NCBI RefSeq assembly: GCF_000025945.1
Contig: NC_006138.1
Coordinates: 2,670,001 to 2,702,000, forward strand
Length of the DNA stretch: 32,000 bases
DNA from: Desulfotalea psychrophila LSv54
GTDB taxonomy: Bacteria; Desulfobacterota; Desulfobulbia; Desulfobulbales; Desulfocapsaceae
Reading direction: 5' to 3'
In this document: positions 1 to 32,000 of the stretch, in pieces
Position numbering within the stretch: the first letter of the stretch is position 1
How the letters are laid out: each line of letters begins with the position of its first letter
Notes under the pieces: generated by a model
Databases searched by the model: none
What the model saw: only the letters and a program-made list of their open reading frames with translations
What the model was told of the DNA's origin: nothing
Position numbers and translations under genes: made by a program

Positions 1-546
1 TGGGGCGCCCAGGTAATGGAGAACCCCACAGCAGGCATCTCCCTCTTTCTCGATGTAGACCTGGCCCCGGAGGAGATGGAAGTTGATTTTTCCAGACAGG
101 AACTGGCTGAGCGGGAAGAACTTGGCAGCGTAGGCCTGTGGTGCGCACTACACGGAGACTCGATTCTCGGTGCCGGCATGCACCATCTGGCGGCAGCCTT
201 TCTCTTTGCTGATCTCCCCACCGACCTGGCAGGCTATAATATTAACTTTATGGAACCGTTTAGCGATTTTCCCTATCTCAAACAGGCATTTAGTTCGGGA
301 GAGCGCTGGGACACTGATCCGGAGGTGGTACAAGGCCTGCTTAAAGATAGGCTTATCAGCGAAAAGCAGGCAGATCGATTCCTCGACAAGGGGGCCATTG
401 GCAGCCATTTGGAGAATATTCAGCGCCGGGATGGCTATAAGGGCTTTAACCAAGAGAACGTCAGCGTCATCATAGCGGAAACTGATCCCCGAAGGGTTGC
501 TGATGTTAGAGGGGACCTGCCCCATCACTGGTCGAAAATGCCGTAA
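1..546 (+). CDS. hypothetical protein, probably 5'-partial (frame is open to the window edge)
   Basis: ORF 16..546 has no in-frame stop between position 1 and the first ATG. Composition matches the GC-balanced flank. No recognisable motif. Confidence 0.45.
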   Translation, partial: WGAQVMENPTAGISLFLDVDLAPEEMEVDFSRQELAEREELGSVGLWCALHGDSILGAGMHHLAAAFLFADLPTDLAGYNINFMEPFSDFPYLKQAFSSGERWDTDPEVVQGLLKDRLISEKQADRFLDKGAIGSHLENIQRRDGYKGFNQENVSVIIAETDPRRVADVRGDLPHHWSKMP

Positions 547-835
547 CTTCTTTGTTGTAAGGGCATGCCCTACAGGTTTTCAACCGGCATAAGCATGGTT
601 GATATCAAAAAAAAGTCTATCAGATCATGGATCTTCAACCTTTGTAATCTTAACCGAAAAGAGGGGCACTGGCTGGGGGCTACAAGATCAGCCTCTCAGC
701 AGCTCCGGTCGGTTCCACAGACAATACGAGCAACAAATGCTGAGCCTGGAGAGGATGAAAGGCCTGCTTGAGAACAGGTTCATTAGCGGGACCACGTTGA
801 ACAATTTCCTAGCTACATGTTTGATTATCTGTGGA

Positions 836-1283
836 TTATTTAAACAAAAACCTTTCTCTAAACCACCCAAGTTGCAACGTTGGTAAAAAGAATATCTTTA
901 AACCATATTTGTATTGAAATGGTCGGTATTTATTTAGAGTATCGGTAAAATTTAACAATTTTTTCTCATCTTCGTCATAGCCTTGTTCTATTTTTATTTC
1001 TATGACCAAAAGATTATTCTCAAGTTCAAGCCTTCCACGTTTATGTATAACGATATCTGGTCTCTTATGATTTTTGTGAGAATCATGTTTCGGGTCAAGT
1101 TCTTCACCCATTTCGTTGTATTCACAATCAACATTAAATCCAGAGAAATACTCTTCTAGATTAACAGCATAACCTATGCGCAGTTGCCCATTCCAGTTTA
1201 TTGCATATCAGTTCCAGATCGTTGATCTGAACCTTTTTTATTGCCCCTAAGATAATTTTTTCTAAAATTTCGTGTTCCATCAT
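836..1283 (-). pseudogene. PD-(D/E)xK nuclease-fold-like protein, frameshifted
   Basis: The C-terminal ORF 836..1111 contains RPDIVIHKRG...NLLVIEIK, a D...E.K restriction-endonuclease-like core. That frame stays open to 1207 (..NGQLRIGYAVNLEEYFSGFNVDCEYNE..) without a start codon. A 40-codon ORF beginning ATGATG at 1283 runs into it in a different frame. Confidence 0.5.
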
Positions 1284-1341
1284 TTTTTTATCCAATGCAC
1301 TTCATCTTTTATTTAGATAACGCCAAGTTAAATAGCGCACG

Positions 1342-1707
1342 TTAACGCATCTCAGCTTTAGTCCTTATTGGCTTCTTGAACTTCGAAGCTAGTTTAAATT
1401 TTAAGTTGCTTACGGTCTCTTCTCTATCAAAAGAGGCTTGAACTGCAATAATTGGGATACAATTTCTTTTAGCCTCACGCAACTCCCATTGAACCCATTC
1501 AGACTCATTAATAGAGTTGGATGACATTAGCAGTAACAATTGAGCTTGCGATAGCATCTGTTCTACGTGGCGTTGCTTGTCTATTGAGTCGTTATGTAAC
1601 AAGTCGATGTAATAAGACCCGTATTCTGAAAGCACCTCGGACACACTCTCTAATAGTTTACGATCAATATAGTGATCTCTAGTGGTATAACTAACGAATA
1701 TTCCCAT
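1342..1707 (-). CDS. minimal TIR-like domain protein (~121 aa)
   Basis: N-terminal IFVSYTTRD strand motif. SEWVQWELREA matches the S-x-W-x-x-x-E-L TIR motif that carries the catalytic Glu. ATG at 1707 is preferred over the TTG at 1719 used by the ORF track. The start lies 1 nt after the stop of the upstream membrane ORF. Confidence 0.7.
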   Translation of the reverse strand: MGIFVSYTTRDHYIDRKLLESVSEVLSEYGSYYIDLLHNDSIDKQRHVEQMLSQAQLLLLMSSNSINESEWVQWELREAKRNCIPIIAVQASFDREETVSNLKFKLASKFKKPIRTKAEMR

Positions 1708-1708
1708 G

Positions 1709-2156
1709 TCACTTACCAATCCAATTCATAAAAAATGCAAACCAGCCTATAAGCCCTAGTGTCGATAAAGCATAGTAAAGAGACATTGAATGATTAAATG
1801 CCGCACCTAGCCAGCTTACTCCTAATTGTTCAGGTTGATAGTTGTCAATTAAATTTCTTTGAGCTATTGCTTGCAGTTTCCTGTTCATGGCAATTCTCGT
1901 TTTTCTTTGAAAGTAATATGCTGAAAAAATCTGCGACCCAAAACCCGAAGCAAATTAATAGCGGTATGAGAAAATATGTATGATCAAGTTGGTTGTCAGT
2001 AAGTTTAACTAGTATAGCTAAAGCGGCACCAATAAGCCCTACACATATTTTTTTGAACTCAAAACAGCTCTTACTAATCTGTAGTGTAGCCTCATGAAGT
2101 TGATCCACGCACGCCCAGTCTAATTCGTCCTCACATGTTTTCTTATATTCTGTCAT
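1709..2156 (-). CDS. small three-TM membrane protein, split into two overlapping ORFs (1845..2156 and 1709..1888) by a frameshift
   Basis: The 103-aa ORF has two hydrophobic helices (GLIGAALAILV, FLIPLLICFGFWVADFF) followed by a hydrophilic junk-like tail. A 59-aa ORF in another frame (MNRKLQAIAQRNL...LYYALSTLGLIGWFAFFMNWIGK) adds a third helix and ends at TGA 1709-1711. Removing one base from the A6/T6 run at 1924-1929 fuses them into one ~148-aa protein. Confidence 0.5.
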
Positions 2157-2242
2157 ATGTTTTTCGTACTCTAAATTTTTTGGGGTGAAGCTAACGCTTC
2201 AAACACCTGCGCAGCTTTGCTGCGTCCGAGTGCTTTGATTTG

Positions 2243-3160
2243 TTATGCTTTTTTATTATTATTTATAGATGCAAGGACATTAGGTATATCATCAATAGAA
2301 CATAATGTAATTTGGTTTGAGGCAACGCCGCACTTTTCCAGTTGTCTTATGTGGTTTTTCCCTTCGTCTTCTGAGTATTGACTAACAACCCATTTACTAC
2401 TTTGGGTCACGTTGGATATCTTTTTAAAATATGGAATATCAATGTCATTTAAAGAATGGCCTATGACCACTACAACCTCGACATTTTCAAGATTTTTGAA
2501 GTAACTAAGACTGTAATCTATAATGTCGTCAATCGGCTTCTGAAAAGCATAAAACGGGTACTTAGCTGAACCTTCAGCGTCAGTGAACATGGTACGATTG
2601 CTTTCCCAATTTTCATCTAATTCAGGTACTTCTTCCATTGACTCGCCATGTCCAAAAATTAAGCGATCATATTTGACGACACTACCATGAATATGAAAAA
2701 CTAGATCATCAGATATTCCATAAACCATTTGAAGAATGGATGTGTAGTTAAATGAGATAAATCGACACGCCGATCTAAAGTCAAACTTCGCTTCGACACC
2801 ATCAATAGAAATGGATTCAATCCACTCCTGAAATTGCTACTGAATGTCATCAACTAAATTGTCAGCCTGCTCTTTGATATCGTCTTCAAGGCCATATGCC
2901 ATGCTTGGCTTGAATGAATCATCTGAGACGTCAATGAAATTATGGTTATTATAAAATATTTCCCAATCGAACTTGCCAAGAACTACTTCAAAGTTGTTCC
3001 ACGGATTTTCTGTAATTATGTCAAAACATAGATACTGCTCCAACTCATCAAGATGGGTCTCTGAAAACGCATAGAAGTCAGTGTACTTAGTGGGTAACCC
3101 ATGCCATAGATCAAATCCGTTACCAATTACATACAAAATTTCCATGTCGATAATTCCCAT
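2243..3160 (-). pseudogene. abiH: AbiH-family abortive-infection protein interrupted by one in-frame TAG
   Basis: The N-terminal ORF has ILYVIGNGFDLWHGLPTKYTDFY, the AbiH signature. The C-terminal ORF has FHIHGS and VVIGHSLNDIDIPYF. ORFs 2837..3160 and 2243..2728 are in the same frame. The 36 intervening codons (QFQEWIESISIDGVEAKFDFRSACRFISFNYTSILQ) are open. The only block is the TAG at 2837-2839. Confidence 0.8.
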
Positions 3161-3282
3161 CCGTAACGATTTGTATATGGGTTCGCATAACGCCTCGTCA
3201 ACTGGCGCGAGATTGTTGTTTTTGCGTGTTTTTGTTTTGCAAAAATAATGACAGCCGTTACACGTCTGCTTGATTTACCTTA

Positions 3283-4050
3283 TTAAGCCGTTTCTAACTT
3301 ATATTGTCCTGTGGACATTTTTGCTCTAGTTAATCTAGGACGACATCCTGCTCGTTCGGGCAAATCATTAACCAGGATTTCCAGTTCTCGATAATTATTA
3401 GAAGACATTTTTGTACCAGCTATTACCCGAGTAATCATAGTCTGGTCAAACTTATGGATACCCGGCCCTTTTTTCATAGCAAGTACTCTATACTCTGACT
3501 CATACTCCCAATCTAATGATTTAGTCAAAAATATTTTTTTTACTGCATTAAAATTTCTAGTACCTGCAATAATGATTGGCATATTCGCAGAGTACTCAAC
3601 ATCCCAACCAAATAGCTTTTTCTCTACGTTGCCCATATGCATATTTTCATTTACGTTGTTGGTAGTAAACTCAACTACAAATCCTGCATGATTATCAGCA
3701 TAATGCGACCACATAAGGATATTGTCAGGCTTTTTCGTCAAGCAACATATTCCAACATTACCAATAATCCCATCATGAAACACACCAGATTTCAAAGACT
3801 TTCTTATACCATCAAGCATTTTATTTTTCTTTTGTATACAACTGGCTGGTGACAACCCTAGCTGCCGACCTACTTCCTTAAATATGTCAGGACGAGATTC
3901 TATGTACAGCATCGATTCGTCAATGTCATACGCCGTTTTGCAATCAAACGGATCATTAAATTCTGAGTAATGGCTAAATTTCATAGTGCCTTGGGACAAA
4001 ATGCATTTTGAGCCATCAGTAAATGGTAAGTATTTATAAAATTTCAGCAC
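3283..4050 (-). CDS. DUF2971 family protein
   Basis: N-terminus FYKYLPF....ILSQGTMKFSHYSEFNDPFD matches the DUF2971 hallmark (YKY ... L.FS....FNDPFE). GTG start at 4050. Confidence 0.75.
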   Translation of the reverse strand: MLKFYKYLPFTDGSKCILSQGTMKFSHYSEFNDPFDCKTAYDIDESMLYIESRPDIFKEVGRQLGLSPASCIQKKNKMLDGIRKSLKSGVFHDGIIGNVGICCLTKKPDNILMWSHYADNHAGFVVEFTTNNVNENMHMGNVEKKLFGWDVEYSANMPIIIAGTRNFNAVKKIFLTKSLDWEYESEYRVLAMKKGPGIHKFDQTMITRVIAGTKMSSNNYRELEILVNDLPERAGCRPRLTRAKMSTGQYKLETA

Positions 4051-4186
4051 AAAGATCCCTCACTTTTACGACTGCGGCTTGGTTATGATTGATCAATGAT
4101 GATCTTTAATTTAGAATTTTGGCAAAAGCCCAATCAGCGAAATATTGCCATGCTCTTTATACATTTATGGGGGGCTAATGAAATAT

Positions 4187-4540
4187 TCAATCAAGTGCTT
4201 CTTTTTTCCAATCAATCATTGATATTTCAGGGATAAATATAGATTTTTTATCCAAATTTCCATCTCCATTTTCATCAATTAACATATACTCTTGCAAACC
4301 ATCTCCATTTTCATCAACGTTTATTCTTCTGATGATTCGGTCTCTATATACTATCTGAGCAATTGACCCATCATTAGCTTTAATTTTTAAATATTGAATA
4401 TAGCTTTTTTTAATTACGTCTGAATTGTAAAAACCGTCCCATTGATCAATTACCTTGCCACCTAACCATCTATTTGGATTAAGTTGGCTATTTTTACCAA
4501 TTTCATGAGTTTCCAATTTAATAGTTGGAGGCCAAATCAT
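4187..4540 (-). CDS. hypothetical small protein with two DENGDG (DxDxDG-like, Ca-binding-type) motifs
   Basis: ORF of 117 aa containing VDENGDGLQE and IDENGDGNLD spaced 10 residues apart. Same strand and composition as the neighbouring island genes. Confidence 0.5.
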   Translation of the reverse strand: MIWPPTIKLETHEIGKNSQLNPNRWLGGKVIDQWDGFYNSDVIKKSYIQYLKIKANDGSIAQIVYRDRIIRRINVDENGDGLQEYMLIDENGDGNLDKKSIFIPEISMIDWKKEALD

Positions 4541-4569
4541 ACTTACAGATATCGGTTTAAATATAAAAT

Positions 4570-5181
4570 TTAAATTTTCATTGACAGGTGGATAGTTTTT
4601 GGCATTGATCGAAATACCAATATTAATTTTTTTTGGAATAAAATGTCTTTTTTTTCATTTACATGGAGACCAATAATTGTTGCTGTATACGCTGGAACTC
4701 CATCTGACAAAACCACAAGTATTTCTTCAACTGCAAAAAAAGTTGGAAATGAAAGCACATCAATTGTTGGTAACGGAGTATAATTTTTTGAAACTGACAA
4801 TAAACCAAAATTGTGCTCGAAAACTAACTTTCCCGGTTCAATTGGAACCTTTTGTTCAGCTTCTGATCTGATATCCAATGATTTATCATAAGTTAATTCA
4901 ACTTTGACAATTTCTAGGGGCTCATCATTTTTATTCTTTATTGCTAGATTAATCGGCATCCTAATCCTACTTGCGAACAAATCGCTTTCGTTCAAGGTGA
5001 CTTCGATGTTATTTGTATCGACTAAAAAAATATCACCCTTTTGATCTTTTTTATACCATGCGATTCCTATTTTTAAGTTTTTATACCAACCATTTATTTC
5101 CTGACACACACTAAACGCCGAAGATATTAAACCAGCAATTAAAGCTAATCCGCCTATTATAAGCCATACTTTTTTTAACAT
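4570..5181 (-). CDS. hypothetical N-terminally membrane-anchored protein
   Basis: ORF of 203 aa. The N-terminus KKVWLIIGGLALIAGLISSAF is a single hydrophobic anchor. The rest is beta-rich-looking with no recognised motif. Confidence 0.55.
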   Translation of the reverse strand: MLKKVWLIIGGLALIAGLISSAFSVCQEINGWYKNLKIGIAWYKKDQKGDIFLVDTNNIEVTLNESDLFASRIRMPINLAIKNKNDEPLEIVKVELTYDKSLDIRSEAEQKVPIEPGKLVFEHNFGLLSVSKNYTPLPTIDVLSFPTFFAVEEILVVLSDGVPAYTATIIGLHVNEKKDILFQKKLILVFRSMPKTIHLSMKI

Positions 5182-5455
5182 AATTAGTTTTTTATCGAAT
5201 TACATTGTTAGTTAATTAAATGATTTTGTGGAATGCCATAATTATGATATACTGCCAAATGCACTGTCCAACAAGTTATTACACAGACCTGTAGCACAAT
5301 TTTGTCTAATAGAGGCCCATCATACAGTCGTCTTCCGGCAGACAACATTCTTACAGGGGCCAGGAAAGGCTCTCCCTCCCCTCGCAAAGAGTTGCCCCCC
5401 TCTTACACTATTAATTGGTTATGAGCAATAATTAAGAGCCTTTATCTATGAACAA

Positions 5456-5704
5456 CAGGGCGAGCCCTTGCCCAGCAGGGATGGATTGGCCTGCCTTGCC
5501 CTCCCCCTCTCAGTTGCCCGAACGGAGTGAAGCTGGCGCGTGGGCAGGTCAGGACGGCCTGCCAGCTGCGAGGACAGGAGTCCGTTCGCAACCTTAGTGG
5601 AAGCTGAAACGAGAGTGAGGATTAGCAACTGAGCCGGGGCGGCATGGGGTTCGAAGGGGGGAATGCTTCCCCCTTTGGCCAGTGCGGGTGGCAAGCCGCG
5701 ATCC
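5456..5704 (+). repeat. GC-rich structured repeat, copy 1 (candidate ncRNA)
   Basis: The core 5509-5704 contains CTCAGTTGC (5509-5517) pairing with GCAACTGAG (5625-5633), and CGAACGGA (5519-5526) pairing with TCCGTTCG (5581-5588). It also has the hairpin GGGGGAA-TGC-TTCCCCC (5657-5673) and a terminal stem GCGG/CCGC (5684-5699). Confidence 0.85.
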
Positions 5705-6052
5705 AAAGCAACTCAAAAAAGCAGCCATTATCAGGGTAAAACCTACCTGATTCTTTTAACTAGTCTGGACGGGAAGTACGGGAATAACCATTAGCTATGG
5801 ACAACAGAGGCGAGCCCCTGCCAACAGAGGGGGCGCCCTGCCCTCCCCCTCTCAGTTGCCCGAACGGAGTGAAGCTGGCGCGTGGGCAGGTCAGGACGAA
5901 CTGCCAGCTGCGAGGACAGGAGTCCGTTCGCAGCGTTAGCGGAAGCTGAAATGAGAGTGAGGATTAGCAACTGAGCCGGGGCGGCATGGGGTTCAAAGGG
6001 GGGAATGCTGCTGTTTCCCCCTTTGGCCAGTGCGAGTGGCAACCCGCGATCG
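5705..6052 (+). repeat. GC-rich structured repeat, copy 2 with leader
   Basis: Same core (CTCAGTTGC at 5851-5859, end at 6052). It has a 6-nt insertion confined to the loop of the G/C hairpin. The leader 5705-5800 is homologous to the leader of copy 4. Confidence 0.85.
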
Positions 6053-6460
6053 AGGACAAGCCAATTTTTAGATTGCCCTATCAACGATTAGTCTCAGCGT
6101 GGAAACCCCACAAAGTAACACCTTATCATGGTAAAACTTATCTGATTCTTTTGGCCGTCCCTCAGGAAAGGGACACAGACAAAGGCAATTGTGCTGTAAT
6201 ATTCCGGAACAATGGGAAAAGGAGACAGAGCGAGGTGCTGGACACCAGTTTTCATCGTCCCCCTCTCAGTTGCCCGAACGGAGTGAAGCTGGCGCGTGGG
6301 CAGGTCAGGACGAACTGCCAGCTGCGAGGAGAGGAGTCCGTTCGCAACCTTAGTGGAAGCTGAAACGAGAGTGAGGATTAGCAACTGAGCCGGGGCGGCA
6401 TGGGGTTCAAAGGGGGGAATGCTTCCCCCTTTGGCCAGTGCGGGTGGCAACCCGTGATCC
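6053..6460 (+). repeat. GC-rich structured repeat, copy 3 with leader
   Basis: Core 6265-6460 is near-identical to copy 1. The leader 6053-6150 is homologous to 8330-8405. The segment between leader and core differs from copies 2 and 4. Confidence 0.85.
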
Positions 6461-6491
6461 GGTGACTTTATCATCAAACTCAGGAAATTTG

Positions 6492-6803
6492 TTAAATGAA
6501 GTAGTTAGCATCAACAGGCTCACCAACAGTTATCTCTGGCACCTGCCCCTGATTGGACAACCATCCTGTGATAGCTTCACGAACCTCTTCAGTCGCAGAA
6601 TCATAGCGATGGCCTGAGCAGACAAACATACTGAAGTCATCAGGTGCCCCTCCGCCTCCTACGATAAGTTTTCTACTCCGAACCAGGTCAATTAGGTCAT
6701 CGAGAAACCTAGCAAACTCCTCTTCTGAGTTGGTATTTATTCGGCAATCAAATTGAAATCCATAGACCGCAAATTCAATCAGATACAGTATTTTCGAATC
6801 TAC
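6492..6803 (-). pseudogene. yggL: YggL (DUF469)-like gene lacking a start codon and the N-terminal basic segment
   Basis: The minus-frame translation is ..LIEFAVYGFQFDCRINTNSEEEFARFLDDLIDLVRSRKLIVGGGGAPDDF...TEEVREAITGWLSNQ... It parallels E. coli YggL (IDEFQELGFSV..SEEQIDKTVDDFINEVIEPNKLAFDGSG..TEEHQAIVRKWLEER). There is an in-frame TAG at 6804-6806 and no ATG or GTG before the conserved core. Confidence 0.6.
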
Positions 6804-6857
6804 CTATTTTGAACCCAATCGCACGCTTACGGTTGGGTTTTCACCCTTGGAAAAAGC

Positions 6858-6895
6858 TTGACGCAAACATTTAACTAATATACTAGTATACTAGT
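6858..6895 (+). promoter_or_regulatory. candidate promoter (TTGACG ... TATACT) overlapped by the perfect 14-bp palindrome ACTAGTATACTAGT
   Basis: TTGACG lies at 6858-6863. TATACT occurs at 6879-6884 (15-nt spacer) and again at 6887-6892. The palindrome at 6882-6895 reads the same on both strands and contains a GT..AC core of the kind used by GntR-family operators. Confidence 0.35.
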
Positions 6896-7193
6896 GTGCA
6901 TGAGACGATCAAGTCATCGGAGAGGAAATTGACGAAATTTTTAATAAAATTTGTCTGCCTAGGGGTGTCGTCAATATTGTTCACGGGAATCGATCTATCC
7001 CAGGAACCTGCCACGATTCGTTATACCCCTTCAGCCGATGCAAATGAAGAAGGCACGAGAAAAGAAGGAAATAATTCTGTTAAGAGTTGTGTCGCACAAT
7101 AATAATTGTGGGTTCCTCGACGCGGCCACTTCAATTTGAGAAAGCGGCAACTGTTCTCTCACTAAATTTTTTAAAGTATAGAGGTTATACAAA

Positions 7194-7469
7194 ATGTCTC
7201 AGTTTCAATATGGATTTATCATCAAAGCTCCCGGTTATACATTTGGAGAAAAAAATCAGGTTTTAGAGTCAGACGCATTCAAAAGCAATATTGTTGGCGT
7301 AGGGACAATAGAAGAGGGCTGCGACGCCGCAAAATTGCTTGTTAAAAATGGTGCTACTTTAATTGAACTTTGTAGTGGATTTAAAGCTGAGGATGCGAAG
7401 AAGGTTTTTGAAGCCATCGATGGTTCAGCAAAAGTTGGCTATGTTGGTGATTTTTTCGTTAATGCGTAA
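7194..7469 (+). CDS. hypothetical small protein (91 aa)
   Basis: Clean ORF with RBS AGAGG 8 nt upstream of the ATG, followed by a 12-bp-stem inverted repeat. No motif recognised. Confidence 0.65.
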   Translation: MSQFQYGFIIKAPGYTFGEKNQVLESDAFKSNIVGVGTIEEGCDAAKLLVKNGATLIELCSGFKAEDAKKVFEAIDGSAKVGYVGDFFVNA

Positions 7470-7490
7470 GTAAATATTGGCATAGTGTGT

Positions 7491-7528
7491 TACTCTCAGG
7501 AGGTTTTTGTTAAAATCTCCTGAGAGTA
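7491..7528 (+). terminator. 12-bp-stem inverted repeat between the 91-aa ORF and gntR (terminator or operator)
   Basis: TACTCTCAGGAG (7491-7502) and CTCCTGAGAGTA (7517-7528) are perfect complements with a 14-nt loop. No U-tract follows. Confidence 0.4.
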
Positions 7529-7643
7529 TCTGGCGATACTGTTTACGGTAGTCAAGGTTGGGTAAACGGGATATCAAACATCACAGGTATTGAATAATTT
7601 GTTTCACCCTCTTTAACTCAAATTTTGTTTATAGGAAATTCGA

Positions 7644-8321
7644 ATGCTTAGCGCATCTATCCCGGGAAATCACCTCCTCAGAGTCCAAGTATATAACTAT
7701 CTTGAAAAACAGATGCAACTCGGTAATCTGAAGCCTGGATCTTCGATCAGTGTCAACACAATGATAAAGGAACTCGGCGTGAGCCGAACTCCTCTACGAG
7801 AAGCACTCATATTGCTTCAGGAACAAGGTTTTGTCTCCATTCAACCGCAACGTGGAGTGAAAATTAATGCGCTGAATATGGATGATGTTAAAGATATATA
7901 TGAAATTCTGGGAGGAATTGAATCTAGCATTTTTCTTTCTGTATTTGATAATCTGAGAGAAAAGGAAATTCAACAGATGAAGATGTTGAATAATGAAATT
8001 GAATTAGCTCTCGCAAATGAAGATATAATTAGGCACAATCAATTAAATGTCGATTTTCACGATACTTTTTTAGGGTTATCTAACAACAAACGCATGCTCA
8101 GATATGTGGGAATTCTTAAGATGCAACTCTATGATTTTCCAAGACGAAATTTTGGCATAAAGTGGAACAATAACAACTTGTATCAACATAGACAGTTTAT
8201 CCAGCTCATAGAAGAAGGAAAGGCCGTATCAGCAGCTGACTATCTAAGAGATATTCATTGGGACTTTGATCTTCCCGATTCGTTTCAAATCATCTCTGGC
8301 GCTGAAGAGCACCGAGGGTAA
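7644..8321 (+). CDS. GntR-family transcriptional regulator, FadR/FCD-type C-terminal domain
   Basis: Winged HTH LKPGSSISVNTMIKELGVSRTPLREALILLQEQGFVSIQPQRGVKI. Helical C-terminal half with the DIYEILGGIES pattern typical of FCD domains. Confidence 0.9.
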   Translation: MLSASIPGNHLLRVQVYNYLEKQMQLGNLKPGSSISVNTMIKELGVSRTPLREALILLQEQGFVSIQPQRGVKINALNMDDVKDIYEILGGIESSIFLSVFDNLREKEIQQMKMLNNEIELALANEDIIRHNQLNVDFHDTFLGLSNNKRMLRYVGILKMQLYDFPRRNFGIKWNNNNLYQHRQFIQLIEEGKAVSAADYLRDIHWDFDLPDSFQIISGAEEHRG

Positions 8322-8324
8322 GCC

Positions 8325-8705
8325 ACGAGCCAGGACAAGCCAACTTTTAAATCGCTCTAGCAATGATTAGTCGCAACAGAAAAACCCAAAACTTACCTGA
8401 TTTTTCTGGCCGATCTGGACAGGAAGCACGGAAATAACCATTAGCTATGGATAACAGAGGCAAGCCCCTGCTCGGAAGACAGAGGGTGGACGGGCCTGCT
8501 CTCCCCTCCCCTCTCAGTTGCCCGAACGGAGTGAGGGCGGTGAGCAGGTCAGGACGAACTGCCAGCGGCGTCTAGGAGTCCGTTCGCAGCGCTAGCGGAA
8601 GCTGAAACGAGAGTGAAGATTGGCAACTGGGCCGGGGCGGCACGGGGTTTAAAGGGGGGGGGGATGCTTCCCCCTTTGGTCAGGGTGGCTGGCAAGCCAC
8701 GATCC
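8325..8705 (+). repeat. GC-rich structured repeat, copy 4 (solo, most divergent)
   Basis: Leader 8330-8455 matches the leaders of copies 2 and 3. The core 8513-8705 has 4-nt and 2-nt deletions and compensatory changes relative to copies 1-3. No minus-strand ORF of 60 aa or more is present here. Confidence 0.85.
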
Positions 8706-8871
8706 ATGCTTACCGGTTAAGACAGTGCAGTGTTTTGTTATTAAAAATTTGTGACAAGATTCATGAGCCAATTTGGCCCCTCTCTTCAGCGTCGCCTCCC
8801 AAACAAGCAAAGACTTCTAGCAAGCTCTATGCTTCTCTGTTTTCTGGGTCGCTTCTCGACGAGAAGCATCT

Positions 8872-9405
8872 TTACTGGTGAGAAATGTGGGTCACATTTT
8901 TTTTCTTCGTTCGATTTTTCTTCCTCTGGAGATTGAGAGCAGTTACAAAGCGTTCTAAATCAACTACATACCAGGCAACCGCATTCAAGGCACCATCCTC
9001 ATCCTGAAATTCTATCTTAAGTAAGCGCTTGTTAATCGATTTGCCTAAAAAGCTCGAAGGCGTCACACACCTTTTTATTTTTTTAAGAGGAATACAGAGT
9101 TCCATCTTGGGCTGTAATCTCAAAAAATACAACTCTCTCTGAGCAAGAACAAGAACACCATTTCCTCTGGTTTGCTTCCCTTTGAACACTTCCATACCAA
9201 AATACTCGGCAAAATTATCATGGCAGAGGATGTCTCCGGAGCTGTATCTTTTAGCTAAAGTCTCACGAGATCCTTTACGAATCTTATCCATTTTTAAAAG
9301 AAGTACCACAAATCCGACCACAAGCAGCACGCCTATGGCGATCCATAGAATCGTTGCAGTGCTGTTCAACCAAGCCCCCCCTATACCAGTTGCTCCAGAA
9401 TCCAT
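8872..9405 (-). CDS. membrane-anchored protein with a possible PH/GRAM-like domain
   Basis: One TM helix (ILWIAIGVLLVVGFVVLLL), then GNGVLVLAQRELYFLR...LLKIEF, a pattern resembling bacterial PH/GRAM folds. Good RBS GGTGAGGA before the ATG. Confidence 0.55.
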   Translation of the reverse strand: MDSGATGIGGAWLNSTATILWIAIGVLLVVGFVVLLLKMDKIRKGSRETLAKRYSSGDILCHDNFAEYFGMEVFKGKQTRGNGVLVLAQRELYFLRLQPKMELCIPLKKIKRCVTPSSFLGKSINKRLLKIEFQDEDGALNAVAWYVVDLERFVTALNLQRKKNRTKKKNVTHISHQ

Positions 9406-9758
9406 TTTTCCTCACCTTATTTATAAATGTATGAACCTATCATTACTGTACACATATGCCTAGCGGGAACTCACCGTAGTCTCAACATAAACAGGCCTAA
9501 CCGAGTTACCTCCCGACAATGCAGGATGACGCAAAAAAAAGCGAAGGATCACCCTAGCTCCTTACAAAAAGTTGTATCTGCACCTGTACTACACAATCAT
9601 ATTATAGGCAATAATTAAGGGTGATTAGATGTGCACAGCAGGGAAGACAGCTCAGCTTTCTGGGCAGAGGATGTGGAGGTCTCTGTCACTAGCGAATTGG
9701 CGAGGCAGGAGAGGATGGAATCTAATGCTAAGGAAAAACTTCCGTAAGCTACTCTTAT

Positions 9759-9968
9759 TCAGGCCCTATTTTTTAATAAAAAAGGGCAGGCAACAAGGAC
9801 AATGCCCGTGGGGACAAGAATAAATATATTCGAAATAAAATATGGCATTAGCATCAGCCCTATACCGCTAAGAAACGGAATAATAGCTGTTTGCCTTTTG
9901 CCATAAAGCAAAAGGGCAAGCCCCATTGAGCCAAAAATCACGCCCCACATTAATGTTGATGTATTCAT
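9759..9968 (-). CDS. small two-TM membrane protein (69 aa)
   Basis: ORF with two clear hydrophobic helices. No family recognised. Confidence 0.4.
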   Translation of the reverse strand: MNTSTLMWGVIFGSMGLALLLYGKRQTAIIPFLSGIGLMLMPYFISNIFILVPTGIVLVACPFLLKNRA

Positions 9969-10070
9969 GGCAATGCTCTCATCATATATATTTTTTTACC
10001 CCATAAATCGGCACCTAGCGAAACCTGCTCAGCCCCAACCTCTTCCTAACACCTATACAAGCCCATCATA

Positions 10071-11702
10071 TTATGGGGCAGAAGGAGTATGAGCTGACAA
10101 GATCCGCAACACCTCTTCACATTTTCTGGCTGCCCGGGCAGCTATTTCCTGCGCCACAGAAAGAACCTCCTCTCTATAGAGAGGGTCCTCGATATCCCTC
10201 ATATTAATCAGAACATTCTGATAGGCCCCCCAGATCCCGGTTTCCAGGGCCCTGGCCCCGACCAAGGTATCTGAAGCGGAGGCCGGATTGCCATGACGAG
10301 CGACCTGACAAAAACTGTCCCAGGCCCCATCGGCCAGGCGCATGGTCCCAAGCGGCACATTGATGGCTGTCTTCAGCCCGGCCTCCATCCTGCCATCACG
10401 TCTCTCTCTCTCCTCCTCTGTGGACTGTGGTAGCCGCATCCCTGCCATATAATCGTTAAAGGCCGAGCTATCCCTATCAATCACAGAGATCAGCTGTTGG
10501 GTAAGCTGGTGCAGAACGGGAATTGCCTCCTGCATCTGGGGCTGAACCTCCTCGAATTTTCGCACCCCATGGGTAAGTTTGGCTACCATTGAGCCAAGGG
10601 CGGTGCCGATGGCCGCAATAGCCGCCGAAGCCGAACCGCCACCCGGGGCAGAGCTACGGGCCGCGATCTCTTCAATAAATTCCCGTACAGTGGCCCCGGC
10701 CAGAGGTTCGAGCAGTTTTTCTGCCAGCCGATATTCAATGATTTTTTCCTCTGGCTTAAATTGCGCCACCGAATTGAGACCCAGCCGTTCAATAGCCAGC
10801 CGGATTTTCTGCTCCTCTTCATAGATAAAGAGGTCTTCCTTTTCGATATAGTAATCAGCTGCCATAAGAAGAGTTTCAAGAGGCAACAGACCAACAATCT
10901 CTGAACCGGCCACCGCCAGGTTTAGGGCCCCTGCCTCCTCTTTCACCTCCTCAAAGAGGAGATGAATGGGTGTTACCCGATAGTCGAGAATATTTGCCGT
11001 CACCTGAGCCATATTATACTCCTGCACAAACCAACCCATTGCCCTAACCTCTCGCAGACGACCGGGCGCACCTTCTCCCCTGCCCGCCTCCCGCAGGTTA
11101 AGGGCTATGCGGTGAGCCTGATTAGGCGTTGCCAATATATTAACATTATAGGCGATAAGAAAATTACGGGCCCCCGTGGCCGTAATCCCCCAGCTCGGAA
11201 CAAACTCCGAGGGGCCATAGTCGGGTTGCCATTTTGCCTCTGTCAGGCGGAGAGCCAAGCCCTCATACTCTCCCTGCCGTAAGGCCGAGAGTTCCCGCCG
11301 ATAATCATGCTCTGCGGCAGCCCCATAGAGATAAAGGGGAATCCCGAGTTCCTCCGCCGCCCTCTTGGCAAATCTCCGGGCCAACTGAACACACTCCTCC
11401 ATGCTCACCCCGGTAATAGGGATAAAGGGACAGACATCCATGGCCCCAAAGCGAGGATGCTCTCCACTGTGGTTGCGCATATCTATCAGGGTAGCTGCCA
11501 CCCGGGCCGCGGTCAATGCACCTTCAAGCACAGTCTCCGGGTCACCCACGAAGGTAAAGACGCTTCGATTGGTCGAGCTCCCGGCATCAAGGTCGAGTAA
11601 GGTACATCCGTCGGTCTCTTTAATGGCCCTGGCTATTGCCCCTATAATTTTCTGATCTCTTCCCTCGGAAAAATTGGGAACACACTCCACTATCTTCTTC
11701 AT
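10071..11702 (-). CDS. ftcD: bifunctional glutamate formimidoyltransferase / formimidoyltetrahydrofolate cyclodeaminase
   Basis: The N-terminus KIVECVPNFSEGRD is the formiminotransferase hallmark. The C-terminal third has PGGGSASAAIAAIGTALGSMV, the cyclodeaminase motif. ATG at 11702 with RBS AAGGAGAGGG is preferred over the upstream alternative start at 11726. Confidence 0.9.
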   Translation of the reverse strand: MKKIVECVPNFSEGRDQKIIGAIARAIKETDGCTLLDLDAGSSTNRSVFTFVGDPETVLEGALTAARVAATLIDMRNHSGEHPRFGAMDVCPFIPITGVSMEECVQLARRFAKRAAEELGIPLYLYGAAAEHDYRRELSALRQGEYEGLALRLTEAKWQPDYGPSEFVPSWGITATGARNFLIAYNVNILATPNQAHRIALNLREAGRGEGAPGRLREVRAMGWFVQEYNMAQVTANILDYRVTPIHLLFEEVKEEAGALNLAVAGSEIVGLLPLETLLMAADYYIEKEDLFIYEEEQKIRLAIERLGLNSVAQFKPEEKIIEYRLAEKLLEPLAGATVREFIEEIAARSSAPGGGSASAAIAAIGTALGSMVAKLTHGVRKFEEVQPQMQEAIPVLHQLTQQLISVIDRDSSAFNDYMAGMRLPQSTEEERERRDGRMEAGLKTAINVPLGTMRLADGAWDSFCQVARHGNPASASDTLVGARALETGIWGAYQNVLINMRDIEDPLYREEVLSVAQEIAARAARKCEEVLRILSAHTPSAP

Positions 11703-12031
11703 TGCCCTCTCCTTGGGGAACCTCAAAAAATAGTCTTTTCTTCAAATCTCTACCTTGTATGAAAAAATTTTATCCTCGGAGGTAAACATAGACTCCGATA
11801 TGACGATGCCTATGGTAAATTTTTTAATTCGCCTCGCAGTCGGGGCTGCTCATTATTGAAAATTCTTAATTTCTCTGCCATCACCAACAAAAACTTAAGA
11901 AATGAAATGACTGAGTAAAAAACTCCCCTGCGAAGCGTAAGATTATTTTATTCTTTCGGCGTACTAAAGTACGTCGTAATGATAAAATAACTGCAACAGA
12001 CAAGCAGATGATGATTTTTTACAAGGTCATC

Positions 12032-13276
12032 TCAGTGTACTTTCTCTCCTCGTTTATAGACACTGGCAACAGAAGAGACCCCGGCATGATAGGCAAGAAC
12101 GGCTGGCGTCTCACCTTCCAGCAGAAGAAAATCCGCCTGTTTCCCTCTATCCAAACTACCGACCCTGTCTGCCATATTAAGGGCATAGGCCGAGTTTAAA
12201 CTTGCCCCCGTCAGAGCCTCGGCCGGAGTCATCTCCATATTGAGGACGGCCAGGCCAATAACAAACTGCATTGACTCAGTAAAACTTGAGCCCGGATTAC
12301 AGTCGGTGGCCAGAGCCACGGCCACCCTGTTTTCAATCATCACCCTGGCCCGAGCATAGTCCTTTCTGAGACTATAGGCCGTAGCGGGTAGGAGGGTGGC
12401 AATCACCCCGGCCTGAGACATGGCCCTTATATTGGTGTCACTTGCCGCCAGCAGATGATCCGCCGAACAGGCGCCCAGTTCAGCGGCCAGGCCCGCCCCG
12501 CCAAGATCAGTCACCTCATCGGCGTGGATCTTAAGCCCCAGTCCCATTGCCCGAGCAGCCTTTAATAAAATACGGCTCTGCTCTATGCTAAAAACCCCTC
12601 TCTCACAGAAGACATCACAAAACCGGGCAATCCCCTGTTCCCGGACTCGGGGAAGCATCTCCTCCACGATCATTGTAATAAAGGCATCGGCATCTGTTTT
12701 ATACTGCCCGGGAATGGCATGGGCACCAAGGAAGGTGGCCACTATATCAAGACAGCTGTCTACTGCCACCCGACCAATCACCCTCAGCATCTTCAGCTCA
12801 TTGTCCGTATCCAGCCCATAACCGCTTTTTATCTCCAGACTGGTGGTGCCAAAGCTCAACGCAGTTTGCACCCGATGGAGAGTACTCTTATAGAGCTCAT
12901 CCTCACCTGCCAGAGCGACCGCTCGCACCGAGGAGAGAATTCCACCGCCCTCACTCAGTATTTGCAGATAGGAGGTCCCTGCTATGCGCTGGGCAAATTC
13001 TGCCTCTCTGGGAGCGGCAAAACACATATGGGTATGGGGATCAACGAAGCCGGGAATCATACATCTGCCCCCACAGTCCACCTCCTCCACCTCTGCTCCC
13101 CCCTTGGCCACTGCCAGCACAGCCTCCTCATCGCCCATGGCCACAATCAAACCATCTGCCACCAGCAGGGCCCCATTGGGGAAATGGGCCAGTTTTCCCT
13201 GAGCCTTGCCAGCCGACGGCTGACCGCTGTCCATGGGGCTGTATATCCTTGTATTGCGAAAGAGCTGATGTGACAT
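12032..13276 (-). CDS. hutI: imidazolonepropionase
   Basis: Amidohydrolase metal motif GFVDPHTHMCFAA, plus KIHADE and ATDCNPGSS. Strong RBS AAGGAGG. Confidence 0.95.
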   Translation of the reverse strand: MSHQLFRNTRIYSPMDSGQPSAGKAQGKLAHFPNGALLVADGLIVAMGDEEAVLAVAKGGAEVEEVDCGGRCMIPGFVDPHTHMCFAAPREAEFAQRIAGTSYLQILSEGGGILSSVRAVALAGEDELYKSTLHRVQTALSFGTTSLEIKSGYGLDTDNELKMLRVIGRVAVDSCLDIVATFLGAHAIPGQYKTDADAFITMIVEEMLPRVREQGIARFCDVFCERGVFSIEQSRILLKAARAMGLGLKIHADEVTDLGGAGLAAELGACSADHLLAASDTNIRAMSQAGVIATLLPATAYSLRKDYARARVMIENRVAVALATDCNPGSSFTESMQFVIGLAVLNMEMTPAEALTGASLNSAYALNMADRVGSLDRGKQADFLLLEGETPAVLAYHAGVSSVASVYKRGEKVH

Positions 13277-13544
13277 TTCCTGCCTCCTTATTTTCCATCC
13301 TGAAACGTCCCTCTCGTCCTGGGGCTCTGTAAAACTTTATCCACCGTATATTGTTTGCCCTTTTCTCGCGCTGACTTCGTTTCTCATTCGGTCACATAGC
13401 GCTGCTATGTTTCTTCATTCGTGCCTTGCAGCACACCAAAATGGCTCAACAATATTTACGATATCTAAAGCTCTACAAAGCACTTGCTTATCGTCGTCCG
13501 CAAAATTTAATCCTCGGAGATAAGCGTGGTTCGAGCTCTGCCTG

Positions 13545-15572
13545 CTAGTCTGATTCCGAAAAAAGGAGGGCCACAGCCTCGGCTATCTGGCCTTCATCGG
13601 TCTGAAAGGGAATGGTTATCTGGTCATGGTTTTCATTTTCACCGTTATAGGCCATGGCCACCTGCATGGCATTGGGGTTGCGGGCCCAGTTGCGGCGGGC
13701 AACACCGCCCATCACATCCCAGGAGATGGCGCTGGCCAGTATCTCATCCACCCGAAGACTGCCATCGAGGACCATGGCGAAACCGCCGTTAATCGCCTTG
13801 CCAATTCCGGTTCCGCCACCATTATGCAGGGCCACCAATGACATACCCCGGGCGGCATTACCGGCAAAACAGTGGGTGGCCATATCGGCACAGACGTTAC
13901 TGCCATCGCAGATATTGGCTGTTTCCCGAAAAGGCGAGTCGGTACCACCCGGATCATGATGGTCACGACCGATAATGATCGGGCCCACCTCGCCCCTACG
14001 CACCATCTCGTTAAATTTTAGGGCAATGGCCGTGCGCCCTCCTGCATCGGAGTAGAGAATACGGGCCTGGCTACCGACCACCAGATTATTGGCCCTTGCC
14101 TCCTTAATCCACATATAATTATCGCGATCCTCTAACCTGCGATTAGGATCAATACAGGACATTGCCGCCCTATCTGTCTTAGCAAGATCTTCCGGCCTGC
14201 CACTTAAACAGACCCAGCGAAAGGGGCCATAACCGTAGTCAAAGATCGGCCCCATAATATCTTCAAAGTAAGAGGGAAAGACAAAACCGTCTTTGCCATC
14301 GACACCATTTTTAACAACCTCCGTTACCCCCGCATCAAAGACAGCCTTAAGAAAGGCATTGCCGTAATCAAAAAAATAGGCCCCCTGCTCTGAGAGTTTT
14401 TGAATGGCCGCATAATGACGATGCAGGCTCTTATCGACCAGTGATTTAAAGAGGGGGCGGTCGGTGCCAAGCAGACGGGTTCGCTCGGCAAAATCGATTC
14501 CCTGCGGACAGTAACCACCATCGTAGACAACATGGCAGGAGGTCTGGTCTGAGAGAAGATCGACCGGGAACTTTTTTTCCGCTAAATACTCAAGGAGATC
14601 AACGACATTACCATGGTAGGCAATTGAACTATTATCCCTTGCCGCACGACTCTTATCGGCAATGTTCAAGATCTCGTCTAAATTATCCGAAACCACATCC
14701 ACCCAGCCCTGTTCTTTACGGGTATTGATCCTGGAAAGATCAACCTCGGCGGTGATAGAGACGGCACCTGCAATCTTTGCCGCCTTAGGCTGGGCCCCGC
14801 TCATTCCGCCAAGACCGGAGGTAACAAAGAGCAGACCGGCAAGATTACCCGTCCCCACCCCGCACATCTTTCGCCCACCGTTGAGCAGGGTATTATAGGT
14901 GCCGTGGACAATACCCTGAGGTCCGATATACATCCAGCCTCCGGCCGTCATCTGCCCATATGAGGAGACGCCCATCTGGGCTGCAATCTCCCAATCATCA
15001 GGATTATCGTAGAGACCGACCATCAGGCCATTACTGATAATGACCCTCGGCTGGTCAGGATCTGATTTAAAAAGCCCCAAGGGGTGACCTGACTGCATCA
15101 CCAAGGTTTGCTCTTCGCTCATGGCCTGCAGATATTTTTTTATGAGCCGCAGTTGCATCCAGTTCTGACAAACACTGCCAGTCTCGCCGTAGGTCACCAA
15201 CTCATAGGGATAGAGAGCAATATCAAAATCAAGATTATTGTCAATCATCAGCTGAAAGGCCTTCCCAGCCAAACAGTTCCCCTGATACTGATCGATTGCC
15301 TTGGCCTTTATCAACCCATGAGGACGATAGCGATACCCGTAGATACGGCCCCTGCTCTTCAGTTCTTGTAAAAACTCCGGGATGAGGAGTTGATGGTGCT
15401 GCTCCGGAATATAACGCAGGGCATTTTTCAGGGCGGTCTCGGTCTGACTCCTGCTCAAGCGAAAGCCACGATCCGGAGCACGGCGGATTCCTGGCAAAAA
15501 CTCCTCTTGGACCGGCAGCTCATCGGCCAAGCGAATCTTCATCACCCCGGCAATTTCCGCATTATCAATCAT
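13545..15572 (-). CDS. hutU: urocanate hydratase, long (~675 aa) form
   Basis: Conserved QMTAGGWMYIGPQGIVHGTY, LFVTSGLGGMSGAQP and HDPGGTDSPFRETAN. The N-terminal extension GIRRAPDRGFRLS..ALRYIP is characteristic of the long-form enzymes. ATG at 15572 follows GGGGAGGG, so the ORF-track start at 15638 is less likely. Confidence 0.95.
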   Translation of the reverse strand: MIDNAEIAGVMKIRLADELPVQEEFLPGIRRAPDRGFRLSRSQTETALKNALRYIPEQHHQLLIPEFLQELKSRGRIYGYRYRPHGLIKAKAIDQYQGNCLAGKAFQLMIDNNLDFDIALYPYELVTYGETGSVCQNWMQLRLIKKYLQAMSEEQTLVMQSGHPLGLFKSDPDQPRVIISNGLMVGLYDNPDDWEIAAQMGVSSYGQMTAGGWMYIGPQGIVHGTYNTLLNGGRKMCGVGTGNLAGLLFVTSGLGGMSGAQPKAAKIAGAVSITAEVDLSRINTRKEQGWVDVVSDNLDEILNIADKSRAARDNSSIAYHGNVVDLLEYLAEKKFPVDLLSDQTSCHVVYDGGYCPQGIDFAERTRLLGTDRPLFKSLVDKSLHRHYAAIQKLSEQGAYFFDYGNAFLKAVFDAGVTEVVKNGVDGKDGFVFPSYFEDIMGPIFDYGYGPFRWVCLSGRPEDLAKTDRAAMSCIDPNRRLEDRDNYMWIKEARANNLVVGSQARILYSDAGGRTAIALKFNEMVRRGEVGPIIIGRDHHDPGGTDSPFRETANICDGSNVCADMATHCFAGNAARGMSLVALHNGGGTGIGKAINGGFAMVLDGSLRVDEILASAISWDVMGGVARRNWARNPNAMQVAMAYNGENENHDQITIPFQTDEGQIAEAVALLFSESD

Positions 15573-15782
15573 TTCACCCTCCCCTGTTTTCAGATTACCC
15601 AGCAAACAACAGTAAGCATTTTGAAATAATTGTATCATCCCCTCGCCGCGTATACAAGTTGCTGTAAACTGGCAGTTTCCACTTGATTCAAGCCTGCTTT
15701 ATCTATACGCTTTAAGCGTGGTTATGAATAAGGTATCCCCCACAGCACAGAGCATCTAACCGCCTTAGCAGGAGACACAGCT

Positions 15783-17321
15783 ATGAACAGCAAAATAGAG
15801 ATCAAGCCTGGCAGGCTCACTCTGGCAGAACTTCGCAGGATGGCAAAGGCACCGGTCGGGGTCAGATTAGAAGAGAAGTGTAAAGGAAAAATTAATGCCT
15901 CGGTCCAAACAGTAGGCGAGGTGATCAGACAGGGGCGGGTAATCTACGGCATCAATACCGGCTTCGGCCTGTTGGCAAACACCATTATCCCAAACGAAGA
16001 GCTTGAGCATCTGCAACGATCGCTTATCCTCTCCCATGCGGCAGGTGTAGGTGCTTTCATGGCAGACTCTACGGTGCGGCTGATGATGGTACTCAAGATC
16101 AACAGCCTGGCCCGGGGCTATTCCGGAATACGGCTTGAGGTAATCGAGGCCTTAGTACAGCTGCTCAACGCTGAGGTCTATCCATCTGTCCCCCAAAAAG
16201 GCTCGGTGGGGGCATCGGGAGACCTCGCTCCTCTGGCCCACATGAGCATCGTCCTCCTCGGTGAAGGTGAGGCCTCTTACCGGGGGCAAAGACTATCCGG
16301 GCGGGAAGGTTTAGAGCTAGCCGGTTTATCCCCCATCACCCTCGGCCCCAAGGAGGGACTGGCCCTGTTAAATGGCACCCAGGCATCCACCGCCTTTGCC
16401 CTGCAAGGGCTCTTTGCCGCCGAAGAGCTATTTGCCACAGCCATGGTTTCCGGAAGCTTAAGCCTTGATGCAGCCCTCGGAAGTCGCCGCCCCTTTAATC
16501 CACTTATTCATGCTGTACGCGGACATAAGAGCCAAATAGATGTCGCCGCCTCCTATAGACAACTCCTTGAACATAGTGAGATCGAACGTTCCCATAAATT
16601 CTGTGAGGCCGTTCAGGACCCATACTCCCTGCGCTGCCAACCTCAAGTTATGGGTGCCTGTCTCAACCAGATCCGCAACGCGGCAGAGGTGATCGGCACC
16701 GAGGCAAACGCTGTCTCCGACAATCCCCTGGTTTTCTGTAAAGAAAATGACATCATCTCCGGCGGTAACTTCCACGCTGAACCCATTGCCATGGTGGCCG
16801 ACAACCTGGCCCTGGCCATTGCCGAGATTGGTGCCCTGCCCGAGAGAAGAACGGCCCTGCTCATCGATTCTCATATGTCGGGCCTTCCCCCCTTTCTCGT
16901 TGACAAGGGCGGGCTCAACTCCGGTTTTATGATAGCGCAGGTAACCGCGGCGGCTCTGGCCAGTGAAAATAAGTCCCTTGCCCATCCGGCATCGGTTGAC
17001 AGCCTGCCAACCTCGGCTAATCAGGAGGACCATGTCTCCATGGCAACCTTTGCCGCCAGACGACTCTTGGAAATGGCCGACAATACAGCAGGAATTCTAG
17101 CCATTGAGCTGCTTGCCGCCTGCCAGGGAATCGACTTTCGCGCCCCCCTTAAGACCTCACCCCTGCTGGAAGAGGCCAAGAGCATTGTCCGCCAGGTTGT
17201 GGCCTTTTACGATCAGGACCGCTACCTTGCCCCGGATATCAAAAACGCCCAGGCGCTTGTTCAAGCCGGGGCCTTCAATCACCTGGTCAGCCGCGATCTC
17301 CTGCCAAGTTTTAACAGATAG
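15783..17321 (+). CDS. hutH: histidine ammonia-lyase
   Basis: [15 protein letters not shown] contains the Ala-Ser-Gly triad that forms the MIO cofactor. RBS AGGAGA. Confidence 0.95.
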
Positions 17322-17374
17322 GATCACCTGGATGTAGGCCAGGGTAATGCCAGGGTCGAGGCAAAACAGAAAAA

Positions 17375-17408
17375 GCCTCTTGGATATTTTTCCAAGAGGC
17401 TTTTTTTT
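17375..17408 (+). terminator. rho-independent terminator after hutH (potentially bidirectional)
   Basis: GCCTCTTGGA (17375-17384) and TCCAAGAGGC (17391-17400) are followed by T8. An A-run precedes the stem. Confidence 0.85.
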
Positions 17409-17502
17409 CATTCAGATGAGACTCAAAGCCTACCCTTGCTGACAAATGGGCAGGTTGAAGAGCAGACAATTGGTCCCTCGAAGGTGTGGCAAGGGTGGAG
17501 TT

Positions 17503-17940
17503 CTACTCACCTATATCTTCATTCCACAGCTCAGGATTCTCTTCAATAAACCTTTCCATAAGCTGTCGACACTCCTCACTATCAACCACCACCACCTCTA
17601 CCCCCTGTGACCTCATATAATCTTCCGGGCCGCAGAAAGTACGGTTCTCACCAATGACTACCCTGGGAATTCCATAGAGTAGTACCGCCCCACTGCACAT
17701 ATCACAGGGAGACAGAGTCGAGTAGAGTGTTGCCCGGCGATAATCGGCTGCTTTAATTCGGCCCGCATTTTCCAGGCAATCCATCTCTGCATGCAGTACC
17801 ACACTGCCCCTCTGCACTCGCTGGTTGTGACCGCGCCCAACTATCTGACCATCAATGACCAGTACCGAGCCAATGGGTATACCACCGGTGGCCATCCCCT
17901 TCCTGGCCTCTGCAACTGCTACCGCAAAAAACTTATCCAT
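17503..17940 (-). CDS. cytosine deaminase, CDA-fold (yeast FCY1-like)
   Basis: HAEMDCLE zinc motif and TLYSTLSPCDMCSGAVLLYGIPRVVIGEN. The C-terminus FIEENPELWNEDIGE closely parallels yeast Fcy1 as I recall it (TLYTTLSPCDMCTGAIIMYGIPRCVVGEN ... FIDERPQDWFEDIGE). Confidence 0.85.
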   Translation of the reverse strand: MDKFFAVAVAEARKGMATGGIPIGSVLVIDGQIVGRGHNQRVQRGSVVLHAEMDCLENAGRIKAADYRRATLYSTLSPCDMCSGAVLLYGIPRVVIGENRTFCGPEDYMRSQGVEVVVVDSEECRQLMERFIEENPELWNEDIGE

Positions 17941-17955
17941 AAGTAATCCTCTGAT

Positions 17956-18078
17956 GAGTTATTGATTGGAGCTAAGACAGATCATTTTGGTCCTTCAATC
18001 CTGACCAGTTCAAGCATGGCACCCATGATATAGCGAATCATGCCGTTTAACAAATAGCTGGCAAGCAGATACAGCCAT
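17956..18078 (-). pseudogene. truA: decayed duplicate of the truA 3' end
   Basis: 17956-18004 matches 19259-19307. 18005-18041 matches 19406-19442. 18035-18075 resembles 19581-19620. The intervening truA sequence is deleted at the short repeats CCTGA and AATCAT. Confidence 0.7.
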
Positions 18079-18092
18079 TACAAAGAGGAGTC

Positions 18093-18935
18093 CTATCTGT
18101 TCGCGGGCCAGGGGGCGAGCGGCGCATACTCGTTTAGGGCATCGGCTTCAGCCCTGCAGTCACCTGTGGGTGGAAGACCCTTGGTGCGAAAGGCCTTGAG
18201 TTCAGCCTTGGCAACCTCTATCTCGGCCAGAAAAGCTGGATCGGCGTGTAACCTGGCAACCACAGCGGCACCCATGATTCGGCCCATCATCACATCGCTC
18301 TGCCAATGAGCATTACAGACTATCCGGCTCTGACCAAAAGCCCAGCCACGGGCCAGGATCGCATCGGTCTGTTCGGGAGATACCTCAACCAGAATAAGGG
18401 TCCAGGCCCATCCTATGGACGTATGACCAGAGGGATAGGAGCCGGACTTTTTCAGCTGCTCCTCCTGCTGCGGAGTACAGACAGGCTCGCCATTGACCAC
18501 AAAGGGCCGGGTTCGCCTGTAGTTATCTTTGGCCTTATCGGTAGAGAGCGCCGCATCAGTAAGAGTATGGCGCAAAAGCATATAGAGATGGGGTGTCTCT
18601 TCCTCGCTGATGGGGACACCCAGAGCACAGGAAAAGGCCTCCGCTGCCTGAGGAAATGTTAACCTGGCGTCCCGTGCCGCCAAGGTCCAACGAGCTGTAT
18701 CCCGCAGGGTGAGGCTCTGCTTGCTCACCTCTCTATCAAGGGCAAAGGCCGTTGACTCTTTAGCGGGAGGTTGAGGAAGAAGAGCCAGGCTATCTGGTAG
18801 CGTGTCAGTTGCTAAATATCCATCTAAAAAAACCAGCTTCGGTATCGGTTGCAGATCGTTCTGCTTTTCCACCCCTGCACAGCCTGCCAGCAGGAACATG
18901 CACATTACAACGATACTGATTTTAATTCTCTTCAT
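18093..18935 (-). CDS. class A (PAP2-type) nonspecific acid phosphatase, lipoprotein
   Basis: Lipobox LLAGC. Signature KDNYRRTRPF ... YPSGHTS ... SRIVCNAHWQSDV, matching KX6RP / PSGH / SRX5HX3D. Confidence 0.9.
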   Translation of the reverse strand: MKRIKISIVVMCMFLLAGCAGVEKQNDLQPIPKLVFLDGYLATDTLPDSLALLPQPPAKESTAFALDREVSKQSLTLRDTARWTLAARDARLTFPQAAEAFSCALGVPISEEETPHLYMLLRHTLTDAALSTDKAKDNYRRTRPFVVNGEPVCTPQQEEQLKKSGSYPSGHTSIGWAWTLILVEVSPEQTDAILARGWAFGQSRIVCNAHWQSDVMMGRIMGAAVVARLHADPAFLAEIEVAKAELKAFRTKGLPPTGDCRAEADALNEYAPLAPWPANR

Positions 18936-19284
18936 CCTTCCTCTCCCTTATTGCCTGTAGCTATATTACGTTCACCGACCAGTTTACGAGTCCATATTAA
19001 ATGCTTTGTTTGCACTTATTATGTTACTCCGCAGGGACATTCCCTCGCAAACTATTGTATCATGCTCTCTGGGATTTTCTCTAGACATAATTCATAGAGA
19101 CAATGATAAAGCAGCATTAGACGGGGGATCGGAGACACTGCGACCTTCCGGTCAGACGGTGGCATATCTGTGTCCCACAGCAGGCCAGGATTATCGATAG
19201 GCGTCAGAATCTGTGCATAGGAGAGTCTTTTTCCTGTTGCCGTGTAGTAATCCAGCGCGAGTTATTGATTAGAGCCAAGACAGA

Positions 19285-20070
19285 TCATTTTGGTCCTTCA
19301 ATCCTGATCAGATGTAGCCCCTTGGCCTTGGCCCTGGGGCTCAATTTATCCTCCTGATGTTGCTGCAGGTAGAGGGAAATGTCATCAAGTACGATGCGGC
19401 CCCTGACCAGTTCAAGCAGGGCACCCATGATATAGCGAATCATATACTTAAGAAAGCCATCACCAATAATCTTCAGATAGAACATGTCGTTAGCCAGTGG
19501 TGAAAAATTGGCCCTATGGATATCACAGTAAAAGATCTCTCTAAAGCTTGTGCCACTGCCCCGGCTACTAAAGTTATAAAAATCATGCCGACCAACAAAT
19601 AACCGACAGGCGGATCGCAGGAGGGCCAGATCGTCTGGGCCAATGCTATCGATGGGCAGATGCAGGGCAATATCGGAGGTGGCCACATTATCAACCGGTG
19701 AAGCGATGAAGTAATAGTGGTACTCCTTGCTGACACTACCTCTACTGGCCTGGTACTCTTTTGTTGATGGGACACATTCCAGAATGCGAATATCAGTGGG
19801 AAGTAAAGAATTAAGCCCCAAGAGAAGATGCTCCGGACTAATCTTCTGTGAGATAGTGATCTTTGCTATCTGGCCTCGGGCATGGACACCGCCATCGGTA
19901 CGGCTGGCGCCTGAGACGGTACAGGGTTGATAGTTCGTTATTTTTTTCAGGGCATTGAGAATCGTGCCCTCCACCGTTGGTTTTTCTTCATGCAGGGTAT
20001 CTATGGACTGGGCCTGCCAGCCAAAGTAGTGGGTACCCTTATAGGCAATCTTAACCCGAAAGTAGTTCAT
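19285..20070 (-). CDS. truA: tRNA pseudouridine(38-40) synthase
   Basis: N-terminus FRVKIAYKGTHYFGWQ and catalytic ASRTDGGVHARGQ. Confidence 0.95.
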   Translation of the reverse strand: MNYFRVKIAYKGTHYFGWQAQSIDTLHEEKPTVEGTILNALKKITNYQPCTVSGASRTDGGVHARGQIAKITISQKISPEHLLLGLNSLLPTDIRILECVPSTKEYQASRGSVSKEYHYYFIASPVDNVATSDIALHLPIDSIGPDDLALLRSACRLFVGRHDFYNFSSRGSGTSFREIFYCDIHRANFSPLANDMFYLKIIGDGFLKYMIRYIMGALLELVRGRIVLDDISLYLQQHQEDKLSPRAKAKGLHLIRIEGPK

Positions 20071-20512
20071 ATATTCCTAAGGACCTTGTAAGGGGTGTTG
20101 AAAAAGTGATCTTACCCCATTTTTTACCGGTTTTATCAAAGATCGGAGTTTCCAGGCGAATCATCGGCTTAAAAGGCTCTTCAAGCTTAGCCTGCTTGAT
20201 ATTGAGATCAAAAGATGAGATATAGATCTCCCTATTACCCAACTTAAAACAATCCTTAAAACAATATCACTGCTTTTGAAACTGCAGTTCTTCAGCTGTG
20301 GCTCTTACCGGTAAACCCTGGTTTTCATTTACCCGGACTTTTTCCATGCCGCTAATATCGGAAAATCGTATCTGCTCGTATATACGCTTCTGTTTTGAGG
20401 TTGAAATATATTCTATAGCTATTTTGCCAAGCAGTACGTCATAACCGATTAACAAGTATTCACTCAACTCATCCTGCCGACTTAAAAAAAACTGGCATAT
20501 ATTGTGAAACAT
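20051..20512 (-). pseudogene. remnant of a periplasmic sensor-domain gene (in-frame TGA, truncated at both ends)
   Basis: IRFSDISGMEKVRVNENQG...ELQFQKQ, then TGA at 20267-20269, then YCFKDCFKLGNREIYISSFDLNIKQAKLEEPFKPMIRLETPIFDKTGKKWG, all in one frame. This pattern recurs in N-terminal sensor modules of kinases and MCPs. There is no TM or signal segment, and the 3' end overlaps the truA start. Confidence 0.35.
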
Positions 20513-20694
20513 ATAGTATAACTGTATATTTTTTCTGCTAGTGACAGAATATCATGATGAGGTAACGAGCACTATGAATATATATTTTTACTCAGGGAGT
20601 AAGGATCGATGCAAGACAAACTGCTCTTACCAAACATGCGCCAATAGACACTTATATGCCCTGCAACACTCGCCACCTTCAGCAATCCAACTTC

Positions 20695-20931
20695 TTACAG
20701 AGGGATCTCTTCTTCAGCCAACTCCCCCCCCTCAGGAACGGAGATCTCATTATACTTCACCTGAAAAGCAATCATGACCTCGAACAACTCATTGCCAATA
20801 AAAGCGTGTTCGACCAATGTCGCCTCATCCTCATTATTAGAAAAGAGGTCTTTGAATCTTCGAGAAGTTACCATTATCTCAACCGCTGAACAAAACCCAA
20901 TAGATTTATGAAATGTCGTATGCAAACTCAT
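20695..20931 (-). CDS. hypothetical 78-aa ORF (weak)
   Basis: It is the only ORF in this gap that does not look like low-complexity junk. No motif recognised. It may be a fragment. Confidence 0.2.
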   Translation of the reverse strand: MSLHTTFHKSIGFCSAVEIMVTSRRFKDLFSNNEDEATLVEHAFIGNELFEVMIAFQVKYNEISVPEGGELAEEEIPL

Positions 20932-21009
20932 CGACCTTTAAACTTCGTAGAATCAAAATAGCCAAGCAACAGATGTTTCCTTAACCCAACCTTCGGCCAG
21001 GGAAAAACC

Positions 21010-22539
21010 ATGACCAAAGAACAACTCTTCGCCTCATTTGTACTTGATCACGAACAGGGACTAGAAATAGCTCTGCGAGCTGAATATGTCACCGAAGCCA
21101 CTCCCATTCAAGGAACAATACAAAAACTTCCTGGATCCATACCTTTTCTAGAAGGAGTAATGCATCTTCGCAATGAAGTCATTCCCGTGCTTAACCTCAA
21201 GAAACGACTTGGTCTGAGTAATTCGCAGTACAGTAATACCGCCAAAGTTGCTGTGGTAACCCTGCGGGAACACCGTTTTGGCCTGCTCTTTGAAGATATC
21301 AAGGAAGTGTTCGGCGTTAGGCCAGAGGCAATCAACCCTATCAGCAAGGTACTGCAAACTGAAGATCAAATCATCTCAGCACTGATAAACGTAGAACCCG
21401 GCAAAAGAGCTATTGAGCTCCTCGACCTCAACCATCTCTTTAAAGGTGACATCGAAGAAAATACTGGTGCTGCACGTGGAGAAAACGGAGCACAACAAGC
21501 AAAACCCATATCATACTCGCGCTTTGTAGCCTTTGAATGTGCAGGCCAGGAATATGGCGTTCCGGTTGATCTTGCGCGAGAAATCACTTTTTGCGCCAAG
21601 ATCGATGAACTCTTTAAAACCGGAATGACCGCAGGTGTCATAGAGCTCCGCGGCAGGACTATTCCCATCTTAAACACCCTGGCGTTACTTACAGATGACA
21701 ATGATGCACAATATGAAATCACCGAGCATACTAGAGTGTTGGTCTTGGCCTGCGAAGATTGCACGGTAGGGTTCATTGTCGATGAAATCAAAGAAATTCT
21801 CTCTATTCCAGACGAGGACATCCTACCATTCACAGCAGGTGAAAATAGCAATATAACCGGCTTATATCCACGCGTTGGCAATAACAATACTATCTTGCTC
21901 AATATGCAAAATCTTGTTTGCGATCAAATTGATAACATCAAAGCAATGGCTAGAATTGGTGAGCACGACAAAAAAGCTGCCGAGGAAAAACAATCAACAA
22001 CTAACACAACATCACACCACCTTATTACCGAAAACGGCTATTTGGTTTTTTCCATAGGAAAGAATTTTGCGCTAGAGATCAAAGATGTGAAAGAAATTAT
22101 CGAAAATAACACCATGATGAAAATCCCCAAAGCAATGGGACACATGAGGGGAATGATCAACCTTCGTGGGGAGGTTGTTCCGGTAGTGGACCTTCGAAGG
22201 TTCTACAACTATGAGCCGAGAAGAGATGACGCAATGGGAAAGCTTATTATTTGCAATGGCCATGGGCAAACAGTAGCTCTAGAAGTAGACCAAATTGTTA
22301 CCATATATAAGAAGGAACAGTTCCACACAACACCTTCTCTTGGCAATCAACTGAGAGACAAAAAAGATACACTTGATCGCCTTATTGAATACCTTAACCC
22401 TGATGGCATCAATGAACATGTCCTTGTGGTAAACACACACAACCTTATTCGCAACCATTTACAAATGAACAGTGAACAAACAGCTGACACAGAAAATTTG
22501 GCTACAAAGAATAACACTAACTCAATAAATGAGGGGTAA
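21010..22539 (+). CDS. chemotaxis coupling protein with three tandem CheW-like domains
   Basis: Three repeats of the CheW pattern: [17 protein letters not shown]...[23 protein letters not shown]; [21 protein letters not shown]...[19 protein letters not shown]; [21 protein letters not shown]...[19 protein letters not shown]. Confidence 0.9.
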
Positions 22540-22543
22540 GAAC

Positions 22544-25500
22544 ATGGAAATGAAGAAAGGAACAACAACCGACGAGATGGGCTCTTCCTGCCTAAACCTC
22601 ATGATGCACCCAAGTTTTATTGTTAACGATGGTCGTATGATCACTTGGGCAAACGAGGCGTTTCTCAAAACATTCGACTTAAAATCCGCTGACGTGATCA
22701 ATAAAATGAGTTGCGAAGAAGCCTGTACGACACATCTCTGCGGCACAAAAGATTGCCCTGTCAATAAATCTGCTCGTATAAACAAACCTGTTAAAGCAGA
22801 TATAATACACAACAAAAATAATAAAATTAGTCACTTCACATCTCAAGCACGTCCCGTAAACGGTAAAGATGGTGGGACATTTGTCTCAATGACAGATATC
22901 TCTGAGCTCAAACAGGCAAAAGCTGATCTCTATCAAATGCAAACAGATCTCAATGTCATTCCAACTCCTATTATGGAAATTGATAAGAGTTATAACGTTA
23001 CCTTTATGAACCCCGCTGGAGCGGGAGTTGTAGGCTCAACACCAAACGAAGTAATCGGGAAAAAATGTTACGATCTTTTCAAAACGCCTCATTGTAAGAC
23101 CAACAAATGTGCCTGCTCTCGTGCCATGCAAACAGATTCTGTAATCACCGATCACACCATCGCGCGCCCTGCTGACGGTGTCATCATCCCTATTAAGTAC
23201 ACCGGCGCACCGATCAAAGACGCTAAAGGAAATATAAAAGGTGCCCTGGAATATATTCTCGATATGACCGAGGAGACAAAGCAAAAGCACGCCGCCAATG
23301 AAAAAATTGAAAACCTCAATACTATCCCAACACCAATCATGGCGATCGACACCGACTACACCGTAACCTTTATGAATCCTGCTAGTGCTGCAGTGGTCGG
23401 CTCAACACCTGACGAAGTCATTGGCAAAAAATGCTACGACCTCTTTAAGACGCCACATTGTCGAACTGATAAGTGTGCCTGCCTTAGGGCAATGAAAACC
23501 GATTCTGTTATCACGGACCATACCATAGCCCGGCCCCAAGATGGGGTGATCATCCCTATTAAATACACTGGTGCTCCCATCAAGGATGCCAAGGGAAATA
23601 TCAAGGGTGCTCTGGAATACATTCTTGATATGACAGAGGAAAAAAAGCAAACGCAGGCGGCAAACGAAAAAATTGAAAATCTCAATACTATCCCAACACC
23701 GATCATGTCAATAGACACTGAGTATGGTGTTACTTTTATGAATCCTGCGGCCGCCGCAGTGGTCGGCTCAACACCTGACGAAGTCATTGGCAAAAAATGC
23801 TACGACCTCTTTAAGACGCCACATTGTCGAACTGATAAATGTGCCTGCCTAAGAGCGATGAAAACCGATTCTATCATCACAGACAATACCATAGCCCGGC
23901 CCCAAGATGGTATTATCATCCCTATTAAATACACTGGTGCTCCCATCAAGGATGCCAAGGGAAATATCAAGGGTGCTCTGGAATACATTCTTGACGTGAC
24001 TGAAGAGAACAAACAAAAACAAGCCGCCGATGAGAAAATTGAGAATCTCAACACGATACCAACGCCAATACTCTCCATTGACACTGATTATAATATTACC
24101 TTTATGAATCCAGCGGGAGCCGCAGTGGTTGGTTCCACACCAGACGAAGTTGTTGGTAAGAAATGCTATGACCTGTTTAAAACAGGCCATTGCAGAACTG
24201 ACAAATGTGCCTGCCTAAGAGCGATGAAAACCGATTCTATCATCACAGACAATACCATAGCCCGGCCCCAAGATGGTATTATCATCCCTATTAAATACAC
24301 TGGTGCTCCCATCAAGGATGCCAAGGGAAATATCAAGGGTGCTCTGGAATACATTCTTGACGTGACTGAAGAGAACAAACAAAAACAAGCCGCCGATGAG
24401 AAAATTGAGAATCTCAACACGATACCAACGCCAATACTCTCCATTGACACTGATTATAATATTACCTTTATGAATCCAGCGGGAGCCGCAGTGGTTGGTT
24501 CCACACCAGACGAAGTTGTTGGTAAGAAATGCTATGACCTGTTTAAAACAGGCCATTGCAGAACTGACAAATGTGCCTGTACCCAGGCGATGAAAACAGA
24601 CTCTGTAGTGGACGATCGCACCACAGCCTCTCCAAATGGGCAAGAAATGTCGATCAAATACACTGGTTCTCCCATTAAAGATGCAAAGGGAAATATCAAG
24701 GGTGCTCTGGAATACATAACTGATGTCACCGCCGAGAAAAAAGTAGAACAATTAATTGCCAATGCGGTAACGGAAGTAGATTCGTTGGTCAGTTCATCAA
24801 AACAGCATATGGATGAGGCCAACACCCATGTTGATGAGATGACAGTAATTATCGATGATGCTGTTCAACAACTTGATGAATCAATGACCACAGTCCACAC
24901 AATGCTTGAGAGTTCCAAAGAGATGCTCCAACTGTCCTCCGAATCAAACACCCTTGCGGCTGATCTTGCAAAGGAAGCTGAAACTGGCAAGATTGCAGGG
25001 CGGGATGCAGGGCAAAAACTTGCCGACATCAACGCTACCATGGAGAAAAACAACGAAATGGTAGGTGGACTCGTCAATGAACTTGAGAAAATTTCAAGTT
25101 TTGTAGATATTATCAAAGAGATTGCCTCTCAAACAAATCTTCTCGCCTTCAATGCGGCCATTGAAGCTGCCCGCGCAGGTGATGCAGGACGTGGCTTTGC
25201 TGTTGTCGCCGACGAAGTACGAAAACTTGCAGAGAACAGCTCTAAATCAGCTATTGATATCTCAACTATTGTCAAGAAGGTGGAAAAAGATTCCCACCAA
25301 ACCATCAACGCGATGCAAGAGGGGATGAAGATGTTAGGAGATGGTGGCCGTGTAATCAACACTGCATTAGAATCCATGGAAAATATATCTAAAGGTATTG
25401 TCACTATCTCCGCCTCAGTTGACAAGGTAAGCAACAAAGCAGAAAGTCTCAGCGATAACGGCAGTGCAGTTATGGCAAAAATTGAGACAGTGGCTACCTC

Positions 25501-25621
25501 GTCTAAAAAGAACCAAGAATCCACAGTAATCGTAAACGAGTCTCTTTCTGGCACCATGGCTGCTCTCACCCAGCTCACCGCTTCCAGTCAAGAACTCCAA
25601 AAAGCTGTAAACAACCTTTAA
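22544..25621 (+). CDS. soluble methyl-accepting chemotaxis protein with six tandem PAS-like modules
   Basis: The C-terminal signalling hairpin [41 protein letters not shown] is diagnostic. There is no hydrophobic TM segment. Five 122-aa PAS-like units begin at 22946, 23312, 23678, 24044 and 24410, preceded by one divergent unit. ATG at 22544 follows GAGGGG, so the ORF-track start at 22529 is possible but less likely. Confidence 0.9.
23837..24579 (+). repeat. perfect 366-bp tandem direct duplication (2.03 copies) inside the MCP gene
   Basis: Base-by-base reading shows 23837-24202 identical to 24203-24568. Identity continues 11 nt further, to 24579. The period of 366 nt equals 122 codons, so the duplication is in frame. 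Confidence 0.95.
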
Positions 25622-25628
25622 TCTTAGA

Positions 25629-25663
25629 ATGATCCCAGGGGAGACCAAATCGCCTGGGATCAT
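25629..25663 (+). terminator. hairpin after the MCP gene
   Basis: ATGATCCCAGG (25629-25639) pairs with CCTGGGATCAT (25653-25663). It is followed by CTTTGG, a weak U-tract. Confidence 0.5.
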
Positions 25664-25675
25664 CTTTGGAACGCT

Positions 25676-26239
25676 ATGACTATTTTTGGAGATGTTATAT
25701 ATACACCGAGGTTATGTCTTCGAAAGATTACCGAAGATGACATCAAACTCCTAGCCTCTTGGAGTAAGAGCACAACTGCACATGGCCCTTACCTCTCAGT
25801 TGAAAACCTCACAGAAGAGAGCTTGAGGAATAAGTTCGAAAACGGAGGACTCTGGTCGGAGACTAACAGAACTTTTTTGGTGGAACTTCGTGAAGGTACG
25901 CCCTTAGGAATTATCCACTACTGGGTCCGTCCCGAGAGTAAAGAAAGCGCCGTCATCAAAATCAAACTCTCAGACCCCAAACAAAGAGGCATGGGATATG
26001 GCACAGAAGCTCAAAAATATTTAATCAGCAACCTGTTTCAACGAATGAAAATGAGCGAAGTGCGAATGTACACAGACATCAACAATAAAGCGCAACAACG
26101 ATGCCTCAACAAGCTTGGGTTTGAACTATCAGAGTCTCTCACCTACGATGACCAACAGGTTACTCGACTTGGACATCTCTACAAACTACACTCTGCACAG
26201 TTTCAACTTTGTCACATATATCAATACCATTATGAATAA
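25676..26239 (+). CDS. GNAT-family N-acetyltransferase (RimJ/RimL-like)
   Basis: LCLRKITEDDIKLLASW start, acetyl-CoA loop QRGMGYGTEAQ, and C-terminal NNKAQQRCLNKLGFE. Confidence 0.85.
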   Translation: MTIFGDVIYTPRLCLRKITEDDIKLLASWSKSTTAHGPYLSVENLTEESLRNKFENGGLWSETNRTFLVELREGTPLGIIHYWVRPESKESAVIKIKLSDPKQRGMGYGTEAQKYLISNLFQRMKMSEVRMYTDINNKAQQRCLNKLGFELSESLTYDDQQVTRLGHLYKLHSAQFQLCHIYQYHYE

Positions 26240-27257
26240 ACTAGGCATCATCCTTGATGATCGCTATTTTGATCATCAAATAGAAGCAGCATCACACGAG
26301 AGCCCAAATCGTCTGCGTGAACTGTTCCCTGCTGTGCGTAAAAGATATAACGGTGATCTTCGCATAATCACGCCACACGAAGCTAATACTGAGACAATTG
26401 AAAAAGTGCATTCGAATTTTTACCTCAGCCAAATCAGAGAGCATGCCCTAAAAAGCAATCCCTTTTCTTATGATCAAGATACCTACCTGATGCAACAGTC
26501 CCTTGCAACAGCCCAACTTGCAGCAGGAGGATGCCTGGAAATCGCTGACCAGATAATGAACGGTGAAATAGACCATGGATTTGCTCTGATTCGCCCACCA
26601 GGACACCATGCAGAACCTGGACGCGGTATGGGGTTTTGTATTTTGAATAATATTGCTATCACCGCAAAATATTTACAAACTCATTACAACCTGAGCAGAA
26701 TACTTATTATCGATTTTGATGTACACCACGGTAACGGCACCCAAGAAGTATTCTACGATACCAACCAGGTACTTTTTGTTTCAATCCACCAAAAGAACCT
26801 CTTTCCCTTTAGTGGTGCGCCAGAAGAAATTGGCAACGAGCAAGGGCGCGGTTACAATATCAATATTCCTGTTCATAGCCAATTTGGTGATGCAGAATAC
26901 ACCTACCTACTCGGCAAGACCTTACAAGGATTAGCAGTACAGTTCATGCCCCAAATTATCCTTGTTTCGGCAGGTTATGATGGCCATGTCGAGGAATCAA
27001 TAAGTGCCACAACCCTCAGTACCCAATGGTATCATACCGCCACAACCATGCTCAAACAGGCGGCAAAAGATATCTGTGATAGCCGACTTCTTTTTGTTTT
27101 AGAGGGAGGCTACAACCCAATATCACTAGAAAAATCTGTCCTAAAAACAATTGATAGCATGCTCGAACCCGAGACAAAACGGGTCGGAGTGTTGCACTCT
27201 GCACGGGCCGCACAATTACTAATCAACCATCCTCTTCACGATTTTTGGACGCTATAA
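26232..27257 (+). CDS. histone deacetylase-family (arginase-fold) deacetylase
   Basis: ALIRPPGHHAEPGRGMGFCILNN, IIDFDVHHGNGTQEVFY and VLEGGYN. ATG at 26232 (MNKLGIILDDRYF) overlaps the GNAT stop in the sequence ATGAATAA. The ORF-track start at 26115 would lie inside the GNAT gene. Confidence 0.9.
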   Translation: MNKLGIILDDRYFDHQIEAASHESPNRLRELFPAVRKRYNGDLRIITPHEANTETIEKVHSNFYLSQIREHALKSNPFSYDQDTYLMQQSLATAQLAAGGCLEIADQIMNGEIDHGFALIRPPGHHAEPGRGMGFCILNNIAITAKYLQTHYNLSRILIIDFDVHHGNGTQEVFYDTNQVLFVSIHQKNLFPFSGAPEEIGNEQGRGYNINIPVHSQFGDAEYTYLLGKTLQGLAVQFMPQIILVSAGYDGHVEESISATTLSTQWYHTATTMLKQAAKDICDSRLLFVLEGGYNPISLEKSVLKTIDSMLEPETKRVGVLHSARAAQLLINHPLHDFWTL

Positions 27258-27269
27258 AGGACTGGGACA

Positions 27270-27710
27270 ATGACAAAAAACATATCTCTTGATGCAAGCA
27301 AATTGAACTCTATCTTTCACGAGTGCAACCAATGCGGCACCTGCTGTAAACAATATAGAAAAATCACCCTACACCATGATGAGGTTGAACAGATAAAAAA
27401 GCTTGGCGGTTATGTGGGTGTTGATATCAGCATAAAAGAGATTCGCGAAAAAGGACTCCAGCAGGCAAGGGAAGATGCTGAAAAAAGAGGGAAAGTATTT
27501 ATGATCCATCCCGATGATAAGGGATGCATATTTCTCGAAAAACGAAATGACAAATATGTCTGCAAGATTTATCACTACCGTCCAAGAACATGTAGAGGCT
27601 TTAAGTGTAATATGGCAGATGATAGTTTTCTTTCTCTCTTTGGTCGTAACGCTATCCACCTTCTCGGGCAGACAACATATGGCCTCCCCTTAAAAGAGGA
27701 TGTGTCATAG
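27270..27710 (+). CDS. YkgJ-family Cys-cluster (CxxCxxCC) protein
   Basis: CNQCGTCCKQY at the N-terminus and CKIYHYRPRTCRGFKC near the C-terminus. Confidence 0.85.
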   Translation: MTKNISLDASKLNSIFHECNQCGTCCKQYRKITLHHDEVEQIKKLGGYVGVDISIKEIREKGLQQAREDAEKRGKVFMIHPDDKGCIFLEKRNDKYVCKIYHYRPRTCRGFKCNMADDSFLSLFGRNAIHLLGQTTYGLPLKEDVS

Positions 27711-27879
27711 AAAAAATACCATCCCCTCTTCCCGCAAGAGAGCGCTAGCTATTGCATAAAAGTATTCGAGACCAACTCCCCCCAAACCATCTGCCTAACT
27801 GAGCACGACTTAATTTTTTCATCCCAAAGATAATTCTTCCGGGCCAACATCAGACATTGTCCTATCACATTGACAAGAG

Positions 27880-28700
27880 GTTCCTATACCTATGTTTCAA
27901 GAAAGTTTGCGGCAAGGATACTCCCAAAAATAGTGTTGAAAAGTATCCGAATTTGGCCAAGAAACAATCAGTTCCTATCCGCATTACGGACCATCTTTTT
28001 ATCCTCAAACGATTTTTCGATACTTTCAATCTGCTTGTGTGTGGTTAACCTTTTGAGCTTTTGTCGTCAAATAAGTTCTGGGTAGTTTTCAGATTGATTT
28101 TTCAAACAATTGTACGATAAAATGTCTATTTCTTAACTCACTATATTGTCATATTTACCCAACCATAGCAAAGAGTACGTAGCTTTTTCCTGGTTCCAGC
28201 CATTTCGATAAGTAGGCTTGCAATCATCGCAAAAGTGCTTCTGGCTGTTAATACTTGTTGACGCAAACAGGTGTATTATCCAATGCCTTCACGGTTTTTC
28301 AGTAAGTTAAATGACCTTTCTATATTTTTGCGCCTATCTATGGCTTTTTGGGCCAAGTTACTGTTGATAGGTACCGCTGAACGTACCCTTCTTCAGTTAG
28401 CCCCAAACGAATCATTGGAATTTCGCACAGATCATCGCACATTACGGACAGTGTTTCTGGCTCTACATCGTCCGACAGAACTGTTGATTTAGAAACAGGA
28501 GTAATCAAGTGCACTCCTGTTTCTGCCAAGATTGATCCATCTTTATCGTTATAGGCTTGGTTGCCTATTATAAGTTTCATCTCAATGACCACTGCCTGGG
28601 CACATTCAATAAGAGGTCTAAGGAACAGGCTATCATGATGATTAGCTAGGGCAAGTAATGAAATAAGAGGAAAACTATGACCTGTTGTGGGTTTATGACT
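27880..28700 (-). mobile_element. degenerate DDE transposase remnants (IS4/IS1380-like), multiply frameshifted
   Basis: Minus-strand frames read: LISLLALANHHDSLFLRPLIE...KLIIGNQAYNDKDGSILAETGVHLITPV (DDE region); RRKNIERSFNLLKNREGIG (the R..IE..F..LK motif, in a different frame); and KQIESIEKSFEDKKMVRNADRN followed by LFLGQI (IS1380-like N-terminal motif, downstream and out of order). No intact ORF and no identifiable terminal inverted repeats. Confidence 0.5.
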
Positions 28701-28710
28701 GTCAAGGTAT

Positions 28711-28750
28711 GAGGCCGATGCAGGGATAAGTCTATCCCAACATCGGCCTC
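28711..28750 (-). terminator. strong hairpin downstream of the second phosphatase gene
   Basis: GAGGCCGATG (28711-28720) pairs with CATCGGCCTC (28741-28750), with an inner GGGATA/TATCCC stem. No clear U-tract. Confidence 0.5.
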
Positions 28751-28762
28751 TGCAACCGCACT

Positions 28763-29614
28763 TTATCTGTTGGCAGGCCAGGAGGCCAGAGGCAGATTCT
28801 CGGACAGAGCTGCGGCTTCGCCCTTACAGTCAACTGTCAAGGGAAGCGCCTTGGCGCGAAGGGCCTGCACCTCAGCCTTGGCGGCCTCTATCTCAGCCAG
28901 AAAGGCCGGATCGGAGTGTAATTTAGCAACCGCCGCAGCCCCCATGACTTGCCCCATCAGCACATCGCTCTGCCAGTGAACATTACAGATTATTCGGCTC
29001 TGGCCAAAGGCCCAGCCACGGGCAAGAATGGCATCAGTCTGCTCAGGTGCAACCTCAACAAGAATCAGGGCCCAGGCCCAGCCTATGGCCGTATGACCAG
29101 AGGGGAAGGAGCCGGACTTCTTCATGTGCGCCTCCTTCGTCGGAGTACAGGTAGGCTCGCCATTAAGGACAAAGGGCCGGGTTCGTCTGTAGTGATTCTT
29201 GGCCTTGGTGGTAGAGAGTATCGCATCGGCAATGGTTCGGCGCAGGAGCATATAGAGATGGGGTGTCTCCGCCTCACTGATGGGAAGGCCCAGGGCACAG
29301 GAGAAGGTCTCCGCCGCCTGGGGAAATTTCAACCTGGCATCTCTCTTGGCCAGATTCCACCGGGCTGTGCCCTGCAGGGCGTGGCTCTGCCTGTTCACCT
29401 CTCTATCAAGGGCAAAGGCGGTTGACCCTTCAGCGGGAGGGGGAGGAATAAGGGTTAAACTATTTGGCAGCATATCAACCGGCAGGTAGCCCTGCAAAAA
29501 ACCGGGGCGGATCTCCGGCACCGCTTGCAGAGCATTCTGTTCTTTCACTCCTGCACATCCTGCCAGCAGGGCCACACAGACTAAGACAAGACCAATTTTT
29601 ATTTTCCCCATCAT
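28763..29614 (-). CDS. class A (PAP2-type) nonspecific acid phosphatase, lipoprotein (paralogue of 18093..18935)
   Basis: Lipobox LLAGC. KNHYRRTRPF ... FPSGHTA ... SRIICNVHWQSDV. Collinear with the first copy over the full length. Confidence 0.9.
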   Translation of the reverse strand: MMGKIKIGLVLVCVALLAGCAGVKEQNALQAVPEIRPGFLQGYLPVDMLPNSLTLIPPPPAEGSTAFALDREVNRQSHALQGTARWNLAKRDARLKFPQAAETFSCALGLPISEAETPHLYMLLRRTIADAILSTTKAKNHYRRTRPFVLNGEPTCTPTKEAHMKKSGSFPSGHTAIGWAWALILVEVAPEQTDAILARGWAFGQSRIICNVHWQSDVLMGQVMGAAAVAKLHSDPAFLAEIEAAKAEVQALRAKALPLTVDCKGEAAALSENLPLASWPANR

Positions 29615-29741
29615 CTCTTTTCCTTATCGCCCTGTGGGCAGAACTCTGTTTATGGATAAAAACCACTACTTTGATCTTTAACATATCAAGTTGCAAGTTG
29701 TCAGCTATCAATGCCAGCTGGCAGTTATTAGCTATCAGCTG

Positions 29742-29765
29742 ACTGCAACTGCAACTGCAACTGCA
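29742..29765. repeat. hexanucleotide microsatellite (CTGCAA)x4
   Basis: Four perfect tandem CTGCAA units, 128-151 nt upstream of the phosphatase start codon at 29614. Confidence 0.9.
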
Positions 29766-30210
29766 ACAACGGTTAACCACTACTTAGAGAACACAGAGAT
29801 TTTTTAGGTAAACTACAGGTGTTGGGCCCCTGATGTTTGAAGGGCTGGCCTATGATGCCGTGCCCGATATCCAAGGGCAACGTCATCTGTAGAGCGGCCA
29901 CCTGGTGAAGATCTTTTCTAGACAAAGTTACCCTGTGCCTCCTTATTGGCATGTCTGGAATCATCGTCCCCAACTACTGGAAGAGTTGAGTCGCTTATTG
30001 CTTGGCTATGGTAGTCGGGGCTTGAATGGTGAGTTGGTCTAAAAACAGCAGCACCTGGCAGTAGCGGATGGTCGAGCATCCTGGAGCTGGCTTGAATGAC
30101 GACTGAAACAGAAAAGCTCCTTGACTTCTAAACGCCTGTTTTGTAACTGGTATTAGCTTGAGTTTACATAGGCGAATATTTGCGAGCAGGAGTACGATAA
30201 CTTGGTCCTC

Positions 30211-30242
30211 TCTTGAATGTGATCGAACGATCATATTCAAGA
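30211..30242. promoter_or_regulatory. 32-nt near-perfect palindrome upstream of the methyltransferase-tenA pair
   Basis: TCTTGAATGTGATCG-AA-CGATCATATTCAAGA, with 14 of 15 arm positions complementary. It ends 34 nt before the GTG start at 30277. Confidence 0.5.
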
Positions 30243-30276
30243 TCCCCTTTAGATATAGAATGAAAGGAGTTGCAAG

Positions 30277-30990
30277 GTGATTACATTTGATAACTATTCG
30301 GATTTGTATGATGCCTGGTTTCAACGCAATCAGGTGATTTTGGAATCCGAGCTGCGTCTGGTGGCTCATGTGTTGGGAAAAAATCCAGGTAGAACTCTGA
30401 GTGTAGGCTGCGGTACAGGTCTGTTTGAGCAGCTGTTGCAGTCACAGTATGGCATTTCCATAAGCGAAGGCGTGGAGCCTTGCGAGCCCATGGGGGCCAT
30501 TGCCCGTAAACGCGGAATGACAGTGGCCGAGGCCGGGGCAGAGCAGATGCCTTTGGAAGACGGCTTGTATGACACGGTGATGTTTAATGGTTCACCAGGC
30601 TATATCGCCGATCTGGACGCAGCAGTGCTGGAGGCCCATCGTTTGCTCAAGATGGGGGGCCGGATTTTATTGATCGATGTGCCTGCAGAAAGTTCCTACG
30701 GTCTTCTTTATCGTTTAGGTGGCGCCTATGGTGCCTGGGAAGATGAGCGACTACGGGGGGTATTGCCTGTCGAGCCCTATCCTGTTGAGTTGGCCGGTGG
30801 CGCAAACTGGCGGCCCACTCAGGATAAAATCGATGCTGCCCTGAAGGCAGGGTTTACTGATTTATCCTATGCGCAGACCCTGACCAGGCATCCTTGTTTT
30901 TCCGACACCACTCCAGAAGACCCCACAGCGGGCTATCAGTCCGGTGATTATGTGGCCGTGTCTGCGGTTAAGCCCCTGGCCGCTGGCTGA
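30277..30990 (+). CDS. class I SAM-dependent methyltransferase
   Basis: Motif I LSVGCGTGLFEQ, post-I acidic residue, and LLKMGGRILLIDV. GTG start 7 nt after AAAGGAG. Confidence 0.85.
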   Translation: MITFDNYSDLYDAWFQRNQVILESELRLVAHVLGKNPGRTLSVGCGTGLFEQLLQSQYGISISEGVEPCEPMGAIARKRGMTVAEAGAEQMPLEDGLYDTVMFNGSPGYIADLDAAVLEAHRLLKMGGRILLIDVPAESSYGLLYRLGGAYGAWEDERLRGVLPVEPYPVELAGGANWRPTQDKIDAALKAGFTDLSYAQTLTRHPCFSDTTPEDPTAGYQSGDYVAVSAVKPLAAG

Positions 30991-31008
30991 AAACAGAGGT
31001 CTGTTGAA

Positions 31009-31665
31009 ATGAGTGATACTACCTTTTACGGTCGCTGCCTTAAGGCCTGTGGATCGAGCTGGGAGCTGGCTGCGGCTCATCCTTTTGTGGAAGGGCTGGC
31101 TCGCGGCCGCCTCAGTGCAGAGCAGATGCAGACCTATTTGATTCAGGATGGCCTCTATCTGCAGAACTATGTACGAGTCTGCCGCCTGTTGGCTAATCGG
31201 GCCGCCATCGCTTCTGATCGGCTCCTTTTTGAATATTCTGCCCGTCTGTCGGCAGAGGCAGAGCTGGGGTTGCAGGCAGAGCTTTTTCAGGCCCTGGGGC
31301 TGGAATGGAGAAATGCGCCACCAGAGCCTGCCACTGTGGCCTATATCTATCGGGAAAGCGAGGCGATGCTACACTCTTCTGAGCTGGTGGCCCTTGCTGC
31401 GGCTACCCCTTGTACCGTGCTGTATGCCGAGGTAGGGCGGCGGTTGGCAGAGCGGCCGGAAGCGGCAGCAGCCAACCATCCCTTTCGTCTCTGGCTGGAT
31501 CTCTATGCAGATGCCTCGGTGCAGGAGATGGCCCGGCAGTGGATACAGTGCTTGAACAGGTGGGCGGCAACTGCCAAACGGTCTGCAGAAGAACAGGCCT
31601 TAGAGGCATTTGCTGTCAGTATGCAGTGCGAGGTGGATTTTTGGGAGCAGGCCTGGGGGGCCTGA
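31009..31665 (+). CDS. tenA: TenA-family protein (aminopyrimidine aminohydrolase / thiaminase II-like)
   Basis: [43 protein letters not shown] (the conserved Cys region), LWLDLYA, and C-terminal [10 protein letters not shown]. Confidence 0.8.
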
Positions 31666-31744
31666 GTAGCTATCCCTCAGGGGCAAGAGCCCTAGGGTTT
31701 GCCGGTGGAAACCTATGGCGAGGACTGGAAGATGCGCATTGCTC

Positions 31745-32000
31745 ATGCTAAAATTCTCACCATCAATCCCGACGTACTGCTCTAAACCTTGTCGAAGTAT
31801 CGCTTTCCAGAAACTTGATCGCAACCCTACCTGCTTGCCTCCTCGCGGAGGCTTAGTTTGTCGTAAGTCAACTGCCTGTAGCGATACATTGCCGTTTCAG
31901 CCAGTGACCCTCTGGTGGTATCCTGTGCTTTCCTGCCACTCTTTCAACACACCTTTTCGCAGTGCTCTTACAGCGTCATTTCTCGGGTGGCTTCCTCCCA
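31745..32000 (-). mobile_element. IS5-family (IS903-group-like) transposase C-terminal remnant, frameshifted, runs off the window
   Basis: The minus strand reads LKEWQESTGYHQR and then, after one extra G, SLAETAMYRYRQLTYDKLSLREEASR followed by a stop. GYH.RSLAET.M.R.KQL is the conserved C-terminal block of this transposase group. Confidence 0.5.

Follow-up and report, generated by a model that had tools for sequence, protein, structure and literature searches.

The locus described here raises the question of whether a minimal TIR-like protein and the small membrane protein encoded immediately upstream of it in Desulfotalea psychrophila LSv54 form an anti-phage module, and to which type of defence system such a module would belong. 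An earlier note, made from the letters of the window (the whole stretch of 32,000 nucleotides analysed here), had put forward the pair as a candidate two-gene defence module. Comparison with the source genome identified the TIR protein as DP2336, to which the 125-aa form of the ORF is 100% identical, and a 103-aa fragment of the membrane protein is annotated there as an "unknown protein". We consider it reasonably likely that a mobile Thoeris-type module against phage, made of two genes in one integron-style cassette, is present here in decayed form; its TIR protein would signal and its membrane effector would abort infection. The genes are arranged as a putative ThsF-like effector with three transmembrane helices (148 aa after repair) followed by a minimal ThsB-type TIR protein (121 aa), apparently in translational coupling. 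The features on which this reading is based are listed in Table 1.

Table 1 Features of the TIR-membrane gene pair and its cassette, numbered from the first letter of the window.
Feature	Position	Strand	Basis or remark
attC-like imperfect hairpin (TAACAAATCAAAGCAC...GTGTTTGAAGCGTTA), upstream cassette boundary	2192..2245	-	Between AbiH stop and effector start
thsF-like effector gene, frameshifted pseudogene	1709..2156	-	Repaired product 148 aa, three transmembrane helices
Frameshift site, T6 run where intact homologues have T5	1924..1929	-	Three-frame translation, alignment, codon comparison
TGAcATG stop/start junction	1705..1711	-	Read from sequence; equivalents in homologous loci
thsB-like gene, minimal 121-aa TIR-domain protein DP2336, apparently intact	1342..1707	-	Pfam, PADLOC, AF2, Foldseek
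Degenerate attC over TIR 3' end, downstream cassette boundary	1306..1372	-	Alignment to homologous attC

The pair is situated in a segment of low GC content, 32-38% at positions 1001-5000 versus about 47-57% across most of the window, which agrees with the AT-rich island that the earlier note had described. Both neighbours named in that note were also recovered: the AbiH protein matched PF14253 in two pieces (E 4e-18 and 2e-16), and the DUF2971 protein matched PF11185 (E 9e-10) and the PADLOC model PDC-S31 (E 1e-44). The AbiH gene adjoining the pair contains a single in-frame stop at 2837-2839, and the next small gene downstream of the TIR gene also appears to be frame-broken. Because these two lesions accompany a frameshift in the effector gene, the island looks like an orphan, decaying cassette array. 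Searches of the whole window against Rfam gave no match, a promoter scan of the locus gave nothing above chance, and no match to the cassette was obtained by blastn in complete E. coli genomes.

The TIR ORF extends over 1342..1719 on the minus strand when read from its first start codon, TTG (125 aa), and the ATG at 1705-1707 yields the 121-aa protein; the stop codon lies at 1342-1344. The 121-aa protein scored above the Pfam cut-offs for both TIR_2 (29.2 bits, cut-off 28) and ThsB_TIR (24.8 bits, cut-off 21.2), and eight PADLOC ThsB models matched it with E-values down to 1.5e-5. An AlphaFold2 (AF2) model built with 38 homologues had a mean pLDDT of 90.2 and showed a five-strand alpha/beta fold. 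When this model was compared with the PDB by Foldseek, the top matches were AbTir, SPARTA TIR-APAZ, SARM1, and RPP1, with TM-scores of 0.6-0.7, and DNPH1-type nucleoside hydrolases, which have the same fold, ranked after these catalytic TIRs. The description of the protein as TIR-like was thus borne out by the Pfam cut-offs, the ThsB models, and the predicted fold, and of the components expected in a Thoeris system, a ThsB protein with a TIR domain is present. The alignment and the AF2 model contained no separate sensor domain, which leaves a bare TIR.

In the W-C-x-x-E-L motif of the TLR2 and SNC1 TIRs, the Glu stands at the position of the catalytic residue of enzymatic TIRs, including those of plants. 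In DP2336, the segment S69-E-W71-V-Q-W-E75-L76 corresponds to S-x-W-x-x-x-E-L and is followed by REA (SEWVQWELREA). W71 and E75 aligned to the W and E of W-C-x-x-E-L in the TIRs of TLR2 and SNC1 in profile alignments. S69, W71, V72, and E75 were invariant in the 38 homologues, as were, among others, F4, S6-Y-T-T-R-D11, D35-L-L-H-N39, K44, and Q45. The retention of the motif with a Glu at the catalytic position, which the earlier note had pointed out, is therefore borne out by this alignment, and E75 is the predicted catalytic-site Glu.

The membrane gene is split into two ORFs, 1845..2156 (103 aa) and 1709..1888 (59 aa), which matched the profile of the same family at E 5e-49 and 6e-31, respectively. 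The break is caused by one extra T (+1): alignment to homologues requires one residue fewer, and intact homologues read GAT TTT TCT/TCA at this site in a codon comparison of 22 loci. Removal of one T gives a 148-aa protein, to which 84 close homologues of 144-152 aa are 53-86% identical; the membrane protein is better conserved than the TIR. A programmed frameshift was rejected, since all homologues are single uninterrupted ORFs.

The AF2 model of the repaired membrane protein (pLDDT 89) was all helical, with helices at 8-52, 60-100, and 122-142, and hydropathy indicated hydrophobic segments at about 36-52, 59-79, and 128-146, that is, three transmembrane helices (TM1-TM3). Lys and Arg residues are found before TM1 and after TM2 and are absent from the 53-59 loop, which implies that the N-terminus is inside and the C-terminus outside. 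The conserved residues are mostly polar or basic and on the cytoplasmic face. They include D10, E11, Q19-L-H21, and K35-K36 before TM1, and F72-W, D76, Y80, Q83, and R87 after TM2, in addition to N121, S123, and Y127; the core of Q-L-H, K-K, F...D...Y..Q...R, and N.S...Y persists in a superfamily alignment of 118 members. No curated family in Pfam or NCBIfam matched the protein, and its model had no Foldseek match below E 0.1 in the PDB or BFVD. The SIR2, Macro, SLOG, and SLATT identities were rejected, as no matches to these domains were obtained; the earlier note had been right in stating that the first three were missing.

The two genes are joined by the TGA at 1709-1711, one spacer base at 1708, and the ATG at 1705-1707 on the minus strand. 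The one-nucleotide junction claimed from the letters is thus present, and comparable junctions, with a stop/start overlap or a spacer of at most 5 nt, were found in 13 homologous loci (TAATG, TAGTATG, TGACATG, and TAACATG). As judged from this arrangement, the membrane and TIR genes are translationally coupled. In 19 of the 19 loci for which downstream sequence was available, the membrane gene was followed by the TIR gene on the same strand, and the expectation that the two genes would stay together in other bacteria held. Chance falls far short of explaining such a pairing. These loci come from Pseudoalteromonas, Idiomarina, Halomonas, Alloalcanivorax, Vibrio, Celerinatantimonas, Providencia, Xenorhabdus, Rahnella, Citrobacter, a Pseudomonas MAG, and a Desulfobacteraceae MAG, and the genes are also adjacent in loci L021, L022, L025, and L026. 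More divergent TIRs (about 45-50% identical) from Photobacterium and uncultured genomes have a partner of the same family. The pair is thus spread over Gammaproteobacteria, a betaproteobacterial MAG (Candidatus Accumulibacter), and Desulfobacterota, and no third gene beside it is conserved among the homologous loci. An exhaustive profile search recovered 233 representative clusters of the membrane family, whose long members carry a fused TIR domain, at the front in some and at the back in others. Together with the adjacency, these fusions place the candidate effector in the same operon as the TIR, as in Thoeris systems. We note that the occurrence of both fusion orders would be compatible with a direct physical complex as well, which counts against the signalling reading.

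The integron-type cassette nature of the pair had not been mentioned in the earlier note. In the window, the cassette extends from about 1311 to 2194 on the minus strand. The upstream hairpin has a predicted DNA fold of -14 kcal/mol with paired AAC/GTT cores, and its core, TCAAAGCACTCGG-CGCAGC-AAGCTG, is common to an attC of the array in locus L003 and to an attC-like site after the TIR gene in Alloalcanivorax, the latter of which was missed by the hairpin scan. The degenerate downstream site aligned with the attC at which this cassette ends in four gammaproteobacterial loci, those of Pseudoalteromonas, Idiomarina, the Pseudomonas MAG, and a metagenome array; it retains the R' core GCGTTA, and its 5' core CTAAC is changed to CCAAT. 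In loci L001, L003, and L010, imperfect hairpins of the type TAAC...GCGTTA flank the pair on both sides, and in L009 one such hairpin ends the cassette; in shape and core sequence they correspond to integron attC sites. An attC at the 3' end, as an integron gene cassette would have, was thus found, as called by a home-made hairpin scan rather than IntegronFinder, with the downstream copy in the window being degenerate. In L003, a 328-aa integrase lies beside an array of small ORFs on the same strand. No integrase was detected among the 26 window ORFs scanned, of 32 ORFs of at least 120 aa (ten at 22.5-32 kb were left out); the window array would thus be an attC cluster without integrase.

Other copies are located among phage genes. 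In Rahnella, a P2-like prophage carries the pair between gpA and portal, an interval that we take to be the P2 variable region, the defence hotspot of Rousset et al., and the Citrobacter and Photobacterium pairs are among prophage genes. When the enterobacterial homologues of both proteins (Citrobacter pair P0141/P0057) were used as tblastn queries, no match was obtained in the phage collection or in the plasmid collection. Judging from gene context, the family moves as an integron cassette of two genes, as in marine gammaproteobacteria, and prophages carry it too.

A recent study of TIR operons in defence islands described Thoeris types V-XI (Yirmiya et al., bioRxiv, 3 Dec 2025, doi 10.64898/2025.12.03.692087). 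Type V consists of ThsB and a three-TM effector annotated DUF2270 (ThsF), for which a ring-shaped oligomer with basic pockets was modelled; a B. thuringiensis system responds to 3'cADPR, and type V has been validated for systems of Bacillus, which belong to unrelated ThsB clusters (doi 10.64898/2025.12.03.692087). Two TIRs listed in Table S1 of that study as "DUF2270 - Type V", cluster 2615943391 (doi 10.64898/2025.12.03.692087), resemble that of the window: IMG 2510560244 with 68% identity and the ThsB of V. cholerae ZWU0020 with 39%. In V. cholerae contigs with the exact ZWU0020 TIR domain, the gene immediately upstream matched the window membrane family at E 4e-71, and the same membrane-family gene is upstream of the TIR in Vibrio sp. 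ES.051. From the TIR identities to Table S1 and the match of the V. cholerae partner, we concluded that this clade has already been catalogued as putative type V Thoeris, and that the window proteins belong to the same families as type V systems of those authors. Of this clade, V. cholerae ZWU0020 alone has been tested, and no protection was seen in E. coli (doi 10.64898/2025.12.03.692087). The proposal of a two-gene TIR and membrane defence module thus stands with respect to the TIR, the pairing, and the fusions, but not with respect to novelty, as the clade was listed in 2025, nor with respect to this copy, which is frameshifted.

What the pair has in common with type V is an operon of two genes, one for a ThsB-type TIR and one for a three-TM protein of roughly 150 aa; the differences are that the window effector has no Pfam DUF2270 match and that the window copy is frameshifted. 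As expected for type V, the window effector is small with three membrane-spanning helices and its N-terminus inside, according to the AF2 model and hydropathy. The Pfam scan did not assign it to DUF2270 (PF10028): neither the repaired protein nor its close homologues matched this model at E-values up to 1-10, and four of the 118 distant relatives gave sub-threshold matches (best E 1.5e-4), which were not counted as significant. Three small membrane proteins located beside other ThsB clades, in a Vibrio phage-like element, a Ligilactobacillus plasmid, and a Desulforapulum plasmid, also failed the DUF2270 model. A joint profile of these three proteins aligned with the membrane superfamily profile by hhalign with a probability of 95.3% and E 2e-8, over the first two-thirds only (N-terminal helix, TM1, TM2, and F-W-x-x-D...R). 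This alignment speaks for a single broad family of putative three-TM effectors associated with ThsB, however that family is related to PF10028. In B. cereus and Priestia, the loci with plasmid homologues of the B. thuringiensis type V TIR had no small membrane gene beside the TIR. The fusions in both orders, the failure of the DUF2270 model, and the negative test in E. coli would be compatible with a reading in which the clade is a separate Thoeris-like type, with the TIR and the three-TM protein in an obligate membrane complex, perhaps a signal other than 3'cADPR or none, and specialisation for single-cassette spread; we regard it as unlikely.

Other systems resemble the pair in part. Type II Thoeris combines ThsB with a TM-Macro effector, a membrane-spanning killing effector, and uses His-ADPR as the signal (doi 10.64898/2025.12.03.692087). 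By analogy, it shares with the window pair a TIR signal producer and a membrane-spanning effector, but the 148-aa window effector is all helical, gave no Macro match, and has no soluble ligand-binding domain. Type VII Thoeris consists of ThsB and a SLATT effector with cADPR as the signal, and also occurs in marine gammaproteobacteria (doi 10.64898/2025.12.03.692087). The SLATT effectors of type VII and of CBASS are similarly small helical membrane effectors accompanying a nucleotide-signal synthase; however, Pfam SLATT and DUF4231 did not match the window protein, eight close homologues, or the 118 distant relatives. Phage AC1 carries a three-gene system of TIR and transmembrane proteins in the P2 hotspot (Rousset et al. 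2022, PMC9122126). The Rahnella homologue likewise combines a TIR with a membrane partner in what is presumably the variable region of a P2-like prophage, but AC1 has three genes, whereas two are conserved here and the third neighbour is variable. The sole signal for the membrane protein in the libraries was a weak one to PDC-M50A, a component of a PADLOC candidate system, which was matched by its homologues (E 1e-6 and 3e-6, with 112 of the 134 profile positions covered) and by the N-terminal fragment in the window (E 9e-4); the repaired window protein gave no match to it at E-values up to 1. A literature search for PDC-M50 or "2TM-1TM-TIR" found nothing.

Here, we propose a model for an intact copy of the module. 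The TIR would sense infection and convert NAD+ to an ADP-ribose-derived signal by means of Glu75. This signal might bind the basic conserved cytoplasmic surface of an oligomeric membrane protein, presumably formed by Q-L-H...K-K before TM1 and F-W-x-x-D-x-x-x-Y-Y-x-Q-x-K-x-R after TM2, and the membrane protein would then open or disrupt the membrane, thereby aborting the infection. We infer the signal synthesis and the effector gating by analogy with Thoeris types II, V, and VII. The Thoeris-type reading is supported by the TIR fold, the invariant Glu75, the three-TM partner, the constant adjacency of the genes, the fusions, and the defence-type contexts of the pair, which comprise the P2-like prophage, the integron arrays, AbiH with PDC-S31, and DarT plus NADAR. 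The links of the TIR and of the membrane family to listed type V entries support it further. Weighing against it are the negative test of V. cholerae ZWU0020 in E. coli, the missing DUF2270 match, the restriction of the hhalign match to the first two-thirds of the protein, the lack of a PDB or BFVD counterpart for the membrane fold, and, for the window copy, the frameshift and the promoter scan.

The main rival to this model is a direct complex in which the TIR itself is a killing, NAD+-depleting NADase and the membrane protein serves as anchor or sensor for it, the stable complex being switched on by perturbation of the membrane or envelope by phage, with no diffusible signal. The natural single-chain fusions favour such a complex, and the tight coupling in homologous loci, the bareness of the TIR, and the presence of NAD-consuming SARM1, SPARTA, and AbTir among its best structural matches all fit it. 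On the other hand, the TIRs of this clade cluster with the Thoeris ThsB models of PADLOC and Pfam, and in the membrane protein conservation is strongest at polar or basic residues that face the cytoplasm, as would be expected for a ligand pocket. Small multi-TM proteins are, moreover, established killing effectors in Thoeris types II, V, and VII (doi 10.64898/2025.12.03.692087). Taken together, we judge the NADase complex to be rather improbable. The preferred signalling reading also has to be weighed against a role outside phage defence, in which the membrane protein is a toxin and the TIR-fold protein its antidote or regulator, and the pair stabilises arrays and prophages in the manner of a toxin-antitoxin addiction module. 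Integron arrays and prophages, where this pair also sits, commonly contain addiction modules; the sole tested relative gave no defence, and the gene inactivated here is that of the membrane protein, as expected for a toxic gene. An antidote role, however, would not explain the strong conservation of the TIR core and of the Glu at the catalytic position, and the neighbours of the pair are defence genes (AbiH, PDC-S31, and DarT/NADAR), with the Rahnella pair occupying its position between gpA and portal. Because the catalytic residues are conserved, the toxin-antitoxin role is the less likely one, and we consider it very unlikely.

A different doubt concerns the Desulfotalea copy itself. Because the effector gene is frameshifted and AbiH contains an in-frame stop, the module is most likely non-functional here unless the extra T is a sequencing error. 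An error of sequencing or assembly in the 2004 genome would leave the Desulfotalea module intact and functional; a single extra base in a homopolymer is a typical error of this kind, and the rest of both frames is undamaged, with 79-86% identity to the closest intact homologues. The stop in the adjoining AbiH gene is, however, an independent lesion, the next downstream cassette also appears frame-broken, and the downstream attC has lost its 5' core. These three lesions together suggest genuine decay of the whole array, and a mere sequencing error seems quite unlikely to us.

With this analysis, an unannotated "hypothetical" Desulfotalea pair is placed in a family that was recently catalogued as Thoeris, and the value of the placement is modest. 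The clade is one whose only tested member was negative and whose effector is missed by the Pfam model that names the type. At 121 and 148 aa, the two proteins are among the smallest candidates for TIR signalling, and it is the intact orthologues, not the broken copy, that would lend themselves to work on phage sensing by a bare TIR and on the gating of a three-helix membrane protein by its ligand.

The cassette setting also leaves a trace in the proteins. Many TIR homologues end in a conserved C-terminal tail (..LTRRSSKDALTRAA), which is the attC read through. Plasmid matches to the V. cholerae TIR were confined to this attC-encoded tail, which in plasmids matched only the attC sites of resistance integrons, and a DarT plus NADAR cassette adjoins the V. 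cholerae copy.

The AbiH gene next to the frameshifted effector gene was read as a single frame interrupted only by one in-frame stop codon (..DDIQ*QFQEW..). A frameshift in AbiH was ruled out, and the lesion is a nonsense mutation. AbiH is a second inactivated defence gene, adjoining the first. The DUF2971 protein, on the other side of AbiH, is intact and strongly matches the PADLOC candidate PDC-S31 (E 1e-44). Its gene looks like a separate cassette of its own, because an attC-like hairpin (GTGTAACGGCTGTCA...TGACGAGGCGTTATGCG) comes after it. The coordinates of these and the other features are listed below.

Features of the AT-rich island, its edge and related loci
Feature	Position	Strand	Remark
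Cassette 3' of the TIR gene	window 836-1295	-	44-aa ORF (1161-1295) and 91-aa ORF (836-1111)
AbiH gene	window 2243-3160	-	stop codon at 2837-2839
attC-like hairpin	within window 3161-3282		after DUF2971 gene
DUF2971 gene	window 3283-4050	-	PADLOC PDC-S31 match
Two closely spaced genes	window 4187-4540 and 4570-5181	-	products 203 aa (4570-5181) then 117 aa (4187-4540)
GC-rich repeat, ~203 nt, three copies	window 5502-5704, 5844-6046, 6258-6460	+	83-97% identity
DarT and NADAR-type genes	L025 1028-2342		directly 3' of the pair
ThsB-type TIR gene, then 147-aa membrane-protein gene	L029 1347-2635		adjoining the element's integrase

The most AT-rich stretch (32% GC) holds two further genes separated by a 29-nt gap, which may constitute another cassette. 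Their products showed no family match in Pfam or PADLOC, and the 203-aa protein carries a hydrophobic helix at its N-terminus. Downstream of the TIR gene, the 44-aa and 91-aa ORFs lie in different frames and read like one broken gene; no library match was found. The D...E-x-K pattern of the 91-aa ORF (PDIVIH...VIEIK) resembles that of a PD-(D/E)xK nuclease. At the high-coordinate edge of the island, the GC-rich repeat copies are spaced by 342 and 414 nt, and within every copy lies an imperfect hairpin of 68 nt whose ends are GAAC...GTTC. The repeats matched no Rfam family; they could be host-type attC-like repeats or some other repeat element.

Many TIR homologues share a conserved C-terminal tail, LTRRSSKDALTRAA in one group and KRLKRDCQRAAFPVPLSRGGFG in Vibrio (sequences P0002-P0058 and P0309-P0342). 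These tails are translated attC sites outside the domain (6338-6391 of L001, where attC brackets the pair), and the Vibrio tail matches attC sites in plasmid resistance integrons, adjoining AAC(6')-Ib cassettes.

Two copies of the cassette (L017 and L019) were found in one chromosomal array of Vibrio sp. ES.051, approximately 26 kb apart on one contig, and their TIR proteins are identical. The membrane-gene match of the second copy is shorter, beginning at residue 25, and this gene may be 5'-truncated. In the V. cholerae contig (L025), the DarT and NADAR-type genes following the pair are a DarTG-like module, another NAD-linked defence cassette of the same array. Furthermore, Vibrio phage 10N.286.55.A5_PE002 (PQ189363.1, L029), a 14-kb tectivirus-like element from Vibrio cyclitrophicus, encodes a membrane protein that is a remote relative of the window effector family (hhalign probability 91.7%).

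Follow-up and report, generated by a model that had tools for sequence, protein, structure and literature searches.

Four copies of a GC-rich foldable repeat in Desulfotalea psychrophila LSv54: a plausible lineage-specific structured RNA array, or the relic of one

The stretch of the Desulfotalea psychrophila LSv54 chromosome analyzed here, a window of 32 kb, carries four copies of a repeat that can fold into nested helices, gives no coding signal and is absent from known families. From its predicted fold and the variation between copies, a lineage-specific structured RNA array, or the relic of one, is a plausible description of the locus. We tentatively favor a reading in which a structured module, confined to the strain or lineage, has been amplified in tandem; its copies would most likely be sibling genes, some of them now relics, for a non-coding RNA of ~210-260 nt read from the + strand.

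Organization of the repeat array

The repeat finder, MAFFT, nhmmer and a covariance model all recovered exactly four full cores in the 32-kb window, each on the + strand, and none of these methods found a further core match there. This agrees with the original prediction, made from the letters of the DNA, of three head-to-tail copies with a fourth downstream. The cores are ~205 nt long with a GC content of 62-64% in surroundings of 31-40%, and on the + strand G (37%) exceeds C (26%). Copies 1-3 are 95-97% identical to one another, while copy 4 is 86-87% identical to these three. Core starts lie 342, 414, and 2248 nt apart, leaving spacers of 135, 201, and 2041 nt that are partly homologous to one another. 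The signature GCCCGAACGGAG-N30-60-GGAGTCCGTTCGC occurs four times, compared with none in 100 shuffles. The repeat unit extends beyond the core to include a leader, a trailer, and a weak hairpin with a U-tract 3' to it; leader homology is common to copies 1, 2, and 4, and trailer homology is seen between copy 2 and a stump that precedes copy 4. This stump is one of two truncated copies (5368-5397 and ~8300-8330) that are present in addition to the four cores. All four cores and both stumps share one orientation and lie within a single 3.3-kb stretch of one genome. The features of the locus are as follows.

5368..5397, + strand: stump c0', 5'-end remnant of a core (GCTCTCCCTCCCCTCGCAAAGAGTTGCCC), from local alignment to the 5' end of copy 4
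5419..5498, + strand: leader of copy 1, with the block CTATGAACAACAGGGCGAGCCCTTGC common to the leaders of copies 2 and 4 (alignment; repeat family D8)
5499..5705, + strand: core copy 1
5728..5757, + strand: weak hairpin and U-tract 3' of copy 1 (TTATCAGGGTAAAACCTACCTGATTCTTTT; repeat families D8/D10)
5758..5840, + strand: leader of copy 2, 84.5% identical to the copy 4 leader (repeat family D6, alignment)
5841..6053, + strand: core copy 2; 6-nt insertion in the G-rich hairpin loop
6054..6152, + strand: trailer of copy 2 (6054-6122) and degenerate hairpin/U-tract (6123-6152) (families D7, D8/D10)
6255..6461, + strand: core copy 3
6838-6890, 6923-7016, 7005-7105: aldehyde dehydrogenase pseudogene fragments (Pfam, blastn)
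7194-7469: DUF6506 gene (Pfam)
7644-8321: GntR/FCD regulator gene (Pfam)
8300..8410, + strand: stump cX', with the terminal-hairpin remnant of a lost core (~8300-8330), trailer (8331-8387) and half of a hairpin/U-tract (8388-8410) (repeat families D7, D6)
8411..8502, + strand: leader of copy 4 (repeat family D6, alignment)
8503..8706, + strand: core copy 4, the most diverged (86-87%)

Stump c0' shares 24 of 26 bases with the 5' end of copy 4, the alignment including a 4-nt insertion and a 1-nt deletion, and its assignment is tentative because it is short. The D7 repeat family joins 6038-6108 to 8317-8387 at 76% identity. The 100 nt upstream of copy 3 (6153-6254) have no homology to the other leaders. 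Identity between copies 2 and 4 is 86.8% in the core and 84.5% in the leader, and trailer identity is 76-80%; judged by these sequence identities, the core is not clearly better conserved than its flanks.

Predicted fold of the core

Every helix of the original prediction, namely the long-range and inner helices, the GGCAG/CTGCC and GGGGGAA/TTCCCCC hairpins, and the terminal stem, is present. In copy 1, CTCAGTTGC (5509-5517) pairs with GCAACTGAG (5625-5633) in the long-range helix P1 (5503-5517 / 5625-5642), and CGAACGGA (5519-5526) pairs with TCCGTTCG (5581-5588) in helix P2 (5519-5528 / 5579-5588), which continues as the extended P2 hairpin (5533-5550 / 5556-5573). A purine-rich junction strand of 36 nt (5589-5624) follows, then the G-rich hairpin (5651-5678) and the terminal hairpin (5684-5699), the latter with a GGCA loop. 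Within the junction strand the segment GGAAGCUGAAAYGAGAGUGA is invariant among the copies. The minimum free energy of copy 1 on the + strand is -99.3 kcal/mol (z-score -2.1). Copies 1-3 give + strand z-scores of -2.0 to -2.2 and copy 4 only -1.1. With its indels, copy 4 is still predicted to adopt the same architecture.

In the fold that we propose, CCCC-UCUCAGUUGC would pair with GCAACUGAG-CC-GGGG as the closing helix. Inside it would lie a long imperfect hairpin, CGAACGGA...UCCGUUCG, with the apical loop UCAGGACG, together with the purine-rich junction strand, giving a three-way junction. A very stable G-rich hairpin and the short GGCA-loop hairpin would then stand 3' of the closing helix.

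Variation between the copies

The compensatory pairs and the indels reported from the letters alone are present in the alignment. In the terminal stem, copy 4 changes C-G to U-A at columns 200/213 and G-C to C-G at columns 203/210, and the pair at columns 97/104 of a small hairpin is A-U in copies 1 and 3 but G-C in the other two. The 6 nt gained by copy 2 fall within the G-rich hairpin loop. Copy 4 is shorter by 4 nt on one arm of the P2 hairpin and by 2 nt on the other, and has gained 3 nt in the G run of the G-rich hairpin stem. Overall, pairing is canonical in 98.7% of pair cells. Both partners differ at four pairs, and one 6-bp stem has two adjacent, fully compensated pairs. Over all copies, only one change falls in the 17 bp of the two main helices, and it is a wobble; one-sided stem changes are mostly G-U on the + strand.

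When the structure was derived from copies 1-3 only, the 25 substitutions of copy 4 (16 of them in stems) broke 4 pairs, compared with 8.05 +/- 1.78 expected (P ~0.02). The same test with single-copy minimum-free-energy structures was mostly not significant. A result of 1 broken pair against 7.9 expected was discarded as circular, because that structure had been fitted to all four copies, and was replaced by these tests without circular structure. Collectively, the substitutions and indels are moderately non-random in their placement relative to the helices, the variation tends to respect the nested helices, and the tests lend moderate support to a selected structure. The conservation is among paralogues only, since no orthologue or homologue was found, and paralogues can be homogenized by gene conversion.

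Strand and expression signals

The consensus fold reaches -80.2 kcal/mol on the + strand with a favorable covariation term, against -72.2 kcal/mol and an unfavorable term on the - strand, where copy 1 has a z-score of -1.1. The original prediction took the wobble pairs to imply transcription of the + strand. One-sided changes are indeed mostly G-U in this orientation, by 8:3, and together with the folding energies this ratio is suggestive of the + strand as the functional one; it does not establish the strand, as the minus-strand version of the substitution test also gave P ~0.035.

No convincing sigma-70 or sigma-54 promoter was found before the cores or in the shared leader, by consensus scan or by eye, and the sole + strand match of the scan in front of a core (9/12) lies at 6100-6129. 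The hairpin and U-tract after copy 1 (-7 kcal/mol, z-score -1.6) were not called a terminator by the scan, and the counterpart after copy 2 reaches -3.3 kcal/mol. We therefore rejected intrinsic terminators 3' of the cores, the hairpins being weak and not maintained. Within the window, complementarity of the junction strand to possible targets yielded nothing meaningful.

Decay of the locus

Two copies are truncated and the array is therefore decaying, as are the genes around it: an AbiH gene is split, a YggL-like ORF truncated, and the aldehyde dehydrogenase gene fragmented. These observations fit a non-functional relic, in which unequal recombination in a variable region produced tandem duplicates of a GC-rich, palindrome-rich piece of DNA of foreign or mobile origin; these would now be drifting and being lost by deletion, their foldability inherited rather than selected in this host. 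The restriction of all copies to one locus of one genome, the similar divergence of core and flanks, the expression signals that were looked for and not found, and the weakness of the structural tests once circularity is removed are all consistent with this account. A drifting relic does not readily explain, however, why copy 4 substitutions avoid breaking helices (P = 0.02), why two adjacent pairs of one 6-bp stem are compensated, why indels are matched on both arms of one hairpin, or why the 17 bp of the two main helices differ by a single wobble, and no source element was identified. We consider such a relic a real possibility, somewhat less likely than the reading that we favor.

The reading that we favor would require that the cores are transcribed and that the + strand is the functional one. 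The invariant junction strand and apical loop may then be contact surfaces for a target RNA or protein, by analogy with other multicopy bacterial sRNAs. In this reading the array sits in a recombining, decaying variable region, where it has been duplicated, truncated, and split by unequal or illegitimate recombination.

The GntR junction and a possible role as DNA

Between copy 3 and the next stump lies an ancestral chromosomal block (6838..8300, +) that is bracketed by copies of the element. The block is 79-87% identical to the loci of relatives by blastn, and all four relatives stop aligning at 8299/8300. Their GntR orthologues, from four Desulfocapsaceae, are 80-85% identical in amino acid sequence, and the contigs that hold these orthologue loci do not contain the element. 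The point where homology ends is exactly the TGA stop of the relatives' GntR genes. In LSv54, stump cX' is fused to the end of the gene and adds 6 codons, giving 225 aa compared with 219 aa in the orthologues. A short motif is found at the junction, CTCTGGC in the gene and CTTTGGC in the core.

An element acting as DNA, in the form of a folded single-stranded or cruciform site for a recombinase, transposase, or replication protein like integron attC sites, IS200/IS605 ends, or single-strand origins, would account for copies at rearrangement junctions, including the stump fused exactly to the GntR end at a short common motif and the ancestral block bracketed by copies. Folded single-stranded DNA predicts compensatory changes and strand-asymmetric G-T wobbles equally, and the stem sequences are invariant as protein recognition sites would be. 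Yet no integrase, transposase, relaxase, or Rep gene was present among the scanned ORFs of the 32-kb window, neither terminal inverted repeats nor target duplications are seen at the core boundaries, and the GntR junction looks like a one-off illegitimate recombination event. Known attC sites are 57-141 nt long, are bounded by RYYYAAC...GTTRRRY, and need the IntI integrase. They resemble the LSv54 element as species-specific structured repeats in a variable region of low GC content, where they separate short segments that are often non-coding. Like the element as proposed here, attC sites function on one strand and are more conserved in structure than in sequence. The attC boundaries are absent here, though: the arms are in the reverse order (GTTGC...GCAAC), GTTGCCC misfits GTTRRRY, the core is ~205 nt, and the scanned ORFs of the window hold no integrase, so an integron cassette array was rejected. 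A DNA site of any kind is, in our view, unlikely.

The adjoining defense genes

The array directly adjoins a low-GC defense-gene cluster with a ThsB-like TIR protein, AbiH fragments, and a PDC-S31/DUF2971 gene. The cluster also includes two orphan genes next to the array, encoding proteins of 203 aa (4570-5181) and 117 aa (4187-4540). The RNA might be imagined as a non-coding antitoxin, decoy, or guide that partners these orphan proteins in an unrecognized defense or toxin-antitoxin system, and RNA repeats beside a protein of ~200 aa do resemble the layout of type III toxin-antitoxin systems, in which RNA repeats of 34-45 nt form an array ahead of a ToxN/AbiQ-type endoribonuclease gene of the same orientation. 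The orphans, however, are encoded on the strand opposite to the favored RNA strand, the units of 342-414 nt compare poorly with 34-45 nt, and no neighbor has a ToxN/AbiQ, reverse transcriptase, or Cas domain. Copy 4 is 3 kb away next to unrelated genes. Only one distant relative of the 203-aa protein was found, on a contig of 1.4 kb, so no conserved linkage could be demonstrated. A ToxIN-like system was rejected on unit size and neighbors, and we regard the broader partnership as very improbable.

Coding potential

On the minus strand, copies 1-3 are each spanned by an open frame, with ORFs of 86, 97, and 127 aa that are annotated as 'unknown protein' (e.g. DP2345). The open frame shows 9 synonymous and 22 non-synonymous changes, distributed 8/12/11 over the codon positions. 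In copy 4 the frame is broken within the stretch shifted by its indels, which total -6 (-4 and -2) and are frame-compatible overall. Searches of ~15 billion proteins by phmmer and profile HMM, including 5.8 billion clusters and 1.84 billion representatives, returned only the ORFs themselves, and the annotated proteome held only the four ORFs of the array locus. No Pfam match was found over the array in six frames, on which ground a hidden protein or transposase remnant was rejected. These results bear out the original prediction that the minus-strand ORFs are not genes. That they are real and the repeat a small paralogous protein family is hardly credible: the frame is open in copies 1-3 and the indels total multiples of three (-4 and -2, +3, +6), but there is no excess at third codon positions, copy 4 is interrupted, homologues and domains are lacking in these searches, and long chance ORFs are to be expected at a GC content of 63%.

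Search for homologues and comparison with known systems

Rfam 15 gave no match anywhere in the window at gathering thresholds, and at E<=10 nothing beyond chance-level fragments of 10-18 bits (snoRNA sR39, an HCV stem-loop, and Cobalamin on the wrong strand), in keeping with the earlier failure to place the element in a recognized RNA family. No homologue was found in species-representative genomes (a scan that did not return the window's own copies among its matches), JGI metagenomes, viral contigs, plasmids, or phages. Pattern scans of genomes produced 8 matches to a junction 20-mer, which are chance since nhmmer aligns nothing beyond the 20-mer. From the metagenome scans, 86 peptide-pattern matches were all rejected by tblastn and 2 DNA matches were chance inverted repeats, and blastn in distant mode found no homologue in plasmids and phages. 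The original prediction had proposed a search of the rest of the genome and of relatives for further copies; no homologue turned up in any collection searched. Its description of a candidate novel structured RNA family thus holds insofar as the element is non-coding, outside Rfam, and foldable, while 'family' is not established by four paralogues and two stumps in one genome.

Tandem arrays of sibling sRNAs are known from CcsR1-4 (cuckoo RNAs) in Rhodobacter, LhrC1-5 in Listeria, and multicopy RsmX in Pseudomonas. Similar to these, the LSv54 array consists of homologous, structured, non-coding units that lie head to tail on one strand between genes, with conserved cores and variable spacers. 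Sibling sRNAs, however, are 60-120 nt long, have their own recognizable promoter and intrinsic terminator, each yield a discrete transcript, and are conserved across species, whereas the LSv54 cores are ~205 nt with a three-way junction, no orthologue found, and no convincing promoter or terminator. None of the Rfam models of the sibling sRNA families matches the element. A Csr/Rsm-type protein sponge was rejected, as each core has 5-8 GGA against 5.9-6.7 expected from dinucleotide shuffles (P = 0.26-0.86) and one ANGGA.

REP/BIME, ERIC, BOX, and Correia/NEMIS-type MITE repeats are dispersed in tens to hundreds of copies, the MITEs with terminal inverted repeats and target-site duplications. 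The LSv54 element is likewise non-coding, hairpin-forming, species-restricted, and annotated as spurious ORFs, as such repeats often are, and they can act as RNA when co-transcribed. It differs in forming one local cluster in the window, with neither inverted repeats nor target-site duplications at the core boundaries.

Retron msr-msd RNAs are single-copy, ~170-200 nt long, and found in defense islands, with a long-range a1/a2 inverted repeat around internal hairpins. The size, the closure by a long-range inverted repeat, and the defense-region setting are alike in the two. A retron was nevertheless rejected: neither Pfam nor PADLOC found a reverse transcriptase in the neighboring ORFs, no unpaired branching G follows the 5' arm, the element is arrayed rather than single-copy, and the Rfam msr model does not match. 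CRISPR arrays, with repeats of 24-48 nt, unique spacers of similar length, and cas genes, were also rejected, given repeats of 205 nt, spacers of 135, 201, and 2041 nt, and no cas genes found.

The Desulfotalea-1 motif is a candidate sRNA with D. psychrophila among its hosts that has no Rfam accession and was rated doubtful (Weinberg et al. 2010, PMC2864571). It is a short hairpin (UGGCA.UCGCUUGCGUNC.CCUCAUCCCUGAGGG...) near rRNA/5S genes, with 229 representatives across Proteobacteria (PMC2864571). Its published alignment differs from the LSv54 element in sequence, size, and genome position and does not contain the core string CCGAACGGAG, and identity of the two was rejected.

Implications

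The array may represent an undescribed class of ~210-nt three-way-junction RNA whose fold is under selection and whose distribution is limited to D. psychrophila or very close relatives. Its genes would have been amplified into an array, and the invariant purine-rich junction strand and the UCAGGACG loop would bind a cellular or phage target. We regard this as quite possible, with real reservations. At its far end, if true, the RNA would be a component of an unrecognized system in the adjoining defense-gene cluster. The value of the element is limited in that it is apparently confined to one strain, which precludes validation by comparison and leaves a broad biological role unlikely.

The locus is a clear record of the break-up of an array, for example in the stump fused at the stop codon of a conserved GntR regulator, which adds 6 residues. 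If the array is transcribed and functional, it would provide a case of RNA-gene amplification inside a variable, defense-associated region. It would also add a new structured RNA class from the Desulfobacterota, a phylum with, to our knowledge, almost no characterized sRNAs, in a psychrophilic sulfate reducer.

Repeat copies and the longer unit

The four copies of about 200 nt described in the original prediction were all recovered as full plus-strand cores, that is, as a GC-rich hairpin-forming element of about 205 nt. Two stumps, or truncated copies, accompany them.

Cores (located by a repeat finder, MAFFT, nhmmer and a covariance model) and stumps
5499-5705, plus strand, core copy 1
5841-6053, plus strand, core copy 2
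6255-6461, plus strand, core copy 3
8503-8706, plus strand, core copy 4
5368-5397, truncated copy, 5' stump of the core
~8300-8330, 3' stump of the core, then its trailer (repeat family D7, which pairs the trailer of copy 2 with sequence before copy 4)

Identity is 95-97% among copies 1-3 and 86-87% between these and copy 4. The GC content of the core is 62-64% versus 31-40% in the surroundings, with G (37%) exceeding C (26%). The repeat unit is longer than the core and includes a leader on the 5' side, a trailer on the 3' side and a hairpin with a U-tract. The leader is common to copies 1, 2 and 4, that of copy 3 being unrelated, and a trailer of ~70 nt is common to copy 2 and the sequence ahead of copy 4. 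Copies 1 and 2 each have, on the 3' side, a weak hairpin (-7 and -3.3 kcal/mol, respectively) that leads into a U-tract and is not maintained by compensatory change. Separately, 42 nt at 9602-9643 are 74% identical to 5419-5460, directly 5' of copy 1, with GCAATAATTAAG in both; this match, which falls in 660 nt without a large ORF (9406-10070) ahead of histidine-utilisation genes, could be a further leader remnant or chance.

Predicted fold and tests of selection

The predicted fold is the same for each core. A closing helix of 15-17 bp encloses an 8-9-bp helix, which continues into an imperfect hairpin, and a purine-rich junction strand of 36 nt; 3' of the closing helix come a very stable G-rich hairpin and a terminal 6-bp hairpin with a GGCA loop. 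The helices, compensated pairs, loop insertion, copy 4 indels and wobble pairs reported earlier were each present. Folding z-scores against dinucleotide shuffles were modest, at -2.0 to -2.2 in copies 1-3 and -1.1 in copy 4, and carry caution, as GC-rich sequence folds well regardless.

Across the alignment of the four copies, pair cells are canonical in 98.7% of cases, and four pairs are changed on both sides. The observed covariation score was reached by 2 of 500 column shuffles, a result for which the structure had been chosen from the same sequences, and because of this we ran permutation tests in which each substitution was moved to a random position with the same ancestral base. The version built on the four-copy structure (1 broken pair in copy 4 versus 7.9 expected) was discarded as circular. 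Single-copy minimum-free-energy structures gave mostly non-significant results, in a test of low power because such structures hold many spurious pairs. With the consensus fold of copies 1-3 only, 16 of the 25 substitutions in copy 4 fell in stems, and copy 4 broke 4 pairs versus 8.05 +/- 1.78 expected (P = 0.02); on the minus strand the same test gave 5 broken pairs versus 8.97 expected (P = 0.035). The tests with this fold therefore support ongoing preservation of pairing to a moderate degree; the placement of indels strengthens the case, which stays well short of proof by covariation. The core (86.8% identity) is not clearly better conserved than the leader (84.5%) or trailer (76-80%), which argues against strong purifying selection on primary sequence.

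The consensus energy was -80.2 kcal/mol on the plus strand versus -72.2 kcal/mol on the minus strand, the covariation terms being opposite in sign. About 8 one-sided stem transitions keep G-U on the plus strand versus 3 that break it (binomial P about 0.1 alone). From the consensus energy, the z-scores and these transitions we infer that the plus strand is preferred. No acceptable promoter was found ahead of the cores.

Coding potential, known families and distribution

The window belongs to the Desulfotalea psychrophila LSv54 chromosome, and the minus-strand ORFs over the repeats are 100% identical to annotated 'unknown proteins' of LSv54, one of them DP2345. The only open frame, interrupted in copy 4, shows 9 synonymous versus 22 non-synonymous changes, and these are not concentrated at third codon positions. 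No Pfam family was matched in any of the six frames, and searches by phmmer (5.8 billion clusters) and with a profile (1.84 billion representatives) returned only the four ORFs themselves. Protein coding was rejected on these grounds, in agreement with the original prediction, and we consider it extremely improbable.

Rfam 15 gave no match at gathering thresholds and, relaxed to E<=10, yielded chance fragments only, even with a single unit as query, so the earlier failure to place the element in an RNA family held up: it lies outside every described family. ARAGORN found no tRNA or tmRNA. The 'Desulfotalea-1' motif (Weinberg et al. 2010, PMC2864571), a short hairpin beside rRNA operons, was excluded, as the core differs from it in sequence, and a Csr/Rsm-type sponge is unsupported, GGA motifs not being enriched. 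In kind, the element resembles multicopy structured sRNA or repeat arrays.

No homologue was found in any collection searched. Pattern scans gave nothing or chance 20-mers in one genome per GTDB species and chance matches only in JGI metagenomes and IMG/VR, and blastn found no match among PLSDB plasmids and GenBank phages; the collection scans require exact 17-25-nt signatures, and orthologues more than ~10-15% diverged could escape. Copies elsewhere in LSv54 are excluded only indirectly, by the lack of paralogous ORFs beyond the four in its annotated proteome.

Genomic context

To the left of the array, at about 800-5200 on the minus strand, lies a cluster of low GC content (31-38%) whose defence-type genes are in several cases degraded, with no integrase or tRNA marking a boundary.

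Features flanking the array
1342-1719, minus strand, ThsB-like TIR fragment
2243-2728 and 2837-3160, minus strand, AbiH split into two ORFs
3283-4050, minus strand, PDC-S31/DUF2971 gene
within the 800-5200 cluster, minus strand, two orphan genes (117 aa and 203 aa)
6492-6790, minus strand, truncated YggL-like ORF (PF04320, 50S ribosome-binding), between copy 3 and the 3' stump
6838-6890, aldehyde dehydrogenase, promoter-region remnant
6923-7016, aldehyde dehydrogenase, internal piece
7005-7105, aldehyde dehydrogenase, 3' end

The 117-aa orphan ORF contains a perfect 19-nt direct repeat, CCATCTCCATTTTCATCAA (4260-4317, 39 nt apart), which encodes a DENGDG motif in duplicate. A 41-nt direct repeat (321-361 and 748-788, 71% identical) links a 176-aa orphan ORF (16-546) with sequence directly downstream and, at the left edge of the low-GC region, suggests partial duplication.

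The YggL homologue, convergent with copy 3 and 30 nt from its end, is missing about the first 10 profile positions and a clear start codon. Block 6838-8300, also between copy 3 and the 3' stump, shares 79-87% identity with a locus conserved in Desulfocapsaceae, in which the genes run DctP, aldehyde dehydrogenase, DUF6506, GntR. The dehydrogenase gene, intact (512 aa) in a relative, is in three fragments in D. psychrophila; a 68-aa ORF at 6896-7102 results from this fragmentation. Alignment to all four relatives (Desulfocapsaceae with orthologous GntR loci) ends at 8299/8300, the last GntR sense codon, and the TGA stop of the relatives is located where homology ends. The D. psychrophila GntR/FCD gene (7644-8321) reads on into a remnant of the core's terminal hairpin, gaining six extra residues and a new stop (225 aa versus 219 aa in all close orthologues). 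The gene and the core have a short motif in common at this junction (CTCTGGC and CTTTGGC, respectively), a pattern typical of illegitimate recombination. The element is missing from the loci of all four relatives. Given the dehydrogenase fragments, the GntR junction and this absence, the array sits in a region under rearrangement and erosion, and is itself split and truncated.

Other loci in the window

The histidine-utilisation cluster (10071-17321) holds a 551-aa formiminotransferase-cyclodeaminase fusion, an imidazolonepropionase-like amidohydrolase, histidine ammonia-lyase and a urocanase which, at 697 aa, is unusually long, with about 110 extra residues at its N terminus. A 1030-aa ORF (22529-25621), downstream of the gene for a CheW-domain protein (21010-22539), contains a 366-nt tandem repeat (22990-24717, 4.7 copies, 86% match); the repeat corresponds to six PAS domains arranged in tandem in a methyl-accepting chemotaxis protein. 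The window also has two PAP2-superfamily phosphatase genes that are paralogous (18093-18935 and 28763-29614, minus strand; 280 and 283 aa) and separated by 10 kb, the second with a perfect ACTGCA x4.3 microsatellite (29742-29767) directly upstream.

Interpretation

We tentatively favour a lineage-restricted array in which sibling genes, some of them relics, specify a structured plus-strand RNA of ~210-260 nt. An orphan present as four paralogous copies, the element has weak statistical support and shows signs of decay. The main rival, in which an imported structured sequence survives as a drifting relic without present function, is a serious though doubtful possibility. A DNA-level role, as a folded recombination or replication site, would fit the junction positions but is unlikely, with neither a cognate enzyme nor a site signature to go with it. 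Integrase, transposase, reverse transcriptase, Cas and ToxN-like genes are all absent from the window, and the element has no attC core sites, no terminal inverted repeats and no target-site duplications. That the element works with the adjacent orphan or defence genes as their RNA partner is very improbable.

For the favoured array of RNA genes, transcription, strand and mode of action are all inferred. In such an RNA, the invariant stretch GGAAGCUGAAAYGAGAGUGA of the junction strand and the apical loop UCAGGACG would be the likely interaction surfaces.

Follow-up and report, generated by a model that had tools for sequence, protein, structure and literature searches.

A soluble chemoreceptor of Desulfotalea psychrophila LSv54 with six tandem PAS units, each carrying a cysteine motif that may bind an iron-sulfur cluster

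Results

Gene organisation at the locus

The window analysed here (the whole stretch of 32,000 nucleotides from Desulfotalea psychrophila LSv54, contig NC_006138.1, positions 2,670,001 to 2,702,000) contains an open reading frame of 1030 amino acids at 22529..25621 (+), which codes for a soluble chemoreceptor (MCP). A Shine-Dalgarno-like GAGGGG, read from the sequence, is located at 22531..22536 (+), 7 nucleotides 5' of the ATG at 22544, and together with the upstream TAA (22537-22539) it makes 22544 the likely start, so that the gene would span 22544..25621 (+) and code for 1025 amino acids plus the stop codon, comprising six PAS domains and a signalling hairpin.

The MCP gene appears in a conserved gene cluster on the same strand. 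A gene encoding a triple-CheW protein (21010..22539 (+); Pfam CheW three times, 1.2e-63) abuts the MCP start, and such a gene was found by tblastn directly upstream of the MCP orthologues at 27 loci, one of them a weak match and one truncated at a contig end. Directly downstream is a gene for a GNAT acetyltransferase (25676..26239 (+); Pfam PF13302; 29 loci), followed by a gene for a deacetylase of the histone-deacetylase family (26232..27257 (+); Pfam PF00850, 9.1e-96; 28 loci), the start of which was deduced from the beginning of the alignments with its orthologues. The conserved cluster ends with a gene for a Cys-cluster protein of the YkgJ/CxxCxxCC family (27270..27710 (+); Pfam PF03692; 26 loci). 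At 23 orthologous loci a small Cys-containing ORF is found before the CheW gene; in the window it is present as an apparently frameshifted copy (20574..20889 (+)), with an N-terminal C-x3-C-x4-C piece identified by tblastn and a C-terminal piece, in another frame, recognised by eye only. Rfam gave no match anywhere in the window.

Domain architecture of the chemoreceptor

Six PAS stretches were detected in the MCP with Pfam (PAS_9, 2.5e-86; PAS_4, 6.6e-86), together with one MCPsignal domain (PF00015, 2.7e-36; 125.4 bits vs a cut-off of 34.6). The signalling coiled-coil hairpin extends over 24761..25618 (+), with the Pfam MCPsignal core at 24977-25495. Its arms consist of about 139 and 146 residues, corresponding to about 40 heptads in total, and meet in a conserved tip, AARAGDAG, as in MCP signalling domains. 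No HAMP domain or Pfam domain associated with transmembrane segments was found in the MCP, even at E<=1, and since the highest mean Kyte-Doolittle hydrophobicity of any 19-residue window in the whole protein was just 0.95, the MCP has no transmembrane segment. The protein is thus a cytoplasmic (soluble) chemoreceptor, the input of which is a rod of six PAS domains, as described in an initial annotation made from the sequence of this stretch.

The first PAS unit (unit 0, 22577..22942 (+), from Pfam) is divergent and has only 18 % identity with unit 2. It is followed by unit 1 (22931..23296 (+)), unit 2 (23297..23662 (+)), unit 3 (23663..24028 (+)), unit 4 (24029..24394 (+)) and unit 5 (24395..24760 (+)), the last of which runs into the signalling helix. 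Units 1, 3, 4 and 5 were delimited with Pfam, the cysteine motif and alignment, and unit 2 was characterized with AlphaFold2 and Foldseek. The C-terminal half of unit 5 is more divergent than that of the other similar units. Unit 0 is the positional orthologue of the first units of other species, and unit 5 that of their last units; three types of unit can be told apart, first, middle and last, each conserved by position. The number of PAS copies varies from 4 to 7 among the species of the orthologue group.

Cysteine motif and repeat structure

Of the 25 cysteines in the MCP, 24 are inside six motifs, one in each PAS unit, and the signalling domain has none. The pattern C-x8-C-x4-C-x-C occurs exactly five times, at residues 180, 302, 424, 546 and 668 of the ORF, i.e. 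with a spacing of 122 amino acids, and reads CYDLFKT(P/G)HC(K/R)T(N/D)KCAC. One divergent and five similar modules of this length had been described in the initial annotation, and the motif and Pfam results agree on this. The 17-residue motifs are encoded at 23066..23116 (+), 23432..23482 (+), 23798..23848 (+), 24164..24214 (+) and 24530..24580 (+) in units 1 to 5, respectively. In unit 0 the motif covers 15 residues (22712..22756 (+)) and has the pattern C62-x3-C66-x4-C71-x4-C76. This pattern had been noted before, and it can be described more precisely: the core C-x8-C-x4-C (hereafter C1, C2 and C3) also fits unit 0, with C62, C71 and C76, and the fourth cysteine is at C1+4 (type A) rather than at C3+2 as in units 1 to 5 (type B). 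A regex search of the whole protein found no CxxCH haem attachment motif, in line with the earlier statement that the site is not of the c-type haem kind.

At the DNA level, Tandem Repeats Finder identified a repeat with a period of 366 nucleotides and 4.7 copies (86 % matches) at 22990-24717. The periodicity is exact over 23837..24579 (+), where 23837-24213 is identical to 24203-24579, and this 377-nucleotide identity at an offset of 366 is the trace of a unit duplication or gene conversion that happened very recently. Units 1 to 4 differ from one another by 24-57 synonymous and 8-27 non-synonymous codon changes. The many synonymous differences indicate that selection maintains each unit, and they rule out that the repeats are merely a recent duplication without selection.

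Structure model of a single unit

The AlphaFold2 model of unit 2 (mean pLDDT 89.0), which was made without a cofactor, has the canonical PAS topology, with elements in the order two strands, three helices, one helix and three strands. By its sequence profile and by its five-stranded sheet, which is flanked by helices, the unit belongs to the PAS superfamily. The best Foldseek matches in the PDB were the PAS domains of DosP, LOV proteins and NifL (E ~5e-8 to 1e-6, probability 1.00), all of them PAS domains that bind cofactors. In the model, helix E-alpha begins with C1, the loop between E-alpha and F-alpha contains C2 and C3, and the fourth cysteine is located where F-alpha begins. C1 aligns with the photoactive, flavin-adduct cysteine of LOV domains, a position from which it would face the cofactor pocket. 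A model of two consecutive units had a mean pLDDT of 54.9, which was too poor for the linker between units to be interpreted.

Conservation of the cysteines

Orthologues of the MCP with 59-78 % identity were found at 30 loci. The initial annotation had made its proposal dependent on the cysteines being conserved in homologues, and of the 151 PAS units that were detected independently in some 30 orthologues from Desulfobulbales, 150 have C-x8-C-x4-C. The site had been described as one of four cysteines; the conserved core of the family, however, is three cysteines (C-x8-C-x4-C), not four, and the fourth moves or is dispensable. In middle units it is at C3+2, and where this is missing it is at C1+4 or C1+5. 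All 24 first units recovered from the orthologues and the window have a cysteine at C1+4, and three last units of orthologues have it at C1+5. A cysteine at C1+3 to C1+6 (in practice +4 or +5) was found in none of the 122 orthologue units which have C3+2 but in 27 of the 34 which lack it, and the corresponding numbers in the wider family were 1/126 and 25/132. This mutual exclusion is significant both in the orthologue units (Fisher 3.9e-24) and in representatives at 50 % identity (2.9e-7), and by these counts the fourth cysteine behaves as a ligand would. With relocated cysteines counted, 149 of the 156 orthologue units have four. In 98 of 258 units of the wider family (38 %), on the other hand, there are only three, with V, I, L or T at C3+2.

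Other residues of the site are conserved as well. An acidic residue (D/E) is found at C1+2 in 147/156 orthologue units and 190/258 family units (74 %), and within the 258 family units position C2-1 is H or D in 78 % and C2+2 is T or S in 97 %. The three-Cys units keep all of these neighbours. The histidine before C2, which had been called invariant, is so within this protein, but not beyond it: it was found in 129/156 orthologue units and 138/258 family units (H 53 %, D 25 %). One x3 variant of the C2-C3 spacing was seen in a related MCP (P0128).

Distribution of the PAS subfamily

The initial annotation had proposed a survey of the PAS variant and its output domains. This was done as an exhaustive profile search of representative proteins, which gave 748 matches at E<=1e-30, and the best 146 were examined for the motif. 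C-x8-C-x4-C was present in 128 of them, mostly MCPs, and among the matches listed there was no sigma54 activator that carries it. The motif marks a PAS subfamily which is large and as yet unnamed. Just 4 of the best 146 representative proteins have four or more such units; within this set, arrays of 4-7 units are confined to the orthologue group described here, and the earlier remark that an array of this length is unusual was borne out. Members for which an organism could be identified belong to the Desulfobulbales, the Geopsychrobacteraceae and Methanohalobium, the last being a methanogenic archaeon represented by one motif carrier. All three are lineages of strict anaerobes, but as the organism was identified for a minority of members, few data points bear on a restriction to anaerobes. 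Cultured carriers are Desulfogranum japonicum DSM 18378, Desulfogranum mediterraneum DSM 13871 and Desulfopila sp. IMCC35006.

In word-indexed protein searches, both a single unit and a profile of 37 sequences matched nothing but short pieces of closely related proteins (at most 206 amino acids). The one fragment with the name 'HydG' (P0173) has a different Cys pattern. A tblastn search of 72,556 plasmids with one unit gave a single, generic PAS match, sequence and profile searches of the PDB gave no solved PAS domain with C-x8-C-x4-C, and literature searches on the motif, on Fe-S PAS domains and on MCP, PAS and redox together in Desulfobulbales gave nothing relevant.

Discussion

Comparison with known sensors

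The closest described site, compared by its published motif description, is that of the PAS domain of OrpR, a sigma54 activator of Desulfovibrio vulgaris Hildenborough with conserved C52, C61 and C65 and Asp/Glu54 (PMC8359166). The OrpR PAS domain holds a [4Fe-4S]2+ cluster which is converted to [3Fe-4S]1+ on mild oxidation, and thereby senses redox potential (PMC8359166; Fievet et al. 2021). OrpR thus provides, as C-x8-C-x3-C plus Asp/Glu, a precedent of the kind which the initial annotation had not recognised. Like the units in the window, it comes from an anaerobic member of the Desulfobacterota and has three conserved cysteines in the equivalent PAS region; the C1-x8-C2 spacing and the acidic residue at C1+2 are common to both. 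The C2-C3 spacing differs, being x3 in OrpR and x4 in the window units, none of the six having C-x8-C-x3-C. OrpR has three cysteines, whereas most units of the present family add a fourth, and its only PAS domain is coupled to a transcriptional output, in contrast to the 4-7 tandem PAS domains and chemoreceptor output of the orthologue group.

NreB, which had been suggested earlier as the analogue, is not the right one. NreB of Staphylococcus carnosus is a [4Fe-4S] oxygen sensor, likewise with a cytoplasmic PAS domain and a Cys-ligated cluster as the sensing cofactor, but NreB proteins have a C-x2-C-x11-C(-x2-C) arrangement in a single domain, a histidine kinase output, and are found in Firmicutes. 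The spacing C-x2-C-x11-C was in no unit of the window MCP or its orthologues, and an NreB-type site was rejected for this difference. Other candidates were set aside on similar grounds. LOV domains share the PAS topology and the position of C1 in E-alpha and are among the best fold matches, but C2, C3 and the fourth cysteine have no counterpart in LOV, and the GxNCRFLQ motif (NCRFLQ) does not surround C1, so that a LOV domain was rejected. A CZB zinc-binding domain was rejected since it gave no Pfam match at E<=1, and a c-type haem PAS of the DcrA or Geobacter GSU0582/0935 kind since CxxCH is absent.

Among chemoreceptors, Aer, Aer2 and AerC resemble the MCP in that a cytoplasmic PAS domain with a redox or gas-binding cofactor drives energy taxis or aerotaxis, and Aer2 and AerC are also soluble. 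Unlike it, they use FAD or haem b, have one or two PAS domains, often a HAMP domain, and no Cys triad. DcrA and DcrH of Desulfovibrio vulgaris are likewise chemoreceptors of a sulfate reducer for which oxygen or redox sensing through a metal cofactor has been proposed, but both are membrane proteins, DcrA with a periplasmic c-type haem (CxxCH) and DcrH with a C-terminal hemerythrin di-iron site.

Proposed cofactor and alternatives

On balance it seems somewhat probable that an Fe-S cluster is held in the canonical PAS pocket of each unit and that the units thereby signal redox state or oxygen to a CheW-coupled soluble array; an Fe-S site, which the initial annotation had already suggested, is the best-supported reading of the motif. 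Three cysteines with a variable fourth ligand are a pattern of sensory Fe-S proteins (NsrR, IscR, aconitase-type) rather than of structural zinc, and the presence of three-Cys units which keep the neighbouring residues while the fourth ligand varies therefore favours Fe-S over structural zinc. Also in favour of this reading are the confinement of nearly all cysteines to the motifs, their conservation in the orthologues, the ligand-like exclusion between the alternative fourth cysteines, the features shared with OrpR, the likeness of the fold to cofactor-binding PAS domains with C1 at the place of the LOV cysteine, the anaerobic lineages of the identified members and the selection acting on each unit. 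Cofactor, stimulus, direction of the response and purpose of the array, as we infer them, would be as follows. By analogy with OrpR the cluster would be [4Fe-4S], with [2Fe-2S] as the alternative. Its ligands would be the invariant triad, of which C1 opens helix E-alpha and the other two belong to the loop leading to F-alpha; the fourth would be either the cysteine at C3+2 or C1+4/+5 or, in three-Cys relatives, an acidic or His residue. The cluster could be oxidised, converted or lost when the redox potential rises or under the action of O2 or reactive oxygen species, perhaps also through sulfide or NO chemistry, and the E-alpha/F-alpha region would be reshaped as a result. The change would travel across the PAS sheet, leave the domain by its conserved D-x-T exit motif and reach, via the linkers between units, the hairpin of about 40 heptads, which would control CheA via the co-encoded triple-CheW scaffold. 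The outcome would be redox- or oxygen-avoidance taxis of an anaerobe in sediment gradients. Clusters in series might give higher sensitivity or a graded response, and the first, middle and last units may be tuned differently.

Some observations count against Fe-S, namely the confident fold obtained with AlphaFold2 without any cofactor and the x4 spacing compared with x3 in OrpR, and a zinc knuckle is also plausible for such a site. In that case a structural Zn(Cys)3-4 knuckle would stiffen the E-alpha/F-alpha loop, and the PAS domain would have another input, such as a small ligand or partner protein, or would serve mainly as a spacer or dimerisation rod. Four cysteines inside 17 residues fit such a knuckle, as does the same cofactor-free fold; a lost fourth ligand can be replaced from another position in zinc sites too, and the cytoplasmic PAS domain of WalK binds zinc (bioRxiv 10.1101/405365), with ligands other than Cys. 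The 98 family units that have three cysteines, and a hydrophobic residue or Thr in place of the fourth, would, however, be unusual for structural zinc, the site is in the canonical cofactor pocket, where C1 takes the place of the LOV cysteine, and OrpR, the nearest described motif, holds Fe-S rather than zinc, so that we regard the knuckle as unlikely. A metal-free thiol/disulfide (or persulfide) switch, in which oxidants close one or two disulfides per unit and shift the PAS conformation, seems improbable. The cysteines are near one another in sequence, on E-alpha and the start of F-alpha, redox sensing would be plausible in an anaerobe, and the even number of cysteines per unit in the orthologue group permits two disulfides, but the family core is an odd number, three, with half of the units lacking the fourth cysteine at C3+2. 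In addition, the D/E, H/D and T/S residues conserved around the cysteines would more typically be met near a metal or cluster, and the OrpR precedent also speaks against a switch of this kind.

A response to sulfide in place of redox potential or oxygen would suit the hosts, as sulfide gradients matter to sulfur-cycling Desulfobulbales. The structure of a sulfide-sensing three-Cys Fe-S PAS domain has been solved, that of NreB from Bacillus licheniformis, in which a [2Fe-2S] cluster is held by Cys63, Cys66 and Cys78 (PMC13478379). Its spacing, C63-x2-C66-x11-C78, is nevertheless unlike C-x8-C-x4-C, and since the fourth cysteine is nearly always there in the orthologue group, no coordination site would be open for sulfide; we therefore give sulfide taxis only a slight chance. 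Haem b or another organic cofactor bound through a Cys or His axial ligand is very improbable indeed. Haem-thiolate PAS sensors exist, most units have a His before C2, and DosP, a haem-PAS protein, was the top Foldseek match. The region of DosP matched in sequence is, however, its second PAS domain (residues 132-242), which we take not to be the haem-binding one; furthermore, the protein lacks CxxCH, the His at C2-1 is not conserved in the family, and three invariant cysteines are unnecessary for haem.

Implications for chemotaxis in anaerobes

To our knowledge, the recognised receptors for oxygen, redox and energy taxis use FAD, haem, globin, hemerythrin or c-type haem. The means by which sulfate reducers, methanogens and other strict anaerobes steer away from oxidants are poorly understood. 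A review of aerotaxis receptors from July 2026 includes no Fe-S class and does not mention iron-sulfur (PMC13401364). We tentatively suggest that C-x8-C-x4-C PAS domains form a widespread, unnamed class of Fe-S chemoreceptors by which strict anaerobes, both bacteria and methanogenic archaea, may steer by redox potential or oxygen, with a rheostat of 4-7 clusters in Desulfobulbales, and that the MCP may be part of a module with the triple-CheW protein and an acetyltransferase/deacetylase pair that might replace adaptation by methylation. If true, a receptor class would be missing from the present schemes of aerotaxis and energy taxis. A simple marker of the family is C-x8-C-x4-C with D/E at C1+2 and T/S at C2+2, and if Fe-S is bound as in OrpR, this would define by sequence a testable receptor class in two domains of life, in which the tandem array would be a natural system for the integration of several cofactor sites on one receptor.

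Receptor gene and domain structure

The open reading frame at 22529-25621 on the forward strand corresponds to 1030 amino acids. The sequence GAGGGG (22531-22536) lies 7 nt 5' of the ATG at 22544 and the stop codon of the upstream gene is at 22537-22539, which together make 22544 the likely start, giving a protein of 1025 amino acids; residue numbers here count from the 1030-residue frame, and 5 is subtracted for the 22544 start. The product, hereafter called the PAS-array MCP, was described in the initial annotation as a soluble chemoreceptor with six PAS modules carrying cysteine motifs, and this was confirmed by Pfam, Kyte-Doolittle analysis and a motif scan. Pfam identified six PAS stretches (units 0 to 5) and one MCP signalling domain, and no HAMP domain even at E<=1. 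No 19-residue window had a Kyte-Doolittle mean above 0.95, and the protein is therefore soluble. NCBIfam returned a generic 'sensory box' model only, plus sub-threshold matches to named receptors. The arms of the signalling hairpin are approximately 139 and 146 residues long, equal to about 40 heptads. The signalling domain (24761-25618) lacks any sequence fitting the strict methylation-site consensus [ASTG][ASTG]xx[EQ][EQ]xx[ASTG][ASTG], and the C-terminal pentapeptide is absent from it; adaptation may be independent of classical methylation.

Orthologues, repeat array and gene cluster

When one genome was scanned for each species, 30 loci with orthologues of 59-78 % identity were found. The hosts are nearly all Desulfobulbales (Desulfopila, Desulforhopalus, Desulfotalea, Desulfogranum, Desulfocapsaceae), with one Geopsychrobacteraceae genome. 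Tandem Repeats Finder reported a period of 366 nt and 4.7 copies in the PAS array. Between species, positional orthology holds for the first, second and last units, and the middle units share 89-93 % amino acid identity within a genome versus about 80 % between species. Any two of units 1-4 nevertheless show 24-57 synonymous codon differences, and each unit is therefore maintained by selection. In the stretch 23837-24579 an exact identity of 377 nt occurs at an offset of 366 nt (23837-24213 and 24203-24579), reflecting either a very recent unit duplication or gene conversion, in line with the 4-7 PAS units found per orthologue, or a mis-assembled repeat.

The receptor belongs to a conserved gene cluster (20574-27710), which in Desulfobulbales loci has the order small cysteine-containing ORF, triple-CheW protein, PAS-array MCP, GNAT acetyltransferase, HDAC-family deacetylase and YkgJ/CxxCxxCC protein. 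With tblastn, the triple-CheW gene, directly 5' of the receptor, was matched in 27 of the 30 loci (one match weak, one truncated at a contig end), the acetyltransferase in 29, the deacetylase in 28, the YkgJ protein in 26 and the small ORF in 23. No CheA, CheY, CheR or CheB gene is present within the 32,000-nt window. The acetyltransferase/deacetylase pair adjoins the receptor. The small ORF, which has no Pfam family, codes in other genomes for about 130-148 amino acids with an N-terminal C-x3-C-x4-C. In the window (20574-20889) it appears frameshifted: tblastn places the N-terminal part at 20574-20666, and a C-terminal-like part, recognised by eye only, lies in another frame in the ORF 20656-20889. 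It is either a pseudogene or the result of a sequencing error.

Two PAP2-family paralogues with 71 % protein identity (18093-18935 and 28763-29614, both on the reverse strand) flank truA together with the chemoreceptor gene cluster. A histidine-utilisation gene set (10071-17321) comprises a formiminotransferase-cyclodeaminase-like gene, an amidohydrolase (HutI-like), urocanase and an aromatic amino-acid lyase (HutH-like), and a GntR/FCD regulator is encoded at 7644-8321. The region 1-5200 has low GC (0.32-0.38 versus 0.40-0.57 elsewhere), includes an AbiH-like fragment (2243-2728) and a DUF2971 ORF (3283-4050), and may represent a defence island or a mobile one.

Conserved cysteines and their position in the fold

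The motif C-x8-C-x4-C-x-C is present in five copies spaced exactly 122 amino acids apart, and unit 0 has C-x3-C-x4-C-x4-C; these motifs hold 24 of the 25 cysteines of the protein. Unit 0 also matches the triad C-x8-C-x4-C (C62, C71, C76; the triad cysteines are called C1, C2 and C3), so the conserved core is three cysteines, with a fourth that changes place. Among orthologue PAS units covering the region, detected by profile and not via their cysteines, 150 of 151 have the triad, the sole exception being the outgroup genome's first unit. The four-cysteine site of the initial annotation thus stood as to its three-cysteine core but not as to a fixed fourth: this occupies C3+2 in the middle and last units, C1+4 in each of the 24 first units that were recovered from orthologues and window, and C1+5 in three last units without C3+2. 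The two placements are mutually exclusive (Fisher 3.9e-24 for orthologue units, which are phylogenetically non-independent; 2.9e-7 for representatives after clustering at 50 % identity), which is how ligands arranged about a single centre behave. In the wider family (258 triad units among the best 146 representative matches), position C3+2 holds Cys in 126 units and one of V, I, L or T in 117; the motif has a Cys at another place in 34 units and no more than three Cys in 98. The His before C2, taken to be invariant, is so within the PAS-array MCP, but its frequency is 83 % in the orthologue units and 53 % in the family units, a further 25 % of which have Asp. D/E at C1+2 and T/S at C2+2 are conserved companions.

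An AlphaFold2 model of unit 2 (23297-23662; mean pLDDT 89) has canonical PAS topology, with C1 at the start of E-alpha, C2 and C3 in the E-alpha/F-alpha loop, the least confident part of the model core, and the fourth cysteine at the start of F-alpha. Its best PDB matches (Foldseek) are the cofactor-binding PAS domains of DosP, LOV and NifL, and C1 aligns (HMMER) with the flavin-adduct Cys of a LOV-type protein. Model position and alignment together suggest that the triad would line the classical PAS cofactor pocket. PDB searches found no solved structure with this motif.

Candidate cofactor

By motif and position only, the closest described site is that in the Desulfovibrio vulgaris OrpR PAS domain, with conserved C52, C61 and C65 (C-x8-C-x3-C) and Asp/Glu54 at C1+2; mild oxidation turns its [4Fe-4S]2+ cluster into [3Fe-4S]1+, and the signal to which it responds is redox potential and not O2 itself (PMC8359166). 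Both motifs have the same C1-C2 spacing and an acidic residue at C1+2; between C2 and C3 they differ by one residue. The best-supported reading, which we consider just on the probable side, is that each PAS unit would carry an Fe-S cluster whose redox-dependent state would be relayed to the signalling hairpin. The units end in a conserved D-x-T motif (D111 invariant in 156 units), and short terminal helices in the unit 2 model (residues 3-5 and 7-9 of the unit at the N terminus, 113-121 at the C terminus) suggest helical linkers between units, which a two-unit AlphaFold2 model was too poor to confirm. The triple-CheW protein could plausibly serve to scaffold an array that lies free of the membrane.

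A structural Zn site is unlikely given the three-cysteine state of 38 % of family units, the putative location in the cofactor pocket and the OrpR precedent, and a metal-free thiol switch is improbable. The analogy with NreB drawn initially fails on spacing, the NreB site, a three-cysteine [2Fe-2S] site in a 2026 structure, being C-x2-C-x11-C (PMC13478379); an NreB-like sulfide-sensing [2Fe-2S] cluster is very doubtful. CxxCH is absent from the whole protein, as initially noted, as are LOV and CZB features, and haem is hardly credible. There are precedents both for Fe-S PAS sensors and for soluble PAS chemoreceptors. No Fe-S chemoreceptor was found in the searchable literature, nor in a 2026 aerotaxis review (PMC13401364).

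The wider PAS subfamily

Searched exhaustively with a profile, a set of 1.84 billion representative proteins yielded 96,773 matches at E<=1e-3, of which 748 reached E<=1e-30. At least one C-x8-C-x4-C was present in 128 of the best 146 representative matches. At least 85 of these 128 are MCPs (35 of the 85 with a TM-like segment), and the others include STAS, histidine-kinase, CheR and KaiC-linked proteins. Two motif units per protein are typical, and the long array is specific to the PAS-array MCP orthologue group, because only 4 of the best 146 have at least four. The members include an annotated MCP from Methanohalobium evestigatum, a methanogen, and the family therefore spans Bacteria and Archaea. 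Source names of members are all generic and neither Pfam nor NCBIfam has a family-specific model; the C-x8-C-x4-C PAS domains are a large, unnamed subfamily.

Other cysteine-rich PAS variants were seen among the representative proteins P0060, P0070, P0089, P0090, P0128 and P0173. Variants among representative proteins were C-x10-C-x2-C, repeated within giant histidine kinases, a five-cysteine 'CADLCRTPLCNTNNCTIKNC' type, C-x7-C-x4-C, and an OrpR-like C-x8-C-x3-C in one MCP; a HydG-named activator fragment has a differing pattern, SCRLLKCDAC. Cysteine-cluster PAS domains thus seem more diverse than the literature reflects.
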